Shown: piece by piece, positions 1-64,000 of the stretch
How the letters are laid out: each line of letters starts with the position of its first letter
How positions within the stretch are numbered: position 1 is the first letter of the stretch
Source of the DNA: Psammoneis japonica
Lineage: Eukaryota
Direction: 5' to 3'
Length of the DNA: 64,000 nucleotides
NCBI GenBank assembly: GCA_008632985.1
Contig: QPGO01000097.1
Span: 248,001 to 312,000 of the forward strand
Program-made: the position numbers and the translations under genes
Notes under the pieces: generated by a model
Told to the model about the DNA's origin: nothing
The model's input: only the letters and a program-made list of their open reading frames with translations
Databases searched by the model: none

Positions 1-531
1 CTCTCGCATTTGTTGTGACCACGGTGACATTGTAACAGGGCGTTTTGCATCCAACAACGCGTGCTTCTTGGATCGATGGGAGAGTTGTCGTGCAGGATGG
101 CGTTCGTTTGCAGTCTTTCAGCGTGGATCGAGCGATGCGGCAAAGGCCTCGCCACTTTTTTCTTTTTTCTGTGGTTTGCGTTGCGCTTTCGGTTTCCCGC
201 GCATTTGCCTACTCGACTATCCTCGTCATTGAGGAAGTCAAGTAATGAATTATTTAATTCAAAACACGAAGGGTTTTATTACGAACAATTTTAATCCGTT
301 GGGATCATAAAAAGTATTAATAGTGGAACTATATATGAGCATTTTGAAATTTTTGGAACGGACAGGAGGAAACTCAAAAACAACAAGAAGAGGCAATGAA
401 ACGTGCTGGCAGAAATCACATCTTCAAACTGATGCATAGCTTTGCAAAATCGAGCCGCTGTTAGACAAAACATCTTTCACCGCATTTTGAACATCACGGG
501 CGTCTCATAGACAGATAAGCGAGGCAAGCTC

Positions 532-1347
532 ATGCGTCGCCGCCGCGTCCTCTTGGGCGTCACGGGATCTGTGGCGGCTGTCAAAGGACCGGAAATTGCT
601 GTTCGCATCGCGCGGGATCTGCGAATGGACGTTCGCGTGCTGTTAACTCAAGCTGGCAATAATTTTTGGGTCAAATCGGAAGACTACAATCCTCAATACT
701 GGTCAGAACTTCAAAAGCGTCTCCGATCTCCAGAAGAATCATTCGGGGATGACGCCGATAGCGAACAAACAGACAGCACGGACGATGAAGGCAAAATTTA
801 TGTTCATTGTGAGTTTGATAGTCGTTCTGCTACTAAGTCCTTCTTGCGTTTGAAGAGTATCTTTTACGTTACTGACTCCAGATGTTGCACTGTTGCTTGA
901 TGCAATCTACGCAAAACAAAAACAGTGGCAGAAGACGAGTGGAAGGGTTGGAATCGATTAGGTGATCCGGTGCTTCACATTGATTTGCGGGACTGGTCAG
1001 ACGTTGCAGTGATTGCGCCGCTTTCAGCACACACACTTGCCAAGCTGGCTTGCGGATTGTGCGATGACACTCTGTCCTGTGTGATCCGCGCGTGGGACTT
1101 TGGTCACGGTACGAGACCTGGCAAGCCGCTGGTTTTAGCTCCAGCGATGAATACAGCAATGTGGGAGCACCCAATCACCAATTCTCAGTTGAACGTCATT
1201 CGAAGCTTTTGGAACAGCAGCCGTGAGCCTAAGAATGGAATCACTTCGGTTGAACCGGAAGTCAAGACACTGGCATGCGGGGAAGTAGGCACGGGTGCGC
1301 TGGCTTCGGTACAGAACATCTTGGATGCAGTGAAGGATCGTACATGA
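532..1347 (+). CDS. PPCDC: Phosphopantothenoylcysteine decarboxylase (HAL3/CoaC flavoprotein); exons 532-808 and 926-1347
   Basis: Motifs VLLGVTGSVAAVK, VLHIDLRDW, IAPLSAHTLAK, APAMNTAMWEHP and KTLACGEVGTGA. A GT..AG intron at 809-925 joins the two ORFs in frame. Confidence 0.92.
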
Positions 1348-2217
1348 ATTTTGGGGAAAACAAGCATCTGCTATGTGCTTGGTCCCAAGTTGAAATCACC
1401 CGCGAACTCAATTTACCTCTTGACAAAAACATGCTATGGTACGCAACAAGGTAAGTGATCAAGAATATGAGGACTACGATTGGATACACAAGCCATGGAC
1501 AGGAACCTAGTGGATCGTAGACAGACGGAGACCATTGTTTCCAGTCTCGCTTGGTCTCGCATGGTTTTATGTATTCAAAAAAGCACTCAAAGAAGCACGT
1601 GGGCAGCAGAAGGCCCATGCAAGCTAGAATCCGATTGTCGCGTCGGCCGACATAACATTGTTCTTACTTTGTTCAAATCGATAGCTGAAGTTGGTTGTGC
1701 GCTAATGCGGTTGGACGAGCAAGACAAGATGAACGGAAATTATGGATGCGATGATCTTTATTGTGTTGTGTGCTTTTTCTTCTCTGCACCAAGTCTGCAC
1801 AAGTTGAAAGTTATAAGAAAAGAACTCGACATTCTCAAGTCCCCGGAGCTTCTCCTGCTTGCCACTGCAGAGCTTATGCTTACTTGTGCATATCAAACAC
1901 GTCGGATTTTTGTCATTGAAATTCGCCCCACACAAACTCCACGGTGCATTCTACCTATCCATTATTATAATACCTGAAGAATGGATCACAAATAGCTTGC
2001 GAATAAACCAAAACCACAGAAAAAAGAAATATTATCCAGCCAGACCAACTGAGACACACGACTTCTTTTGATGATGCGAAGCCTGTCATGCGAAAGAGCG
2101 ATCAGAACCCAGAGAACGTGACACCTGTTTTTCTGCGATGTTGGCCATAAATGCGAATTCTCGCCAACGTAGAGATGCGTACAATTCATACCACAAAAAA
2201 AACATAAGGAATCAAAA

Positions 2218-3887
2218 ATGAGCGACGACAGCAACACCCATTCTGAGAGCGACGATAAGTCTCCAGGAGACTCTCCTTTGTCTAACAAGAGGGTAAATAA
2301 CGCAGAGGAAACGGAGGAAGCGTCTTCGGGCGATTCACGAGCTCATGGACGCATTGAAGGAGACTTTTTCGACACTGAAGAGACTTCAAGCGATGAGAAC
2401 ACCATTTCAAAGACGAGGATGATTCTCAGGCCCCCCAAGAGGCCTTCCAAACCTCAGTGCGACAGCGAACCTCCCAAAAAGAGGGTGGCGCATGTGAAGG
2501 GTTCGAATTCGAGGCCCCCTCTTCAAGAGCGAAATGTCAATCGCCTTCAAACGAAGCTCGCTTCTGTCCAAGAGCAGCTGGCCACTGCGATCAAAGAACG
2601 CAAAGAATCTGCCAAGACGTTGGCTGACGCCGAGCGGAAGCTTTCCAAGATGACCGAGCAGCTGTCCGAGAAGAACTTGAAGCTCCTTGGATGCAGGAAG
2701 GATGTGTCGGCATTGACGAAGGCGCTTGGAGCTGAAAGTCACGCGTTTCGCAGCGCGACAAGAGCATCACTGACAAAGAGCGAAAGATCGCCGCAGCTCA
2801 AGTGAAACTTGACGCTGCCGCTGACTCCAAGAAAGAACTCGCACCCAAGCTTCGGACAGTCAATGGAGAGCTCAAAAGAGAAAGCAGAAAGGCTGCCAAG
2901 CTGGAAAAAGCAGCTGGCCAAGTCAGCTTCGCGCTGGGTGCACTGCAGTCAGAAAACAGGCGCCCGAAGCAGTCCATCAAGGACGAGGCTGCAGCAAAGA
3001 GGCAACACAAAGAAAAAATGGCGGAGTTGAAGCTTCAAGAGATCAAGGCAATCTCCAACAAGTGCGCTGAAGAGTGCCAGTTCAAGCGCGATGCTTCAGC
3101 CGCTGCTGCACACACCAAGTCTGCTCATTTGGCAAGCAAGCATCACTTCACCACAGAAGCAAAAGAGAAAGAGCCAAGTGGAAAAGAAACAGAGCGACAG
3201 AGGTGTTTGGAGACTGCACAAAGTGGAATTTCAGTGGCTTCTCAAATGCAATGCCTTGGCTTTGGAAACCAAGGCATTCTCCAAGCGGTGAGCAGCACGT
3301 GTTTGTTTTGTGCACGTGTCACTTTGGTTGCATGTGATGCATGACTTGCTGCTCCTTTTCCTTTTGAGTGCTTTCACTTTGTACAAGGCATTGGCGGATC
3401 GCCAGCGAGCAGCAAACAGTGTGAGTGCCTGTGTCAACTTGCAGTGCAAAGTCTGACTGACGACATTGTGCGTGCAAACTGACTGACATCATTGTGCATG
3501 TTGTGTCTTTTCACGTTACACCAGGCATTGATGGATCGCCAGCAAGAAGCTGGAAGCATTCCACCTCTTGCTGTTGCAACAGACGGACTCCCCAGTGGTT
3601 GGGAGGAAGCCGATGACCCTTCCACGGGGAAGAAGTGTCACCACAATCGGTTGCTCGGAAAAACCAGGTGGACGAGGCCTGTTGTTGTGCCTCCAGCTCC
3701 TTCCAATCCTCCTCCACTGCCACCTCCGCCTGCGCCTCTTCCGCCGCCTCCTGAAGAAAAAGATTCGGGCAAGGAGAGCCATGCCGGCAGTCAGCATGAA
3801 TCGACCTCGCAGGCGCAGCTTCAAGAAAGGTTTCCACATTGGCAAAACAAGTGCAGTGCGATTGTCTTTCTCTTGCAGCAGAATTAG
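2218..3887 (+). pseudogene. Transposon cargo ORF: acidic/basic N-terminus, long coiled coil, WW domain and polyproline tract; frameshifted and hypermutated
   Basis: ORFs 2218-2805 and 2802-3344 are K/E/A-rich coiled-coil-like. Probable introns start at GTGAG ~3288 and ~3421. The WW-like motif LPSGWEEADDPSTGKKCHHNRLLGKTRWTRP (3588-3680) is followed by PPPLPPPPAPLPPPP. Confidence 0.7.
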
Positions 3888-4085
3888 ACATGACAGCACA
3901 GTTGGATGACATTTAGGACACCTTGTTTACATTGCGCACAATCTGCTGTTAAATTGCAACTCCCAATCCATTCTGCAGCTCACTGCTGCCGCAGCAAGTG
4001 GCGCGACGGTGCGACGGTCCGTTTGCAAAAAATTCAACAATGCTGCTGTGTGCTCTGGCTAGAGACAATCCCAAAACCAATGTTG

Positions 4086-5216
4086 CTAACACAAGCAGCT
4101 GCTCTGGCAGCCGCAGAAGATCATGCTCTTGAGCATGAGATCTGTTGTCATTTCATTCAGGATCTGTTGCACACAAAAGATCACCGCGTCCATGTGGGGG
4201 CGTGGTTCGAATGAGCTGACAGTTTTTGGGTGCTGCGTCAGAGTCTGAAAGATGAGCTCTGTTGGATTCAACTCGGGTGAACAAGTGGGAAGGTGCCAAA
4301 CGAGCACATTCACAGGCAAGCCGTCTGGCCCGGGAGTCGTCCACATTGGATCTTGAAGCATGTCGGATTCCGCACCTTTGTGGATGACAGCATTGTCCAA
4401 TGTCAAAACATCTCCACGATTGAACCACCCTTGAACAAGAAACATTTCCACAAATGCCATGAAAGCCGCGCTCGTGCCATTCTCCACTCCAACACTGCAC
4501 TTGATGGGCGCTTTTGTCTCACCCACTCCCGTGCATGCTGTGAGATTGCACCGCTGCCGACAGTCACCATCAACAGCCACATTGTCAGCTGTTCCTGTCA
4601 AAGGATTGACTCTCCCTTTTCTGGAAAAAATGTCAGTTCCTTCCACATGCTTTTCATCTGCAAATTTGAGTCGACGAGGGTCAAACTGTGAGATGAAACG
4701 CACGAACTCAAAGCAATGCACGATGTTCTCGGGTTTGAACTTGTCAAGTGGCACAAGATTGCTCTTTTTGAATGACACCTTGAAATCAAACCGAGAAGCA
4801 AACCATTCTGAAATGAAAGATGGGGAAACCAATTTACCATGTGTCACGAGCAGCTCTTCCACATGGCTCTCATTCGACCTTGAGGGTTGTTGGAAACGAA
4901 GCCACAAAAGGTGGCATTCCTCCTCTGGAGTCAAAGCAATGGAACCAACACCTCTTGCTCACTCTTGACTGCGAGCAATTGTGTCAGGATCAACCACACA
5001 GCCATCCAAATCAACTTCATCCATCACTTTCTTCGCAAAGTTCCGAGAAACACGGCCCAGTCTTGCGACCTCAGCAACCTTTGGCTCCTCGCCTGTGACT
5101 GACGTCAACTTCAGTTCTTCACACACCCTTGCAATCTCAAGCTTCTTCAACACGTCATGTGACTTGCCACGCCAGTAAAATCCACCATTGGCATTCACGT
5201 CAAGCCCCGACGCCAT
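4086..5216 (-). pseudogene. IS630/Tc1-family DDE transposase with one in-frame stop
   Basis: ORFs 4959-5303 and 4086-4934 are in the same frame, separated by a TGA at 4959-4961. N-terminal HTH-like segment (EVARLGRVSRNFAKKV); catalytic motifs FADEKH, LTLDNAVIH and LPTCSPELNPTE. Confidence 0.88.
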
Positions 5217-5722
5217 GCTGCCGAGAATGCAAATGTCAAAAATCCCAGCTGGTGCTTTGCGTCCTCGATGCGTCCTCGATGCGTCCTCGAATCTCAGGCA
5301 CACACCAAATTTCTTTTCAAGTCAGTATGACATGAACAAAGATAAATTGTCTGATGCATTTGTGAAGGGCAGTCTTATCTGTATTGAACGTTTCAGACGG
5401 CATACCTTTACCGCAGACGTCCATTGCTTCTGGTGTCACACTTCCAGTAAATACACGTAGAAAATGTACTGATGTCTACGCACCCCAAATGGGGCTTCGG
5501 GTCGCTTTCGAGGATTTTTAGCGCGCACCGCCCTGGAGGAAATCACGTGAAGCCACCCGCTTCACAGCCGAACCCCATAGAAATTTGCGCGTGTGTCAGT
5601 TGGTCTGGCTGGATAATAAATTGCGTTTGCGTTTTGTCTGCGTGTGCGCCCGCGTGTTGTCACTTTTTCGAACAGGCGCACGTACAGCTTTTCTCTTTTC
5701 TGTGTCCAGTGTTTCATCCACC

Positions 5723-8700
5723 ATGGCGTCGTCTTACGAACCGACGCCCTTAGAAAAGGCCTACGCATCTTACCTTTTGGATAAAATCTTTCAAATAGAG
5801 AAAGACAACGATGTAATTCGTATCCCCGGGAGACTGGCTGTTCCATTTTTGACAACGGTAGGAGCATCGTGATTGGTGATTGTGACTGGTGACTGCATGC
5901 ACGGCAGGAAAGCGATTGATTTTTGGTTGAGTCGCGACTTGTTCGTTGCCTAACTTGTTGCATCTTTGTTTCATTTCGTTTACAGTCCGGGGTGGATAGA
6001 AATATCTTAAGGAATGCTTGGGGTGTTGCTGATCCGGAGAGCATAGGAAAGCTTAAGAGTCGAGAGCAGTTTTGTGTGGTGTTGAGATTGGTTGCACTTG
6101 CTCAAGCGGGGGCCGTGACTTCGGAAACAACCGACTTGATGGGAACCTTGAACGAAAGCAAAGAGGATGTTCCACTGGCTGCTTTTGAATCAGTAGAACT
6201 ACCACCCCCGGCTTCTCTCTTAGGTAACGAATGTCCTCCTTTTGCTTTTCCTTGTTTTGTTCCGAGTATTCAAAGCTTCAAATCCTTATACCTATTGTAA
6301 TTCTTTTAGACGAATACAGTGAACCAATGCATTTGGAAGAACCCCAACCGATCCTGTCGGTTTCAGACGCGTTTGGGGACTTGGTTCACGTTGAAGATGC
6401 CCCCTTACCTGTCTTACCAGTAGGCCCCCCTGTTGACGAAGTAGAGGACGTCGAAGATGATGAGTTTGGCGATTTTGAGGAGGCAGATGGTGAAAACGCA
6501 GCAGTAACTGCGACTGCTGTAGTTAGTGACGATGAGCTCGTTGAGGGCTTGGAGGAGACCGTCACGGACAATGAAGATGCGGCTGCAACACAAAAAGTCA
6601 ACGCGAACGCGACCTTGTTGAAGTTGGCTGATGAACATGGAGATGACGCGCTACCGGAGGTTGAAAGTGATCCACTGAATCCTCCGTCTGGGGGCAGTCC
6701 AGTGGATCGTGTGACAAATGATTTGTTTTACTCGGCTCATACTGAATTTTCAAAGAGTGAACAGCGAGAAGAAAATGAAGCTGACGAAGCCGACGACTTC
6801 GGAGACTTTACGGACGCCAAAGAAGAGAGCTCAGGCAATGAATTGGGGGATCTAAAGGAGGATAAGAATGGTGTCGACGGTGCTCCAGGTGACCTAGTAG
6901 TTTCCGACACGGAGGATGGAGGTCCTATAACTGGAGAAGTCGAATCCGGTAATGCAGCTGAATCGAAGTCTATGATGTCTCTGCCAGAGCCTGTAGACGA
7001 TCCGTTCTCCGCTTTTGATGCCTTGGCTGGTCCTCCTGCTGCTGCACCTGAACTCCCCCCTCTTGGTTCGTTTGCGCCGATTAACCCAGAAAGTGAATCA
7101 TCCGCACATATTCTGAACACTATGGGTGTCATGGATCAAATTGACACGCAGGAAAGTTTCGGTGACTTTAAAGAAGGTGGTGTCGCTTCGACAGGGGATT
7201 CTGGTCTACACTCTGTGCTATCGTCAAATGATAGTGCAGCACCAGGTGTATCAGCTGTGACCTCCGACGATTTTGGGAGTTTCGCAGACTCCCAATTCAG
7301 TGTTCGGGAACACGGCGATTTTGGAGATTTTGCCGCCGCAGACTCCGAAGCGTGTGCTCAGGAGCAGGAGGTGACTCAGCAGCAAGCATCGAAACGCAGC
7401 GCGTTGGGAGAAACCTTTGGGGATGTTGTTGGTGGACGTGATACCACACAGGATTCAGTTGCAGGGGCTCTTGATGCCCCTTCTCTTTGTACTCCAGTTT
7501 CCGACGAGCGACAGGAGCAACAAGAGACTAGCTTTGGAGATTTTGAGATTGCTCCCCCCGAGGGAAATGATTCGCTTCTCGATGCTGAACCGACGGGTGT
7601 GCTCGACAACGGAGGCCCAGGCGGTGTCTTCGAAACAACAGATGCCGTGGTCGACGGCGACACACCTACCCCTCATGATAATAATTCGGTTGACGGTGTG
7701 GCTTCAACAGGAAATTCCAAAGAAGACAAGGACGGGAGTGATTTTGGTGATTTCGAGGTTGTCCATGCGACCGATGTATCACCTGCAGTCGAGCAATCTG
7801 AATGTCAAGAAGAATTTGACGATTTCGGTGACTTTGAGGGGGCAGATGCGTTCAGCGATTCGCCACCCGGTGTCGATGAGCCTGCCGTCACTACACAGGA
7901 TTCCGACAACGAAGGGGGGGAAATGATCATTCCAGAAGGTGGTTTCAGCGGAACATCGAAAGGAGAACTCTCAAATGTTGCTGGTTTACCGGGGTATGGA
8001 GATACCCAATTGATTGCTCCAACAATGAGTGACGACTTTGGGGATTTTACTACTGCTGATGCTTTCAGTGGTTCATTAGACGCGGCTCAGCTTGAAACTG
8101 CGAAATCGGAGCCAGTAGTTGATTTATGTGGTCAAGAAGAAACTCCATCAAATGTTATAACAGATCACGATGCTTTTGGAGACTTCGAGGCTGCTGGCGC
8201 CTTCGACGGTTTGTCGCAGCCTGCACAGGCTGAATCTGCGACTTCGAATACGGAAACTTTATTTGGACGAGATATCGCGGCAAGCGCTGAAGAGCCTAGA
8301 GCCGTCCAGACGGATGGTCAAGGAGAAGAGCAAATGGTTGGTTTTCCTGAGCCGAGTACAGATTCTCCTCCTGAGCCGAGTACAGATTCTCCTGTAGACA
8401 AAGTAATCGAAAATCTGGGCGCACCGACTGAAGACGATTTTGGGGACTTTGCGGCATTCGATTCAGGAGAAGCTGCTGAAAACCTGGTAGCCAAGGAACA
8501 AGGCAACGACTCGGCACCTAACACAGAGCCGAGTGATGCTTTCGACGCCGACTTCGGTAGTTTTGAGTTCGCCGCGTTTGACGAAGAAATAAAGGAGGAT
8601 TCACTCGAGCAAATGAGAGAACAGATAGTAGCATCGCAGTCGTTACTTCCTTCATCACTAAACATGTTGGATGTCATCAAGAACTTCGAATCCGATGGTG

Positions 8701-9446
8701 GAGGTACTGGCGGATGGCGTGAGCTCGAAGAAAGAACCAAGGTAAGTTTTCCATTACAATGAAACTCCTTTCGCCACAAAGTGTCGAATGCCTGACGCTG
8801 CTCTTTGGACATGTAGACGGACCCGGGAAGTGCGCAACCAGATGTGGACCGCGCTCGTCGTTGCCATAAGCTCCACATGTTGTTGTCTTCCACTCACAAG
8901 CGACACGTGGAGTACTGGACGCAATTAGTGTCGATGGTAAGAGACGAAATGGCTACCTGCAAGTTACTCATGGAGGGAGCCAAGGAACTGTCGAGAGTAG
9001 AGCAGAAGCAGATTGTCCCTTCATTTGAAACGATGGTGTCTGGTCTTGCAGAATACATACGATTGGTGCGTCTGGTAGTCGCTTCAATCGGCGACTTGTT
9101 GGGCTTAAAAGTGGACGCTCCTCTCACATCATCTACGTTGAAATCCAGATGGCACTCGTTGGCGCTATTGGAGCTTGCTTTAGAAGCGGAAAATTTGTGG
9201 GACAAGACGTGTCAACTCGTGATTGAGCTGGGAATAGAGCGTCCCAAGGTGGACAGCGTGCCAGAAATTCGAAAGTCTTGCGTCCATCGCGGTTTCTCAG
9301 ACGAAGTCTGCACCCTTACTCTGCAGCCACTCTCTCCCGACGCTACCGGAACGACAATGGCTGAGGTCACATGGGACGGCAGGAAACTCATGGCATGTGC
9401 AGCAAATTTTTGGTCTCACAAGGTATCAGCTACAGTTCCCTGTTAG
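5723..9446 (+). CDS. EH-domain, FGDF-repeat clathrin/AP-1 accessory protein (synergin-gamma/aftiphilin-like); exons 5723-5857, 5986-6223, 6310-8741, 8817-9446
   Basis: EH-like N-terminus (PFLTTSGVDRNILRNAWGVAD...FCVVLRLVALAQAG), then an acidic disordered region with 10 FGDF and 2 FGSF motifs. Three GT-AG introns keep the frame. Confidence 0.75.
8346..8393 (+). repeat. 24-bp perfect tandem duplication in coding sequence (PEPSTDSP x2)
   Basis: CCTGAGCCGAGTACAGATTCTCCT occurs twice in tandem. Confidence 0.9.
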
Positions 9447-9500
9447 AGTCGGCATGAGATTGTAGGTAGTCCGACTGTTGCTTATATTTACTACTATAAG

Positions 9501-10458
9501 TTAAAAGACAAACTTGTAATTTTCTTCGTTGACCGTGCTATAAATGGCACCCTCTGACGCCAAACTCTGAATCGTGTTGCGCACTTCTCCCTCATTGAAC
9601 TTGCCTGTGGCTGTAAGTTTCTGGATACACCCGGCAACCGGCGCGCCATAGTCATCCGTCTCACCTTCGACCTTGAAGTATTCCTTGACAGCATCGAGAA
9701 GTTCATTCCCACTTCCGCCGGCACTATTGGAGATTGGCACTCCGCCTCCCTGCGGCGCTGCAAATCCGACTCCAGCGGCAGCCTGTAACATTGTAGGCTG
9801 ACTAATAATAGTGTCTCTGCGTTTGAATTTCTCGGCACAGTACACTACCTCCAGCATGTGGTGAGTGATTTCGTCGCCTGAAGAAACTTTTCGAATGCTG
9901 TGCGCCACAATAGACTTCTTTCCGTCGTACTCCTTGACTTGTCCAATGATTCTGACGTAAACGTGTTCTTGAAGACACGCTTGTCTCAATTCGTGAACGA
10001 CAGTCGGCTCGTTGTCGTCGACCCACTGCTTAACCTCTACGAGACCCGTGCCGTCTTCAATCTGAAAGGTGAAATTAGTGCTCTGCGTATCATGAGCACG
10101 CACTGCGCCCACGAGCTTGACTTGGTGAAGCTCTCGCTTATCTCGCAGAGCCAAACTGCCCGTACCGTCCGCGCTTGACGACGGCTGCGTCGATAGAACC
10201 ATGCGAGCAGTTACGGGGATGAGCGTTTGCTCGTCGTAGCTTTTACGTTGCTTGGGAGTCTGGCTCCCTCCGCCGCTAAAGCTCCCTCCGCCACCGCCTC
10301 CATAGTCTCCACCGCCACCTCCGTAGCCACCAGAGTCACCCTGATAATCCGCACCTGGATTTAACGCCAAAACAGCGTGGCATACAACGGATTCAGTTGG
10401 AAAGTTCTCTACGCATACTCCTTACGATTCCTTATGCAGCGGACTTACCGAAGTTCAT
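9501..10458 (-). CDS. RPA2: Replication protein A 32-kDa subunit; exons 10458-10449 and 10354-9501
   Basis: Gly-rich N-terminus, QTLIPVT, OB fold (VKLVGAVR, FQIEDGTGLVEVKQW, EITHHMLEV) and C-terminal winged helix (LASEGAIYSTVNEENYK). Micro-exon ATGAACTTCG followed by GTAAGT. Confidence 0.92.
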
Positions 10459-10905
10459 ATTACAACAACAACGCCAACAACCTTGACTGTCTGAATCGAT
10501 TGGTGTCAAGACAACACCGCCAAAAAAATAAAATACTGCCAGAAGTGCGGCAAAGGGCAAAATGCGGCGACGAATGACTTGTCCGACTCAAGAAAAAACG
10601 GCTTCCGAAAAATGGCGCGCGCTTTTCGCCGTGGCGGCGTCACGATCTCGTCATGCATAAATGGGCCATAACAAATAGATCTAAATAATGGTATTAAGTA
10701 CGTAATATATTTCTATGATGGAGAGAACCCCGTCGAGCAGAACTTTTGCTTCGAAGATTTGTACCACAACATCTGTAGAATTTTACATAGACAATAATTA
10801 CGTAGACTTTGTACCGCAGTACCACATCACGTGTCGGAACGAACACGGCGACAACAACACGCCGAAAACAACCACGGAAAGATCTCGTCAGAAGAAGCAA
10901 GAACC

Positions 10906-11680
10906 ATGGAGGTCGTTCAAGAAAAGTTGCAGCTGCTGCGGTCTAAGCTCGACCAAATACCAGTTCTACAGCGAGCAGAGGTGAGGAGGGTTTCTTGCGG
11001 CGAAATGATCTACGGTTGTTTCGAATTTCGCTCGGTGAATGTCATTGTTTCACACCTCCGTGTAGAATCCTACGTCGACACGTGTACCGTTGATGGCTTT
11101 GAAACGCGTCTGGAACTCGCTGTCTCTGCGTAATCTCACTCTGTTCTCTTTGCTTCTGTTACCCTCCTGTCAACAGGATGCCGTCAAGGTTCCCAAAGAG
11201 TACCTCGTGCTTGGCGCCGCTGTCGTCTTTATCGCTCTGATCTTTCTGGGAGTGGGCGCAGGCAGCCTCTGCAGTATCGTTGGATTTGTTTACCCCGCCT
11301 TCAAATCATTCGAGGCGATTGAGAGCCAGAACAGGGGAGACGACACGCAGTGGCTCATTTACTGGATTGTCTACGCTTTCTTCTCCATTATTGAGGTTTT
11401 CGTCGACTTCTTGCTTTACTGGATTCCCTTTTATTACGCCTTTAAACTCGCGTTCCTCTTGTGGGCGATGCTCCCGCAAACAAAGGGCGCCAAGTTCTTG
11501 TATGATTCGTTCTTGAAGGACTTTTTGAAGAAGAACGAATCCAAGATTGATGCGGCCTTGGCTGATGCGAAAAAGTCGGCGGGCACCGTTGCCTCGGAAG
11601 CTGCGGCTGCCACGGGAGACGCAGTCGCCGCGGCGGCGGACTTGGCCAAGAATTCAGAAGAGCCGAAGAAGGATATCTAG
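10906..11680 (+). CDS. TB2/DP1/HVA22 family ER-shaping protein (REEP5/YOP1-like); exons 10906-10980 and 11177-11680
   Basis: GFVYPAFKSFEAIES, DDTQWLIYW, WIPFYYAFKLAFLLW, PQTKGAKFLY. Confidence 0.9.
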
Positions 11681-12393
11681 AGAACAGTGATTGGAGACGC
11701 CAGAAGGAAAAGTTGCTCTCCATAGCAGAAGGGACATCTAGCGCTGAGATATCCATACATAAATTCACGTTGTCATCGTTGATATCATTTTTTTGTACTC
11801 CGTTGCCTCGGCCGACAAGTTCTACTGCAAACTGTCAATGTGACACGAGAGTACTTGGTGGCTCGCATCCGCAATCGCTCGTCTACGGTATTGTACACAA
11901 GAACGCCCAAATATGACGGATAGACCGCCCGACTCTCGCTATCCAATATCTGCTAGTAGTAGCTACCTGTACTCTGTGCTTTGAAATCGCGTCAAGTCTC
12001 AAAAACTACTAGTGAAGATTATGAGTAAGGGAAACGGCTCCCGCATTCAAAACCGTATAAAATCGCGAATCAATAACGTCGAGGTGGGAAGCCTAGCTAG
12101 AGCTCACCGTTCATTCAGTAACTCGAGAATGAAAAGCGAAGGGAGAAGGATCAAGAGGTCAAAAATAATGAGCTCGAGCTCGGAGGGAGATTTTCTACGG
12201 TAGTTGTGGTACTGTTTCTACGCAAGTAGTGGTCAACGCCCCTACACCACACTACTTCTGAAGTAAAAACACACCATCACTCTCATTTCTTTTTATTTTT
12301 TGCTGTTGTTCGACCTGGGGTTCGACGTAGGTAGTATTTGTTTTTGACCTGCAAAGCGTGTTAAGAAGCACGACAGCTTTAAAACGACCGGCG

Positions 12394-15038
12394 ATGAATT
12401 TTCTTCGTCATAAGAAACATCCGAGCTGTTTATTCTTTGTCTTTCTGGCGTTTCTTGTGGTTGCAATCTGCTCAACAACAGCGTTCTCTACGTCAGCGCC
12501 GTCGAATGGAACTCCGAGACAGTTGAACCGAAAGGGGCGTCAGCACACCATGAACTCTATTTGGCATCACACCCATCGCAAAAAGAATTCGCGTGAGGCT
12601 GTACGCTTGCTCAAGACACTTTTACGGGATGAACACCAAACAGGATATTGTACACTCAAGCAAGGTGTTGTATTCAATGTGTTGAAAATGTGTCAAGAGC
12701 GAAGCAGTCTCGACCAGTACACCTTGGATGCCGTACGAGAAATCAGTGCACTTTTGGCAAACAACAGTCGTCTATATGACTTTGGAATGATATCATCAAT
12801 AATATCGATGCTCGCCTCAAACGGTAGACCAGAAGACGCCGAGTCAATTCTTTCAAACCATAATTTGCATTCATCCAAGAACTCCACTCAAACGACAATG
12901 GCTTACAATATGGTGCTGGACGCATATGCCAAGGCGTCCAGGTATGCAGAAGCAGAAAGATTGCTCTGTCAAATGGAAACGAAACAAATAAAGCGAAATG
13001 CCGCATCCTACACGATTGTGCTCAAGTCGCTGGCTAGAAGTGGACAACGGTCACCCACGCTGGCGAAAGAACTGCTGCAGCGCATGGAACAGAATGATAT
13101 TGCACCAACCAAGACTACCTACGATACTCTCCTTCGCTATTACGCCAATCAAGGTTTGGTGGCCGACACGGAGGAGATACTCCAACAAGTTCGTCTTGCT
13201 GCTTCCGGTGAAGAGAATGTTCTTACTCCCGAGGTGCAAGACAAGATTTTGGCATACGCTCGTTCCAACGAATGGCGCAGTACGGCGCCGTTAAATAGGC
13301 AATCCGATAGCGTGGACCACGATGTGAAGGAAGTATTGGAGGCTCCAGTGGGTACTCTTGTAGAGATGGGAAAAGCCACAAATGCAATTTGGTTCAACAT
13401 CAAGAATCGGGGACACAAGGGGGCGGACACTGCGATACTCTTATTGAATCGGTTGCTGGAAGAACAAAAGGAACGTCCGGATATTGTATTTGTGAAAAAG
13501 GGTATGGTCTTTCAGGTCCTGAAAGCCTGTCAACAAAACATTGAATCGAACATAGAGGACCTGGAGCGTCTTTACGAACTGCTTAAGCAATGCCGTTTCA
13601 TCGATGCGAAGATGCTTACACAAATTCTCTCCGCAGTCACGAAATGCCAACAAGAGGATGCAACGCAACGTGCAGAAGCATTGCTAGACTCTTATCCAGG
13701 CAAATTGAACAATTACCACTTTTGTGCCGTTCTAAATGGATACGCGAAGCATGGAAATGCTAAAGGAGCCGAACAGTTGTTCACACGGATTGACGACCTA
13801 TACAGAAAAGGGCGCATTGCGGAAGGGGTCAATAGAGTCGCCTTCAACTCCTTGCTGGATGCCTTGTCAAAAAGCACCGAAGGTAGAATTTTACAAAAGT
13901 CAGAGGTAATTCTCAAGAGAATGCGCACCGACCCCAAGACTAGACCCGACATGATCACATACACGATCTTGTTCAACTTGTACTCCAGGCAATCTGCCGG
14001 CGAGGAAGCCGAGGCGTTACTGGAAGAAGTTGAAGAGTCTATCAAAGATGGGAAAATTGGAGATGGAATCCTCAATTCATTTACATATCGTTGCGTTATT
14101 GATGCATTGGGTAAGAGCGGTAAAGCCGGACGAGCAGAAATGCTTTTGAAACGAATGCTGGAAAGGAATATCCCTGTGAACAAGTTTCATTACTGTGGGG
14201 TTCTCAATGGCTACGCAAGAGAAGGCAAGGCGTCAGAAGCAGAGCGCTTTTTGCAAGAAATACATGAATTGTTTAATCAAGGAACTATATTTGATGCACC
14301 GAACTTGGTTGCTTACAATTGCGTCATGTTCGCATTGGCCAAGAGTGGCGACTATGACGCTCCGTTTCGAGCAAGAGCGCTGGTCGATCGAATGATCGAA
14401 ATCAAAGTCACGCCAGATGTAATAACCTATAATTGCCTCTTGGGTGCAGTCGGAAATCGGGCAATGGCCAAAGAGTGCGAACAGATTTTGAAACAGATGT
14501 ACGAGCTTTATGAGACAGGAGAGGTAGACGCTGCACCCAACGTGATCTCGTATAACTATGTTTTGGGTGAGTACGTTTTGTCATATTCTTTCTGTTGTGA
14601 CATCAGTAGCTTACAGTTCCTCGCATTCTCTCCTAAGACTCCCTTGCAAAAAGTGGGGATCTAGTGTGGACTGTTTCACGCGCCGAGAAGCTCCTAAATG
14701 CGATGAAGCAAGGAGATGCCGACACCCAGCCCAACATGATCACCTATCGAAGCTTGTTGAAATGCTACGCGAACTGGAAACTACCGCAGGATGCGTTGGG
14801 ACTTCTGAAGCGTATGCAAGATCTTCACGATACCGGAAAGCTTCAATATGCCCCAGACAGAACGTCGTATCAAATTGTGATTGATGCACTCGAAAAGTCC
14901 GATGAAAATGACTCCGCAGAGGAATGCGATGCTCTGAAGAAGAAAGTTGAAGCAATTTACGGGAAGGAGGAGTGGAAGCAGGACGCTTCATTTCACATTG
15001 ATCAGTTTGATGCTCTTCTCGAGTACATGAGCAATTAG
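12394..15038 (+). CDS. Pentatricopeptide repeat protein, probably plastid-targeted; intron 14567-14664
   Basis: Many 35-aa PPR repeats (AYNMVLDAYAK, PDMITYTIL, PDVITYNCLL, PNMITYRSLL). Hydrophobic signal peptide followed by TTAF. Confidence 0.88.
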
Positions 15039-15469
15039 CATTCAACTCTCTCGTGGTGCCGATGTCGGTGAGAGGTGCGGTAGGTGGAGGGTTGAGAGCT
15101 CTCCCATGCGTCCTGTTTCTAAATCTGCGTTCGCGCTGCCGGCCTTATGCGAAACGTGCTATGCAGAGTTTATTCAATGTTTCTGAAGCAGCTGTAGTTG
15201 CAGGAGGTTCTAACTTTGTCCCCAGTCATAGATGCCACTACCCGAACAGGGTCGGGATAGATTTTGTGGGGCAGGAGGCAGGAATCCGTATAGACCCTTA
15301 CAACAACTTTGAACCTTCATGCATCAATTAGAAAGCTAGTGGCATGGCTTTTGTTGCGAGTTTGGTCATTATCCATGCGGTGGCTTCACTAGGAGACTGG
15401 CAATTCTCCACAAAAAGCCTATAGGTACAACGGCGATATTATTGGATGAAAGACTATAAATCAACCAAG

Positions 15470-16175
15470 TTAGAACCTTAGTTTCTGGAAGAAGTAAGCA
15501 CTGCCAACAGCCTTCTTCTCGCTGGTCACTGCCTTCTGGTTCAAGTAACGATCCTCAAAGATCTTTTTCAAATTCTTCTTGACATCAACTTTGCGATCAG
15601 CATCGATGAGATCGGCTTCATCAACAGCTTTCTTCAAGTCCAAGTCAACAACGTAACGTGTTGGGAAGACGTGACGGACATTGACGTATTTGACGAACGG
15701 TTTCATCGTTCGAGAGCGCTTTTCGACCTTCTTCTTTGACATTGCCTTGGTGACCTTTCGTGGTCCTCGTGCAATACCGGCAATCAAACAGTGCGAGAAA
15801 CGCTTTTCATTTGTTCCATCATCAAACGTCTTCACCACAACTGCCTTCTTTCCAGCGTGACGTCCTGAGAGGACAATCACGACCTTACCACTCTCTGTCA
15901 ACAACAGGTGAGAAACAAAAACTGTGAGCCTTTCGTCCAAAATAACACCCACCGCCACTTGAACGCAATATTCCCATGGTGCAACACGAAAGGTGAGGTA
16001 ATGAGCCGTAGCCGAAGCACACGCTGTGGAGCTGGGGTTGAAGACTCCAGTGCCAGGTCCATCGTTTCATCACCCAACTCGCTCCTTCCGGTTACGCAAA
16101 GCCTAAACAAACGCCTCAACAAGAAGCACCACAGACATATGAAACGAGGTTGTTCAACTCACTAACGATCGCCAT
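15470..16175 (-). CDS. RPL27: 60S ribosomal protein L27 (eL27); exons 16175-16163 and 15894-15470
   Basis: Spliced product reads MAIVKSGKVVIVLSGRHAGKKAVVVK...KPFVKYVN...FFQKLRF. Confidence 0.95.
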
Positions 16176-16525
16176 TTTCGCTTGTTTTGACGCTCAAAGA
16201 GAATGAACGGTTCGTCTCGAGATTTTTTACCGCGTACTTCTTACTAAAAAATCGAAAATTATCTAGTATTCAGATCCGCAAATTATATGAAAATAGATTA
16301 ACGCCAAATCGTGGCATCAGACGCAACGGAGCTTATCTCGTTGTTATTTTTGCGCGGGAAAAATCAATGTTGGAAGAGTGATGTGAACCAGGTGTTCCAT
16401 TCCGCATGGTCGCAAAACTGCAACGAGCTCGTGAGCACTCATAGACACTCATTGAATTAAATGCAATCTGGCGACCTGAGACAAGTGATTCAGTGTCCAG
16501 CCTCAACCTTGTCTCCCGAGATCCT

Positions 16526-16801
16526 TGACAGGATTTGAACAGGATTTGGGTGCGCGCGAAGTATCGCGCGCTGTTTAGTTTACCGCGCACAGTTTTGTGT
16601 GCTTTAGTTCCGCGCGTTCACGCGCGATGTAGTTTGCTTTCGAGCCACAAGGCTCACAAGAATAACAACAGTAGCCCGATTGTGCCGACTTGCACGTCTT
16701 TCGGCTCCTGCAACGGTCTCTGAGCAGAGACTCATCTGCTGTTTAGACAGCAGCAAGGAGTCATTGTTTGAATTCTTGCCATTTGCCTTCAATTTCTGTC
16801 A
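16526..16801 (+). repeat. 5' LTR
   Basis: Ungapped match to 23356-23631 with 14 mismatches; TG...CA termini. Confidence 0.95.
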
Positions 16802-17740
16802 GATTGACAGTCTTGCTCATTGTCAACCCATTGAGCAACCGCCATCGTCATCGTTGATTTGCCAACGATGCTGTTTCAATCCTGCATGGACCTCCGTGTG
16901 TGTTCTACATACATCGGCAAGTCTGCGCGCATTCAATGCCAGGGCATCGGCAGGAAGTTAACGTCACCGTCAAGTCTCCTTGCCGCTGGACATCTGGGTT
17001 GATTGCACTGCCTTTGATCGCTGAAGACACACATTCAACGGTCACATCCAAGTCTGTCCTTGATCAACATCCCTTGACACACCCATTCCTCGGTCAACGG
17101 TCAAGAACCCCACACATTCAAGGATCTCAGTTGCTGAAGACATGTGCACATGTGCACATCTTCACGGCCAAGAACCTTTGCCCACCCTTCGGACTGCGGT
17201 TTTGCCACCACTCTACAAGCACACTGAGTCCATTGTGCCTGATCTACCCCGGACTGCTGGTGCTCCACAGTTCCACCAGGTCCACGAGGACGACTGTGAG
17301 AGCAAGCAGCCGTGATTGCAGCCTGCATTGGGGCGAGGGTGCTTTCCCGCGTTTGTTCGTTCGTCCACAGCGCCTGACGCCTGCGTCAACTGGCCAGCCT
17401 GATCGGGAAATCCAACCGACGTGAAATGAGAATGGTTCGGGGGTCTTGTCCACCTCTGGTCAGCTCACCTGCAGGGGTTTGCAACCCGCTGCTCCGCTCG
17501 CAAGCAACCCAAAGCGCCGCCAGCTGCGGGTTCGGACGTGCCGGCACAACTCTGCGGACCGGACAGGAAGTTTAGCACTCGACAACGAACGGGATGGCAA
17601 AGCCCGGCGACTTCTGATTTTAAGACAGTTCAAGATTTCAAGTCAAGTCTGTTTCAAGTCAAGTCCATTCCCACCCAAGTTTCGAGTCTGCCTTCGCTTC
17701 CCAACCAGAATTGATTGTCCTGACACCACTTTTGTCTACC

Positions 17741-20700
17741 ATGGTTCTCACTCGTCAGCAACAAACCGATGGTTTCGAGCACGTTGTTGGAACCGTGCTT
17801 GCCCAAGGTGCTGGGAGTCCTCTTTGTTTGGCTTTGGCCCAAGATGGCACGGACTCGCATCAGGAACTGTTCACATTCATGCCGTCCCAAATCGACTCTC
17901 TTGAGTGCGACAACGGCACTGATGTGATCCCTTTGCCCCGTGGTTACAAGAACATGTCAGCAGCACTGGTTGGTCTGTACATTGTCAAAGCACACAAAGG
18001 TCTTGACGTTGCCAACGACTCCTCTTTGTTCACGCATGACGAGTTCCTTGCCTGCCGCCTCAGCCCCGACTGCATGTCTTCTGTGTCCATCGGCAGCTCA
18101 CCCCTTGCACCTCCGCATGTCACCAACCCGACCAAGGCACGCGACCCGGTGCGGGACTTCAAGCGAGGCATCAAGCGTGATCCCACCGCTTTCACGGCTC
18201 TCAAATCCGACAAGCAGTGGCACACTTGGCACACCTCACTTGTGGCACAAGCCCGTGCCCAAGACGTCGAGTGCATTCTAGACTCGTCGTACAAACCGAC
18301 CAGCCCCGAAGACAAACTGCTCTTTGCTGAACAGCAAAAGCACATGTTCGCCGTCTTCGAACGCATCCTTCTCACCGACAAGGGCAAGGCTCTCATTCGC
18401 GAAAATGTGGGGTCTTCTGACGCACAGACCGTCTGCCGCGCCTTGTCTGAGTGCGCGCTTGCCTCCACCCGCGCATCTGTCGAGTCCTCCACCCTGCTCA
18501 CGCACCTCACCACCGCACGTCTTGGTGATGGCACTTGGAAAGGTCCGACCCACGGGTTCATCCTTCATTGGCAAGATCAGTTGCGCAAGTACGAGGCACT
18601 CATCCCGGCCAGTGACCACTTCTCTGAAGGACAGAAGCGCGTCATGCTCGAGAATGCCGTGCACCCTGTCGAGGAACTCCATGCTGTCAAGAACCAAGCT
18701 GATCAGCATCGTACGCAGAGTGGCAAGAGCCTCACATGCGATCAACACTGTGGCTTGCTCCTCTCCGCGGCAGCTCAGTGCGACAGTGCGTTTCAACCCA
18801 AGACGACACCTCGAGCTCCCCGACGCGCCACATGCGCACACGACGTCTGCTCCGAGGAACCGTCCGACGACATGTTCTACGACATTGACAGCGACATTGA
18901 CGTCCTTCAGGCCAATGCCGCCTGCACCCGCGGTCCCAGCCTCACCGGTGACCAATGGAGACGTCTCCCTCCCGACCACCAACGGATCTGGGATTCGTTG
19001 CCCGATTCCTCCAAGGCGATCATCCTTGAGCATTCTCGTCTGCCTCCCCGCAACCCGCGAGCCAGTCACTGCCATGAGTCTGTTACGCCCAACCTTCACG
19101 ACCAACGCCTTGGGAGTGACGGTGATGTCAACTTGTCCAACACGACTCCTGCTGACTCTGGTGACTTCGCTCCAAATGTGGATGCCAATTCGGACAATCC
19201 CATCATGGCGCACCTCACCAAGCGCAAGTCACTGCCACCCGGTGATCTGCAACGTCTGTTGTCTCCTAACCAAACCCCCAATGCCAGTCGACCGGGGCCA
19301 TCCGCCGCTTCCTCTACCCCGCCAGCTTCTGCAGATGACATGGAACTCAACGGCCGCACTCACCGCCGCATTGACAACCACAATGTCATTTGCTCTGCCT
19401 CTGCTCATTGCTCCACACGCACTGGCGCTCTAGTCGATCGTGGGGCCAACGGCGGCATTGCTGGCGACGACGTTCGCGTCATTGCATGCACCTCTCGCCA
19501 AGTCGACGTTCAGGGCATTGATGATCATCAATTGGTGGACATCCCTGTTGTCACCGCTGGTGCCGTCATTGAGACCCAGCGTGGTCCCGTCATCGCCATC
19601 CTCCATCAGTGCGCATGCACGGGCAAGGGCAAGACCATCCATTCCTGCGGCCAGCTCGAATGGCACAAACAGGATGTCAACGATCGCTCTGTCAAGGTGC
19701 CCAACGGCTTGCAACGTGTTGCCACTCCTGATGGCCATGTCATCCCCATTGACATCAAGGCCGGCCTGCCTTGTGTTGCCATGCGACCTTACACTGACGC
19801 CGAATGGGACACCCTGCCCCATGTCATCCTCACCGGTGATGACACATGGGACCCTTCCGTCCTCGATCACTCTGTCACTGACGACGACCAGCGGCACGAC
19901 GCGATCTCTGACCCACAGGACGATCCCACTGCCAACCTGTTTGACGAGTGCGGCAACTGCCGTCATCGTGTCGTTGTCAACGAGACCATCATGTCCGCTT
20001 CCTTTTCTGCCGATCACGCGTCCGCCCTCGATGATCACCTCATTCCGAACAACGACGTGTTCTGCGAGTGTCATCTACATGCGATTGACCCCAAGGGCGA
20101 TGACGTTCCGCCTCCGGAGTGCACTGCACAGCCCAAGGACCCCCCCTTCGAGTCTCTTCAGCCTTGCTTTGGCTTCCCACCTGCCGATGCGGTCCGTCGT
20201 ACTTTTGACTGCACCACGCAGTGCGCCCGCATGCCCGCCGGCACACACCTTAGGAAGGCCTGCAAATCACCCAACCCCGCCCTTAATGTGCACCGCCGCA
20301 ACGAGCCTGTCGCCACTGACACCGTTTGTGCCGACACCCTGGCCGTCGACTCTGGTTGCACCAGCGCCCAACTGTTTGTTGGCACCGAGTCTGCCGTCAC
20401 TGACGTCTGCGGCACTGAGACGGACAAAGAGTTTGTCAACACACTCGAGGATCAGATCCGTGAACGTGGTGCCCCATCCAAACTCATTAGCAGCCGTGCT
20501 CAAGTTGAGATCAGCAACAAAGTGCTCGGGATCCTACGCGCCCTCTTCATCTCCAGCTGGCAAAGTGAGCCTCACCAGCAACACCAAAACTTTGCCGAGC
20601 GTCGACACCAGACCGTGAAGCGCATGGCGAACACTGTCATGGATCGTTTTGGTTCGCCCGCCCACACATGGCTGCTGGCGCTCATGTGCGTGTGCTTCAC

Positions 20701-23408
20701 ACTCAACCACACAGCGTCCCCACGTCTCCACTGGCGCACGCCCCTCGAGACTCTCACTGGCTCCACCCCGGACATCAGCCCATTGCTTCGCTTTCACTGG
20801 TGGGAACCCATGTGCTTCCACCTCGATGATCCGATTGGCCGTCCGAATCCCGTGAGTTGCGTGGACGCTTCGTTGGCATTGCTGAGCACGTCGGCCACCA
20901 GATGACCTTCAAGATTCTATCTGACGAGACTCAGAAGATCCTCTGCCGGTCCAACGTCCGCTCCGCTGCCACCGATCCTGCCGTTCGAAACCTGCGTCTT
21001 GATCCTCCTGATGGGGAGCCACCTGAACCCATCATCAAATCTCGCCATGACGACAACCCGTCGATTCTCCTGATGGGGAGATCAGGACACCCAAGATGCC
21101 AGTTTTTGATCCGCAAGACATCATTGGACGTACCTTCCTCATGCAGCCACAAGAGGACGGACAACGCCACAGAGCTCGCACCGTCAAGGCCGTCGAAGAC
21201 CACGAATGGAAAGTGAACGGCAATCCCGAGCTCACTAAGTTCGTCTGCTCTGTCAACAATGACGAATGCGAGGAAGTCCTTGCCTGCAATGACATCATGA
21301 ATCACATTGAGCAAGAAGACGAAGACACTGCCATTTGGAAATTTCGACGCATCGTGTCACACGAAGGACCTCTGAAGCCTCACGACCCAACCTGGAAAGG
21401 CTCAAGCTACAACATCATGCTTGAATGGGAAAGTGGGGAGATCACGTCCAAGCCTCTTGCCATCATCGCCAAGGACGACCCCGTCACCTGTGCCATCTAC
21501 GCACGAGAGAACGGACTCCTCGACACGGATGGCTGGAAACGGTTCCGCACCATCGCGAGGCGCCAAAAGAAGCTATTTCGCATGGCCAACCAAGCCAAGC
21601 TTCGCTCCTTCCGCACTGCACCTCGCCACAAGTACGGATGCGAAGTTCCCCGGAACTGCAAACACGCCATGTCACTAGACGAACGCAACGGCAACCGCAA
21701 GTGGGGAGACGCAACTAATCTTGAGATGGACCAACTCGACGAACAGGAAGTCTTCCATGACTGCGGGCCCTTCAAGTCTTCCACTCCTCCTGCGGGACAC
21801 AAGAAGATCCGAGTGCACCCAGTGTGCGACGTGAAACACGACGGTCGCCACAAGGCACGACTCGTAGCCGACGGGCACCTCACGGACGTACCTGTCGACA
21901 GTGTCTGCTCCGGAGCAGTCTCCCTCCGTGGCCTTCGGCTGATGATTTTCCTGGCCGAACTCAACGAGTTGGAGACATGGGCCACCGACATTGGCAATGC
22001 CTGCCTTGAAGCCACCACCAAGGAGAAGCTTTACATTGTAGCCGGACCCGAATTTGGCAAACTCGAAGGACACATCCTTGTCATCCACAAGGCACTGCAT
22101 GGACTGCGCAGCTCCGGTCTCCGCTGGCACGAGCGCTTCGCCGACTGCCTGCGAGCTGAAGGCTTCTTCCCCTGCCGCGCCGAACCCGACATTTGGATGC
22201 GCAGGAACGGCGACCACTGTGAACACATTGCCGTTTATGTGGATGACCTCGCCATTGCCATGAAGGACCCTCAATCTTTCGTCGACACTCTCACGGAAAA
22301 GCACAAGTTCAAGCTCAAGGGCACGGGACCCATTGAGTTCCATCTGGGTTGCGACTTTTCCCGGGATCCCGACGGAACCTTGTGCCTGTCTCCGCGCAAG
22401 TACATCGAGCGCATGGTCGACAGCTGCGCCCGACTGTTTGGGGAGAAACCTGCCACCAACGCCCTGTCACCTCTGGAGAAGGGTGACCACCCCGAACTGG
22501 ACACTTCCGAACTGCTGGGACCCGATGGCATTCACAAGTTCCAGTCTCTTGTTGGTTCACTCCAATGGGCAGTGTCCCTTGGTCGAATTGACATTGCCAC
22601 GGCCATCATGTCACTCTCTAGCTTCCGAGCTGCGCCCCGTCAAGGCCACTTGGATCGTGCCAAATGCGTCTGTGGGCACCTCTCCAAGATGCGACACGGT
22701 GCTCTCCGCGTTCGCACGGAAGAGCCCGACCATTCGGATCTCCCTGCTCCGGCCTGTGAATGGATGCATTCCGTGCATGGCGAAGCAGAAGAGATGATCC
22801 CGAAGGACGCTCCACCGCCCCTTGGCAAGTTCGTCACTGCCACCCACTACGTCGATGCAAACTTGTGCCATTGCATGCTCACCGGACGCTCTGTCATGGG
22901 AATGCTCCACTTCCTCAACAAATTCCCGGCTGATTGGTTCTCTAAGAAGCAAGCCACCGTGGAGACTGCGACCTGCAGGTCTGAATTTGTTGCCGCAAGG
23001 ACTTGTGTTGAGCAGATTGTCGACCTGCGCATCACCCTGCGCTGCCTTGGCGTCCCGGTCCGCAATGTCAGTTACATGTTCGGTGACAACAAGTCGGTTG
23101 TAGACAGTGCCACCATCCCGCACTCCAAGTTACACAAGCGACACACCGCACTGTCGTTCCACAGTGTGCGTGAGGCAATTGCCTCTGGTTGCCTTGAGTT
23201 CCACTTCATCGAAGGCTCCCGCAACCCTGCTGACATTCTCAGCAAGCATTGGGGTCACTCCCAAATCTGGGACCTTCTCCGCCCCCTCATGTTCTGGAAC
23301 TTCATTCCATCCGAAGTCGAATCTGTTTCTGTGACTCCTCAAGCAAACTGGGGAGTGACAGGATTTGAACAGGATTTGGGTGCGCGCGAAGCATCGCGCG
23401 CTGTTTAG
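17741..23408 (+). pseudogene. Copia gag-pol polyprotein with two frameshifts (~20830 and ~21070)
   Basis: Protease ALVDRGANGG; integrase VATDT...SEPHQQHQNFAERR; RT KHDGRHKARLVA, DIGNACL, AVYVDDL; RNase H YVDAN, SEFVAAR, FGDNKSV, NPADILSK. Confidence 0.93.
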
Positions 23409-23631
23409 TTTACCGCGCACAGTTTTGTGTGCTTTAGTTCTGCGCGTTCGCGCGCGATGTAGTTTGCTTTCGAGCCACAAGGCTCACAAGAATAACAACA
23501 GCAGCCCGATTGTACCGACTTGCACGTCTTTCGGCTCCTGTGACGGTCTCTGAGCGGAGACTCATCTGCTGTTTAGACAGCAGTGAGGAGTTGTTGTTTG
23601 AATTCTTGCCACCTGCCTTCAATTTCTGTCA
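23356..23631 (+). repeat. 3' LTR
   Basis: Ungapped match to 16526-16801; preceded by the polypurine tract. Confidence 0.95.
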
Positions 23632-23636
23632 ATCCT

Positions 23637-26270
23637 TGAGCAAGTCAGTCACAGTGATTGAGGCGGACCCAAACAAAGACACTCAAAAGCAAGTTCTTGC
23701 TGTGCTCTAACTGTTTCTCTTTCAATCATTGTCCCTGTTCTAAAAACATGTTTTGCATTGTGCTCCATCATCAGATGGATGACGAGAAACAAGAGGTTGT
23801 TGATGTGCCCGCTCGGATGTCATCAGATCAAAAATTAGATTGGGTGCAAACGTGCTCTGCCATTGTGGATGGTGATAGATGGTCCATGTCTCTCTTCACA
23901 CTTTGCATGGATGGAGTCATTCAAAAGCATTTGTGGCAACATTGAACGTGAGCAGAACATGCTGCGTGATGATGCATGCAAACATCCTTTTGTGACCACC
24001 AACTCTTGTTGTGCCATTGTCTCTTTTGTGGCTGTGCTCATTTGTCACTTGTTTTGTCTCATTCTGATTTCTGCAGCTGCCGTCATGGCATCATTCTCTG
24101 GGTGGCCAAACAAGTTGATTGCTCTTGCTGTTTGTGATTGCCAGCAGACAGTCAGAGAGTGGAAAGGCCAGGAGCTCAAAATGAAGACATGGCGATTCAA
24201 TGCAATGAAGAACGTTTCTTTTCTCAAGATTTCTAGATGCGGCGTCTCTGCTGCAGAACAGCTCTCACTTTTTGGTGAAAGAAAGAGCACCTTCGTGAAA
24301 CAATGACAGTTGCAAATTCAAATGGCAGCCTGCCAGCATCATTTCTTCCCTTGCCGCTGTTTCTGGAACATGCAGCAATGAGCAGCAGTTGAGTCGCTCT
24401 GTCCCACTCTTCTTCCACAGCTGGTGGCATTCTAGCCCAAAATCATCTGCAAGAGTGGCTGGTGGCATTTGACCCATGATGAAAATGTGCAGCACAACTC
24501 ATGACTCTCACAAATGCATCATTGCCACCAGCACTCTTGGATGTTGCGGGGGCTCCATTTGCATGAGTGCATGTGACATTCAACCTTCAAAAACAAATGG
24601 ATCACACAAGATTCATTGAAAATGCAAAAAACAGGTCTCACAATTCACACGGCTGCTGTGGCATCACAAGGCAGCTTTGCAAGCATCGGAGCTTGTGGCA
24701 GGCATTTCAGAGCTCATGAGCACTTGGTGCTGAGCAAACTGAAAACAGCTGGAACAAGCAACACAAGTGGCAAACCACAACAACTGACAAACACCAAACA
24801 TGCCCCCTTTCTTGCGACCAACAAGCATGAGAGCAAAAGAAGATGGGAGAGAAATTTTCCAACAGAGGCTCTATTGCAATCCAAGAAAGAAGGCTTGCCA
24901 TGTGGAAAGACATTTCCCTGAAGCTGTCAATCTTGTTCAATTTGTGTCAAATGATTTTCTGCTCCAAGTGAACATCCTTGTTGTTGGGAATGCAACTTGC
25001 TGCTGCTGGCCATCACACATTGCCTTGCAGTCAACAACACATTGCTGCAGCTGCGGCGCAGAGCTCTCAACACAGAGAGCTGCAGCACTTTCTGGGTTTG
25101 GCCCTTGCATTCGTTGGTGCACTGGGGTTCTGCAATTTGCCAGGCATGGCTGACAAGGAAGCCAGCGGTTCAAGAGTGGTGAACCCAATGTGTTGTGTGA
25201 CTGTGGCAATGCTGCTCTCACAAGAACTGTTGGCCCAGCAGGAGAGAAACTGGCCCAATGGACAAGTTGACAAACTTGAGGAGAGCATTTTCAGTGTTTT
25301 TCATCTGTTTGTGGGTTTTGGAATGTGCTGCAGATGAGCGATGAATGTCAGCATCAAAGTGGAAAACCAGAGCACCTGGTGGTCTTGTTGCCCTTGCAAG
25401 TCTCACAACAGCACTGCTTGGAGTTGTAAGATGCTCAATCAAGTGGAAGAGGAAACATGAATGAAGTTGAGGAGGCTGTCTGCGCAAGCTTCATCAAACC
25501 ATTGGCTGTGGGGCAGCAGAGTGGCTGCTGCAATTCATTCTGTTCTTGCCATCAATGTTGTTGCACATCCATTCTGGAGCTGGCAAAGGTTCTTCACTTC
25601 TTGCAGAGTTCATGCAAGAAGACGCCAGAGAAAACAGCTCTGCAGAGTGAAAGGAAGCATGGCTGTGACATCTGTCAGTGAAGGGGTCACAAGTCACAAG
25701 TGGTCGAGTGTGTTGTCCCTTTTGGACCAAAGTGATTTCAGCTTTGTAGATGGATTCAAAAGCTGTCCAAAAAGATGAAATTGACTGTGTTGGAGTTGCG
25801 CCCTCAGATTGCAAAAAACAAAAGCATGAAAAAGAGGAGAGGAGCACCCCAATGCAGCAGCAAAATGAGGAGCCAGGTTCTTGTGACACCATGTCGACAA
25901 TGACAACTCACACATGCGTTTGCTTTGTGAACATTCCAGACAGCAGAGTTTGCATCCAAAAATTTCCCACTCCTTGCAGCCACTGCTTGTGCACAACCCC
26001 ACTCTCTGTCTGCAGACAGTGTTGGCACAATGTGAGCAGACGATGGAGAGAAAGACTCTGCAGCTGAAAGGAGCCTCTGTCCCTCTCCCTCTCTCAGAAG
26101 AGAGGCCTCATCTAGAGAGTCTCCAGCTGTTGGCAGTGGCTCGATTAGAGAGAGAGGGTAGGAGAGAGCAGCTCTCTTATTTACTTGGTGCCACCGCAGC
26201 CACTGCCAGCTGCTCTCCAGCAGCTGTAGCAAGGTGGCAGAGCTGCAAACAATAGTTGTTGTTAGTTTGG
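23637..26270. repeat. Decayed repeat/TE relic, depleted of TpA and CpG; continues the 16380-16525 segment split by the Copia insertion
   Basis: Near absence of TA and CG, excess of TG/CA, and only spurious C/H/Q-rich ORFs. Boundaries are approximate. Confidence 0.7.
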
Positions 26271-26440
26271 CAAGCCATTGGGTGTGTGGTGAGAGATACG
26301 ATCTCGAAAGAAGCATGCCGAACCCGCAGACGAGAAGTGCCTGCCAAGGGTAAGCACAATGATCTCACTGCTGTTCGACCATCGATCAACGTTGACACAA
26401 CTAACGCCGACTCCTACTCATACCAACACATTTAAGCATC

Positions 26441-27959
26441 ATGTCTGCTGGTCCCTCTGGTGCAGCTTCTGGTGGTCAACTGGAAGAGAGAGTGGATCTG
26501 AGCTCCGAATGCGACGCAAAGATTGAGCAAGCGCGGGCCTTACTCGGATCGAATCAACTTCGCGAGGCATTGGCGTTGCTAGCCGCGCTGGAGAAGCGAT
26601 GTCGAGTCGGAAATGACAATCCTTCTCTTGTAAAAACGTGCGAGGAATCCTTGCAGCTCTGTAAGGACGCGGGCGACGATGAGGCGATAATTGCAACGCT
26701 GCAGACTTTGTCGACTCGCCGGTCGCAGAAAACTACGGCTGTTCGAGCTCTTGTGAACAAAGCTCTTCCCTGGTGCGTTGATGGGATCAAACCCATTGCT
26801 GCTACCGGACAGCAGCAAGAAGCAAGAGACAAGCTTGTAGTAACGCTCCGCGATATTACGGATGGAAAGATTTTCCTAGAAGCGGAGCGAGCTAGATTGA
26901 CGCGGGCTTTGGCGACGATCAAGGTGCGTACTGCGCACTGCTGCATGAGGAATTCAGCTAACTATTGACTGGATGCTTATTTTTTGCTTTTTCCCCTTAA
27001 TGTAGGAGGAGGAAGGTGATGTGGCAGGTGCTGCTGACGTTTTGCAGGAAGTGCATGTGGAAACTTACGGCTCGTTGTCGAAGAGAGAAAAGATCGAGTT
27101 CATCCTCGAGCAGATGCGCCTTACTCTCGCAAAGAAGGATTACGTTCGGGCTGCAATTGTTGCTGGAAAAGTTTCTCGAAAGAATCTAGCAGAAGAAAGT
27201 ATGGAAGAGTACAAGGTTACTTTTTTTACACTAATGGCGCAGTACCATCGACACGATATGGACGCCTTGGAACTCGCCAAGGATTACCATGCGATTTACT
27301 CCACTCCTTACGTTCTCAAGGACGAAGACAAGTGGAAGCCCGCGTTACAAAGCACCGTCATGTTTTTGGCTCTCAGTCCTTATGGTATGGAACAGCAGGA
27401 TATGCTCAATCGGATCAATGTGGATGCTAACCTGGAGAAGCTTCCGTCTTGCCAGTAAGTTGGACTGTTACCATTCGTTTTCGTCTCTGGCTTTCGATTC
27501 ACACGTTGCACCATTCTTTACCTTCCCAGAGCCACAATCAAATTGCTCCTAACCAAAGAGATTGTTCACTACCCTCTTCCGCATCAAAATGAAATTGAAT
27601 CGTGGGATGCCTTCCTCGAGGGCGGGGAAGAACTGACCAAGCACTGGCACGACACGTTTCACCGACGCATTGTTCAACACAATATTCGTGTAGCATCCCT
27701 CTATTACAAACGTATTCATGGTGCTCGATTGGCTCAACTTTTGGGACTGGACTCTACGAGATTGGAACAGGAGATATCTGGCATGGTGAGCGACGGGAGT
27801 GTCTACGCCAAAATCGATCGCCCAAAGGACATTGTGCGATTTGCTTCAACCAAATCACCCGAGGCCGTTTTGACTGACTGGGCCGCCGACATTGATAAGC
27901 TTTTGGATTTGGTAGAATCTACGGTTCATGTTATTCACAAGGAAAACATGACTCAATAA
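26441..27959 (+). CDS. RPN5: 26S proteasome regulatory subunit Rpn5/PSMD12; exons 26441-26923, 27006-27454, 27530-27959
   Basis: LEKRCRVGND, ITDGKIFLEAERARLTR, VHVETYGS, RIVQHNIRV, VYAKIDRP (PCI domain). Confidence 0.95.
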
Positions 27960-28259
27960 GCAACATCTTCGCCGCACGACAATACTGTACAGTAGGATGA
28001 TCGTTGCAATTGAGATTGGATGTGCGAGCTGTGTCTGGGAAGGGTGAAGGGATTGAGACTCAAGAATTCATGCGTAATACCGAGATTTTTTTCTTTTCAG
28101 TTAACTAGTTCATCACGAGATTGCTTGCCTGCATGATTGACTTCAGAATCCACGCCTTCCAGGGAGCATCGTGATGGAAAAAGTATTCTCATAATCATTC
28201 CAATCACCGACAACTCATGTACACGCAAGACATCACATCTGCCGTTCTAATCACCCCAT

Positions 28260-28475
28260 TTATGTCTTTGCTGGAGAATTTTCGTTTGGTTTCGAAGGAT
28301 CGGATTCCATGGTGTCTTGTTTCTCCGACGCCTTCAGCTGCTCCTTCAATTGCTGCGAAAACCTTTCGTCATATGGTGTACTTCTTTTAACAGACTGTCC
28401 ATGCATGCCTCTCGGTGTGGCGTTGGGCCTTTCGAGGGACTCGTCGTGCTTCTGATCGTATGGAACGTCGCTCAT
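28260..28475 (-). CDS. Small hypothetical hydrophilic protein (71 aa)
   Basis: ATG in ACCATG context and normal dinucleotide composition, but no recognisable motif. Confidence 0.35.
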   Translation of the reverse strand: MSDVPYDQKHDESLERPNATPRGMHGQSVKRSTPYDERFSQQLKEQLKASEKQDTMESDPSKPNENSPAKT

Positions 28476-28498
28476 GGTCAAAATGGCAAAACGGGGTG

Positions 28499-28522
28499 AC
28501 ACACACACACACACACACACAC
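28499..28522. repeat. (AC)12 microsatellite
   Basis: Read directly from the sequence. Confidence 0.9.
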
Positions 28523-29407
28523 GTCGCGAAGTCGAACGCCATCGAGCATCGAGGACCCGGACGTCGTACCGGTACGGTATGTTCTGGAGATGCGCGTTCC
28601 GCTAAAAAGAAATTTTCAACGTGGTCGAACTTTGTCCGTCATTTGAGAGACATGCTGCATTGGAGTGCATGGATCACTGTCATGACCATGCATGCGCGAC
28701 GATGTTTGGCTCAGTGACTGCAGATGGGGTCACAGCTGGTCAAACGCCAGTTTGTGAGAATCTGTGGGGCTCTGGAAGTTGGCAGCTGTAGAGAGTTTGT
28801 CGCTGGCGCAAGAAGATGAGCCCTCCAAAACCCTCTGTGGGGGTCGCCAGCAATGCCCCAAGGAGCCTGCCCATCTTTGCCAAACACCCCATTGACAACC
28901 CTCCAACAGGATGAGTGCTTTGGCTGTCCATCTGAAGCAAGTGGGGTCAATGCATTGGGCCCTGCATGGCTCCGTTGCGTTTTCCTGCAAATGCAAGGAG
29001 TGCCAACCCAGGCACAATTTGACCAACCTCCATTGTTTCAATGGAACACTGTGTGATTCCCGCAGCACCTGCAACAACCCTGTGCAAGCTGAAGCACCAG
29101 TGCAAAGTTCCTGAATTCACCTTTGTTTGTCCTCCACAAAAAATGCAGATTGCTTCCCCAGCTCTCCAACTTCTGCCTCCACCTGCCGGTCTTGCATGTG
29201 CACCCTCTTTTCAGTGAAACTGAATTCTGTGGAATTTTCATCTGCTCTTTTTCTCCCACATTGCTCCAGCTCAACTTGGTGGCAACTGAGATTTCAACTT
29301 GTGTCTCTCAAGATGTGCGTGCTTCTTTCTTCCTGCAGTGCAATTTTTGTTGTTGAAACAGCTTCTGTTGCCTCTTCAACATCCACCACAACAAACAAAT
29401 TTGGGGT

Positions 29408-29595
29408 GCAGCCAGTGGTTGTTCTGAGTTGGTGAAGCCTGCTGATGACTCTGCTGCCAGGGCTCATCTCGTGGCTCTCACACATTGGTCAGTTGGTCGG
29501 GCAGCCCAGTGGTTGTTCTGAGTTGGTGGAGTTTGCTGATGACGACTCTGCTGCCAGGGCTCATCCATGGCCCTCACATTGGTCAGTTGGTCGGG
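29408..29595. repeat. ~94-bp tandem duplication; a shorter motif GCTGCCAGGGTTCATCCCATGG recurs to ~29955
   Basis: The unit CCAGTGGTTGTTCTGAGTTGGTG...CACATTGGTCAGTTGGTCGGG occurs twice. Confidence 0.8.
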
Positions 29596-32500
29596 GGTGC
29601 AGGTCTCTTGGTGTGGACAACAGTCACATGGCTGCCAGGGTTCATCCCATCACCTCCATTTTTGTCAGGGGTGCAGCGAGCAGTTGTTTGGAGTGCAAGA
29701 GCACACTGATGATGCCGCCAGGATTCATCCCATGGCCCCTGGGTCAGGGGTGCAGCTGACTTGTCACAGCTTCCCTTGACTTGTGTTGTCATTGATCATT
29801 CCCACTGCCCCAATTGTTGCGTGGGTGCAATGGTCAGATCCTCTGACATTGTTGGATTTGAAGCTCCCAGAGATTGTGCTGCCAGGTTTCATCCCATGGC
29901 CCTCACCTTTGGCAAGGGTGTGCACAGCTGATGCCACTGCCAGGGTTCATCCAGTGCCCCCACGCAGTTGAACATGGATTTTGTTGGAGAAGGTGCACTG
30001 AGTGGAACCTTGTGTTTGGCAAGCTGCCCCACTGTTGCTTCCCAGTGTTCCAACTTGGTCCCTTGCACCTTGGGGGATGCATTCTGTGCTGCCTTTCTAG
30101 CTTGACTGTCCAACATTCCAACCACAGTTTTCAGTGCATCTGGTCTGACAATGTCTTTGCCACTCCCTTCCACTGTTTTTTGTCAGCTCTGAGTCAAGCT
30201 CCACTTCCTGGGCATCATCTGATTTTTGTCTGTGTCAGACCATTCTTCTGCTTCTTCTGCTTCCAAATCTCTCCCTGATGGCAGCACAAGTCAACAAGTG
30301 GTTGCTGGTCCCAGTCTGCCTCTGTCTTCCACACCAGCTCCTTTTGTCATTTTTCCATGACTCATGCCTCCATTTTGATTCAGTGCCCAGCAAATGGGGA
30401 GGACTTGAGAATGTTGAATGTTGGCATGGTGTGCAAAGAAGATTCCTGCTGGAAGATGAGTGCATCAAAATCATGCAATGTTGGGAAAGCCAGCCAGGAG
30501 TGATGGCCACACATCAGCTGTGCTCACTTTGCATTGCCTGGTCTTGATTCCATCCTTGATCATTTGATTTCAAGGCTCTTTCCAAGAAAAATGGAGAGCT
30601 GCTTGCCAAAGATCTGGTTCAGCCAGACAGCTCTTCACATGACTTGTCATTGTCCAAGTTTGCTTCTTCCTCATCTGTTGCCAAGCATCAATTGCTGGGC
30701 ATGCACAAGGACTGTGGCAGCACTTTGAGTCCATGTGCCAGACGGAAACATTCTTGCAATGGCACCAGCAGTCATGCATGCAAAGCGAAAGATCCCATTG
30801 ATCTGCCAGCCTTTGTTGGTTGCTCAAACCACATCAAACAAGATCAAAATCTTTGTTGGTTGTCGGACAAAGAATTTCTGTTCAATCACAATGACCCCAA
30901 CGACATTGACACCAACAAAGCAATGAGATGCACCCTGGATGCTGCATGCTGTCTGTTCATCTTGCCAACACAAGCATTGCTCATCCATTGGGAAGCCATT
31001 TTGACAAGCAAAGCAGCTCAAAGAAAACCAAAAAGCAGTTGTGTCACCATCTCGGGCTGCCTTTGGCGGTGCTTGCAATCCACAATGCACTGCAGCCATG
31101 GGTTCCATGCATCAAGAGCATGATGAACAGATTGTGGAGGAGAACATTCATTCACCACAAGTCAACATGGTCTGGGAGGTTTGCACTCTTTGCCCAAGTC
31201 TTGTTAAACCGCCGGCACATGGGTCACTTCAGAAGTGGTGGTGCTTTGGCAGACAAGTGCATCCCCAATTTTTAAGTCATCAAGATGAAGTGCAATCTTG
31301 ATCCTCATGGTCATTTGCCATCCTCTGTCAATGTCATTGATGAGTTGACAAAATTTGCCAGTGCTCCCTTTTGTCCCTTGGTGCTGTGTCTTTGTTGCAT
31401 CCTTGGGCACTCGTGTCTCCCCAGCCTTGTTGTTTGTTTCCTCATGCACAGTGGTTGTGGAGCAACAGAAATTGAAACCCACTCACCTCGTGGAGTTCCA
31501 TGTTGGCTGCTTGGTTGCACGCACCGTCAGGGAGATCAACCACAAGCTTCAACAAAAGAGAAGAGGAATTTTCCTCCACCACAATGATGCTCACATCATC
31601 ATCCACTGTTCCTTGCAACCAGCAAAGTGTGGCACAAAGAGCACTCCTCAATTTCTGATGTGATTCTGTCAGCACAAGATGCAAAGGAAGTGGGACATTC
31701 CCACCACTTGCAAGTTGCAAATGGGACAGTGCCATGCCGTGTGTTTCACCGTTGCCCCTTTCATTCTGAGCTTCAAAGATCTTGGCATCAACGATCTAAT
31801 GGGATTGATGGTGACCATTGGATTTGCACTTTTCCATTTCATCAACCTCGCCCATGCCAACAAAAACAGCAAGGCAATGAAACAGTGGACACTTGACCGA
31901 CAAAAGTGTTCTGGATGAAATGGTGGAGACCATCACAAAGAACCTTTGTGCTGCCTTTGCAAATCTCTATGGAGAAGTCATTGCTTGCCATGGAGGGGGA
32001 AACTGAATTTGTGAAGCCTTTTGCAGTGCAAAATCCAGTGCTTCCAATGGCAACAAATTCTTTGAGTTGCATCAGCCAGAATCTTTTTGTTGCCAAAGAA
32101 TTGTTTGTTCATGTCATTGTGACCTGTGCAAGTCACAAAGGAAAGCATCATGCTGCTGAGGTGAAAGGCAGCCCACATCAGAAACTTCCTTGCAGGGGAG
32201 ATTGTGCACCCATGGCAGACTTGAAAAAAATTGTGCACCTGAAGAACATCATGGTGCTGGTCATGTTGGCAACTTCAGTGATCAGCTCCTCAACAAGCTT
32301 CTGAGTTCCTGCAGAGGAACAACGTTCCAGTTTATCCCCACCCCAGATTTTGAGGGATGTGCTTATAGAGGGGCACACCATTGGGTCCAAACCCCATCAA
32401 CTTCAAAAGGAAAGGAACCACATCAGGTGGACAGAGATGCAGAGGGGTGACTTGTTGTGAAGGAAGGCAAAGGCTCCTGACAAGGATGACTTGCACAAGT

Positions 32501-34559
32501 TTGGAAGGTGCCTCTCCAACACACAGCTGACAATGTGGAAGGAAACATTGTGACAAACCACAGAAGGCAGAGGTGTGCTGTCTGAAGTGGAATGAATTGG
32601 GGGCAGCTTTGCCACCTTGAGTCAGATGAACCACAGCCCCATGCATTGAAAAAGTGTGTGGTGTTGTGATGTGTGGCAGGAAGGCAGAATCATGAGCAAA
32701 TGAGTGACAGACCATCATGTTTGAATTGACAAGTCTGCATCAGTGGTGATGAATTAGACCAGCAGTCACAGTGCACACCAGGAACAAGGGTGCACAAGAT
32801 GGCAGGATCCATCACAAGGCTGCCAGGCACATGTCTGCACACAAATGCAGCAGCACATGGCACTGTGATTGCAGTGCATCCCATGGACAAAAATCTTGCT
32901 TCTCTGGAAACCAGCAAAACACACAACTGCACCATGCTGTGGTCAGAAATGATCAGACAAGTGAGTGGACTGCACCAAAGCCTGACAAGACAAAAGAAGC
33001 CCAAGCAACACAGTGCAAACTGCTCAGACAACTTACATTGAACTCATCAGATGATGAAATGAGCAGGTGCAACAGGGAGCAGTGCAAACAGACATGCTGG
33101 TGTTGAGACAGTGGTGCAGAAATCAAATGAGGGGTTGTTTGTGACCAGTGGGGCTCTCACCACCTCCACTTCAGATGAAGGGGAAGATGCAACAAGGGAC
33201 AAATGAAAAAAGACAACACAACAACAAAAGAGCAACAGGGACAGAATTGGTTTGGAGAGCTGCTGCAACAAGAACACACTTCTCTGTGAGCACAAGTTTC
33301 TGCTGAATGAAAAGGCCATGAGACACCATGATGGCAGGGCAGCAATGATTTTTCATCTGAACTCAACATGCCACAAGTCAACAGGGTGCAGATGTGGGAC
33401 ATGTCAAAGAAGGACAAGGTGCAAAGACATGCAACAAGAAAAAGGAACAATGCCTGTGGTGGAGAACTCAAAAAGGAGCTTTTCCACAATTGTCATTGTG
33501 AGGGCAATGGCAGAGCATTGACAACAAACATGTGTTGTGGCTCACAAACAACAAGATCAGCTGGATCATGCAAGGAACAGATGTTGTTCTTCTTGGGAGG
33601 ACATGCTGGAGGGTGGGAATGACACAAAGGCACACAACCACTGCACGTGACACTTCCCACCCATTGTTGTTGGGAAGACCATGTGGAAGCATTGGCTTCA
33701 ATCAAGATGTTGCTTGAACAAGCTGGCATCATCAAGCAATGAGGCACTTGGTCTGTTGGTGTTAGAAAACAATTGGAGTGAGTGGGTGTGCGTGCATGGA
33801 AAATCTGGGGAAGAGCTCAAGGACAAGAGACTTGTTCCTGCCATGAAGCACAGCACTGGGAAAGGAAAACAAGCAAGAAGAAACCAAGGTTGAAACAAAC
33901 AAGGACTTGACAGGCCAAGAATTTTGGGGAAGGAGATGTGCAAGAAGAGATTGAGCAAGGATGCAGAGCAATGTGATGAAATGAGATCCCAGGAATTCTG
34001 GAAATGCATCAATGGCACAGAAGCCATGACGGAGAAGATGGGCAATGAGATTGCAACAAAGGACAATGACGACATCAATGAAGAGGAGTTGTGTTTGTGG
34101 AAGGCTTGCAAATGGCAGTGCAGTTGTCATTTGGTGACAATCTACAATGAAAGGCAAATGAAAGGTGAGACAAGAAACAGCCGGTTGATGATGCCGAAGG
34201 AAATCAAGCAGCAAAAGCATGCACCAAAAAGATGAAACAAGAGCAAACACTGTAAAATGGGGTTTTACATCAAAATTGTTTGTGTGGTGTGACAACCAGA
34301 AATGACAAGCACAGCTGTGCTGTGAACAATGACATGGCCATGTGAACAATTTGGCGTGCTGATGTGGCAAGCCCAAACTGAAATGAGCCAGGATCCACAT
34401 TGCAATGCAGGTCAAACTCATGTGGAAAATTGTGAAAAATTCAGGTTTGACATGCATGATTTGATTGAGCCCAAGCCGAATTGTTCTTCCCTCTGATGCC
34501 CCCCCCCCCCCAGCATCATTTGTGAGTGTGCCCATTCTTGTGCCCATCTGTTGCTTTCC

Positions 34560-35720
34560 ACAAGAACATTCTTGGCTGGTCAAGAGCACTCCTGGCCAGT
34601 CAAAAATCAAGAGCCAGCTGGTCATTTCTTGAACATCAAGTGATTTTGGGAGATTCTGGAAGTTGGTGATTGTCACAGGAAAGTTTGTCACTGGCGCAAG
34701 CCACTCAAAAAGAAATGCCTCCCAAAGCCATTTGTGAGGGTTGCCAGGCATGTCCCAAAAAGCTTGAGAATCTTTGCCAAACACCCTCTGCTGACATCAA
34801 TTGCATCAAAGTGTGTGCTTTGACTGAACCTCATGTTTCAAGCAGTTTGGCAACTTTGTGTGCACTGCATTTTGTTGTCAACTGCTGCTCTGAAGAGGGC
34901 ACAGGGAAGTGCTGGCCACAGCTCTGTGCACACTCTCTGTGGGGGACATCATGGCCCACTGCAGTGCAGCTGCACCATGTGGCACAGCAGCTCTGGCAAA
35001 GTTGTTGTTGTTGTTGTTGTTGTTGCCCATCTGTTGCTTCTCACAAGAACATTCCTGAAAGGCTCTTGTGACCAGTCAAAAATGAAGGGTGGTCAAGAAC
35101 ATTCTTAGCCAGTCCAGTGCTCTTGACTGGCTGGCCAAGAATGTTCTTGACTGCTCAAAGAGAATTCAGATTTTTGGAAGTTGGTGATTGTGCAGAGTTT
35201 GTTGCCAATGCAAGGCACTCAACAAGTCTCTCAAATTCCTTTGTGGGGATCACCGGCAATGCCCCAAGAAGCATTGGCGCATCTTTGCCAAACACGACCC
35301 TGCTGCTGACAACCCCCCAACAAGATGTGTGCTTTGACTGAGCCTCATTCCAGCCAGTCTTGCAGGCTTGCACATGCTGCACTTCAGTGTCAACTGCTCC
35401 AAAGGCAATGCTGACTGCAGCTCCATGCCTGTTCTCCAAAGGAGACATGACCCACCACACATTGTGCGCAACTTCACCTTGTGGCACAGCAGCTCTTGCA
35501 ATGTTGTTGTCACTGTAAAGCTGGGCAGGAGTTTGTAAAGCTGGACAGGAGTTGTGTCTTTTTGGCTTGTTGCTTCTGTGCTGCCTTTGAGGCATCCAAG
35601 AATGCACTGTGTGTCAGCATGCATGCATCTTTTTTTGGGCCTGTCTGTTGTTTCACACAAGAACATTCTTGGCCATTCTTGACTTTTGACTGGTTGGTTA
35701 AGAACATTTTTGACCATCAA
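34560..35720. repeat. Diverged ~500-600-bp tandem units with palindromic subrepeats; a related copy lies at ~28770-28930
   Basis: CACAAGAACATTC at ~34560, ~35042 and ~35657. TGGAAGTTGG...ATCTTTGCCAAACAC...GTGCTTTG at ~28773, ~34657 and ~35175. Confidence 0.75.
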
Positions 35721-36949
35721 GAGAGTCAATTGCTCCACAACTGTCAAACTTTGATGCTGCCATTTCAATGCCAGTGCACAATTTGTGCAAAAACATGGTT
35801 GAAAAGGTTGACAATCAACCAGTCTTTGAAGCACAGCTGAGCATGCAAGTGATGTCCATGCAAGGGCAGTTTTCCCAGTTTTTCTTGTCAAAGAATGAAG
35901 ACAGAACACCACTCCTTTTGTGGGAGCTTTTCACACAATTGAGAGCACAGACACACTTTCAAAATGCCTCCCAAGTGCATTTGAAAACAACAGTGTGAAA
36001 AAAAGCCTCCTGCTGAAGATTTCTCTTTTGTTGTCCACATTCTCCAAGCATCAAGGATGATGGTCATTGTCACTTCAAAACAAACAGATCTGAGGAGAGA
36101 AGCAACAAAAAATTGTGGGGAAAATCCACTCAGATTTGCTGGCACAAAATGCACAGTGACAGAAAAAGAGCAAACATGTGGCACACCTGACCTCAGACCT
36201 CAGCACATGTGTTTCTCACCCAGGTCAATCTGCATGTCCAAGGAAAGCAACAAGAGAAAAAACAGAGCAGTCAGGTGGACAAAGAACAAGAGGACCATTT
36301 ACAAACACATTGTTGCCCCTTGCTTCACCATGCTTTGCTTTGGCAACAGCTTGCACTTTTTCTTCTTCATCTGCAGTCCCAGCCATCCTTGACATGTCAA
36401 TGTTCTCATCTCAGTGGCCTCTTTGGATGATGATGCTGAACCCCCCAGCATGAGGAAAACTTGGCATGTGCTTGCCATCGAGTTCAGGAACTTTTTCTTG
36501 CTGCCTTGCTTGAGTCAATGGAGGTCACTGAAACCCATGCAGAGCATCTGTGTTGGGATTTCATCGCTTGCTGACTCCTGGCACATGCTCAGTCTTGCCA
36601 ATGTCCCTTGAACTCACTGCACAGATTTTGCAAACACATTTCCACTGCTGTTGTTGTCATGTTGAACAGGTGCAGAAGCTAAAAAGTGAGCACAAGACTT
36701 TCAATTCAACAGGATTTGCAAACACAAATTCACCACATCATCAACAACCATCAGCGCATCATTTGCTGCAATGTTGTCTGTGTCTGTCCTGCACAAACCA
36801 CCTCATTGCACCCCAATGTTCCAACACACTCCTTTGCATGAGCTGTCAATTGATTGGGCCTTGTGCACAATGGCCACAGGAGGAGGATGCTTGGAAACCA
36901 TGCCATCCAATGCCACTTTGACCACTCTGCAATTCCCATGGCTTGTGTC

Positions 36950-37620
36950 ACCCAACTTTGCCAACAAGTGATCATCATTGTTGAGCACAGGACAGTCCTT
37001 TTCACATGCCCAATCTTGTTGCATTTCCAGCATTGATCTGCTTCTTCTCATTTTGCACAAAGCTTGTGCCCTCAGGTTTCATGTTGCACCCACATGTGTC
37101 TGACAGCTGCAGCAGTGCCTCCTTGGCCAAATCAGGACAATTGTCAATCCCCAGTGTGAGCTGCATGTGCAGGTTTTCAAGACATGCCAACATTCCTTGG
37201 CTCTTTCCATTGGCAGTGCCACTGACAACTTGTTTCCTTTCTTTCTTCTGGGTGTCGCCAGCATCCTTGCTGCACCCATCTTTTTTCTTGGCAATTTCTT
37301 CCAGGATGAGTCTGCTGCAGGACCCTTCCACCATCTCAACAATGCTTGTGAACCAACTGCAACAATCTTGAAGCACCTCTCCTCATCTTGATGAATGAGC
37401 ACCAACTGCTTCAAAGCTTTGGCAGCCTGGACATGCGAGCATTTGTGTTGAACAAGATTGCTGACTTGAGTTCTTTCAATGGTGCCACCATGTCCCACTC
37501 CTTTGCAACCTTCTCAAACTCTGTCACTTGCTCAACCTTGCGAAGGATGGCTTTCATGCAATGCCCCATCATCACACCAAGCTGCCCTTTGCTTCTGCAT
37601 CTCACAGATCCTCTCCTGCT
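36950..37620 (-). pseudogene. Remnant of a diatom Copia-type gag
   Basis: KGQLGVMMGHC...KVEQVTEFEKV, FTSIVEMVEGS and LENLHMQLTLGIDNCPDLAKEALLQL resemble, from my recollection of the family, CoDi gag motifs (LG.DNYP) with Y changed to C. Confidence 0.55.
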
Positions 37621-40600
37621 TCACAGAGTGATCACATTCTTGCTTCCCCCAGATTGTCTTGTCCTTCTCTGAAGTGGCTTTGCCTGATGGATGTTCCAGC
37701 TCCTCATCTGGTTCAATCTCCTGCCCTTGTCTGGCTCAATCTCCTGCCTCATAGAAACACCAGTCAGTGCCTGCATTCTGGCCGGAACATTCTTCCGACA
37801 TGCTCACTTGTTTTTCTCATGGTCTCGGTGCAATGCAACTGCCTGCTTGTCAACCCAGCTTTGCAATGGCATCATGTGTCCACCCTTTCAAATCTTTCAT
37901 GCTCCCATGTTGTTGTGTCCTTTAACCATGTTTCTGGTCCAGCACAAGAACCTTGCTGTGCTCTCTTTCAGCAGACCCTTGACAGCTTCCCCACAGCAAG
38001 GTCCTCCAGAGAGATTGTCTCTTTGCCTTCATCCAGCCAGCTTGTTTGCCAAAATCCACTGACGTCAGTTGTGCCTTTGGACCCTTGATGGCTTCCCACC
38101 AGCCAGCCTTTTCAGCCTCTTGTCAGGATTTCATGGCTTGCCAGCTGGTGTGAGCTTGCTGGTCTCACCAATTCCCAAACTCACCACATGGATTGCAAGC
38201 ACATTTCCATTGTCATTGCCACCACTGCCATGTTGGCCAGGTGCAGAAGCTGCAATGTGAGCACAATGCTTGCAACTTGACAGGAGATGCAAGCACAAAT
38301 TTGCCACATCATCAACTGTCATCAGTGTGTCCTTCACTGCAATGTTGTCTGTCTTTCCTGCAAAAACTGCCTCACACCCCAATGTTTCAACAATCCACCA
38401 CACAAGTGCAGATCTCTTTCTCAACAAACAATGGCAGGCCATCATGGCTTGTCCAAAGCAGAGCTCCCAGAGTGAAGCAATTGTCTCTCATGAGCTGCTG
38501 CTTGCTGCAGCTGCCATTGTCATTTTGTTGTCATTGTCCGGATGATGTAACCAACCTTCTGCATTTGACAAAAACTCAGTGCATTTGACATCAAAATCAT
38601 TGTCAGCACACAAATTGTGCAGCAGCACCTCTGGCATCATGCTTGCACAGCTTGAAGTGGTGCACCCATTCGGTGTTTTTGGCACTCAAGTGCTGCCACC
38701 AGCACATCTTTCCACAATTTTTTTCCAACTGTTTTGCTTGCTTCTTCTGCCATGATGCCACTTCACCACTGGTGTTGGCAAAACAGAGCTTTTGTGCTGT
38801 GCTGCACATCTTTCTGGCCTTCACCTAAATCCAACAAGAGCAAAACAATGCAACAAGAACCCAAATGTCCATGTGTGCAACACACCCAATGTGACCTTTA
38901 AAAAGACAACAAGCTTCCCTTTGGGGCACCAGCCACATGTGTTTGTCCTGCTCCTCAACCCTTGGCCATTGCTGGCAACTGCTGCACTCAGTGCCACATG
39001 ACTGGAAGTGCACTTTTGTGTCTTCCAAGTTCTCTGCACTCTTGAAAACTTTCCACAATGATGTTTGTGCCATTTGCCCAGATCAGCTCTTCATTTGGCA
39101 CATTCTTTGTTTTGAGTTCTTTGGCCTGCACCTCTTCCCTTCATTCTGTGGTGGTTTGCTTTTGTTCTCTTGGCTGCATTTCCACACACACACAAAAAGC
39201 CACTTGTTGCTTGTGCAGCCTGCTCTCTGCATTGTCAGGCAGCGTTCATGACATGCTGCGGGGAAAAGCGGTGAATTGAGGGGCAACAACAGCTGCAGGA
39301 GGGGTGCACCCCAGTGCCAGCACATGATCAACATCATGACAGAAGCAGCTGGAAGCCACTGGCTGAAACAAAATGACACAAGTGCTCCCACTGCTGTTGT
39401 GCTGCATTGGCAAAGCTGTTTTTGTTCAATGCAAAAGATTTCCAGGGAGGGAGGCTTGCCAAGCTGACAGACATGAGGACTCAAAAGAACCAGCAATTTG
39501 CAGAGAGACAAGCTTTCTCTTGAAGACCCCACGTCTTTGAGATGTGAGGGCTTGAGATCTCAATGGAAGGCATGTGTGCAGTCAAAAGATCCAGCCATTT
39601 GCCAAGGCAAGCCCTCTTGAAGATTCCATGCCTTTGTGAGGTGAGGGCTCAAAGATGACATCAGCACATGAAGATTTTGAGTGTGAGAGTGGAGTGTGCA
39701 CCCCCGCCATTCTTGTCAGCTGCTGTGATGGTCAGAATGGAGCAAGGCAACCTTCTCAGCACACTTGCAGGCCTGTTTGTTTTTGCTCTTTTGAAGCATC
39801 TTCAGCTGTCCAGCTGCTGCTTCACACAAGTCATTGTCAACCATGTGCAGAGAAGAAGCCTGAAATGGGCATGCATCAGTGCACACCAAGAGCGGGGATG
39901 CAGCAGGATCTTCCTTGCCCACAGACATCAACTTGTGCAACAAGTGCCATGTTGACCACATGAGCTGCTAGCAAAAATGATGTGTTTGCTGCACAAGTGA
40001 AAAAAAATGTGTGCCAATGGCATGTGAGCAAATGCAGTCAGTCAAAAGTCATTTGTCACAACAATGAAAAGCTCTTCTTTGGGCACAGTCTTTGGAAGAT
40101 GGTGTGACAACTTCTTTTTGTGTGGAAACACAACAAAACTGCAGCAACAGTGCTGCACACAGGCTGAGACATGTGTGTGTCTGTGCACAAAAGCATGTCA
40201 TTTGTCAGGCACCACACTGCAAATCAGATGTGACATGTGACACTGCCACAAACAAGAAAGGAACATCAAAGAAGAAGTGCTTGATGTCATGAGCTTGGCC
40301 CAATGCTCAAGCATTTCCCTGACAATTTAGATGCTGTGGTGAGCCCCCAAACACTTGGTTCCTTCCCTTGCTTGGGCATGCATGGTGAGCCAGCCACAAG
40401 CGCAAGGCACTGTGTGATGTTGTGCATCAAGGCTTGATGTGCAGGCCACTGAAGATGAGGAAACAAGTTCTTGCTCCTGCCCTCCTTCTTTTGTCAATGG
40501 CAGGAGGCCATGCAACACATTTGAGCAGAGCAAGCTGGTTGTCCCATTGCCTGCACATGTGCTGCCCACAGTAAAAAGAGATCCTTTGCTGTGTTTTGAT

Positions 40601-40697
40601 GAGTGCTGCCTTTGCAGTTGCAGTTTTGCTCAACCACTCAAGTGTTTTGTGACAACAAACCAGATGCACTGCTTGGCGCAGGTCAACAAATGCACAT

Positions 40698-40757
40698 CAG
40701 CACATGGCAATCTTCTGAGAGTGCAAGCAGCACATGGCAATCTTCTGTGAGTGCAAG
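40698..40757. repeat. 30-bp tandem duplication
   Basis: CAGCACATGGCAATCTTCTG(A/T)GAGTGCAAG occurs twice. Confidence 0.85.
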
Positions 40758-42620
40758 GGGGGATCCCTCTGCTCAACTGAGAGAGACAAACAAACTGCAA
40801 AGTGAGGGTGCCAAGTTTGTTGCACCTGAGCACAGGCTGTTTGGTCCAATGGCATTCAATCAAAGAAGAGTGGACATCTGTCGAGACATCACCATGCTGA
40901 GTGTTTTGTGTGTGCCGCCCTCTCAACACACAGGAACACAGAAAGCTGCAACAAAAAGAAGCACTGGCTCCAATCATTTCTGGGCCACTCCCACTCAATG
41001 GACACTGTGCTGCGTGCAGCACTTGTGCTGCAGTCTGCATGGGGGCTCTCCACTGCAGCAATTTGGAAATTCAACTGGCAGAAGAAGAAAAGAGTTCCAT
41101 TGCAGAGAAAAGACTGAAGGAACCACCAGCAGAATGAATCTTTTGTGATTGAGGTTTTAAAAAGCAAAGATGGTTCCATGTGAGTGGCAGATGCCAGCAA
41201 AATGTCTCAACAATGTCACGAATTTTCACAAGTGGAAAAAGTGAAGCCACAACAAGAGATGCAACATGTCATTTTGTCAAACTTGCATGTGATTGCATTG
41301 GGCAGGATGGGCGTTTCATAAAAACAGAGAAAGATTCAAAACAACTCATGGGCATGATGGCACACATGCAACTGAGGATGTCGTCCATCTCTCAATTCAA
41401 GTCAATCCTCAAACTCGCGCTCTTCCAATGCCAACAGTTCAGTGCTCCACATGCCAACGGTGTGCACTTCATCTCCCAGAAGTTTTGCTCATTTCACAGT
41501 CATGGATTTTGGAGCAATTGTCAGCCACTCCTCTTGCCCAGGCCACGAGCTTTCCGGCAAAGCATCAGCATCATGTGGGTGCACTTTTGCGTTGAGCACT
41601 TCCTTCACTTTTCGTTTTGTTGCAGCACCAGTTTGGCCATGCACTTGTGTGCTGCCAGAGCATCCAACATTTCCATTCTGTCCAAGTGCTGGTCTCCCGT
41701 TTAATGAGACACCTGTGCTTTGAGAGCACATTGTGCACTCTCACACTTGGCAAGAGCTGGCTCGAGTTTGCTGCGGCCGCACACCATTCAAGTTCCTCCT
41801 CTTGTTGCCAACAACTGGCTGCAAAATGTGTGCGTTTGCCTGCTTTGAGCACAACATTGTTTTGTTGAACTGAATTTGTTGGCTCGATCCAAAATCCAAG
41901 CTTGGATGCACAGCCCATTCTGCCACCGGCAGCTCAATTTTCCACACCCCTTCTGAAAAATCTGCCACCTTCTGTGTCCTTCGCACTGGTTGATGTGGGG
42001 GTGGCTGAAGAAACTGGTCTCAAGACACTTCCACCATTTAGCAATGGATCTATGAGTTTTGATGGAGTGAATCAACTTCCATTTCAAAAGGCAGAACAAG
42101 ACGAGCCCCCCAGAGGCCGCCCATTCCTCGCTCACGTCAGCATCCGACGATGATTCTCGACCAATGTTTCAAGTCAATTGCCATGATGTGGGAGCCCAGG
42201 GTGACAAAAATGCAGACACAGAAAAGGAAAGAAGGACCACAGATGAAATTAACCACAAGTAGTCCACCATTTCCTCAACTCGTTTGGTTCGATCTGCTTT
42301 TTGCGTTCCGCCCACAGCCCACCGCCGCCGCCACGTGTCTCCTCACGGGACTCAACTGCCAATTTGATTCCCGTATGTCGAGGCTTATGTGCGCGATCGA
42401 CTGCGCCGTATGAAATGCTGAACCTTGCGTATGTACGCTTTCTACCAACAGCTTACATACGTGAGTGTCCATACGTTCTCTACTACAACTTTGATTTCTC
42501 CAAGATCGTTTGGCTTCGCACGCACAGAGCGAGCAACAGCAGAGGACAGCGGCGGCGCTGGACCGTATCGTAATAGTCATTGTAAACATTACAAACGGCA
42601 TTCATCACGACCAAGTGACC

Positions 42621-43951
42621 ATGTCGTCGGAGGGCCCTTACGCAAGGCCTGGCTACAATGCCAATGCCGGTGGCGGAAGCTATACTTCAGCGCCGGGAGG
42701 TGGAGGTTACATGGCACCGCAAGGATATGGCGGTGCTTCATACTCTGCGCCGACGCCAACAGCGGGCTACGGAGGAGGTCAATACGGACAGGCTCCAGAT
42801 GCGTATCAGGTATGATGCTGACACTGTATTATTTTTGATATCGGATAATTAGTGTTTATGTTTGAGACATATTCACAGAATTGTGTTTAGTTCAGTTCGG
42901 GTGTTATTCTGAGGATGAGCAGAGTGAAAAAGCACGGCTGAAATCTGAAATCACCAGTTGCGCGAACATACACTCCGCGGTTCATGAAGTGTTTATATTG
43001 TTATTTCTGACTGTCCCGTATCTGCATTCTCTCATCCATATGTGCGTCTTCCTCTGCCAACACCACCAGAGCGATAGGAGTGAAGAAGATAAAGGCAGAG
43101 CCGGAAAGAAGAGTCTCGCGTTGCAGGCGCTCAACAAGAATGTACTCATTTGGGCTGGCTTTTTCACCGCCTCGCTCTTTGTCTACTTTCTGCTTTCTGG
43201 CGGAGATTTCTCCTTCCTTATGACTTACGGCGCCATGGCTCGGATGTTTGGATTTGGTATTCTAAACGTCAAGACGTTCAAAAGTCAACGGGCAACGGGG
43301 GTATCCATCAAGACCTTGCAACTATATTCGATCGTTTTCTTCTTCCGCCTCACCTCTATTATTCGCCACGAAGGATACCTACCTTACGATAAATCCGGGG
43401 ATTGGCTCTACCACTTCATCGAAATCATGGCTTTGATCTTCTCGTCGAGTGCGCTCTGGGGATGCATGAAGCCCTTCAACTCCACGTACCAGGCTGATTT
43501 GGACAGATTCGGAGAAATGAATGTTCCTCCGGGATTTGGAGCAGTTTGGTTGGCGGTACCCGTTCTTATTATTGCGATCTTTATTCACCCCAATCTCAAC
43601 AGCGACTTTCTCAGTGACGTTGCCTGGACTTACGCAATGTACCTGGAGTCGACCGCACTCATCCCTCAGCTCTTTATGTTTCAAAAGCAGACTTCTGGCG
43701 TTGTTGAACTTTTGACTGCGCACTTTGTCGCTGCGTTAGGCTTTGGACGAATCATGGAATTCTGTTTCTGGATTTACAGCTATCACGAGCTTGCGAATAG
43801 CTCGGGGTCCACGCTCCCAGGATACCTTGCTCTGTTCTCACAGTTCATGCAATTGGTTCTCATGCTCGACTTTTTCTACTACTACTACATGGCGGTCAAG
43901 AATGCCACGCCTCTGGTGCTGCCTTCGCACAACGGGGTAGGAATCGTCTAG
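42621..43951 (+). CDS. ER lumen protein-retaining receptor family (ERD2-like/ERP); exons 42621-42809 and 43070-43951
   Basis: GVSIKTLQLY, YLPYDKSGDWLY, MYLESTALIPQLFMFQK, LTAHFVAALG; several TM helices; G/Y-rich N-terminal exon. Confidence 0.88.
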
Positions 43952-44516
43952 GCTAAAAGGGGTGAGATTTGATCACAAACCTAAGAAAAGAAGCGAACCT
44001 TGAATGCATAGGCGGCAACACGCAAGTGTTGGGAGTAGATAGTGTCGAGATTCTGCAAAATAGGATAACCAGTATTGTACCATATTGTACTTTCTTTGAG
44101 GACCTACAGTACGAACTTGCCCCCGCGGACGGGGCAAGCTGTCTAACGTGACATTTAGAATGCCTCGGGACGTGAGGAAGCCGCGGACAACTCGTGCTCG
44201 TGCACTACGTACTTCTATGAATACCCTTGCTACTGTAGCTAGAGTACGTAGCTACTACTCGTAGCTAGAGCGAGAGACCCTACTAACATACTGTAACTCG
44301 GCATCTTCTGTCTCAAGTCTCAAGGCTGTCAAAAAATGTGCTGAGCGCCACCTGGCTGAGCTCTGTCGCACTGTACAGTACAGTACTTGTATTCGCGCGC
44401 GCGCGCGCGTCGTGTCGGCACTCGGTCTGCCTGGGGGTCCTGGGTCCTGGGTCGCAACCATCATACCGGTATCACTACACCATACATGTGACCTTGATGC
44501 TAAAAACGAACGAACC

Positions 44517-45461
44517 ATGAGTAGTCGATCGCGAGAGTTATTGAATAGCATCCCTCCTGCTTCTCTTGCGTGTATATGCTTATGCTCCGTGATGTATCTC
44601 TTCCAGTGTGTTTCTGATCCTTTTATGCATCACTTCACTTTTTGCGCGAGAGACATCATCTACTTGCACGAGTACTACCGCTTCATGACGTCAACCCTCT
44701 TCCACGGAAGCTTAATGCATATCGCAATGAATATGATGTCGACAGCCACGATCAGCAGCATGCTTGAGAAGCGTTTTGGTACGCTGATGCTCGTCGTTAC
44801 AATTCTCTGGGCAGTCCTACTCGTGCCGGCAATGCACACCGTCTTAGCTCTGCTTGGTTCATCATTACTTGGCTTGGACGATCTCATGTATCAGCATTCC
44901 GTTGGTTTCTCTGGTGTCATTTTTCACCTGTCTGTATTGGAAGCTAATCTAACGCCACATCACGCACGCAGTGTCTTTGGTTTCGCTACCGTTCCATCCT
45001 TCCTGTATCCATGGGCTCTCCTCGGTGCGCTCCAGGTGTTTATGCCAAACTTGTCATTCATGGGGCACTTGTCTGGTATTCTTACTGGTACTCTCCAACT
45101 CTATGGGGCTCTTGATGTTTTATTTGTTGGACCAGAGTTTCTCATTGAACTGGAAGGATTCGATGGCATTCGTTTCATCACATCACTATCAAACTTTGTA
45201 AAGACACCGAGTACAGGGGAGATCGGCCGGGCCCAAATGCAGCGGGATCCGGCATCTCTGCTAAGGGCTATACTGAAGGGCTTCAGTATGATCTTTAAAC
45301 TTATCAGAGACATTTTGGAGACCATCAAATACTGTATCTTAGGTTCTGGGCATGAAGCGAACTCGAACATCCAGCTGTCGACTGATCAAGATGAGGATGA
45401 GTGGGTCGGACTTGCACCCTTGCAAGACTCGCATTGCGAATCAGAATCACGACTAGTGTGA
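44517..45461 (+). CDS. Rhomboid intramembrane serine protease (RHBDD1/RBL14-like)
   Basis: YYRFMTSTLFHGSLMHIAMN, catalytic VGFSGVIF and SFMGHLSG. Confidence 0.88.
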   Translation: MSSRSRELLNSIPPASLACICLCSVMYLFQCVSDPFMHHFTFCARDIIYLHEYYRFMTSTLFHGSLMHIAMNMMSTATISSMLEKRFGTLMLVVTILWAVLLVPAMHTVLALLGSSLLGLDDLMYQHSVGFSGVIFHLSVLEANLTPHHARSVFGFATVPSFLYPWALLGALQVFMPNLSFMGHLSGILTGTLQLYGALDVLFVGPEFLIELEGFDGIRFITSLSNFVKTPSTGEIGRAQMQRDPASLLRAILKGFSMIFKLIRDILETIKYCILGSGHEANSNIQLSTDQDEDEWVGLAPLQDSHCESESRLV

Positions 45462-45479
45462 GGTGAATGAATTTTGTTA

Positions 45480-48400
45480 CTAGTGGATACGACGACTGTT
45501 TATTCTATGAAAGAAATGAATCAAGAGTTTGAAAAGGCTTCTAGTATCCAAACTAAGAACCTCATACCCGGCCCAGGTCAGAGTTGCCGTTTCAGCGGTT
45601 GATCCAGAGCGCTGCGATTCACGGTCTGACCGGAATTTCTTGATATCATTGATTCCAAGTCTGATACCGCCACTGGTTGTCTTCCTCGCAAGCATCTCTT
45701 GTGAGTATCCAGTGCTTAAGGGCGGGGCCTTTGAAGACGCAGCCCCTGTCCTCGGTACAATTTCACTTATGAGAACACGTCGACCATCTCTTGCGTATAG
45801 TTTGTCCCAAAATCCAATAGGTCCGTTTTTTCTAACTCTAGTAGTGCGGCTGCTTCTCTTTGAATTCGATCGAATTGCAGCCGGCCAAACGAAATTTCCG
45901 ACCAGTTTCGAGTAACTTCTGTCGCAAGAGTCTTGTCAGGTTCTGTCTTTCGGTCTATTAAGCCCTTAACGTAAACAGCAAAGTCGCCCTTGCTGAGTGG
46001 CTCCAGTGATTTCTCTTTGAAGCTATCCAGAAACCTCAGAATTTCCGTGGTCAGCTTTTCTACAGGCGCAACGCTAGACTGAACGATAAGAGAAAGGCTC
46101 CTAGTCTGAGAATCTGGTGCCTTGAGTCCAGAGGATACGATGTACCCCAGCTGTTGCTTCTACGAAACGTAGTACGTATGAAGAGAAGAGTGGTATAGTG
46201 AGCTGATGCAAATACGTCAAGATATTGATTGCCAGTGGCCTGTTACTTACCGTTCTGAGCTCATCGTAGAAAGGTTCCTCCAATATAGCACTGACGATCT
46301 CAATCAACACATGATCCTTTTCAGTTTCACCGAGACTCTGTAAAAGTACTTGTGTTGCACTGCGAAAGCAAATGTTAAAAATGAAAAACAAAAAGTCATG
46401 TCATTTTCATGGTGTGAACTGCAGACTTACGCGTTACTGTTGGAAGGATTTGGCTCCGAGATAGTAAGACGAGTCGGCGACGATCCAGCAGCACTCGGTG
46501 GTAACTTCAGAGCTCGAAGCCTCGGAGGGTAATCCGATGATGCTATCGTGCGAAACGAGAGAGCTTCATCAATGGCATTCACTAGATTCTCAGCGTCCTT
46601 CGTTTCTAGATTTCCTTGAATCAGAGCTTCGCCCTTGCCCGACGCCCATAGCGTTCTCGCATACGCCACCAGGTCCGCTCTCGTCGTTTTCTCGATGGCA
46701 TCACGAAGCTCAGCGTTGGTGTATTGAAATCGTAACGGCGACAGCGTCAGAGCAGAATAATAAATGGCGTGTGAATATGCTGCCTTTACGTCAAACGCTG
46801 TTAAGGCTCGCACAATCCTATCTTTGTATCGATCAAACTCCATATCATCTGGTGGAAGGATGCTGTCGACACTGCGGGCCAGCCTTTCTGCGATGTATTC
46901 TGCGAACATCTGGAGTTTTTCAGAGTATCCACCGAAGGTAATTCTTATTCCCCGTGGCAGAACCTGAGACCATATCGATGAGAAAGCAAGTATTTAGATC
47001 CCCTCAACCGAAGAGACTGTGAAGCCGTCTATTGAAAAGCAATCTATCCCTTTTGATCCACTTACCTGAACGTCGTATGTCAAACCAGCCAATCTTGCGT
47101 CATAGGCGTATTCCTCGAGATGGTCGTTTGCGCATGTTTGATACAGCTGTGCCAATACTGCTGCCGTGGCAGAAGCATAAACTTCCTTGGTCAATAACTG
47201 AAACACCAGGAACGCTTTTGGCTGGCCAAAGCGATCATCTTGTTTAAAATACACAGTCCAGCGACCTTCGTCTCCGTCGTCTCGAATAACCTTCGGTGGT
47301 GTAATGGGTTGCATCCTCGACTCAAACGATCGTTTCTTTGCTTTGCTTACAACAGTGGGGCGTTTTAGAACACGCAAACCCCTTTCTGAGGGTATGAAAA
47401 CATTTGGCTTTGGAAATGACAATCCCAACTTCTCCGGGCTCGCACAATTTCGCAATTTTCCCAGCGTTGACGCTGGAATTGGTGTCACGCTATAATTCGT
47501 CCCGTACCACTTTTCCACTTTATCTGCTCTGTTCGCAAAGGATTTACTCAGAACAGTGACCATTAAGTTGTCCACACTGAGCTTTGATACAAAATCGTGT
47601 GCCGCATTCTTGGCCATTTCAAGCTGCGAATCAGACGAGAAAGATGTACGTGGCGCACTGGATGAAATCAAACGCGAGTCCGAATCAACCAGTGCCAGTC
47701 TTCGTGGTCCGGCGACATAAAGTGACGGCGGATATTTCTGCATCGCCGTCACCAACGATTGAACATAACTACCCGGATTGCCTTTAGTCGCAAAACGCCA
47801 GTCTAGTTCATCGAGTTGCAAAACTTCCTTGAAGATATAGTCAGGTATATTGGAGTCCAGCATGAAAATGTAAGAGAAGACAGCTTCGATCACCTTGTCT
47901 ACGTCAACGAGTCCTTTGCTTGTGAGCTCCACGGTCACGTCAAATGTCTCAAAGTCACTAAGATCTGCGTTAGAACCAGCGCCCAGAGCATTGGCAAACC
48001 CTTCACGCCTGAGATAGGAAAAGAGTGATCCAGGACCCTCATGACCAATGAGATTTGACACATATTCTTCAGGCTTTGTCAGTCGACTATAAAGACGGTC
48101 TTGCTCTGACTTGTAGACAATAGGCCAAGTCAACGTCACTTGCCGTAAATCTTGGACAGGCACGACCTCTACCTTATGCTTAAACGAAGGAACCTCACTG
48201 TTGCTGTTGAAAGGTAGAATTCCAGCCCATGCCTCCTCAGGTTTAGAGACCTTACGGTTAGGTACCTCACCAAACGCTTTCGACACAAGACGTTTCAGCT
48301 CCAGAATTGATTGGGGAGCGACAACGGCCAGTGTCATCTGATTTGCCGAATAATAGCGATTGTAAAAGTCGATGAGCTGGCCCCGGAGATTTATTCCCTG

Positions 48401-49300
48401 CTTTTTCGTGTCGTCTAAAAGAGTCTTTTTGTTACCTGTGAAGAATTTGCTGTACGGATGTTCATGACTGGCACGAGACTTTTCGATCTGATATATTCGG
48501 AACACGTCATTCTGTAGATTCTTTGCGTTCTCACTTTCGATGGCATTCAATTCCCGGCCCGTGGCGCCCTCGGTGAATAGAGGCGATGTAAAGAGCGAAC
48601 CAAAGCGAACTAGTCCTTCTCCAAATTTCGCATCCTCCTCAGCTTCCATATCGAAGTAGTAAACTGTGTCCTCACTATCAGTGAAAGCGTTCGACGAACC
48701 CCCGTTGGCGGCTAGGAACGCTGAAAAGGATCCTTCTTCTGGATATAGTTTGCTGCCGAGAAAGGACATGTGTTCGGTGAAATGTGCTAACCCTGGGACT
48801 TGATCAGGATCAGAACAAGCTCCGACGTGCACGTCCATTGCACACGCAGCAGCATTGGATGACTGATCAGAACAGAGCAAGATACGCATTCCATTCTCTA
48901 GCTCATAGGTCGCATAGTCTCGGTCGTCGAGAGGTGGCTTCAGAACGTCGTCAAACGATGTTGATCCTTCCAATTCCTTTGCCATAGCAGCCGGGGGCTT
49001 CTCACCAAGCCCGATGCTAGGTATCAACGAAGAAGCGCCGAGCAACGAAAAAAGCAGTTGTCGGCGACGAACACTATCTGCATCGGGTTGACGCGTGTCG
49101 GGCGTCGCCCAAACAGTAGAGCGATCGTCACACGATAGTCCCTGATGTTCTACATCTGATGATTTCTCGGAGAAAAAACAAATGGGCAAACGACCATCAA
49201 CTGCATGAAAATGCGAAGTGCTAATGAAAGCAGAAGAACAGACCAGAAAACAAGCTATCAAGACGCAGAGAAACGTTGAAGTCGGAATGAGATTCATCAT
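45480..49300 (-). CDS. M16A insulinase/pitrilysin-like metallopeptidase; exons 49300-47066, 46963-46431, 46359-46251, 46159-45480; apparent 1-nt frameshift near 45810
   Basis: GLAHFTEHM (HxxEH), NAFTDSEDTVYYF, LIGHEGPGSL, PFYDELRTKQQLGYIV across three GT-AG introns. Confidence 0.9.
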
Positions 49301-49685
49301 TTCTCAGGAAAGTGATTCGAGAGGAGAAGAATCCATGTGGCGATCGCGAAGACGACTCTTAGCACTACAGAAGATTGAAGTGCTACTACAGAGGCGTAAT
49401 CCAATTCCACCGCAACCTTCAATCCCTCTACCAATCAATCAATCGCAAGTGGCATACCGGTAGCGGCAGTCGGCAGTTGGCATGAAACTGTCATCACTCA
49501 TCACCTGTCACGCACCTGTCACCAAACACGCACCACAAACCGCCCCCGGGTGTGGTGAGGGCGGATAGATTCAGGCTCTTAAACATTTATACATATATTT
49601 ATGAATATATATGTTTACAAAATTGCGCGGCAAAAAATTCGAAGGTGCGTGGAATCTTGACCACCATGCATGATCAACTGAAAAC

Positions 49686-50763
49686 ATGACGTGCTTCACT
49701 TTCTGCGTCGCCTTCCTCACAGCCCTTTCAGGACAAAGCTCAGTTGGCTTTCAAGCCAGGAATTCTTTTCACAACCAGACGAGGAGGAGGGGGGTTATCG
49801 AAGAATCGATAATTGCCGCGATAAGTGGACATCAAGGAAGCAGGAAGTATCGCACCAACAGTGGCATGCCGGTTTTTGATTCTTCTGGACAATATTTTGA
49901 AGCATATGACAAAGTCAACGACCTTAACGTCCTTCCAGATGACGTTGTCAAGTCGCTTGATGTGGTGGTGGTGCTTGGCGGTGGCGTCCCTACTTCCCTC
50001 GCCGAACCCCCCCGCCACGTTCAACGACGCTGCGATGTCGCGGCTGCTATTGTAGATAAATACCAAGCATTGGACGGTGAATCAGATGGTTTGCCCATTT
50101 TGACAATCTCTGCAGGCACCGCTCATTTGCCACAGCTTCTCAGCAGCGATGGATTGCCAGTCTGGGAGTCGACATCATCTGCTGCATACTTGAGGAAACA
50201 ACATGGCATAGAGAACATCTTTGTCGAGACAGCGTCTTATGATACCATATCCAATGCTTTCTTTTCGCGAACTACCCATACGGAGATAGTTGGATGGAGA
50301 AGTCTAGCAATTGTTACAAGTGAGGTAGGTATGAAGGGTTGGCTGAGATATGGAGTTTGGAGCCCATCGCACAGTCTCAACCTTGTTAGCTGTCCACTTC
50401 CTGCAGTTTCATATAGCACGAACAAAATCAATTTTTGATTGGATCTTTAATTTGGACGAACCGGAGCGCCCTTATCAATTACATTACGTTGCGTGTGACA
50501 ATGCGGGCCTGTCGAAGCAGGCGATCAAAACGAGAGAAGAACACGAAGCACGTGGTGACTTAAATGTCCGAGAGAACTTAGCGCGTCAATATACGAGTAT
50601 GTCCGACGTTTGGCGCTTCTTGCATCACAAACATGCGTTCTACACGGCATCAAAGCTAATTGAGAGAGCAGAGAAAAAAGAAAGGGCGCCGGGAGACATG
50701 AAATTGAAGGAGAGTTATGGTTCACCCATAACTGACACGAACTTCGTAAAAGATAACGTTTAG
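49686..50763 (+). CDS. DUF218 (YdcF/SanA/ElyC-like) protein; intron 50325-50406
   Basis: VVVVLGGG, ETASYDTISNAFF and spliced IVTSE|FHIAR; N-terminal signal peptide. Confidence 0.8.
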
Positions 50764-50964
50764 CTTGCGAACTCCTTTTCGTCGCTACTTTTATCAGAAT
50801 GAAACATGATCAACGAAACGGATAGTAGCTTTCTTGCCATCCTTGGTGTTGGTGGGATACTAGTAGTCGTTTCTACTTGCTCGCGTATATGCAAACAAAG
50901 CGGGTCCATTCATACTCACAGTGTTAACACTCTAGTAGTGAAGATAAATCAAGCAGTAAGAGTC

Positions 50965-53900
50965 CTACTTTTTTGATAGGATAGAGCTGAAGAACCCCAG
51001 ACCGCTACTAACGACTCCATGCGATTCTTGGTCCCGTTTCTCCTCTTCATTCTTGTCTCGTCGATACTTCCCTCGGAGCTGAAGCTCGCTCAGCGATCGA
51101 TCCGACTGGACGGGAAGAAGGACAAAACGGCGCGATGAAGCGAGGGGGTTCGTCAGAAGTGGAGCGGATCCAGATCCCATTGCAGCACTGGCAAAGTTCA
51201 AGTCGTCGGCAGCATCCCCCTTCAGAGAAGGAGCAGCTGATGCGGTGTCTTCTCCAAAAATTGAAGAAAGGAAAAGGTCGCACGCTTGCAGCACATGGCG
51301 ATGCTTACTTTCGATCGACTGAAACAACGCCACCATGTCCATATCGACTGCGTTACCCATCAATGTGTCTGTAACGTCGCATATTTTTTCGACCAGCATT
51401 TTCGATTTCTCGATACTATCGGAATCTGCACTGTTAGAAAGGGATTTCCCGGAACGGACTGGAAATCCGTGTTTGTTTCGATGAAATAAACAAAGCTTCA
51501 GAAAAGAAAAATCCACCGCCAGCTGTATCAAAGCAGAGGGTCCACAATCTCTCATTCCATGTCCCTGTCCGTTTACTGCGTCATTCGAAAACTCTGAAGA
51601 GTTTAACACAGCAGGTGACACTTGTTCGTCGAGGGATCTGGCAACTGCATGAAGCGCCTGCTGTAAAAGAGACCATCGGATCGTGTCCATCATGTTTGGC
51701 ACAGAGTCTTGGTTTTGACGAAGAATTCCCATGCTGGCAGCGTAGTCGGTGGATGGTACTGGAGGGAGAGAATCTGACGGCGATACATTGCGATTCAGCA
51801 CGGAAGAGACAGCAAGGAAATATCCGACGGCGTAAGAAGACACCTCGCCAACAATTGGTTCCAAAGATGAGGCATTTCCGTTCTCTACCGGTAGGTGACC
51901 AACATATTGTCCATCATTAGCGATGTCTCGCAAAGCCGGATGTTCTTCGCTGCCACTCGGGTGCCGAATCCTTCTCCACTCAGACTCTGACGATTTGCAC
52001 GCCATACCCAGAACCTCTTTCAACTCGCCGACAAAGGCATCCGTCGGCGGTTGAAGGGCGACGCGTGCCCAGTATGTAAAACAAGATTCGACAATGTCAT
52101 CAAGTGACCTCTGGATTGTCCCTAGGGCGCTGGCAGATCCAGAAGCCTCGTGACGAAGGCCGCGGGCGGATAAGAGGATCAACTCATTCAACGTAACGTT
52201 TCGGTTCCCGGCTGCTTGTTCTCTTGCTGAAGCTTTTGGACCTTCTTCCGAGCCGGAAGTCAAAAGCAAAGTTTCTCTAACCATTTCAGCTCCACGGAAC
52301 TGAGTCCCAGAAAACGCACTATCTACCGCCTCCATCGCTTCTTCAAGTGTTATCAAGCCATCATCGTTGTCATCCGCCAGATCAAAAGCGCTTTGCAACT
52401 CCATCATTGTAATCATTCCACTACTAGTTCCAGTGGACGCGTGGAGAACTGCAGGAGAGGAATTAGGGTTGAGCAGGGTTGGCAAGGACGTCAACCGAAA
52501 TTTGAGCAAGTGGCATAGCCTCCCAACGATTAGTTCCTTTGTTGCTTCCGTCGTAGTCCGATCAGAGGACGCCGACGATTCCAGCATACGCCTCAGCTCG
52601 CTCAAAAGGCGACCCATAATTTCACAAGTTTGGACGTAGAGACTTTGGCGAAGACGCCGTTCACTCTCTAGCCTTTCCTCTGCATGAACCAGTAACTCAT
52701 GGGCATCGTCACTAACTTTCAAAAGCGCTGCGTCTAAATCCGTGGCAATTCGCAGGGTGTTGCGGTATGCTTCGTGAGGAAGGATCCCATTTAAAGGAGG
52801 GGCGTTGGCCAGGGATGTCCGGAGCGTGGACACCACACGAGCATGCACGGAGTGAAAAGATGTCGACAGAAGAGAGTGCACCAAGGACGAAAATATGTTG
52901 GAGAAGAGGACACTCCAAAGTGAGAACTTTCTTTGTTGTGAACCAATACCAGTTATTGCTCCAGAGGCTGTCTTTGAATGATCCGAAACAAAGCTGGGAC
53001 CGTGATTGAGAACAATACGAAAGTCTACCATCCCTTTGACAGCTTCTTCCCAAGTACAAACAGAATTGCTGTCTAGTCTTTCCATGCATTCGACTCCATC
53101 TGTCTTGTCGTACAGCGACTGGCGGATCTTTCCCAACGCACTTGCTGTAGTTCCAGCAATTGTCACCAAGACAGATTTGACCTTTGTTCGAATGAGAGGT
53201 AAGTTAGCAGCCAAGAAATGAGAAGACTTTGCCTTAACGAGATCGGGGTCAAACGGTGGAAGCGACTGCATGATGGATTCCGCCGACGACGTTTGATTGC
53301 TAGTGGGAAACTTCCTCAATACGAAAACTTGGTACGGGTGAACAATTACATCATGCTGCAAGATCAGGACGATCTTGGACAGGATCTCTTCGGCTGTCGA
53401 CGCCGTTGTAATAGCTTCGTCATCGATAGCGGGGGCGTGGTACATCTTTTGTTGCTGCGTCGCCGCTGAGTTCTTGTCAGTAGTCAACTGATTCAACAGG
53501 GAATGCAAGAGCTTGGCCTTTGAATCAAAGTACAAGTCAATGAGCTTGACCGCCCGATCTTGCGTATTTATCTGGGACAGTGTTCTGGACACGTCTAGCA
53601 AATCAAGAGCAGAGATGGCAGCCGCCGAGCTTTGTGCTCCCAAGTCGGCGCTCTGCGAATGCTGGTCATAGGCGGCTGCGCGAAGTAGGAGTTCTTTGGA
53701 GAGGCGAATAGTTCTTTCAGGGATAGTTTGGACGTGGAGAAAGCTCAGTTTCATTTGGGCAACAAGAACAGGGTCGACTGACGCATCATCAATGACGGCA
53801 TTGGTTCCTGAAGTAGCGAGAGCGTTTGCAAGCGGGTACAAATCTGTGTTGCTGGCAATCAGAGTGAAGAGCTGAATAAGACACGTCGCTGCACCATGTA

Positions 53901-54354
53901 CGTCGTTTTTATCCAGCGCCCGATGAAGCATTCTCGGCATCAGTGATAAGTCCCGTCGCAACAACGTGACGGATCGTTCTTCTGCTGCGTCAATTGAGGA
54001 GGAGGATTCAGCTGGGTCCATCGGTGCATCGGTATCTTGAGGCTTTGCAGAATCCACAAGCTTTTCCATGAGAGAAGGCAGCGCACCAACAAGCTCGTGT
54101 AGCTCCTCAGATCGTTCCCTCATTTTTAAGACTTCGTCAGAACTTCCAACAAGCTCACGATACCTCGAAGCAAGTACCAATCGCAACTCAGTCTTTTTTG
54201 CTTCCGCCTCGCTCAGAGCTCGTTGGTGCAAATGTCGCATTTCGTCAATTGTCATCGACTTGGCGATGGACTGAGCATACGATGTCTGTGCGGCCGGTGC
54301 TGACACCGCCTGAACCCGGCCGCTGGTTCCGTTTCTCATTGCATATGACGACAT
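50965..54354 (-). CDS. COG1-like (Vps51/Vps67 N-terminal domain) tethering subunit with an internal EF-hand-like loop
   Basis: AEAKKTELRLVLASRYRELVGSSDEVLKM; long helical protein; AFDLADDNDDGLITLEEA. Confidence 0.7.
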   Translation of the reverse strand: MSSYAMRNGTSGRVQAVSAPAAQTSYAQSIAKSMTIDEMRHLHQRALSEAEAKKTELRLVLASRYRELVGSSDEVLKMRERSEELHELVGALPSLMEKLVDSAKPQDTDAPMDPAESSSSIDAAEERSVTLLRRDLSLMPRMLHRALDKNDVHGAATCLIQLFTLIASNTDLYPLANALATSGTNAVIDDASVDPVLVAQMKLSFLHVQTIPERTIRLSKELLLRAAAYDQHSQSADLGAQSSAAAISALDLLDVSRTLSQINTQDRAVKLIDLYFDSKAKLLHSLLNQLTTDKNSAATQQQKMYHAPAIDDEAITTASTAEEILSKIVLILQHDVIVHPYQVFVLRKFPTSNQTSSAESIMQSLPPFDPDLVKAKSSHFLAANLPLIRTKVKSVLVTIAGTTASALGKIRQSLYDKTDGVECMERLDSNSVCTWEEAVKGMVDFRIVLNHGPSFVSDHSKTASGAITGIGSQQRKFSLWSVLFSNIFSSLVHSLLSTSFHSVHARVVSTLRTSLANAPPLNGILPHEAYRNTLRIATDLDAALLKVSDDAHELLVHAEERLESERRLRQSLYVQTCEIMGRLLSELRRMLESSASSDRTTTEATKELIVGRLCHLLKFRLTSLPTLLNPNSSPAVLHASTGTSSGMITMMELQSAFDLADDNDDGLITLEEAMEAVDSAFSGTQFRGAEMVRETLLLTSGSEEGPKASAREQAAGNRNVTLNELILLSARGLRHEASGSASALGTIQRSLDDIVESCFTYWARVALQPPTDAFVGELKEVLGMACKSSESEWRRIRHPSGSEEHPALRDIANDGQYVGHLPVENGNASSLEPIVGEVSSYAVGYFLAVSSVLNRNVSPSDSLPPVPSTDYAASMGILRQNQDSVPNMMDTIRWSLLQQALHAVARSLDEQVSPAVLNSSEFSNDAVNGQGHGMRDCGPSALIQLAVDFSFLKLCLFHRNKHGFPVRSGKSLSNSADSDSIEKSKMLVEKICDVTDTLMGNAVDMDMVALFQSIESKHRHVLQACDLFLSSIFGEDTASAAPSLKGDAADDLNFASAAMGSGSAPLLTNPLASSRRFVLLPVQSDRSLSELQLRGKYRRDKNEEEKRDQESHGVVSSGLGFFSSILSKK

Positions 54355-54740
54355 GGGTTCAGCTCAATATCATCGGCAATGGGGTGTTGTTGGTACCTAC
54401 TGTATGGTAAATCTAGAAATAGTTGCGCGAGGTATTTTGCATTTTGCCATCGTCCATCGTCGCGCAAAATTGATCCGATGCAATGACCGCGATGTGACCG
54501 GAGCATGCTGAAATGAACGGGTACTTGTGCCACTCCGCAATCGGACAATCAGACACAGCATATTGCATGTTCACATTCACGCACGTAGAAGTTATTCTTT
54601 TTTTAACGAAGCCACCAACTTCAACTTTGGAACTTTCGCTTTTTCTCTTTTCTGCTCTCTCATCTCCTGCTTTTTCCCGTTTCCTCATCGGTACTACTCC
54701 TACTTGCGTTGAAAAGGATTCGACCAAGAGTTTTGCTAAA

Positions 54741-56126
54741 ATGGCGGGAGCCTTAACACCGAGAGGCTGCTTGATAGTTATCGTCTTGCTTCTTTGCCAA
54801 TCACTGGAATTTTCTGACGCGGCGTTTGGCTCGAAGAAAAAAGAGCAAGAAACCGCAGCACTTAGAGCCGAGACAGAGCGGCTATCGAAACTCGTCGTTG
54901 TCTTTGGACATGAAGTAGACAAGGGGATTTTCTATGTATGCTCAAGTCTACTCACAGTAGGGATCTCGTTGATTGTCATGAAAAGATTTGGGACAAGTAA
55001 CAGTAAGACGACGATCGGAAACAGATCAACAGCTGACGACACCGTGGACGTGGTCCTTGTTGGTTGCGGTCTACCGAAAAAGGGTATGGGGTGGTATCAC
55101 CTGACGCAGCTTCTCGAAATGCGAAACGTCAACGTACGTGGTGTTGTGGAGCCATACTTCATGAATAGAGATCTCTGCAAGGATCCTCCACCATCATGGA
55201 CGGAACTTTACGAATCTCTCGCTTCTTCTCGTGTCGAAGTCACTACTTCTGTAAACAAGTTGTCTAACTTTAACCCGAAGAAGGAGACGATGTGCTTAAT
55301 TGCTGGAAGGACACCTGACAACCCCAATCTTTTTAAGCAATGTATTATGAAAGGCGCAACTGTCGTCTACCTGGAAAAGCCAGGAGCTCCTTCAGTGACT
55401 GAACTCACGGAAATGAAAGAGCTCGCAGACTTCCACAACGTTAAGGTTTACTTGGGGTACAACAAAAACGTAACACCATATGTCCAAAAAGCTATTTCTC
55501 TCTCAAAGAACACACCTGGGACACAAGTTCTATTCTGTCACAACAACTCATATTCGCAGAAGGATCTTCCTGAGTGCTTCAACAGGAATTCCGAAGGGAT
55601 GCTCAAGAACATGGCCATCCATGAGCTGGCCTTGCTGGTAAGCTTTTTTGGGATCACCGTGGATACACTGAAAGAATTCAAAGTTAACAAAAGCAATCGA
55701 TGCAGTGAGAAGCTATCCGTACTGAAGACGGGATCATCTCCAACCAATCCAGAATACATCACCGACTTCTCGCGAGTCAAATTCATAGTGACGTCAAAGG
55801 ATGAAGTGGTAGTGACTGTCCTTGCCGATCGCTGCGGTGGGAATGTGAGCTATGCGTCAGTACTTGATGAAAAAGGAGAAGAAATAGAAAGGTTTGAGTT
55901 CCCCGACACAAAGATGATGGAAAGAATCGACGGGCTTGTTAAAGAGGACCCAGAAATGATGCCTTACTTTTTTATTCAGTCTGATGACTATCTCGAACTG
56001 AAGAAGAGGGTTGTCCTCAGTGCGTTGGAGGGAGGCGATGCCGAGGGAGTCGCAACAATCACGGTTGGTATCGAAGCTCTTAAGCTGGCAGAGTTCGGAA
56101 CAAACAAATTGTCAAAGGCTTTGTGA
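54741..56126 (+). CDS. Gfo/Idh/MocA-like NAD(P)-binding oxidoreductase with signal peptide and TM anchor
   Basis: VVLVGCGLPKKGMGWYH, VYLEKPG, GMLKNMAIHELA. Confidence 0.7.
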   Translation: MAGALTPRGCLIVIVLLLCQSLEFSDAAFGSKKKEQETAALRAETERLSKLVVVFGHEVDKGIFYVCSSLLTVGISLIVMKRFGTSNSKTTIGNRSTADDTVDVVLVGCGLPKKGMGWYHLTQLLEMRNVNVRGVVEPYFMNRDLCKDPPPSWTELYESLASSRVEVTTSVNKLSNFNPKKETMCLIAGRTPDNPNLFKQCIMKGATVVYLEKPGAPSVTELTEMKELADFHNVKVYLGYNKNVTPYVQKAISLSKNTPGTQVLFCHNNSYSQKDLPECFNRNSEGMLKNMAIHELALLVSFFGITVDTLKEFKVNKSNRCSEKLSVLKTGSSPTNPEYITDFSRVKFIVTSKDEVVVTVLADRCGGNVSYASVLDEKGEEIERFEFPDTKMMERIDGLVKEDPEMMPYFFIQSDDYLELKKRVVLSALEGGDAEGVATITVGIEALKLAEFGTNKLSKAL

Positions 56127-56277
56127 CTCTAATCTTGATGCTGTGTTTTAATATTTTTCGTTGTTATTGTCAAGTATCGCAAAAAATCGAATGGTGAAAG
56201 AGCATCGAATGGCAAAAGAAGCCGTCACTTGCTGTTCCTAAGCCAACCTTAGTAGTTTGCTTCGTTGTCGACAAACG

Positions 56278-58809
56278 TCATGATTCCTGCTTTCGTTTTG
56301 CACCGTCTCGAATGAGAGCGTCAGCAAATACTTCTGCCTCATCAACTGCCAGGTCCCCAGAAGCCATGCGCGCCAATTCTCGTCTTCGCTCGAGGCCTTC
56401 GATAGATGATGCATGTACTGAAACTGCCATTCCTTCTTCATTCCTTTGGCTTGCGAATTTTGACCCCACCTCTTTCTGAATAACCACATGGAGGTCGGCC
56501 ACAGCAGCAACCGAAGGACTATGCGTGATGGAGACTACTTGACCCCTGGCGTTTCCTGTAATATCTCCTCCTCTTTGGCGTGACTGGTCTGCAAGCATCT
56601 CGGCAACTGAAACCGCTGCCCGACCACCGACATGAGCATCGATTTCGTCGTAAATTACTGTCACGGGAGGACAAAAATCTCCGCTAGAGGGCGCTGATTC
56701 GCCAAAACCTCTGTCGGGTGAGCCGCAAGATGCTCCAACTGAACCAGGAAGCTCCGTTTCGATCGCCAAGAGAATGCGCGCCTTTTCACCAGAGCTTGCT
56801 ACTACCTCGAGTTTCCCACCGCGTCGGCTTTGGGACTGGTAGCTGTCTTTACAAGTACGATCATTGGTTGTTTGATTCATTTCGCTACCGTCGCCGTGAT
56901 GCAGCATGAAGTCAACAGCGTCAACCCCTATAGTAGACCCACCTCCATAGACAGAAATGTCGCTACAATTCCGGACAGAAGAGTGAAAAAGAGCCTCAAA
57001 CGTAGATCGACCAAACCCCAACGCCGGCATTCGTTGTGTAACTGCGACTGAAAGCCTACCTGCAATTCTCTTCCTTTCATTGGTCAGTACTTGGCATGCC
57101 AACTCGAATTCAGTTAATGCAGCTTGTTCGTCTTTGACGGCCTTCGGCAAGAGCGACCGAGCCTCAACATTACCGTCTAGTTCGCTCCGCAAAGCCATAT
57201 GGCACGACGGCAAAACGTACGGGGAAATGCCATGCTTCCGGGATAAGGTGTTCCAATCGGAAATAATTGTATCGATATCTTCTAACGGAATATCCACAGA
57301 ACGCCTCATGTTTTCCAAAACGTTGATAAGTCCTTTGTTGTCGGACTCAATTGACCGCAGACATTTGTCCATTGCTTCCTCCACGTGATTGAGTAGGTCG
57401 TGACATCTTTCAGCTGAATCAGAAAGGGGTCCATCCTCTGAATTACTCCCAGCAGCATCGAACAATAAATTCCTAGCACGCCCCATGGCAGTGATCGCTG
57501 ACTCCGGAAGCGAAACCGCACCCAAAGCATCTCGCGCATCATTAGCGGCCTGAAGCTGACATTCAAGGGATTTCATTGCTTCACGGAACTCTAATAAGTT
57601 TTCGTACAGTGATGACGAGAATAATACACCGGTGCTATCCTCTGATGACATGGAGTTGTCCGACCACGATGATGTTTTCAGCGCGTGGACGGAGTCAAGA
57701 GATGCATCACCCTTCTCCGTAGGCGCTGACAACGAAGTGGAAAAGCGAAGCATTCGGTCTTCAAATGCATCTAGTTCGTCTACCCAGTGCTTCAACAGTA
57801 CCAGATCCACATCACCATTTTCTGTATCAGTGATCGAAGGAGGTAGCACTCTACTAGCGAGCTCCTGCTCTAGTTTTTCACGGTGCTTTCGGCATTTGCG
57901 ATAACGGAGCATTGAATATCTCGCGTCTGCCATCACTTCACAGGGTACAGCTGTATCGAGAACTGCCAAGCGTGGATGGGGCTTGGCGAGTGCAGCCGCA
58001 GCTACAGGCGCGTCGACTATTGTTAGAAGTGGCGCTGCAACCGACCTTAGAACCTTGAGAGTGACAAGTTGACCATTAATCTCACATGAAGACCTCAGCC
58101 TAGCCGCAAGCGAGTTGCTGCACGATAGCGTGCGCTTCAGTACCAGTGTGCCCATCGAGGACGCTTGGCTATTGTCAAGAAGAGATCGATCAAGCCCAAA
58201 TCTATCAAACTCCTCCTTTGTCCGAGATAAATGAGGCTCACTTAAACGGAACACCATTTCGACGGTTGCATTATTTGATGATCGCTCCGCGCCACCACCG
58301 GAAGAGGGGATGTACGAGGAAGTCACTTTTCCACCAGTGCAGATCTCAGCAACCCTTGCGATGAGAAGACTCTTCCCAGATCCCGTTTCGCCAGTAACGG
58401 CTACCAAATTCGGACCTTCTCCCAGATTAATAGTGACTTCTTTCCCGTCGCTGTTTACAATTCCTGCAAGGTTACGCGACTTTATGCGAGCAACATGGCT
58501 TTCATACCAGATAGGTGATCCTTTATTTTTTGAAAATTGGCCATTTGATTCTTGAATTTTCAATCGGCTCCTCTGATTACTCTCAGAAAAAAGCATTGGC
58601 CTGGACACGGTTGGTGAAAAAGGGACATTGAACGCAAAATGTGATTTTCTTCGTCTTTTCGGCGACAACCAACCAGGAGCAAGAGAAGCGGAAGCGTAAG
58701 AGGAAACATCAGACCCGTTGCATTCAGAGAGATGTAATAGGAAAGCAAAAATGATTCTGATTCCAATCATCATGGCCGCTGTTGTTCTGCGACGCGGCGG
58801 CTGCCACAT
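56278..58809 (-). CDS. recN: RecN-like SMC-family DNA repair ATPase with N-terminal targeting peptide
   Basis: Walker A VTGETGSGKS, signature VASSGEKARILLA, Walker B IYDEIDAHVGG, H-loop QVVSITHSP, RRRELARMASG. Confidence 0.88.
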   Translation of the reverse strand: MWQPPRRRTTAAMMIGIRIIFAFLLHLSECNGSDVSSYASASLAPGWLSPKRRRKSHFAFNVPFSPTVSRPMLFSESNQRSRLKIQESNGQFSKNKGSPIWYESHVARIKSRNLAGIVNSDGKEVTINLGEGPNLVAVTGETGSGKSLLIARVAEICTGGKVTSSYIPSSGGGAERSSNNATVEMVFRLSEPHLSRTKEEFDRFGLDRSLLDNSQASSMGTLVLKRTLSCSNSLAARLRSSCEINGQLVTLKVLRSVAAPLLTIVDAPVAAAALAKPHPRLAVLDTAVPCEVMADARYSMLRYRKCRKHREKLEQELASRVLPPSITDTENGDVDLVLLKHWVDELDAFEDRMLRFSTSLSAPTEKGDASLDSVHALKTSSWSDNSMSSEDSTGVLFSSSLYENLLEFREAMKSLECQLQAANDARDALGAVSLPESAITAMGRARNLLFDAAGSNSEDGPLSDSAERCHDLLNHVEEAMDKCLRSIESDNKGLINVLENMRRSVDIPLEDIDTIISDWNTLSRKHGISPYVLPSCHMALRSELDGNVEARSLLPKAVKDEQAALTEFELACQVLTNERKRIAGRLSVAVTQRMPALGFGRSTFEALFHSSVRNCSDISVYGGGSTIGVDAVDFMLHHGDGSEMNQTTNDRTCKDSYQSQSRRGGKLEVVASSGEKARILLAIETELPGSVGASCGSPDRGFGESAPSSGDFCPPVTVIYDEIDAHVGGRAAVSVAEMLADQSRQRGGDITGNARGQVVSITHSPSVAAVADLHVVIQKEVGSKFASQRNEEGMAVSVHASSIEGLERRRELARMASGDLAVDEAEVFADALIRDGAKRKQES

Positions 58810-59278
58810 TTATCTCAAACTCCAAAACAATAAAACTAATAAAACACTCTAAAAAATCATGGTGATGAAGCGAAGAGTGAAGATCGAAGATCCATCGTGC
58901 GCTGTCTACTTTCGTGTTTGTTTGTCCGTCAGCTTGTGCGATTCTTCAGCCATAATTGCCCTTACGGTTCGGTGTCCCAGAAGCGTGACGAGAAGACATT
59001 TCTTTTGGCCTTTAATTGAATCACCTCTTCAACATAGAAAATTGCATTTTGATTCGCTGATTCCCGTGCGTCATTCTTTTTTGAAGAAAACTAGCGTCAC
59101 CATGATGTGAAAATCTGTTCTTCGTGTCAAAAAATTTGATCTTCCCTAAGTAATGACGTTTCAAACTGCTTATGTCATTCGTCTAATTATTGATAGAGAA
59201 CACACGAGAAAGAAGGGCTTCTCTTTCTCGTCTTTGCTCAGGATAACACGACAACAACTAACTCATCATCATCTTACC

Positions 59279-61098
59279 ATGACAACAAGACCAGAAGAAA
59301 CTTGCCAATTTGGCTCATCAACAAGTGAAGCTCGAGACACTATTGGCAGTGACACCGGAGATAAAATGTTTGGGTCCAGTATTTCTACTGGAGAGATCGA
59401 GCGAGAAAACACATCGCGAACCGGGATTGCTCGTCAGAAGTTTGCCATTGACACACCTGTTGCACCACGGACCTCTCGATCAGGAACAGGCTATGATTCG
59501 ACAGAGGAGAAGCCACAATATGATATGCCGTCGACCGATGTCCCTGAAGTAGCGCAATTTCCATCAAACCCCGAGTTGCCAATTGATGCGAGTGATCGCA
59601 AGAAGGCCTACAAGTCAGCAATATATTACAGCGAGTGCTACATGAAGGGCGTCAAGCCATCAGATGCAGACGATGCCGCCAAGGATGTGAAGGGAACGTA
59701 CAGAAAATGGTGGGTGGAATCTAATTTCCATGAAATCTCTCACTCTCCAAGAGACGCAAGTCATACGTCTGGTTTGCGTCTTGCAAACCAACTCCAGCAT
59801 GTGACTGGAAAGTCTCATTCAGGAGGTTTGAAGAGATCTCGTGAGCAAAACGACACTGAACAGAGGTCTCTTGCTAGACCCCGCAAACATCGTCGACGGC
59901 GAGGCGGACTTCGAGATGTGATCGATGCAGTAACCATTCACGGACATGATTCAGAGACGCAGTCGCATTGTGGAGTCGTTACACTCTCGAGTTCTGAACA
60001 GCCCATTGAAGACATCACATCGTGCGAGGAAGATTTTGCCTCGAGGGAACGAATACAACTCAATCGAATGGTGAGTTCGGATTCGTCTGTGGACGAGTCT
60101 CCTTTTGGAAGCTGTGTACTATCAACCTCCATGATCGTACATCAAATGAAAGTAGTAAGGTCGCAATTGATTGAAGAGCTGAAAGTCACCGGAGGTGACA
60201 CGGAAGGAGCATCGTTCCTTGAAAAGCTCGAAAAACTCACTTCTTTCTATAAATCGAGTGGATGCGATGCGAGGCTTCAGACATCACCCCTAGAGCTTGA
60301 TGGAAATTGGTTCACGCTATCGAAGCCAACATACTTTGATTGCAGAGGGCGAAATGGCAAGGGTAACTATTTGTACACGCTCGGTCGGATGGCTTTCGAT
60401 ATGTTTCGACCAACCAACGTGATTTGCTCGATTCAAGGGATATTTAATACAGTCCACAGTGTCTCTGATAGTTCGTACGCGAGCATATCTGTGCCCCGAA
60501 CTCTACAAAGGAATGTTCGAGCGAATATCTCCATGAATGGGATGGTCGGACTGCGCACATACAAGTAAGCACCAATTGCGTCTTTGATTTGTATACAATG
60601 ACAACATACCCATCACCTTCTGTTGCTATTATTGTTTTGAATTGTAGTATTGTGGTTGCTTTCACCACTGAACCGAGTTCGATCGAGAACTCTGAATTCG
60701 AAGGACCATCTCGTCCGATTCGTGGTATTATGACTAACTACGGATACTTTCTACCTGATCCTGAGGTACCAAACCGATTGTCAGTTTGGTTCACGGGAGG
60801 CTCCTTGGAAGTGAATGACGAAGAGCATGATATGGATGAATGGAAGCGACTCTTTCATCACGATCGTGTTCCTAAGCGTGACATGAGAGAATACGCTCGT
60901 GTCTTGGCCACCAAGATTTTGTTGGGTGCCCATGTTCCTGAAACCATGGATGATGATGGCACGATGCACTACTGGCTCAAGAGACCAATCGGTGGACACG
61001 GAAGAGCCTTTTGTGATGTTATTTATCTCGACGAATCTCTTCGGATTATGCGAGGCCATCAAGGGAGTATTTTCGTCTTTTCTAGAGTATCATCTTAA
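59279..61098 (+). CDS. Hypothetical protein with PAP/fibrillin-like C-terminal domain; intron 60565-60647
   Basis: LELDGNW...DVIYLDESLRIMRGHQGSIFVFSR resembles the fibrillin C-terminal strands; the N-terminus is disordered. Confidence 0.6.
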
Positions 61099-61209
61099 AG
61101 TAACGTGCATTCAGAACAAGCTATATTCTAGCTAGCAATCTAAAGCTTTACTTTGAAGTTTCTCCTGGACTATGAAGTGGCGTCATCCAAGCTCGCCAAC
61201 TCATACTGC

Positions 61210-61859
61210 TTATTCGTAAACCCAAGGATTCTGGCAGCTTTCCCACGTCGTGACCCCTTCTGGGAACCAATGAGCGATCTCCTTGTTGGCGCTCTCCACC
61301 GAGTCAGATCCGTGGCAAATGTTTCGTCCGACTTCGAGGCAAAAGTCTCCCCGAATAGTTCCCATGGCTGATTCGCTCGGCATAGTCGCTCCCAACATCT
61401 TGCGTCCCTCCACGACAGCGGATACCCCTTCCCACACCATGGCGACCACAGGTCCACTGGTCATGTACGTGATGAGTCCGTCGAAGAATCCTTTGCCCTT
61501 GAGATCTTCATAATGAGTTTCCATATGCTCCTTTCCAGGCTGAGTGAGCTTCATGGCCACAAGCTTGAAGCCCTTTTGCTCGAACCGCTTCACAATTTCT
61601 CCAACGAGGCCACGCTGCACGCCGTCGGGCTTGATCATAATGTCTGCGAACCGAACAAAGAAAACCAGTTAGAGAAGCCGGGCACCAGGGGGAATACTTT
61701 GCACAGCCATTTCTTGCACCGCCGTTCGAATGGTATTTTTGCGGGGGTCCTTCAACAATGCGTATTCCGGAAACGCTTTCCACCAAAAGTAGACAGGAGT
61801 GCTTTTTGCAAGTTGTTCGGAATCCAAAGGCAACTAAAATACCTACAAGTACGTTCCAT
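61210..61859 (-). CDS. NDK: Nucleoside diphosphate kinase; exons 61859-61847 and 61643-61210
   Basis: Spliced [35 protein letters not shown]. Confidence 0.96.
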
Positions 61860-62218
61860 CGTGAAAGTCAGTTCTATGCTGCCGCGAATGGGAAGCGTCG
61901 AAGGTTGTTGCTGTATGTTGTGACTGGAATAAAGCGTAGCGTCGATCGTCGACAATAAATAAATGATGCGTCGGCATTTCAAATCGATGGACAAACGATT
62001 TCAAAATTTCAGTTGACGCTCATGACCTGAATTCGAACTCCGTGACGACTCTCACTCATCGCTCCGAGAGCTCGAGCATCGAGAGCCAAAATGCTTCCAA
62101 CTTTCTACGTAAAAACTGGTACAGAATTGTGTAGAAACGGCGAAGGTGCTGGAAAAAAGCGCGGTATCTCGTCATTTCTCATTTCGTGGCCTGGCGACCT
62201 CCAAACGAATCAGCCACC

Positions 62219-64000
62219 ATGTCGACGCCAGATGAAGCGCTTGCTCGTGCACAGGCTGTGGCAGCACGCCTCTCAGACACTGGTGCAACTGCGCCTGCAG
62301 CTGCTGAACGAAAGCGTAAGCGCTGGGGAGTTTCAGATGACGGAGGTTCGGCGGCGGCGCCCGCTGCACTCCCGGGCTTGGATGTTGTTGAGAAGAAACT
62401 CAAGGCCGCGTCAGAACCCGTGCAGCGACGTGTATGGGTCAAGACGGGCGACAAACCACCAGCCCATTTCGTGGATTATCTCGAGGGATCTGAAAGTGAC
62501 AGACTGGGAGGGATTGTCGCTCAGTACGGCGGCGACGCAGTGAAGATTGAACTCAAGGGCAGAGGCAGCTCCAAGACGCAGGCCCTGCCCGGCATGCCAG
62601 AGGAGCCTTTGCACGTCCTGATTGATGGACCCCCGGATAAGGTTCAGGAAATAGAGGCCAAGGTCGATGACTTGTTGCGCGAGGCTGAGCAAGCACCAGT
62701 GACGACCTCTGTACAGTCTCAGCCGAACGGTACCGACGCACAGAACCAGCTTTCTGCAGAAAGCATCGCTGCTCGGGCTGCCGACGCTCTTGCGGCTGCT
62801 ATGGGAACCAACGGGGCTACGCCAGCCGCTGCGTCTGCTGAATACAGGCCTGCTTCTGTCGCACAGCTAATTGGACAGAACGCCGCTGTGGGTGCAGCAG
62901 GCGTATACGGACCGGGTGGAGGAACTGGAGAGACATTTGAGGAGCAAATTGGTGTTCCGAACGGAGTAGTTGGTTACATTATCGGAAGAGGAGGAGAGTC
63001 GATCACATCCATGCAACAGAAATCTGGATGTCGGGTACAGATTCAGAAGGAGCATGAAATGACACCCGGACAGACCCAGCGTGTTATTACACTGACGGCG
63101 TCTTCAAAGGAAAGCATTGACATTTGTCGAGGGATAATTGAAGGCATGGTGCAAGAGCGAGTCCGTTCTGCGGGTAGCACTGCGGGGATGGGGATGCCTT
63201 CGGCTACAATGGGAAGCGGTGCATCGAGCCAAGCGGCCAAGTTACAGGAAGCCATTTCAATGGGGCATGTCCACCTTACGGTACAAGTGCCTGATGGTGA
63301 CGTCGGCCTCATTATTGGCAAAGCTGGATCCAACATTAGGTCTATCCAAGACCGATCGGGTGCAAATATTCAAATTCCCCAGGTCGCCGATGCTGACAAT
63401 CCTAGCGTCAGAACTGTCAATGTGACCCATCCGCATGCCGAAGGGGCCAACCTTGCCAAGCAACTCATTGAAGATCTTCTCAAGAGCAAGCCTAGCAACC
63501 AGTACGGAGGCGCAGGCTCGAATGTTACCCTGCAAGTTTTGGTAAGTATAACTTGCGAAACGAATCCAGACCCTTGTCGGTTTCCACGATACCTTGTTCC
63601 TAACATTTCTCCGTGATTGTGTCTCTTCAGATCCCTGACCAAGACGTAGGAATGTGTATCGGTAGGTCGGGGTGCGTAATTCGCGAGATGCAAAACAAGA
63701 GCGGCACTCGGATTCAGATTCCATCGCAGCCGACACCCGGACAAACTCACCGTGTCGCAACAGTCACAGGGTCGCAAGAGGGCTGTCAGCAAGTCCAACA
63801 AATGATTGAACGAATCATTCAAGATCAGTCATCCCAGAGTGTCATGGCAGGAACGGCACCGAGCAACTATGGTAACGCTTATGGGCAGTATGGACAACAT
63901 CAGCAATACGGTGGAGCTTATGGACAACAAGCTGCGGGGGGTCAGAAAGATTATTCCGCAGAGTGGGCTGCATACTACGCTGCCCAAGCCGCACAGCAAG
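62219..64000 (+). CDS. KH-domain RNA-binding protein (FUBP/KSRP-like), runs off the window end; intron 63542-63630
   Basis: KH GxxG loops VGYIIGRGGE, VGLIIGKAGS and VGMCIGRSGC; C-terminal DYSAEWAAYY motif. Confidence 0.88.

Follow-up and report, generated by a model that had tools for sequence, protein, structure and literature searches.

Does the loss of TpA from mobile DNA occur in retroelement intermediates or in the chromosome itself? The question is raised by an element at positions 2032-5616 of the window, the 64,000-nucleotide stretch of Psammoneis japonica DNA analysed in this work. The original prediction described this element as a DNA transposon subject to TpA erasure and held that the process, given a cut-and-paste element, is aimed at repeats or silenced chromatin in general. 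The data presented below support this interpretation.

The transposon at 2032-5616

In this diatom the element is an IS630/Tc1/mariner-type DNA transposon, sharing with that superfamily the terminal inverted repeats (TIRs), the TA duplication and a DDE_3 transposase with the D, D, E triad, all of which are present. It departs from the superfamily in the DD45E spacing of the catalytic residues (D187, D274 and E320) and in carrying a coiled-coil/WW gene convergent with the transposase gene. The predicted 21-bp TIR is the perfect core of an inverted pair of 31 nt with 94% identity (2030-2060 and 5588-5618, TA duplication included), and a genome search with the TIR pattern gave at least 9 matches, against 0 for the reversed control. 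Copies are dispersed and have different flanks: the window copy (contig C97) and the copy on C32 are 95% identical, and those on C2 and C14 are a sister pair. The features of the window copy are the following.

2030..2031, no strand: left TA target-site duplication, intact; immediately outside it the window and C32 copies have different flanks
2032..2060, plus strand: left TIR, 21-nt perfect core, 29 nt with 2 mismatches (inverted-repeat search)
2032..2300, no strand: left end, spared; 10 TA kept, 1 difference in 269 columns against C32
2218..3887, plus strand: second gene, with coiled-coil, WW domain and proline-rich tail (reading frames, profile search)
2301..5170, no strand: body with TA erased; 9 TA remain where 112 are expected, and 128 of the 136 substitutions relative to C32 fall in it
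3588..3680, plus strand: WW domain (Pfam PF00397, E=5.9e-05, 23.5 bits, under the 26.9 cut-off)
4086..5216, minus strand: DDE transposase, 376 codons and stop (Pfam PF13358, E=1.4e-08, above cut-off)
5171..5616, no strand: right end, largely spared, including the start of the transposase and the region upstream of it; 14 TA in common with C32 and 7 differences
5588..5616, minus strand: right TIR (inverted-repeat search)
5617..5618, no strand: right TA target-site duplication, intact (comparison of window and C32 flanks)

The second gene, with probable introns near 3288-3524, is broken in the window copy by gaps of 1 nt and 39 nt relative to C32. The transposase frame is interrupted at 4961 by a TGA stop, at a codon which is CGA or TGA depending on the copy, and its former stop codon was probably at 4104-4106, now CAG (TGG in C32).

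Loss of TA and direction of change

Loss of TA is confirmed for the transposon body: 2301-5170 contains 9 TA, compared to 112 expected from the gene-bearing DNA of the window (Poisson p = 2e-36). Within 2032-5616 the erasure is limited to the body and does not extend to 2032-2300 and 5171-5616, where TA is kept. A recount of 4201-4500 gave the 0 TA and 14 CG originally reported. The retention of CG is correct for that segment and does not extend to the copy pair at large, since 34 of the 136 substitutions between window and C32 are CG versus TG/CA. Of these substitutions 131 are transitions, including 27 CA/TG doublets and 29 singles of TA versus CA/TG, in 27 of which it is C32 that keeps TA; TT/CT differences number 11, with T in the less mutated copy at 8. 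TA is changed at 4/28 sites in the ends and 52/60 in the body (p=5e-11), and CG at 1/39 and 33/144, respectively (p=0.002). The intergenic segment 3861-4100, considered as a possible spared region, was ruled out, as its 240 columns contain 6 doublets and 7 TA singles.

Each of the 13 long transposase matches from the genome is poor in TA (observed/expected ratio, o/e, 0-0.36), and no full-length TA-intact copy of the family was found among at least 11 DNA, 22 protein and 9 TIR matches. In place of a multi-copy consensus of the exact family, two copy pairs and two other families were used. TA is retained in a partial relative on C121 whose identity is only 76%; used to polarise the DNA changes, this relative has TA at 3 of 7 informative sites, which is weak. 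Separately assembled contigs from one public run, possibly of the source sample, carry the same variants at a depth above 95.

The direction of change can be read from the protein sequence. Seven of eight conserved tyrosine columns of the transposase are TGY or CAY (Cys/His) in the window copy; the list omits column 445, which is Met in all four copies and in the two closest homologs. At three of the tyrosine columns Cys/His is identical in all four copies compared, which may be inherited or may come from strand preference. The ELNPTE motif, predicted to have arisen from ELNPIE by ATA to ACA, is present in the minus-strand transposase frame, and this origin agrees with the codon at 4260-4262, ACA in the window and ATA in C32, which has NPIE; outside homologs have Ile in 19/20 and Val in 1/20. 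TA as the ancestral state fits 7 of the 9 amino-acid-changing TA singles in the transposase and 7 of its 10 doublets. The other three doublets fit CG better, so that counting every doublet as TA overstates TA loss, and at 4282, one of the TA singles, TA may have been gained.

The aromatic triplet of the WW domain at 3636-3644 reads TGT CAC CAC on re-reading, as stated originally, where YYY had been expected. It is CHH in the window, HHC in C32, and YYY and YYH in the C121 relative. Ancestral TA is supported at codons 1 and 3, as both are TG/CA doublets between the copies; codon 2 starts with CA in both copies, and Tyr is suggested there by WW domains in general and by C121. Among the best 80 of 322 metagenome relatives, picked by intact motifs, a choice that would under-represent erased copies from other species, TA o/e ranges from 0.27 to 0.99 (median 0.63), against 0.04 for the erased element, and only 1/80 is below 0.3. 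The family is thus not itself TA-free with CHH and NPTE in active copies: C32 has NPIE and relatives keep TA.

Place, context and footprint of the changes

At element ends with 0-9 TA in the flank, the target duplication and the TIR start are mutated in 6/6 cases; at ends with 15-40 TA in the flank they are mutated in 0/13. As the TA duplication exists only after insertion, its mutation argues that the process acts in place on inserted DNA. Both strands are equally affected (140 TG versus 145 CA), which together with the mutated duplications bears out the claim that no reverse-transcription step is involved. On the evidence of sequence comparison, the copies show that TA changes to TG or CA, symmetrically on the strands and after insertion.

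The context is narrower than TpA itself. The strand reading TAY was changed at 42 sites and that reading TAR at 9 (p=3e-6), and among the remaining TA, YTAR is enriched (1.58, host 0.61) and RTAY depleted (0.25, host 1.37). The footprint fades about 250-450 bp short of normal DNA with genes, and CpG decay shares it. In the window, when its erased blocks are compared with gene-bearing DNA, and in the retrieved loci, erasure is seen only in mobile or foreign DNA. The degree of TA loss does not follow that of CG loss, with TA o/e 0.18 and CG o/e 0.91 in the Copia element at 16526-23631 and 0.04 and 0.13, respectively, in the block 28600-42000; rates or age may be behind this.

Two further families were compared. 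Across 5 copies and 2856 columns of a second DNA-transposon family, TA, CA and TG occur together at 13 sites and TA and CG together at only 1, there are 2 invariant TA versus 62 invariant CG, and TT>CT is found at 15/339 versus CT>TT at 8/260. A sixth, shortened copy (C110) was left outside this column analysis and included in the strand count and the analysis of element ends. In a young MITE of 390 bp, with 1564 candidate matches, the 20 closest copies have 21-30 TA each, mostly intact. Its forward spectrum gives T>C at TpA in 47/1079, at other positions in 5/3260 and at TT in 2/1380, and C>T at CpG in 9/1120 and at CpA in 3/920, CpG change being about five times slower per site than TpA change. 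Two variants are common to several copies, in 9 and 5 of 20; as copies within one family share ancestry, per-copy counts are not independent. Overall, the aligned copies show that the changes are strictly specific to TpA and favour TAY, and that their footprint matches the one of CpG decay.

Candidate mechanisms and related systems

We propose that a host process acting after insertion rewrites A:T to G:C at TpA in the chromosome, on either strand, gradually and near to saturation. The footprint would correspond to silenced, cytosine-methylated chromatin over mobile DNA, in which case any element class lying within it would be affected. Mutation in place at TpA is close to certain in our judgement. 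It is probable that a chromatin domain, and not sequence identity, directs the process; this is favoured because the repeated ends, though identical, escape where the neighbouring DNA is normal and because the high-copy MITE is mostly intact; of the two targets originally proposed, repeats or silenced chromatin, it is silenced chromatin to which the evidence points. For the two jointly we estimate a probability of about 0.68. The weakest step is the chemistry, in which a zinc deaminase of the TadA/ADAT type, brought to silenced chromatin, might deaminate adenine to hypoxanthine, with the change fixed as G at replication. An adenine deaminase as the agent is slightly favoured over the other possibilities taken together. 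TadA prefers the U/T-A-C context. The genome has an ADAT2-like gene on C26, a TadA-like gene on C38 and ADAT1/ADAR-like genes on C40 and C79, all of the kinds expected for tRNA editing; two genome searches (5 and 4 matches) gave no expanded or unusual deaminase family. In coding regions the process would turn Tyr to Cys or His, Ile to Thr, Val or Met and Leu to Pro or Ser and remove stop codons; terminal repeats would be damaged, and the TA sites used for insertion by such elements would be lost.

The same in-place mutation could instead be triggered by sequence duplication, as a reverse RIP acting perhaps through the RID-related DNMT4. This reading, which we consider unlikely, agrees with the TA-poor state of all 13 transposase matches, with the TA retained in the C121 relative of only 76% identity and with the presence of several intact C5-methyltransferase genes. 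Against it, the chemistry of C5-methyltransferases would account for C>T and not for A>G; the ends, where the copies are most alike, escape except next to an erased flank; and the MITE keeps 21-30 TA per copy in spite of its 1564 candidate matches, although 390 bp may be below a pairing threshold and the 20 copies were the closest. The published data consulted point both ways, as diatom DNMT4 groups moderately with RID (PMC9998398) and the viral region of Bigelowiella natans is described as single-copy (bioRxiv 10.64898/2026.01.13.699255). Of similarly low probability is a modified base at TpA acting as mutagen, either 5hmU/5fU, which pairs with G, or N6-methyladenine later deaminated, laid symmetrically on the palindromic TpA for silencing. 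TpA is self-complementary like CpG, strand symmetry fits a two-strand mark, and 5hmU is described as silencing transposons in dinoflagellates (PMC11572971). Young MITE copies within erased DNA gain TpA changes slowly, which fits either a modified base or the alternative. Tet/JBP genes gave no match in the genome in a search that was also blank in every control genome and is therefore uninformative.

Error-prone synthesis by a polymerase-eta-like enzyme, whose motif is WA, could spread A>G in methylated DNA after repair of deaminated 5-methylcytosine. The common footprint of TA and CG changes in the copy pair and the 11 TT/CT differences described above are in its favour, but A>G is not raised at AA in either the five-copy family (15/339 versus 8/260) or the MITE (2/1380, compared to 47/1079 at TpA), and TA is erased where CG is intact, which makes this explanation quite improbable. 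RNA-level ADAR-like editing fixed through reverse transcription could draw on the two A_deamin genes of the genome and on the 5' U favoured by ADAR according to the B. natans preprint (bioRxiv 10.64898/2026.01.13.699255). It is refuted by the mutated target-site duplications and is at odds with a DDE element with TIRs changed equally on both strands; of all explanations it is the one we hold least credible. Only marginally more credible is the absence of any TA loss, with CpG decay making the doublets, RIP-like CA>TA gain the singles and codon choice a TA-poor family. CG decay is real, as seen in 34/136 differences and 3/10 transposase doublets. However, the absence of TA loss is refuted by conserved Tyr, Ile and Leu and one stop codon that resolve to TA, by three-state TA/CA/TG sites, by the MITE forward spectrum and by relatives with TA. 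A base-calling artefact, sharing the same very low estimate, is contradicted by the public-run contigs.

A related system is the RIP of ascomycetes, where RID/DNMT4 causes, before meiosis, dinucleotide-specific transitions on both strands and wrecks mobile elements of any class. The diatom process is alike in these both-strand dinucleotide transitions in chromosomal mobile elements and opposite in polarity: RIP converts CpA to TpA and creates stops, whereas here TpA and stops are removed and no sense codon can become a stop. C:G>T:A change at CpA/TpG with gain of TpA was not found (CpA 3/920), and identical repeated ends and the high-copy, if short, MITE are largely spared. APOBEC and ADAR have reverse-transcription intermediates or RNA as their substrates, and their signatures lie on one strand; the likeness lies in context-specific deamination against selfish elements, and the difference in the strand-symmetric, post-insertion changes of the diatom. 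Deamination of 5-methylcytosine, seen alongside here, is also confined to mobile DNA and also yields CA and TG, and diatom transposons are described as DNMT5-methylated (PMC9998398), but it acts on CpG and cannot make TG or CA from Tyr codons or TA duplications.

The general TpA process is already described in the rhizarian B. natans, in the preprint of Mettrop et al. on TpA hypermutation of integrated viral DNA (bioRxiv 10.64898/2026.01.13.699255). As reported there, TpA changes to TpG/CpA on both strands, at the DNA level and only in silent mobile or foreign DNA; it was measured de novo in two viral regions (TpA rho 0.45), in a study with 231 mutations, at a rate raised about 1000-fold and active in some lines only, TpA-depleted coding sequences are enriched in DDE-endonuclease and reverse-transcriptase domains, and an A-deaminase is proposed as agent. 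The diatom shares the signature, the strand symmetry and the DNA level, and in the MITE, the copy pair and the five-copy family A:T>G:C transitions are likewise restricted to TpA. It differs in being a stramenopile, in being near saturation (o/e 0.04) and in evidence drawn from DNA-transposon copy pairs; TAY preference, spared edges and CpG decay go beyond the main text of the preprint, which never uses the word "diatom". In the literature searched, which mostly excluded subscription journals, the Bigelowiella preprint was the sole match, and no report of TpA hypermutation in diatoms was found.

Finding the TpA A:T>G:C signature in another eukaryote lineage, far from the first, would generalise the Bigelowiella result beyond two viral inserts. 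Because the affected element is a DNA transposon, RNA editing and reverse transcription are removed as explanations, and the substrate of the process is chromosomal DNA, not retroelement RNA. Since ancestral TA is the minority state, majority consensus, dating and annotation of mobile elements are biased. For finding the enzyme and the mark on chromatin, the TAY motif and the sharp edges that escape erasure are testable handles, and gene knockout is possible in diatoms. More tentatively, and as a reading somewhat less likely than not, an adenine deaminase that works naturally on DNA may exist in diatoms, drawn to silenced chromatin and erasing TAY in every class of mobile element. If so, it would form a genome defence that runs counter to RIP in polarity and also takes away the TA sites at which Tc1/mariner elements land, it would provide a natural enzyme for adenine base editing of chromosomal DNA, and it might be present across the SAR lineage at large.

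Structure and TA content of the element

The IS630/Tc1/mariner-type DNA transposon is delimited and organised as follows.

2032-5616, bounds of the element, set by an inverted pair of 31 nt including TA on each side
5216 to 4086, minus strand, DDE_3 transposase (Pfam; residues D187, D274, E320)
within 2032-5616, plus strand, coiled-coil gene with a terminal WW domain and proline-rich tail

The window covers positions 248001-312000 of contig C97 in a 91.4 Mb assembly. A second full copy on contig C32 has 95% identity and different flanks, and a sister pair is found on C2 and C14 (62-65% protein identity). Every sequence detail originally noted for this element is present. A 24-nt inverted pair (92%) at 159-182 and 2006-2029, flanking a flavoprotein (PPC-decarboxylase-like) gene, terminates exactly at the transposon's left TA. 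In a TA-normal relative on C121 (L036:3600-4530), the 5' transposase segment continues in frame into two WW domains whose YYY and YYH triplets are intact. No TIR was found near it, and it is possibly a chimeric or domesticated gene having escaped erasure.

The element body (2301-5170) contains 9 TA vs 112 expected (p = 2e-36); in gene-bearing parts of the window TA observed/expected (o/e) is about 0.3-0.9. A family lacking TA by nature would give the same picture, but the best 80 of 322 metagenome relatives keep TA (o/e 0.27-0.99, median 0.63) against 0.04 in the window transposase. Judged from these relatives, low TA is not an inherent trait of the family; in the assembly, all 13 long transposase matches have o/e of at most 0.36. 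The metagenome contigs L128 and L194 have the lowest values among the best 80 (0.27 and 0.30; CA/TG 1.48 in L128) and may bear marks of the process acting in other hosts.

TA is almost absent from three blocks of the window, 2301-5350, 16751-26150 and 28601-42250. A Copia-type retrotransposon (RVT_2) at 16526-23631 has TA o/e 0.18 and CG o/e 0.91, and its LTRs of 276 nt show 14 mutual differences, among them three CA/TG doublets (CA in one copy opposite TG in the other) and three TA singles (TA vs CA or TG). TA and CG are both depleted at 23632-26100 (o/e 0.05/0.23) and 28600-42250 (0.04/0.13), which hold decayed internal repeats and are probably older mobile DNA. The ribosomal protein L27e gene (15473-16066) combines low TA (o/e 0.22), probably due to codon usage, with normal CG, and is a caution for screens relying on TA alone. 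Elsewhere, a 4-kb repeat pair on C12 (L067/L068; 96.8% identity, 26 kb between) has a sharply bounded erased core in each copy.

Differences between copies and direction of change

Alignment of the window and C32 copies over 3574 columns shows 136 differing positions: 27 CA/TG doublets (54 positions), 29 TA singles, 34 CG singles (CG vs TG or CA), 5 transversions and 14 transitions of other kinds. Erosion has gone further in the window copy, since C32 retains TA in 27 of the 29 TA singles. The classes of change match those of the C2/C14 pair (178 substitutions, including 27 doublets, 36 TA singles, 39 CG singles and 19 transversions). A base-calling artefact is argued against by contigs of a public run, possibly the source sample itself, in which the C32 variants are deeply covered, depth within the element being about double that of the flanks.

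Polarity was tested because a CA/TG doublet is derivable from TA or from CG. Twenty outside homologs gave nine columns with at least half Tyr, one of which, with Met in all four copies, was left out. At the remaining eight the window transposase has a single Tyr, in the spared end, and seven Cys or His encoded by TGY or CAY; that Tyr is the only one in 377 codons, and outside homologs have 5-21. Seven of nine amino-acid-changing TA singles are consistent with ancestral TA (exceptions at 4957 and 4282), among them the Ile predicted to underlie ELNPTE (from NPIE). Six of the ten transposase doublets score better as TA and three as CG; the tenth lies at the end point of 7 of 20 homologs and was probably once a TAG stop. 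A second TA-targeting DNA-transposon family, compared over 2856 usable columns in 5 copies, has TA, CA and TG all present at 13 sites and TA with CG at one; TA decay and CG decay are therefore two separate routes into CA/TG.

Changes from retained TA go to TG (140) and to CA (145) about equally, as per-copy counts which are not independent. At sites that read TAY on one strand and TAR on its complement, the TAY adenine alone was changed in 42 and the TAR adenine alone in 9 (p = 3e-6), with both changed at 18 further sites. Within erased DNA, YTAR is over-represented among the remaining TA and RTAY under-represented, the reverse of host DNA. WA is the motif of polymerase eta, and a mechanism of that kind is argued against by AA, which is not a target in the five second-family copies nor in the MITE copies described below. 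TadA edits a U-A-C site in tRNA, which the TAY preference resembles.

Place and timing of the process

The decisive test for action in the chromosome used the target duplication. At 19 ends of 10 copies from two DNA-transposon families, the TA duplication and first three TIR letters were intact at all 13 ends with 15-40 TA per 500 bp of outer flank and altered at all six with 0-9 TA (two of these flanks about 400 bp); p = 0.004 for the 17 ends with full flanks. As the duplication is absent from any RNA or reverse-transcribed intermediate, the change happens in the chromosome. Between the window and C32 copies, the ends (2032-2300 and 5171-5616) are spared from both changes, with 4/28 TA sites changed vs 52/60 in the body (somewhat overstated, doublets being counted as TA) and 1/39 CG sites vs 33/144. 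With ends spared and the duplication following its flank, the TIR, the most exact repeat, tracks neighbourhood and not repetition. The mutator is likely targeted via silenced chromatin.

A young 390-bp MITE nested in a second-family copy (L045:4817-5208, on C96; copies 96-98% identical) has 1564 candidate matches in the genome and a known TA-rich starting state. Forty matches were scored; in the 20 closest, T>C occurred at 47/1079 TpA positions, 5/3260 other T, and C>T at 9/1120 CpG positions; 14 of 27 TA sites were changed at least once, and variants common to 9 and to 5 of the 20 copies are probably inherited. MITE copies mostly sit in erased DNA. Since 19 of these 20 border erased DNA on one or both sides while retaining 21-30 TA, the process is gradual, predates the insertions and still reaches them.

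Candidate enzymes and known systems

Deaminase and methyltransferase genes are candidates for the process, and adenine deamination would be the best guess for its chemistry. C38 has a TadA-like gene and C26 an ADAT2-like one; two further genes are ADAT1/ADAR-like, all named by motif and Pfam only. C38 also carries, at 226311-230342, one 1511-aa open frame with three silicon-transporter units. The silicon-transporter family has 24 matches in the genome (best E 2e-208), which identifies it as that of a diatom. Several of the 27 C5 cytosine methyltransferase matches are intact and several lie within erased DNA; multiple copies on C297 and C301 (L082-L084, L088; TA o/e 0-0.09) are possibly element-borne enzymes, and at least five TA-normal methyltransferase genes occur elsewhere. 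Work on diatom methyltransferases (PMC9998398) describes DNMT5 as methylating and repressing young transposons, and places DNMT4, of unknown function, with fungal RID at moderate support.

Repeat-induced point mutation is alike in effect, but its defining polarity differs from that of the diatom process. The kind of mutator found here has been described once elsewhere. In their preprint, Mettrop et al. (bioRxiv 10.64898/2026.01.13.699255) report on two viral regions integrated in Bigelowiella natans, where nearly all of 231 measured mutations turn TpA into TpG or CpA, with DDE-endonuclease and reverse-transcriptase domains enriched in TpA-depleted coding sequences, and propose an ADAT-type deaminase; the preprint makes no mention of diatoms, and our literature search found no diatom report. 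Composition in that work thus foreshadowed a process not confined to retroelements, which comparison of copies shows here for another lineage.

The original prediction of TA erasure is thus confirmed, and its reading, of repeats or silenced chromatin in general and not retroelement intermediates, is supported. In a diatom, mobile DNA in the chromosomes is subject to a nearly saturating TpA mutator, and the young MITE copies offer a usable clock for it.

What the first reader, a model, noticed from the sequence alone, without database searches (positions are those of the whole stretch)
16526..23631. 'Reverse RIP': repeat-targeted TpA -> TpG/CpA hypermutation of a Copia element
Seen: the Copia interior is almost free of TpA but keeps CpG. 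Hand count for 19501-19800 is 1 TA and ~18 CG, versus ~15 TA in 300 nt of a host gene (43201-43500). The 770-aa pol ORF has only 8 Tyr. Established: Copia RT/RNase H motifs carry Tyr where this copy has Cys or His: DIGNACL (NAYL), KALHGL (KALYGL), VHPVCDVK (VHLVYDVK), VCSGAV (VYSGVV), ETATCRSE (ETATYGSE), LRCLGVP (LRYLGVP). Both TAC->TGC and TAC->CAC occur, along with CTA->CCA and GTA->GCA, so A->G in TpA context happens on both strands. The protein motifs fix the direction, which is opposite to fungal RIP (CpA->TpA) and not explained by 5mC deamination. Inference: a genome-defence or heterochromatin-coupled mutator that inactivates TEs by missense change. Candidate mechanisms are a DNA adenine deaminase (TadA/ADAR folds prefer 5'-T/U-A) or error-prone polymerase-eta-type repair (WA hotspots) in methylated chromatin. 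I do not know of a description of this process.
Basis: partly seen in the sequence, partly recalled or inferred. Interest (0 to 1): 0.95.

Follow-up and report, generated by a model that had tools for sequence, protein, structure and literature searches.

The report
TpA-erasing hypermutation of diatom transposons
A jumping gene in a diatom genome, and much of the junk DNA around it, has had nearly every T-A step rewritten to T-G or C-A, the same odd DNA-editing signature reported in 2026 for viral DNA inside an unrelated alga.

Summary
The LTR Copia element (16526-23631) has 62 TpA against 335 expected, with CpG o/e 0.91. At 26 columns where at least 70% of 120 homologues carry Tyr, this copy keeps Tyr at 7 and has Cys at 8 and His at 7. 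Other conserved residues are kept at 385 of 419 columns. The change is A:T>G:C, confined to TpA, and falls equally on both strands. It is not limited to this element. About 26 kb of the 64-kb window is TpA-purged, including a DDE transposase remnant and 13.7 kb of single-copy non-coding DNA. Host genes stay at TpA o/e 0.58. Copies in this genome, and two related metagenome copies, changed the same ancestral TpA independently to CpA or TpG. Independent read contigs support the bases. The host is a diatom. The process is already in print: a 2026 preprint shows TpA>TpG/CpA hypermutation of integrated viruses in the chlorarachniophyte Bigelowiella natans. I read this as the same kind of DNA-level process in a second lineage. 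The enzyme is unknown. The family is very high-copy, its ORFs are open, and this insertion is hemizygous, so "inactivation by missense" is not shown.

The parts
16521..16525 (.). Target-site duplication ATCCT, 5' copy
   Evidence: Sequence read. The same 5 bases follow the 3' LTR. A read contig joins 16520 to 23632 with a single copy.
16526..16801 (+). 5' LTR (276 bp, TG..CA ends). TA o/e 0.47, CG o/e 1.18.
   Evidence: Self-BLAST, 94.9% identical to 23356-23631. 14 differences, all transitions, 12 of them in YR dinucleotides. Composition.
16802..17740 (+). Untranslated leader. TA o/e 0.16.
   Evidence: Non-coding, yet as depleted as the ORFs.
17624..20905 (+). ORF1 (1093 aa stop-to-stop; ATG at 17741): gag/protease/integrase region. 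Tyr 0.57%, Cys 3.5%, His 4.6%.
   Evidence: No Pfam family even at E up to 10. An integrase-like core near its end was seen by eye only.
20830..21216 (+). Bridging ORF in a third frame. Other copies carry an extra C after 20829 and after 21056, which would fuse the three ORFs into one polyprotein.
   Evidence: table 4. Single-copy DNA also shows 1-base differences from the read contigs, so these may be assembly indels.
21051..23408 (+). ORF2 (785 aa; ATG at 21096): Copia-type RT/RNase H. 8 Tyr. YVDD Tyr kept at 22236.
   Evidence: Pfam RVT_2, E 9e-25. 120 homologues at 54-69% identity. Tyr columns.
23346..23355 (+). Purine-rich tract (AACTGGGGAG) abutting the 3' LTR; polypurine-tract-like.
   Evidence: Read. 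Assigned by position only.
23356..23631 (+). 3' LTR. TA o/e 0.44, CG o/e 1.17.
23632..23636 (.). Target-site duplication ATCCT, 3' copy
2251..5250 (.). TpA-purged segment (TA o/e 0.08, CG o/e 0.68) holding a DDE_3 transposase remnant at 4089-4958 (-) with no Tyr.
   Evidence: Pfam DDE_3, E 1.4e-8, 35.1 bits against cut-off 28.6. Against P0241 (65% identical), its 8 Tyr align to His 3, Cys 3, Gly 1, Phe 1.
23632..26000 (.). TpA- and CpG-poor non-coding DNA next to the element. Composition measured on 23501-26000: TA o/e 0.06, CG o/e 0.26.
   Evidence: No Pfam family in 16 ORFs. Single-copy depth of about 60.
28501..42250 (.). 13.75-kb TpA- and CpG-purged segment (TA o/e 0.04, CG o/e 0.15, TG 1.86, CA 1.82). 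Origin unknown.
   Evidence: No Pfam family above its cut-off in 93 ORFs. Single-copy depth for the part laid, 28531-34512.

Best explanation
The window comes from a diatom. In this genome, transposon-derived and other non-genic DNA undergoes a DNA-level mutation process that turns TpA into TpG or CpA. These are A:T>G:C transitions on either strand, and host genes are spared. The process runs several-fold to about 30-fold faster than methylated-CpG decay, so younger elements are TpA-poor but still CpG-rich, while older DNA has lost both. It never creates a stop codon and it erases TAA and TAG. That leaves long open frames with Tyr replaced by Cys or His. The Copia element at 16526-23631 is a young, still polymorphic insertion from a very high-copy family whose lineage has accumulated these changes. 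Much of its depletion was probably inherited from its source copy rather than acquired at this locus. Shown: the direction, the TpA specificity, the strand symmetry, independent hits in different copies, and the restriction to non-genic DNA within this window. Inferred: that an enzyme does it. The most likely candidate is an adenine deaminase of the TadA/ADAT2 kind acting on silenced chromatin, as proposed for Bigelowiella natans. Also inferred: that it serves as a genome defence. The confidence given is for the DNA-level, TpA-specific process; the identity of the enzyme is much less certain.
For: Segmentation. TA o/e is 0.16, 0.08, 0.06 and 0.04 in four segments totalling 25.75 kb, against 0.58 in the remaining 37.5 kb of gene-dense DNA. 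CG o/e in the same four segments is 0.90, 0.68, 0.26 and 0.15. Direction and specificity. At the 26 Tyr columns the window has Y 7, C 8, H 7, F 2, W 1, Q 1. Other residues are retained at 385 of 419 columns. Not codon selection. TA o/e is 0.12-0.23 in all three codon phases and 0.16 in the leader. Independent hits within the genome. Codon 561 is CAT here and TGT in 63% of the other copies' depth, with Tyr in 81 of 120 homologues. Codon 193 is CAC here and TAC in 81%. Codon 195 is TAC here and TGC in 66%. Of the 24 listed places that vary among copies, 18 are TA/TG/CA alternations. Independent hits elsewhere. Metagenome copies L035 and L030 are 93.3% identical. Their dinucleotide pairs are TA/TA 5, TA vs CA or TG 25, CA vs TG 21, CG/CG 97, CG vs TG or CA 9. 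This fits independent TpA loss of 0.82 and 0.65 per copy, about 30 times the CpG loss. Prevalence. 3 of 49 metagenome relatives have TA o/e of 0.33 or less, and 2 of 120 database homologues show partial Tyr>Cys/His. DNA level rather than RNA level. Cys and His outcomes are equal (8:7 here; 8:6, 8:9 and 8:4 in L035, L030 and L015). There are no strand runs (z 0.2-0.3). A DNA transposon remnant is equally purged. So is single-copy non-coding DNA. Precedent. De novo TpA>TpG/CpA mutations were seen in mutation-accumulation lines of B. natans, 230 of 231 in two viral insertions (preprint Results). Host identity. Named best hits of the M16 peptidase are nearly all diatoms, 56-62% identical.
Against: No de novo event was observed here. 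Polarity rests on outgroup proteins that are only 54-69% identical. Among the 13 listed places where this copy differs from at least 98% of the other copies' depth, 8 are CpG>TpG/CpA and none is a TpA loss. At one (18591) the window has TA where the others have TG. So the recent history of this copy is ordinary CpG decay. The family is very high-copy: 13,045 contig pieces at 90% or better, 3,633 of them at 99% or better. The insertion also has an empty-site allele. The purged sequence was evidently able to spread, which sits poorly with simple inactivation. The LTRs are much less depleted (0.44-0.47) than the interior. The LTR pair's 5.1% divergence is hard to square with a young insertion and could reflect gene conversion or polishing (note 4). 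Only 40 of 311 variable places were shown by read laying. No whole genome is held, so genome-wide restriction to transposons and the presence of any deaminase are untested.
Confidence: 0.72

Rival explanations
1. Editing happens during the retrotransposition cycle. Adenines in the genomic RNA and/or the cDNA are deaminated in a U/T-A context, and the edits are fixed when the copy integrates. Depletion then accumulates along active lineages, not in resident DNA.
For: TA/TG/CA differences are shared by sub-families, while this copy's private changes are CpG decay. The family is high-copy with open ORFs and a conserved YVDD Tyr, as expected for a lineage still under selection. The LTRs, which must keep promoter function, are less depleted. 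ADARs favour a 5' U (statement in the preprint's Discussion).
Against: RNA editing of the template strand gives only TA>TG on the sense strand. Here Cys (TG) and His (CA) outcomes are equal in 4 of 4 depleted elements. A DDE_3 DNA transposon remnant, which has no RNA or cDNA stage, has TA o/e 0.08 and no Tyr. 13.7 kb of single-copy non-coding DNA has TA o/e 0.04. L035 and L030 have lost the YVDD Tyr itself, so they were hit after they ceased to be functional sources.
Confidence: 0.1
2. The same DNA-level process occurs, but the primary lesion is on thymine rather than adenine. One example is oxidation of T to 5-hydroxymethyluracil or a further modified base at TpA in silenced chromatin, followed by mispairing or faulty excision repair that yields T>C.
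For: TpA is its own reverse complement, so T>C before A and A>G after T cannot be told apart from sequence. The equal CA and TG outcomes fit either. Thymine hypermodification with a TpA preference is known from dinoflagellates (recalled, not checked here). Aberrant thymine-glycosylase repair can produce T>C (PMC4041421, seen in a search listing and abstract start only).
Against: No evidence here for such a base or enzyme in diatoms. The only proposal in print for this signature is adenine deamination. The extended context (RTAY hot, YTAR cold) does not discriminate between the two.
Confidence: 0.15
3. No special mutator exists. The family is intrinsically TpA-poor through selection or codon bias, or was acquired from a TpA-poor donor, and the Cys/His residues are ordinary lineage-specific substitutions.
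For: Most of the depletion is shared by many copies. The host genome itself is moderately TpA-poor, 0.58.
Against: Depletion is equal in all codon phases and in the non-coding leader. It replaces Tyr at columns that are up to 100% conserved. Different copies carry different outcomes at the same site. Unrelated sequence classes in the same window share it. 46 of 49 relatives are not strongly depleted.
Confidence: 0.03
4. Assembly or polishing artefact in a long-read assembly.
For: The window differs from read contigs by many 1-base indels in single-copy DNA (table 4), so the assembly is not perfectly polished. The sequencing runs may come from the same sample as the assembly.
Against: Base substitutions agree: 0-11 differing letters per 0.7-2.3 kb contig piece (table 8). 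The same signature appears in metagenome contigs from other projects and in 2 of 120 database proteins.
Confidence: 0.01

Closest known systems
TpA>TpG/CpA hypermutation of integrated giant-virus and virophage DNA in Bigelowiella natans (Mettrop et al., bioRxiv 10.64898/2026.01.13.699255; abstract, Results and Discussion read; supplements closed)
   Same: The signature is identical: almost only A>G and T>C, only at TpA, on both strands, confined to foreign DNA, with host DNA normal. TpA-depleted CDS there are enriched for reverse transcriptase and DDE endonuclease domains. The process there is episodic (11 of 15 lines).
   Different: Different supergroup: a diatom (stramenopile) rather than a chlorarachniophyte (rhizarian). 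Here the evidence is historical, not de novo. Targets are an LTR retrotransposon family, a DNA transposon remnant and unidentified non-coding DNA, not recognisable viruses. Depletion is near saturation (o/e 0.04-0.18 against 0.45 for their NCLDV region). It is accompanied in older DNA by CpG loss. An extended context is seen here (RTAY most purged, YTAR least purged). I did not see such a context mentioned in the sections I read.
Fungal repeat-induced point mutation (RIP)
   Same: Dinucleotide-specific transition hypermutation of transposon DNA that riddles copies with missense changes. It is the conceptual analogue as a genome defence.
   Different: RIP is C>T, mainly at CpA, and creates TpA and stop codons. 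Here TpA is destroyed, GC content rises and stop codons are erased. Repeat-dependence and a link to meiosis are untested here, and part of the purged DNA is single-copy.
5-methylcytosine deamination at CpG
   Same: It also produces TpG/CpA and acts on silenced transposons. It is clearly at work here too: 8 of 13 copy-private changes, and CG o/e down to 0.15 in old segments.
   Different: It cannot remove TpA. In the Copia element CpG is nearly intact (0.90) while TpA is at 0.16. In L035 against L030, TpA loss is about 30 times CpG loss.
Deaminase editing of retroelements in animals (ADAR A>G hyper-editing; APOBEC G>A editing of LTR elements, PMC4866542, seen in a search listing only)
   Same: Clustered transitions fixed in genomic retroelement copies. 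ADARs prefer a 5' U.
   Different: Those act on RNA or on single-stranded cDNA and are strand-asymmetric. Here both strands are hit equally and a DNA transposon is affected. ADARs are confined to animals (recalled).
Diatom Ty1/copia-like (CoDi) retrotransposons (Maumus et al. 2009, PMC2806351; passages read)
   Same: An LTR element with an RVT_2 reverse transcriptase in a diatom. High copy number, CpG methylation and insertion polymorphism are described for such elements.
   Different: That paper has no occurrence of 'hypermut' or 'RIP' and no dinucleotide analysis. TpA purging is not described there.

Membership tests
Ty1/copia LTR retrotransposon | Two direct LTRs with TG..CA ends, flanked by a short target-site duplication | tested here: met
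   276-bp LTRs, 94.9% identical. 5-bp duplication ATCCT. A precise empty site is present in a read contig.
Ty1/copia LTR retrotransposon | Copia-type reverse transcriptase (Pfam RVT_2) | tested here: met
   E 9.1e-25, 88.1 bits against cut-off 31.6. 1,910 homologues at E 1e-10 or better.
Ty1/copia LTR retrotransposon | Integrase encoded upstream of the reverse transcriptase | tested here: inconclusive
   No Pfam family in the 1093-aa upstream ORF even at E 10. An integrase-like core was seen by eye only.
TpA-directed A:T>G:C hypermutation of foreign DNA (as in B. natans) | Changes are A>G and T>C, polarised from an ancestral state | tested here: met
   Conserved Tyr (TAY) becomes Cys (TGY) at 8 columns and His (CAY) at 7 of 26. 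The same holds in L035, L030 and L015.
TpA-directed A:T>G:C hypermutation of foreign DNA (as in B. natans) | Restricted to the TpA dinucleotide | tested here: met
   Asn 11/11, Lys 23/26, Glu 22/23, Gln 6/6, His 18/19 and Phe 18/18 retained. Dinucleotide ratios to host DNA: TA 0.11; AA 0.97, TT 0.97, AT 0.85.
TpA-directed A:T>G:C hypermutation of foreign DNA (as in B. natans) | Both strands hit (TpG and CpA products) | tested here: met
   Cys:His is 8:7, 8:6, 8:9 and 8:4. Runs test z 0.2-0.3.
TpA-directed A:T>G:C hypermutation of foreign DNA (as in B. natans) | Confined to foreign or mobile DNA; host genes spared | tested here: inconclusive
   True within this 64-kb window. No whole genome is held. 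16 kb of the purged DNA has no recognisable origin.
TpA-directed A:T>G:C hypermutation of foreign DNA (as in B. natans) | De novo mutations observed at a rate orders of magnitude above background | not testable with these tools
   Only a historical estimate is available. In L035 against L030, TpA loss summed over both copies is about 2.8 per site, against 0.029 per other position.
Fungal RIP | C>T at CpA (or another CpN) that creates TpA and AT-rich DNA | tested here: not met
   The direction is the opposite. TpA is destroyed and GC is 0.57 in the element against 0.48 in host DNA.
ADAR-type RNA hyper-editing fixed by retrotransposition | A>G on the transcribed strand only; needs an RNA intermediate | tested here: not met
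   The strands are symmetric. A DDE_3 DNA transposon remnant and single-copy non-coding DNA are equally purged.
Polymerase-eta WA-motif mutagenesis | A>G at both TA and AA | tested here: not met
   AA is not depleted (0.97) and AG is not enriched (1.01). Asn and Lys codons are retained.

The most novel reading that the evidence does not exclude
Diatoms carry an active, enzyme-driven DNA editor that rewrites TpA in silenced mobile DNA faster than 5mC decays. It would be the same defence as in the chlorarachniophyte B. natans, and so either ancient among eukaryotic algae or convergent. It has a wider sequence preference (RTAY hot, YTAR cold). Because it never makes stop codons, some transposon lineages survive it, become TpA-free and therefore immune, and then bloom. 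The very high-copy, open-reading-frame Copia family seen here would be such an escape lineage in an arms race.
Probability: 0.3. Interest if true: 0.85.

Novelty: new member of a known kind. Interest (0 to 1): 0.68.

Why it matters
A:T>G:C hypermutation aimed at one dinucleotide is a newly recognised way for a eukaryote to damage invading DNA. Its only description so far is a 2026 preprint on one rhizarian alga, and the enzyme is unknown. Finding the same signature at near-saturation in diatom transposons, and in environmental Copia relatives, has three consequences. First, the process is not a curiosity of one species. Second, it acts on transposons as well as viruses. Third, it can be studied in a group with genetic tools, methylomes and many genomes. 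It also has practical effects. Purged DNA is full of long false ORFs because only TGA stops remain. Transposon proteins fall below domain-model thresholds. LTR-divergence dating will be wrong in such genomes.

Tried and rejected
1. Whole-genome analysis: no genome is held for this window. Family-wide alignment, genome-wide TA/CG maps and a deaminase search could not be done. 2. Earlier notes of this scan: three look-ups returned nothing. 3. RNA evidence: no RNA holder is listed among the 4 runs found, all from one sample and study, so nothing can be said on expression. 4. Read laying printed only 40 of 311 variable places. The states of other copies at most Tyr>Cys/His sites and in the LTRs are therefore unknown. 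5. Origin of the purged segments 23.6-26 kb and 28.5-42.2 kb: of 130 ORFs scanned across the purged segments, only the DDE_3 remnant passed its Pfam cut-off. 6. Protein-atlas look-up of the ribosomal protein eL27 gene gave no useful taxonomy. The host lineage was instead taken from named hits of the M16 peptidase. 7. Same-family copies in metagenomes: none found. The 49 loci are 39-73% identical at protein level. 8. CpG as the source of the CA-vs-TG doubles: rejected. With 97 shared CpG and 9 single CpG changes, about 0.1 doubles are expected against 21 seen. 9. A simple one-rate model for the window's LTR pair: rejected. The pair has 6 shared TA, 3 single changes and 3 doubles, and the surviving TAs are mostly TTAG. 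10. Literature: searches found no description of TpA purging in diatoms. The 'TpA' hit in PMC4504042 was the word 'Tpase'.


Full report
**1. What is there**

The interval is a complete LTR retrotransposon.
- The LTRs are 276 bp each, at 16526-16801 and 23356-23631. They are 94.9% identical, have TG..CA ends, and are flanked by a 5-bp target duplication, ATCCT.
- The interior has a 1093-aa ORF (17624-20905) and a 785-aa ORF (21051-23408), joined by a short ORF in the third frame.
- The 785-aa ORF matches Pfam RVT_2, the copia-type reverse transcriptase, at E 9e-25.
- The upstream ORF matches no Pfam family even at E 10.
- Other copies in the read data carry an extra C after 20829 and after 21056, which would fuse the three ORFs. 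The window also differs from read contigs by 1-base indels in single-copy DNA, so these frame breaks may be assembly errors.

**2.

- The element has 62 TpA. Base composition predicts 335, and the host-DNA level predicts 195 (Poisson P = 1e-28). CpG o/e is 0.91, TpG 1.46 and CpA 1.35.
- TpA o/e is 0.12-0.23 in every codon phase of both ORFs and 0.16 in the non-coding leader. Host ORFs show 0.5-0.7 in phases 2-3 and 3-1. Codon choice is therefore not the cause.
- The LTRs are less depleted, at 0.44-0.47.

**3. Direction and specificity**

I aligned the RT ORF with 120 homologues (54-69% identical, mostly from aquatic metagenomes).
- At the 26 columns where at least 70% of homologues have Tyr, the window has Tyr 7, Cys 8, His 7, Phe 2, Trp 1 and Gln 1.
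- All other conserved residues together are kept at 385 of 419 columns (Fisher P = 4e-14).
- Residues whose codons hold A or T in other contexts are untouched: Asn 11/11, Lys 23/26, Glu 22/23, Gln 6/6, His 18/19, Phe 18/18.
- So A>G occurs only after T, and T>C only before A.
- AA, TT and AT are not depleted relative to host DNA (0.97, 0.97, 0.85), while TA is at 0.11. This rules out a polymerase-eta WA signature.
- Tyr makes up 1.02% of the ORF, against a homologue median of 4.26% and minimum of 2.31%. Cys is 3.18% against 1.12%.
- The catalytic YVDD Tyr is kept.

**4. It is not just this element**

Four segments totalling 25.75 kb of the 64-kb window are TpA-purged.

| Segment | TA o/e | CG o/e |
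|---|---|---|
| 2251-5250 | 0.08 | 0.68 |
| Copia interior (16751-23250) | 0.16 | 0.90 |
| 23501-26000 | 0.06 | 0.26 |
| 28501-42250 | 0.04 | 0.15 |
| Remaining 37.5 kb | 0.58 | 1.02 |

- The remaining 37.5 kb is a run of intron-poor host genes: eL27, a PPR protein, a KDEL receptor, a rhomboid, an M16 peptidase and others.
- The first segment contains a DDE_3 transposase remnant with no Tyr at all (E 1.4e-8, above the Pfam cut-off). Against its one close homologue, P0241 (65% identical), its 8 Tyr align to His 3, Cys 3, Gly 1 and Phe 1.
- The largest segment has no recognisable domain. It is single-copy by contig depth over the part laid.
- TpA loss leads CpG loss across the four segments. This explains why the younger Copia 'keeps CpG'.

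**5. Independent hits in different copies**

*Read data for this genome.* One public read set was available: 4 runs, one sample, kept as contigs.
- Single-copy flanks have depth of about 60.
- 13,045 contig pieces match the element at 90% or better, and 3,633 of them at 99% or better. The family is very high-copy and recently amplified. The tool warns that summed depth is not a copy number.
- The variable places are overwhelmingly transitions in both directions: A>G 61, T>C 62, C>T 69, G>A 73, and 30 transversions.

*The 37 listed places inside the element.*
- 24 vary among copies. Of these, 18 are TA/TG/CA alternations, including four adjacent CA-vs-TG doubles, and 4 are CpG-related.
- Three fall on codons that can be polarised:
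  - Codon 561 is CAT here and TGT in 63% of the other depth. Homologues have Tyr in 81 of 120.
  - Codon 193 is CAC here and TAC in 81%.
  - Codon 195 is TAC here and TGC in 66%.
- The same ancestral TAY thus went to CAY in some copies and to TGY in others.

*Environmental relatives.* Among 49 relatives in metagenome contigs, TA o/e has a median of about 0.68. Three are strongly depleted: L035 at 0.15, L030 at 0.26 and L015 at 0.33. All three show Tyr>Cys/His at the same conserved columns, but with different Cys or His choices from the window and from each other. L035 and L030 have even lost the YVDD Tyr.

*L035 against L030.* These two copies are 93.3% identical. Their dinucleotide states pair as follows:

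| State in the two copies | Count |
|---|---|
| TA / TA | 5 |
| TA vs CA or TG | 25 |
| CA vs TG | 21 |
| CG / CG | 97 |
| CG vs TG or CA | 9 |

- CpG decay could supply only about 0.1 doubles, against 21 seen.
- The counts fit independent loss of 82% and 65% of about 72 ancestral TpA.
- That is roughly 30 times the CpG loss, and about 50-100 times the rate at other positions (my arithmetic).
- CA and TG outcomes are interspersed at random (runs-test z 0.2-0.3).

**6. RNA level or DNA level?**

Four observations argue against editing of the RNA template and for a process on chromosomal double-stranded DNA:
- The two strands give equal outcomes in all four depleted elements.
- A DNA transposon remnant is purged.
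- Single-copy non-coding DNA is purged.
- Dead copies that have lost YVDD were still hit.

Two of the three listed allelic differences in the purged flank are TG in the window haplotype and TA in the other haplotype (23699 and 23950). Their direction cannot be polarised.

**7. An extended context**

Relative to host DNA, the surviving TpA are rarest in ATAT (0 against 208), ATAC/GTAT (0.01), ATAA/TTAT (0.05) and ATAG/CTAT (0.07). They are commonest in CTAA/TTAG (0.30), TTAA (0.27) and CTAG (0.20). So RTAY is hot and YTAR is cold. This fits the LTRs, where three of the six shared TpA are in TTAG (reading). The host baseline is mostly coding, so these ratios are rough.

**8. What does not fit simple 'inactivation at this locus'**

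- One read contig joins 16520 to 23632 precisely, with a single copy of the target duplication. The insertion is therefore absent from one allele and is young.
- Of the 13 listed places where this copy differs from at least 98% of the other depth, 8 are CpG>TpG/CpA, 4 are other transitions, and one is TA here against TG elsewhere. None is a TpA loss.
- So much of this copy's depletion was probably inherited from its source lineage. Since insertion it has mainly undergone ordinary CpG decay.
- With only 62 TpA left, mostly in cold contexts, few new losses are expected if hot sites are exhausted. The B. natans process is also episodic.
- The family spread to very high copy number carrying these Cys and His residues. 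Either they are tolerated or the family is mobilised in trans.
- The LTR pair differs at 14 of 276 positions. All are transitions: 3 TA vs CA/TG, 3 CG vs CA/TG, 3 CA-vs-TG doubles and one TT/CC. That is 15-50 times the allelic divergence of the flanks (3 of 3474 and 27 of 7846 letters, table 8).
- In-situ hypermutation, gene conversion from other copies or mis-polishing could each explain this LTR divergence. I could not resolve it (note 4).

**9. Host and literature**

- In the list of 120 best hits to the M16 peptidase, the hits that carry an organism name are, with one exception, diatoms: Seminavis, Cyclotella, Nitzschia, Thalassiosira, Fragilaria, Odontella, Cylindrotheca and Epithemia, at 56-62% identity. 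The exception is a ciliate transcriptome.
- The genes are intron-poor. B. natans genes are intron-rich (recalled, not checked).
- The process itself is in print. Mettrop et al. (bioRxiv 10.64898/2026.01.13.699255; abstract, Results and Discussion read; supplements closed) found 231 of 302 de novo mutations in two viral insertions of B. natans.
  - 230 of the 231 were A>G or T>C, and all of those fell on TpA.
  - Rates were about 1000-fold above background, in only some lines.
  - TpA-poor CDS were enriched for reverse transcriptase and DDE domains.
  - They propose an ADAT2-like adenine deaminase.
- Seven full-text searches found no description for diatoms.
- Maumus et al. 2009 on diatom Copia elements contains no such analysis (passages).

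**10. Verdict**

Three parts of the interpretation need correcting:
- The process is not undescribed.
- It is not shown to be repeat-induced or inactivating.
- The polymerase-eta alternative fails.

I file this as a new member of a very recently described kind: TpA-directed A:T>G:C hypermutation of mobile or foreign DNA, now seen in a diatom and in environmental Copia relatives. Beyond the published case it adds near-saturation, a rate well above CpG decay, an extended context preference, and an apparently successful TpA-free transposon family. The enzyme and the targeting signal remain inferred.

Noticed in passing
window 16520/23632: A 928-bp read contig bridges the exact empty site of the Copia insertion with one copy of the target duplication. 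The insertion is therefore hemizygous or polymorphic in the sequenced material.
   Followed up: partly
window 16802-23355, both strands: Because TAA and TAG are nearly gone (1.5 and 2.4 per kb, against 8.0 and 8.7 in host DNA, with TGA unchanged at about 20), the element carries many long spurious ORFs in all six frames. Examples: 18278-19228 (-) 316 aa, 18282-19433 (+) 383 aa, 19434-20618 (+) 394 aa. Gene callers would over-predict here.
   Followed up: yes
window 24873, 29565, 30354, 30916, 31184, 31433, 33913 and others: In single-copy DNA the read contigs carry 1-2 extra bases relative to the window at full depth. The assembly has residual indel errors, or these are allelic indels. The two apparent frameshifts in the Copia polyprotein (after 20829 and 21056) may be of this kind.
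   Followed up: partly
window 4089-4958 (-): Remnant of a DDE_3 (Tc1/mariner-IS630-like) transposase with no tyrosine, inside a 3-kb TpA-purged segment. A WW-domain-like ORF (3483-3884, below the Pfam cut-off) lies beside it.
   Followed up: partly
window 28497-28522; 29408-29595; 34654-35510; 36543-38392: A (CA)n microsatellite sits at the edge of the large purged segment. Inside the segment there are diverged internal direct repeats (68-88% identical), hinting at an old repetitive or composite element of unknown type.
   Followed up: no
window 6231-8762 (+), especially 7251-8000: A host-like 843-aa ORF without a Pfam family has very few TA in codon phase 1-2 (4 against 49 expected) and a local TA o/e of 0.24. 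It may be low-complexity, or a partly purged gene.
   Followed up: no
L035 vs L030 (metagenome loci): Two contigs from sister metagenome records carry copies of one Copia family that were hypermutated independently (21 CA-vs-TG doubles). L015, P0068 and P0113 show partial versions of the signature. The process is detectable in environmental data.
   Followed up: yes
window 23298-23408: The pol ORF runs about 35 residues past where the homologues end and into the 3' LTR. Its last conserved residues are scrambled. The original stop may have been erased by the same TpA changes, or there may be a terminal frameshift.
   Followed up: no

Follow-up and report, generated by a model that had tools for sequence, protein, structure and literature searches.

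Evidence for DNA-level loss of TpA, with slower loss of CpG, in a recently inserted copia element and other mobile DNA of the diatom Psammoneis japonica

The window analysed here, a 64-kb stretch of the genome of the diatom Psammoneis japonica, contains a dead Ty1/copia copy between two copies of the target-site duplication ATCCT, at 16521..16525 on the left and 23632..23636 on the right. Its two 276-bp LTRs (5′ LTR 16526..16801, with 8 TA and 20 CG steps; 3′ LTR 23356..23631, with 7 TA and 21 CG steps; both on the plus strand) have TG...CA ends, starting with TGACAGG and ending with TGTCA, and the purine-rich tract AACTGGGGAG stands directly before the 3′ LTR. The interior (16802..23355, plus strand) has an observed/expected ratio (o/e) of 0.16 for TpA and 0.90 for CpG, and a GC content of 57% compared with ~48% in the flanks. 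Three open frames, all on the plus strand, cover most of the coding part: frame A (17624..20905, 1093 aa) probably runs from gag to the integrase part of gag-pol, a middle frame of 128 aa (20830..21216) lies between two 1-base gaps, and frame B (21051..23408, 785 aa), which extends into the 3′ LTR, encodes reverse transcriptase (RT) and RNase H. The RT is of the RVT_2 type (PF07727, E = 9e-25), which together with the LTR ends and the 5-bp target duplication identifies the element as Ty1/copia, presumably resembling the CoDi (diatom copia) lineages. A Pfam search with the 1093 aa of frame A gave 0 matches; its last ~500 aa (residues 569-1069) align to the parts that precede the RT in long homologues of frame B. 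Contigs of other family copies have one more C behind 20829 (six in run X1, also in X2-X4) and behind 21056 (five in run X1, also in X2). With both, gag-pol would be one continuous frame, in which the present copy appears to be frameshifted twice.

Within the window a repeat search found no second LTR pair, and blastn and tblastn found no further copy or fragment of the family. The top-scoring pol match, P0001, was rejected as a copy of the same family, being only 54% identical and carrying an internal duplication. A degenerate pattern of the LTR start hit 3 viral and at least 120 metagenome loci, all of them chance matches; when these 123 loci were compared by blastn with the LTR and the whole element, only the 20-21-nt seed matched. 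The family is very abundant in the sequencing data, where 14765 contig pieces were placed on the element, 3624 of them at least 99% alike. Summed word depth in the interior is 53,000-130,000, against 74.9 for a single-copy contig, a depth that does not translate into copy number.

That single-copy contig, from a public sequencing run, joins the two flanks without the element. The joint runs from 16520 to 23632 and skips 7111 bp, that is 7106 + 5, keeping one copy of ATCCT. Letters differ from the window at 0 of 189 positions in one flank and 1 of 219 in the other. The matching target-site duplications and the exact joint show a single real insertion. Since filled and empty alleles coexist, the locus is a natural calibration point.

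The LTR pair, which a repeat search also placed at 95% identity, differs at 14 nt in 10 sites, all transitions and exactly at the positions of the original prediction; the LTRs are compared as rendered in the assembly of this very abundant family. Three sites oppose TA to CA or TG (5′/3′: 16562 TA/CA, 16672 TA/CA, 16684 TG/TA) and three oppose CG to TG or CA (16611 CG/TG, 16620 CA/CG, 16726 CA/CG; direction unpolarised). At three doublets (16711-12, 16754-55 and 16762-63) CA is always in the 5′ LTR and TG always in the 3′ LTR. A single site, TT vs CC at 16782-83, falls outside this pattern, again as predicted. Ten transitions in ten events would have p = 0.018 even with a transition share of 0.67, and 9 of the 10 sites lie at CA, TG, TA or CG steps, where pyrimidine-purine steps cover 144 of the 276 LTR positions (binomial p = 0.015). 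The pair mixes two processes, with three unambiguous TA losses and three unambiguous CpG losses. TA sites number only 3 to 6 of the 10, depending on the doublets, and TpA o/e in the LTRs (0.45-0.47) is close to the host level of ~0.55. Because the LTR pair has no outgroup, it gives no direction of change by itself. At 16672, the sole LTR position among the 40 listed of the 479 variant rows, the depth of other family copies divides into 67% T and 33% C.

The direction of change can be read in the interior, where distant homologues serve as the outgroup. TpA occurs 47 times against 302 expected from base composition, while the other AT steps are at expectation (AA 1.06, TT 1.08, AT 0.95). TAA and TAG together fall to 7.8 per kb compared with 34.6 in host DNA, and TGA is unchanged. 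A cut-off of 80% or more of 120 homologues defines 376 conserved columns in the RT and RNase H. At the 21 conserved tyrosine columns (TAY) 4 residues are kept and 17 changed, to Cys (TGY, 8), His (CAY, 6), Trp, Gln and Phe (1 each), whereas only 21 of the 355 other conserved columns have changed. Conserved arginine is kept at 28 columns and changed at 2. Lysine (18/18) and asparagine (9/9) are all kept, so A outside TpA is untouched. Among 98 conserved columns of frame A no Tyr is kept and 3 are changed, two of them to TGY or CAY, and 1 of 9 Arg columns is changed. The Tyr content of the two frames, 0.55% and 1.02%, lies below that of any of the 120 homologues (median 4.26%, minimum 2.31%). 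Read against these homologues, the changes in the interior run A>G and T>C, from AT to GC, and are restricted to TpA. Neither GC-biased gene conversion nor selection on codon or UA content is retained as an explanation, as AA, AT and TT are undepleted and conserved tyrosines are destroyed.

The same depletion is found in other mobile or repeated DNA of the window. On the minus strand at 4086..4958, in a TpA-poor stretch (o/e 0.15-0.24), lies the DDE_3 transposase remnant of a DNA transposon, which has zero Tyr remaining; its conserved Tyr columns have changed at 1 of 1 with an 80% cut-off and 3 of 3 with a 60% cut-off. The copia element itself was inserted at the edge of older repeat DNA (23637..26000, unstranded; TpA o/e 0.03-0.17, CpG o/e 0.16-0.49), in which a Pfam search found no domain. 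An old repeat block at 28500..42000, likewise unstranded, has TpA at ~0.03, CpG at ~0.1 and CA/TG at 1.8-2.0 of expectation, with Pfam matches in 0 of 36 frames. Between these erased repeats, at 26405..27956 on the plus strand, three exon-like frames belong to a host gene for the proteasome subunit RPN5/PSMD12, with normal TpA (0.5-0.6) and CpG. In 500-bp bins TpA o/e is ~0.5-0.9 in the left flank, across the RPN5 gene (26.4-28.0 kb) and in the genes from 42 kb on. TpA depletion is thus confined to the copia element, the DDE_3 remnant and the old repeats, and host genes are spared; the borders at 16.5, 26.0, 28.5 and 42.0 kb are sharp. As the mark is present in a DNA transposon and in old repeats and absent from the host genes between them, the process is linked neither to RNA nor to reverse transcription.

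The original prediction held that the mutation is post-integration, DNA-level and two-stranded, and that dating by LTR divergence would overestimate the age of the element. All four claims stand, mostly on evidence outside the LTR pair. That the changes followed integration is borne out by the differing LTRs, by the 14 of 21 conserved pol tyrosines turned into Cys or His and by the empty-site allele surviving in the sequencing run. By the established model of LTR synthesis an edit in the RNA would be passed to both LTRs, and TpA erasure extends to the DNA transposon and the old non-coding repeats, which places the mutation at the DNA level. Both strands are involved, as seen from TA>CA and TA>TG at 16562, 16672 and 16684 and from the pol tyrosines, 8 of which became Cys and 6 His. 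As for dating, what is new here is the empty-site contig: 1 of 408 positions differs between filled and empty flanks compared with 14 of 276 between the LTRs (odds ratio 21.7, Fisher p = 2.4e-5), so that the LTRs overstate the age at this locus by a factor of about 20 or more. Per base, TA loss at conserved Tyr would proceed at no less than 448 times the rate of the flanks (80 times with the upper 95% bound for the flanks), estimates that rest on one flank difference in one contig and presuppose that the interior losses post-date insertion. This order of events would hold if the parent copy was functional.

It would seem likely, at a probability of roughly 0.7, that a recent Ty1/copia insertion was followed by two context-specific transition processes, a dominant loss of TpA and a slower loss of CpG. 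The retrotransposon would have entered the diatom chromosome with a 5-bp duplication of ATCCT. The dominant process would then convert TpA to CpA or TpG, an A:T to G:C change at a palindromic step that can be hit on either strand, and may have removed ~70% of interior TA steps, while each LTR would have lost 1 to 5 out of 9 to 12. It would be confined to mobile and repeat DNA, ending at most a few hundred bases from host genes, and would act about two orders of magnitude above ordinary mutation. The slower process, CpG to TpG or CpA, would be behind 3 or more of the 10 LTR sites; such changes are expected from deamination of 5-methylcytosine in methylated transposons. The putative enzyme of the TA process is most likely an adenine deaminase that works on DNA and belongs with TadA/ADAT, enzymes that naturally act on an A following a U, and the process presumably includes some recognition of mobile DNA. 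Among the LTR sites, unambiguous TA losses make up only 3 of 10, equal to the CpG losses, a count that speaks against this reading, as does the near-host TpA of the LTRs.

How much of the LTR divergence each process explains depends on the three doublets, originally proposed to be one ancestral TA or CG mutated on opposite strands in each LTR. The ancestor may be either step. Independent hits do not account for them, since 0.25 doublets hit in both LTRs would be expected at the single-site rates and 3 are observed (P = 0.002); a hot patch or another origin is needed. If the doublets were CG, with the 5′ LTR changed by G>A and the 3′ LTR by C>T, decay of methylated CpG would explain 9 of 13 events and most of the LTR pair, leaving TA loss a minor part. 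We regard this as rather doubtful, although it is the strongest of the alternatives. It yields a tidy strand pattern, with all CpG events G>A in the 5′ LTR (5/5) and C>T in the 3′ LTR (4/4); strand coherence was rejected as an arbiter of ancestry, as TA and CG ancestry both give coherent patterns. Further CpG losses private to the present copy lie just downstream of the 5′ LTR at 16850, 16869, 16886 and 17327; there CG, taken as the ancestral state, makes up 77-98% of family depth. LTR retrotransposons of the diatom P. tricornutum are reported to be methylated, and preliminary bisulfite data mentioned, though not displayed, in that report point to CpG (PMC2806351). The likeness to 5-methylcytosine deamination extends from these four leader sites and the three LTR sites, with CG>TG/CA on both strands, to the near-complete CpG loss in the old repeats. 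A CG origin of the doublets has against it that ~70% of the CpG steps in the final 100 bp of the two LTRs would have been lost (7 of 10 site-copies hit), compared with 2 of 40 elsewhere in the LTR; CpG loss in the coding interior is only ~5% (CpG o/e 0.90; conserved Arg changed at 2/30 and 1/9 columns). Overlapping hits are also less probable under CG than under TA (hypergeometric 0.016 vs 0.15), and with TA ancestry a loss of ~75% in the last LTR stretch would match the 70% of the interior. Deamination of 5-methylcytosine covers a minority component only and cannot yield Tyr>Cys/His or TpA loss.

The excess of doublets (P = 0.002), together with the TT/CC pair outside pyrimidine-purine steps, would also fit a foreign tract, brought in by ectopic gene conversion or recombination with a family member and responsible for some LTR differences, especially the cluster at 16711-16783. 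The family is very abundant (14765 contig pieces), 9 of the 14 differing bases fall within these 73 bp, in the last 91 bp of the LTR, and a CA/TG doublet polymorphism at 17521-22 (TG in 42% of depth, apparently no TA) suggests that subfamily variants are inherited. Counted by sites, however, the clustering is non-significant (p = 0.21; 5/10 in the last 91 bp), a donor copy did not come to light, and in a donor, too, the differences would have had to come from these two processes acting on DNA. We consider conversion unlikely. It is quite improbable that the assembled LTRs are mosaics of reads from other members of the family, produced in assembly or polishing: the many near-identical contigs (3624 pieces at least 99% alike) would favour such mosaics, and no record bridges flank into LTR among the contigs and reads shown, but the matching target-site duplication and exact empty-site joint mark one real insertion, the differences lie away from homopolymers, and the same spectrum is read independently from protein conservation. 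Editing before integration is scarcely credible, whether by ADAR-like RNA editing, which would end up in both LTRs, or by deamination of single-stranded cDNA, which could make the LTRs differ and, under the standard reverse-transcription scheme, fits the three single TA sites (TA>TG in the 5′ LTR, TA>CA in the 3′ LTR), as the doublets are oriented the opposite way, the strands are hit about equally in pol and the same erasure is present in old repeats and in the DNA transposon, which already contradicts such editing.

A literature search for TpA hypermutation in diatoms returned no report, and it gave a single relevant paper, a 2026 preprint about the chlorarachniophyte Bigelowiella natans. 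There, 230 A>G/T>C changes arose in the integrated viral DNA of mutation-accumulation lines, every one of them at a TpA step and at a rate orders of magnitude above background, with TpA depletion and CpA+TpG enrichment as the long-term mark; reverse-transcriptase and DDE domains were over-represented among TpA-poor coding sequences (Mettrop et al., bioRxiv 10.64898/2026.01.13.699255). The giant-virus and virophage DNA of B. natans and the mobile DNA of the diatom, a stramenopile, share A>G/T>C change only at TpA, to TpG or CpA, and only in foreign DNA. The targets described there are integrated viral DNA and those here an LTR retrotransposon, a DNA transposon and old repeats. Erasure is also deeper here (TpA o/e 0.03-0.16 vs 0.45 in the B. 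natans viral region), and it is accompanied by CpG erasure; the words "CpG", "LTR" and "diatom" do not occur in the main text of the preprint. The B. natans mutations were, by that account, episodic and caught in cultured lines, whereas the diatom process is read from the genome alone.

In outline, the pattern also resembles repeat-induced point mutation (RIP) of Neurospora and other ascomycetes, which is likewise transition-only, dinucleotide-specific and DNA-level, and disables repeated or mobile DNA while sparing single-copy genes. RIP consists of C>T changes, mainly CpA>TpA, creating TA and stop codons and lowering GC. Fungal RIP was rejected for the diatom on this direction, which is reversed: TA is destroyed, TAA and TAG fall (7.8 vs 34.6 per kb) and GC rises (57% vs 48%). 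An A:T-to-G:C mutator acting at one dinucleotide of mobile DNA would be the mirror image of RIP. APOBEC3 and ADAR act before integration on one strand, of cDNA or RNA. They share with the diatom process clusters of deaminase-type transitions that inactivate retroelements, and a 5′ U is favoured by ADAR, according to work that Mettrop et al. cite (10.64898/2026.01.13.699255); the diatom case departs from these enzymes in its unequal LTRs, its changes on both strands and the inclusion of a DNA transposon.

Going further, these data could reflect a genome-defence system in diatoms that recognises mobile DNA and rewrites chromosomal TpA to TpG or CpA through a DNA-acting adenine deaminase, in short, locally strand-coherent patches and at hundreds of times background. 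If of the same kind as in the rhizarian Bigelowiella, it would be ancient in SAR or have evolved repeatedly; it would silently remove TAA/TAG stops and tyrosines from transposons and make LTR-based ages of diatom elements meaningless. We offer this as a tentative proposal that may well not hold in full. Its occurrence on retrotransposons and DNA transposons of a diatom would extend the phenomenon, reported in the literature searched for one unrelated alga, to a major group of marine primary producers. With TAA and TAG gone, long but spurious open frames appear in all six frames of hypermutated elements, and homology searches fail on such elements, as with the 1093 aa of frame A. Regarding strand coherence, a runs test on 20 TA-derived leader sites gave 7 runs against 10.6 expected (permutation p = 0.067), which is suggestive only, the rows being pre-selected. 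Among the 40 listed of the 479 variant rows, 35 are transitions, 30 of these at pyrimidine-purine steps; in 20 of the listed rows the present copy has CA or TG where other copies have TA, and in 4 it has CA or TG where CG prevails in the family.

The element at 16526–23631 is an LTR retrotransposon of 7106 bp with two 276-bp LTRs, TG...CA ends and, as the original prediction had it, a matching ATCCT target duplication on each side. It can be assigned to Ty1/copia because an RVT_2 reverse transcriptase is matched (E = 9e-25) in the frame at 21051–23408. Gag-pol is broken into three frames, and since many other copies of the family have an additional C after each of 20829 and 21056, which would join the frames, the element has been frameshifted twice. 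The surrounding DNA is eukaryotic and rich in genes, with a GC content of about 48%. The named best matches of a host protease (Seminavis, Cyclotella, Nitzschia, Thalassiosira, Fragilaria, Odontella and Epithemia) are all diatoms, which identifies the host as one, though at 56–62% identity none of the database matches of this protein comes from a close named relative. The LTRs differ at 14 positions in 10 sites, exactly those originally listed, and all of the differences are transitions (p = 0.018 or less). Three sites are TA versus CA/TG, three are CG versus TG/CA and three are doublets with CA in the 5′ LTR and TG in the 3′ LTR. The remaining site is a TT versus CC pair, which would match the classic form of the UV-type CC>TT tandem change known from mutational signatures. 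Pyrimidine–purine steps make up 144 of the 276 positions yet hold nine of the 10 differing sites (p = 0.015).

The age of the insertion is constrained by a contig of 928 bp (depth 74.9) from X1, one of four public sequencing runs (X1–X4) of one sample. It covers 16332–16520 and resumes at 23632–23850, omitting 7111 bases, which correspond to the element and a single ATCCT copy; eight letters at the joint match either side, as ATCCT and a shared TGA predict. There is no mismatch in the 189 bases of the left flank and one in the 219 of the right. The contig is the empty site of the insertion, which is therefore polymorphic or heterozygous in that sample and is no older than the split of the filled and empty alleles. 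The 14 differences in 276 bases between the LTRs compare with one in 408 between the flanks of the alleles (odds ratio 21.7, p = 2.4e-5; 10 versus 1 when counted as sites, p = 7e-4), so that dating by LTR divergence would give an age that is far too old, as had been predicted. At the 132 LTR positions that lie outside pyrimidine–purine steps there is a single event, which does not differ from the flanks (p = 0.43). If the tyrosine losses in the interior post-date insertion, TA sites have changed at at least 448 times the flank rate per base, or 80 times when the upper 95% bound of the flank is used.

As an LTR pair has no outgroup, the direction of change was taken from protein conservation. 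When the RT/RNase H frame is compared with 120 homologues, 376 columns reach a conservation of at least 80%. The homologues are 58–69% identical to the query except for one relative at 54%. Only four conserved tyrosines are kept while 17 are changed: eight to Cys (TGY), six to His (CAY) and one each to Trp, Gln and Phe. Among the other conserved columns 21 of 355 are changed; arginine is kept in 28 and changed in two, and all 18 lysines and nine asparagines are retained. In the 1093-residue frame at 17624–20905 all three conserved tyrosines are changed. The tyrosine content of the two frames is 0.55% and 1.02% (homologue median 4.26%, lowest 2.31%). Because tyrosine is lost to Cys and His while Lys and Asn are kept, the change is from TA to TG or CA, sparing A outside TpA. 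It is near equal on both strands, the eight Cys against six His bearing out the two-stranded action proposed from the LTRs.

The same mark is seen in the composition of the interior (16802–23355; GC 57%), where TpA is at 0.16 of expectation (47 TA versus 302), CpG at 0.90, CA at 1.34 and TG at 1.50, with AA, TT and AT normal. It is stronger in about 16 kb at 23637–26000 and 28500–42000, where TpA is about 0.03, CpG about 0.1 (range 0.03–0.5) and CA/TG near 1.9. No Pfam match was obtained for any of their 44 frames of at least 110 residues, and these stretches are presumably ancient transposons past recognition. In host genes TpA is about 0.5–0.8 and CpG about 1. The proteasome lid subunit gene RPN5/PSMD12 (26405–27956, three exon-like frames) has normal TpA and CpG with fully erased repeat DNA within a few hundred bases on either side, and the boundary of the process is sharp here. 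In the otherwise normal left flank of the element, the 500-bp bin at 15501–16000 has a TpA ratio of 0.23 (8 TA, CA up to 47), which may reflect chance or hypermutation of a short patch.

DNA transposons are struck too. A DDE_3 transposase remnant on the reverse strand (4086–4958), within a stretch at 2–6 kb with TpA of 0.15–0.24, has no tyrosine (homologue median 3.76%) and 4.1% cysteine; conserved tyrosine columns are changed in 1/1 at an 80% cut-off and 3/3 at 60%. A link of the TA loss to reverse transcription is thereby ruled out, which upholds the proposed DNA-level origin and the exclusion of reverse transcriptase error.

The family is very abundant, with 14765 contig pieces from X1–X4 aligned at 80% likeness and a summed word depth over the interior of 53,000–130,000, a depth that does not equal copy number. 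Of 474 variable places in X1, 424 are transitions. Among 40 variants listed of 479, the element has CA/TG in 20 where other copies have TA (13–96% of depth) and in four (16850, 16869, 16886 and 17327) where 77–98% of depth is CG. It has TA where others have CA/TG in three, and CG where others have TG in one; a CA/TG doublet accounts for two, transitions at other steps for five and transversions for five. Two processes, a dominant TA loss and a slower CG loss, are therefore visible in these classes. The slower fits deamination of 5-methylcytosine; LTR elements of P. tricornutum are reported to be methylated, and preliminary bisulfite data, unpublished within that paper, point to a CpG context (PMC2806351). 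The doublet, at 17521–17522, is CA in the element (58% of depth) and TG in 32 contigs (42%), with apparently no TA class, which hints that some hypermutated variants are inherited by subfamilies and that mutated copies kept transposing. At 16873–17128 the TA-derived states fall in runs, five TG and then CA in 11 of 12, suggestive of loss in short strand-coherent patches (runs test p = 0.067, on pre-selected variants).

The LTR doublets had been explained as one TA (or CG) hit on opposite strands. Their reciprocal CA/TG form is confirmed, but the three seen exceed the 0.25 predicted for independent hits from single-hit sites (P = 0.002), and a uniform process fails to account for them under either ancestry. 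Each LTR retains six shared TA and 19 shared CG. TA ancestry is favoured, by about 3 to 1: the final 100 bp of the two LTRs would then have about 75% TA loss (six hits in eight site-copies), like the interior, with unremarkable overlap of hits (P = 0.15) and a coherent pattern within that stretch, three CA and three TG. Descent from CG, which is less favoured, would be perfectly strand-consistent (five G>A in the 5′ LTR, four C>T in the 3′ LTR). It needs, however, about 70% CpG loss in that 100 bp (seven hits in 10 site-copies), compared with 2/40 elsewhere in the LTR and about 5% for the coding interior, and an unlikely overlap of hits (P = 0.016). A conversion tract donated by another family copy is a third option.

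The TA loss thus occurs on DNA after integration, is TpA-specific, apparently fast and on both strands, and is limited to mobile DNA, at the edges of which it stops in under 500 bp. Since TpA is palindromic, A>G on one strand is indistinguishable from T>C on the other. Judged from the inferred chemistry, an adenine deaminase acting on DNA would be the most economical enzyme; the TadA/ADAT family edits the A that follows U in tRNA. A modified thymine mispairing with G would be an alternative. Mobile DNA might be recognised through repeats, chromatin, small RNA or methylation. The only published description of such hypermutation that we found is that of Mettrop et al (bioRxiv 10.64898/2026.01.13.699255), who report real-time TpA>TpG/CpA change in integrated viral DNA of the chlorarachniophyte B. 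natans and propose an ADAT2-like candidate. The TA loss of the diatom element probably belongs with this type. The text of that preprint makes no mention of diatoms, LTRs or CpG, and our literature search found no report of TpA hypermutation in a diatom; relative to the preprint, the empty-site calibration, the separate CpG component and the doublet excess are additions.

With both strands summed, host DNA has TAA at 16.4 and TAG at 18.2 per kb, and the element only 3.1 and 4.7; TGA is unchanged. Because these two stops are almost gone, long open frames, of 200–390 residues at 16802–23355, are found in all six frames. The 1093-residue frame has no Pfam match, and gene finders and domain searches would go astray on such DNA.
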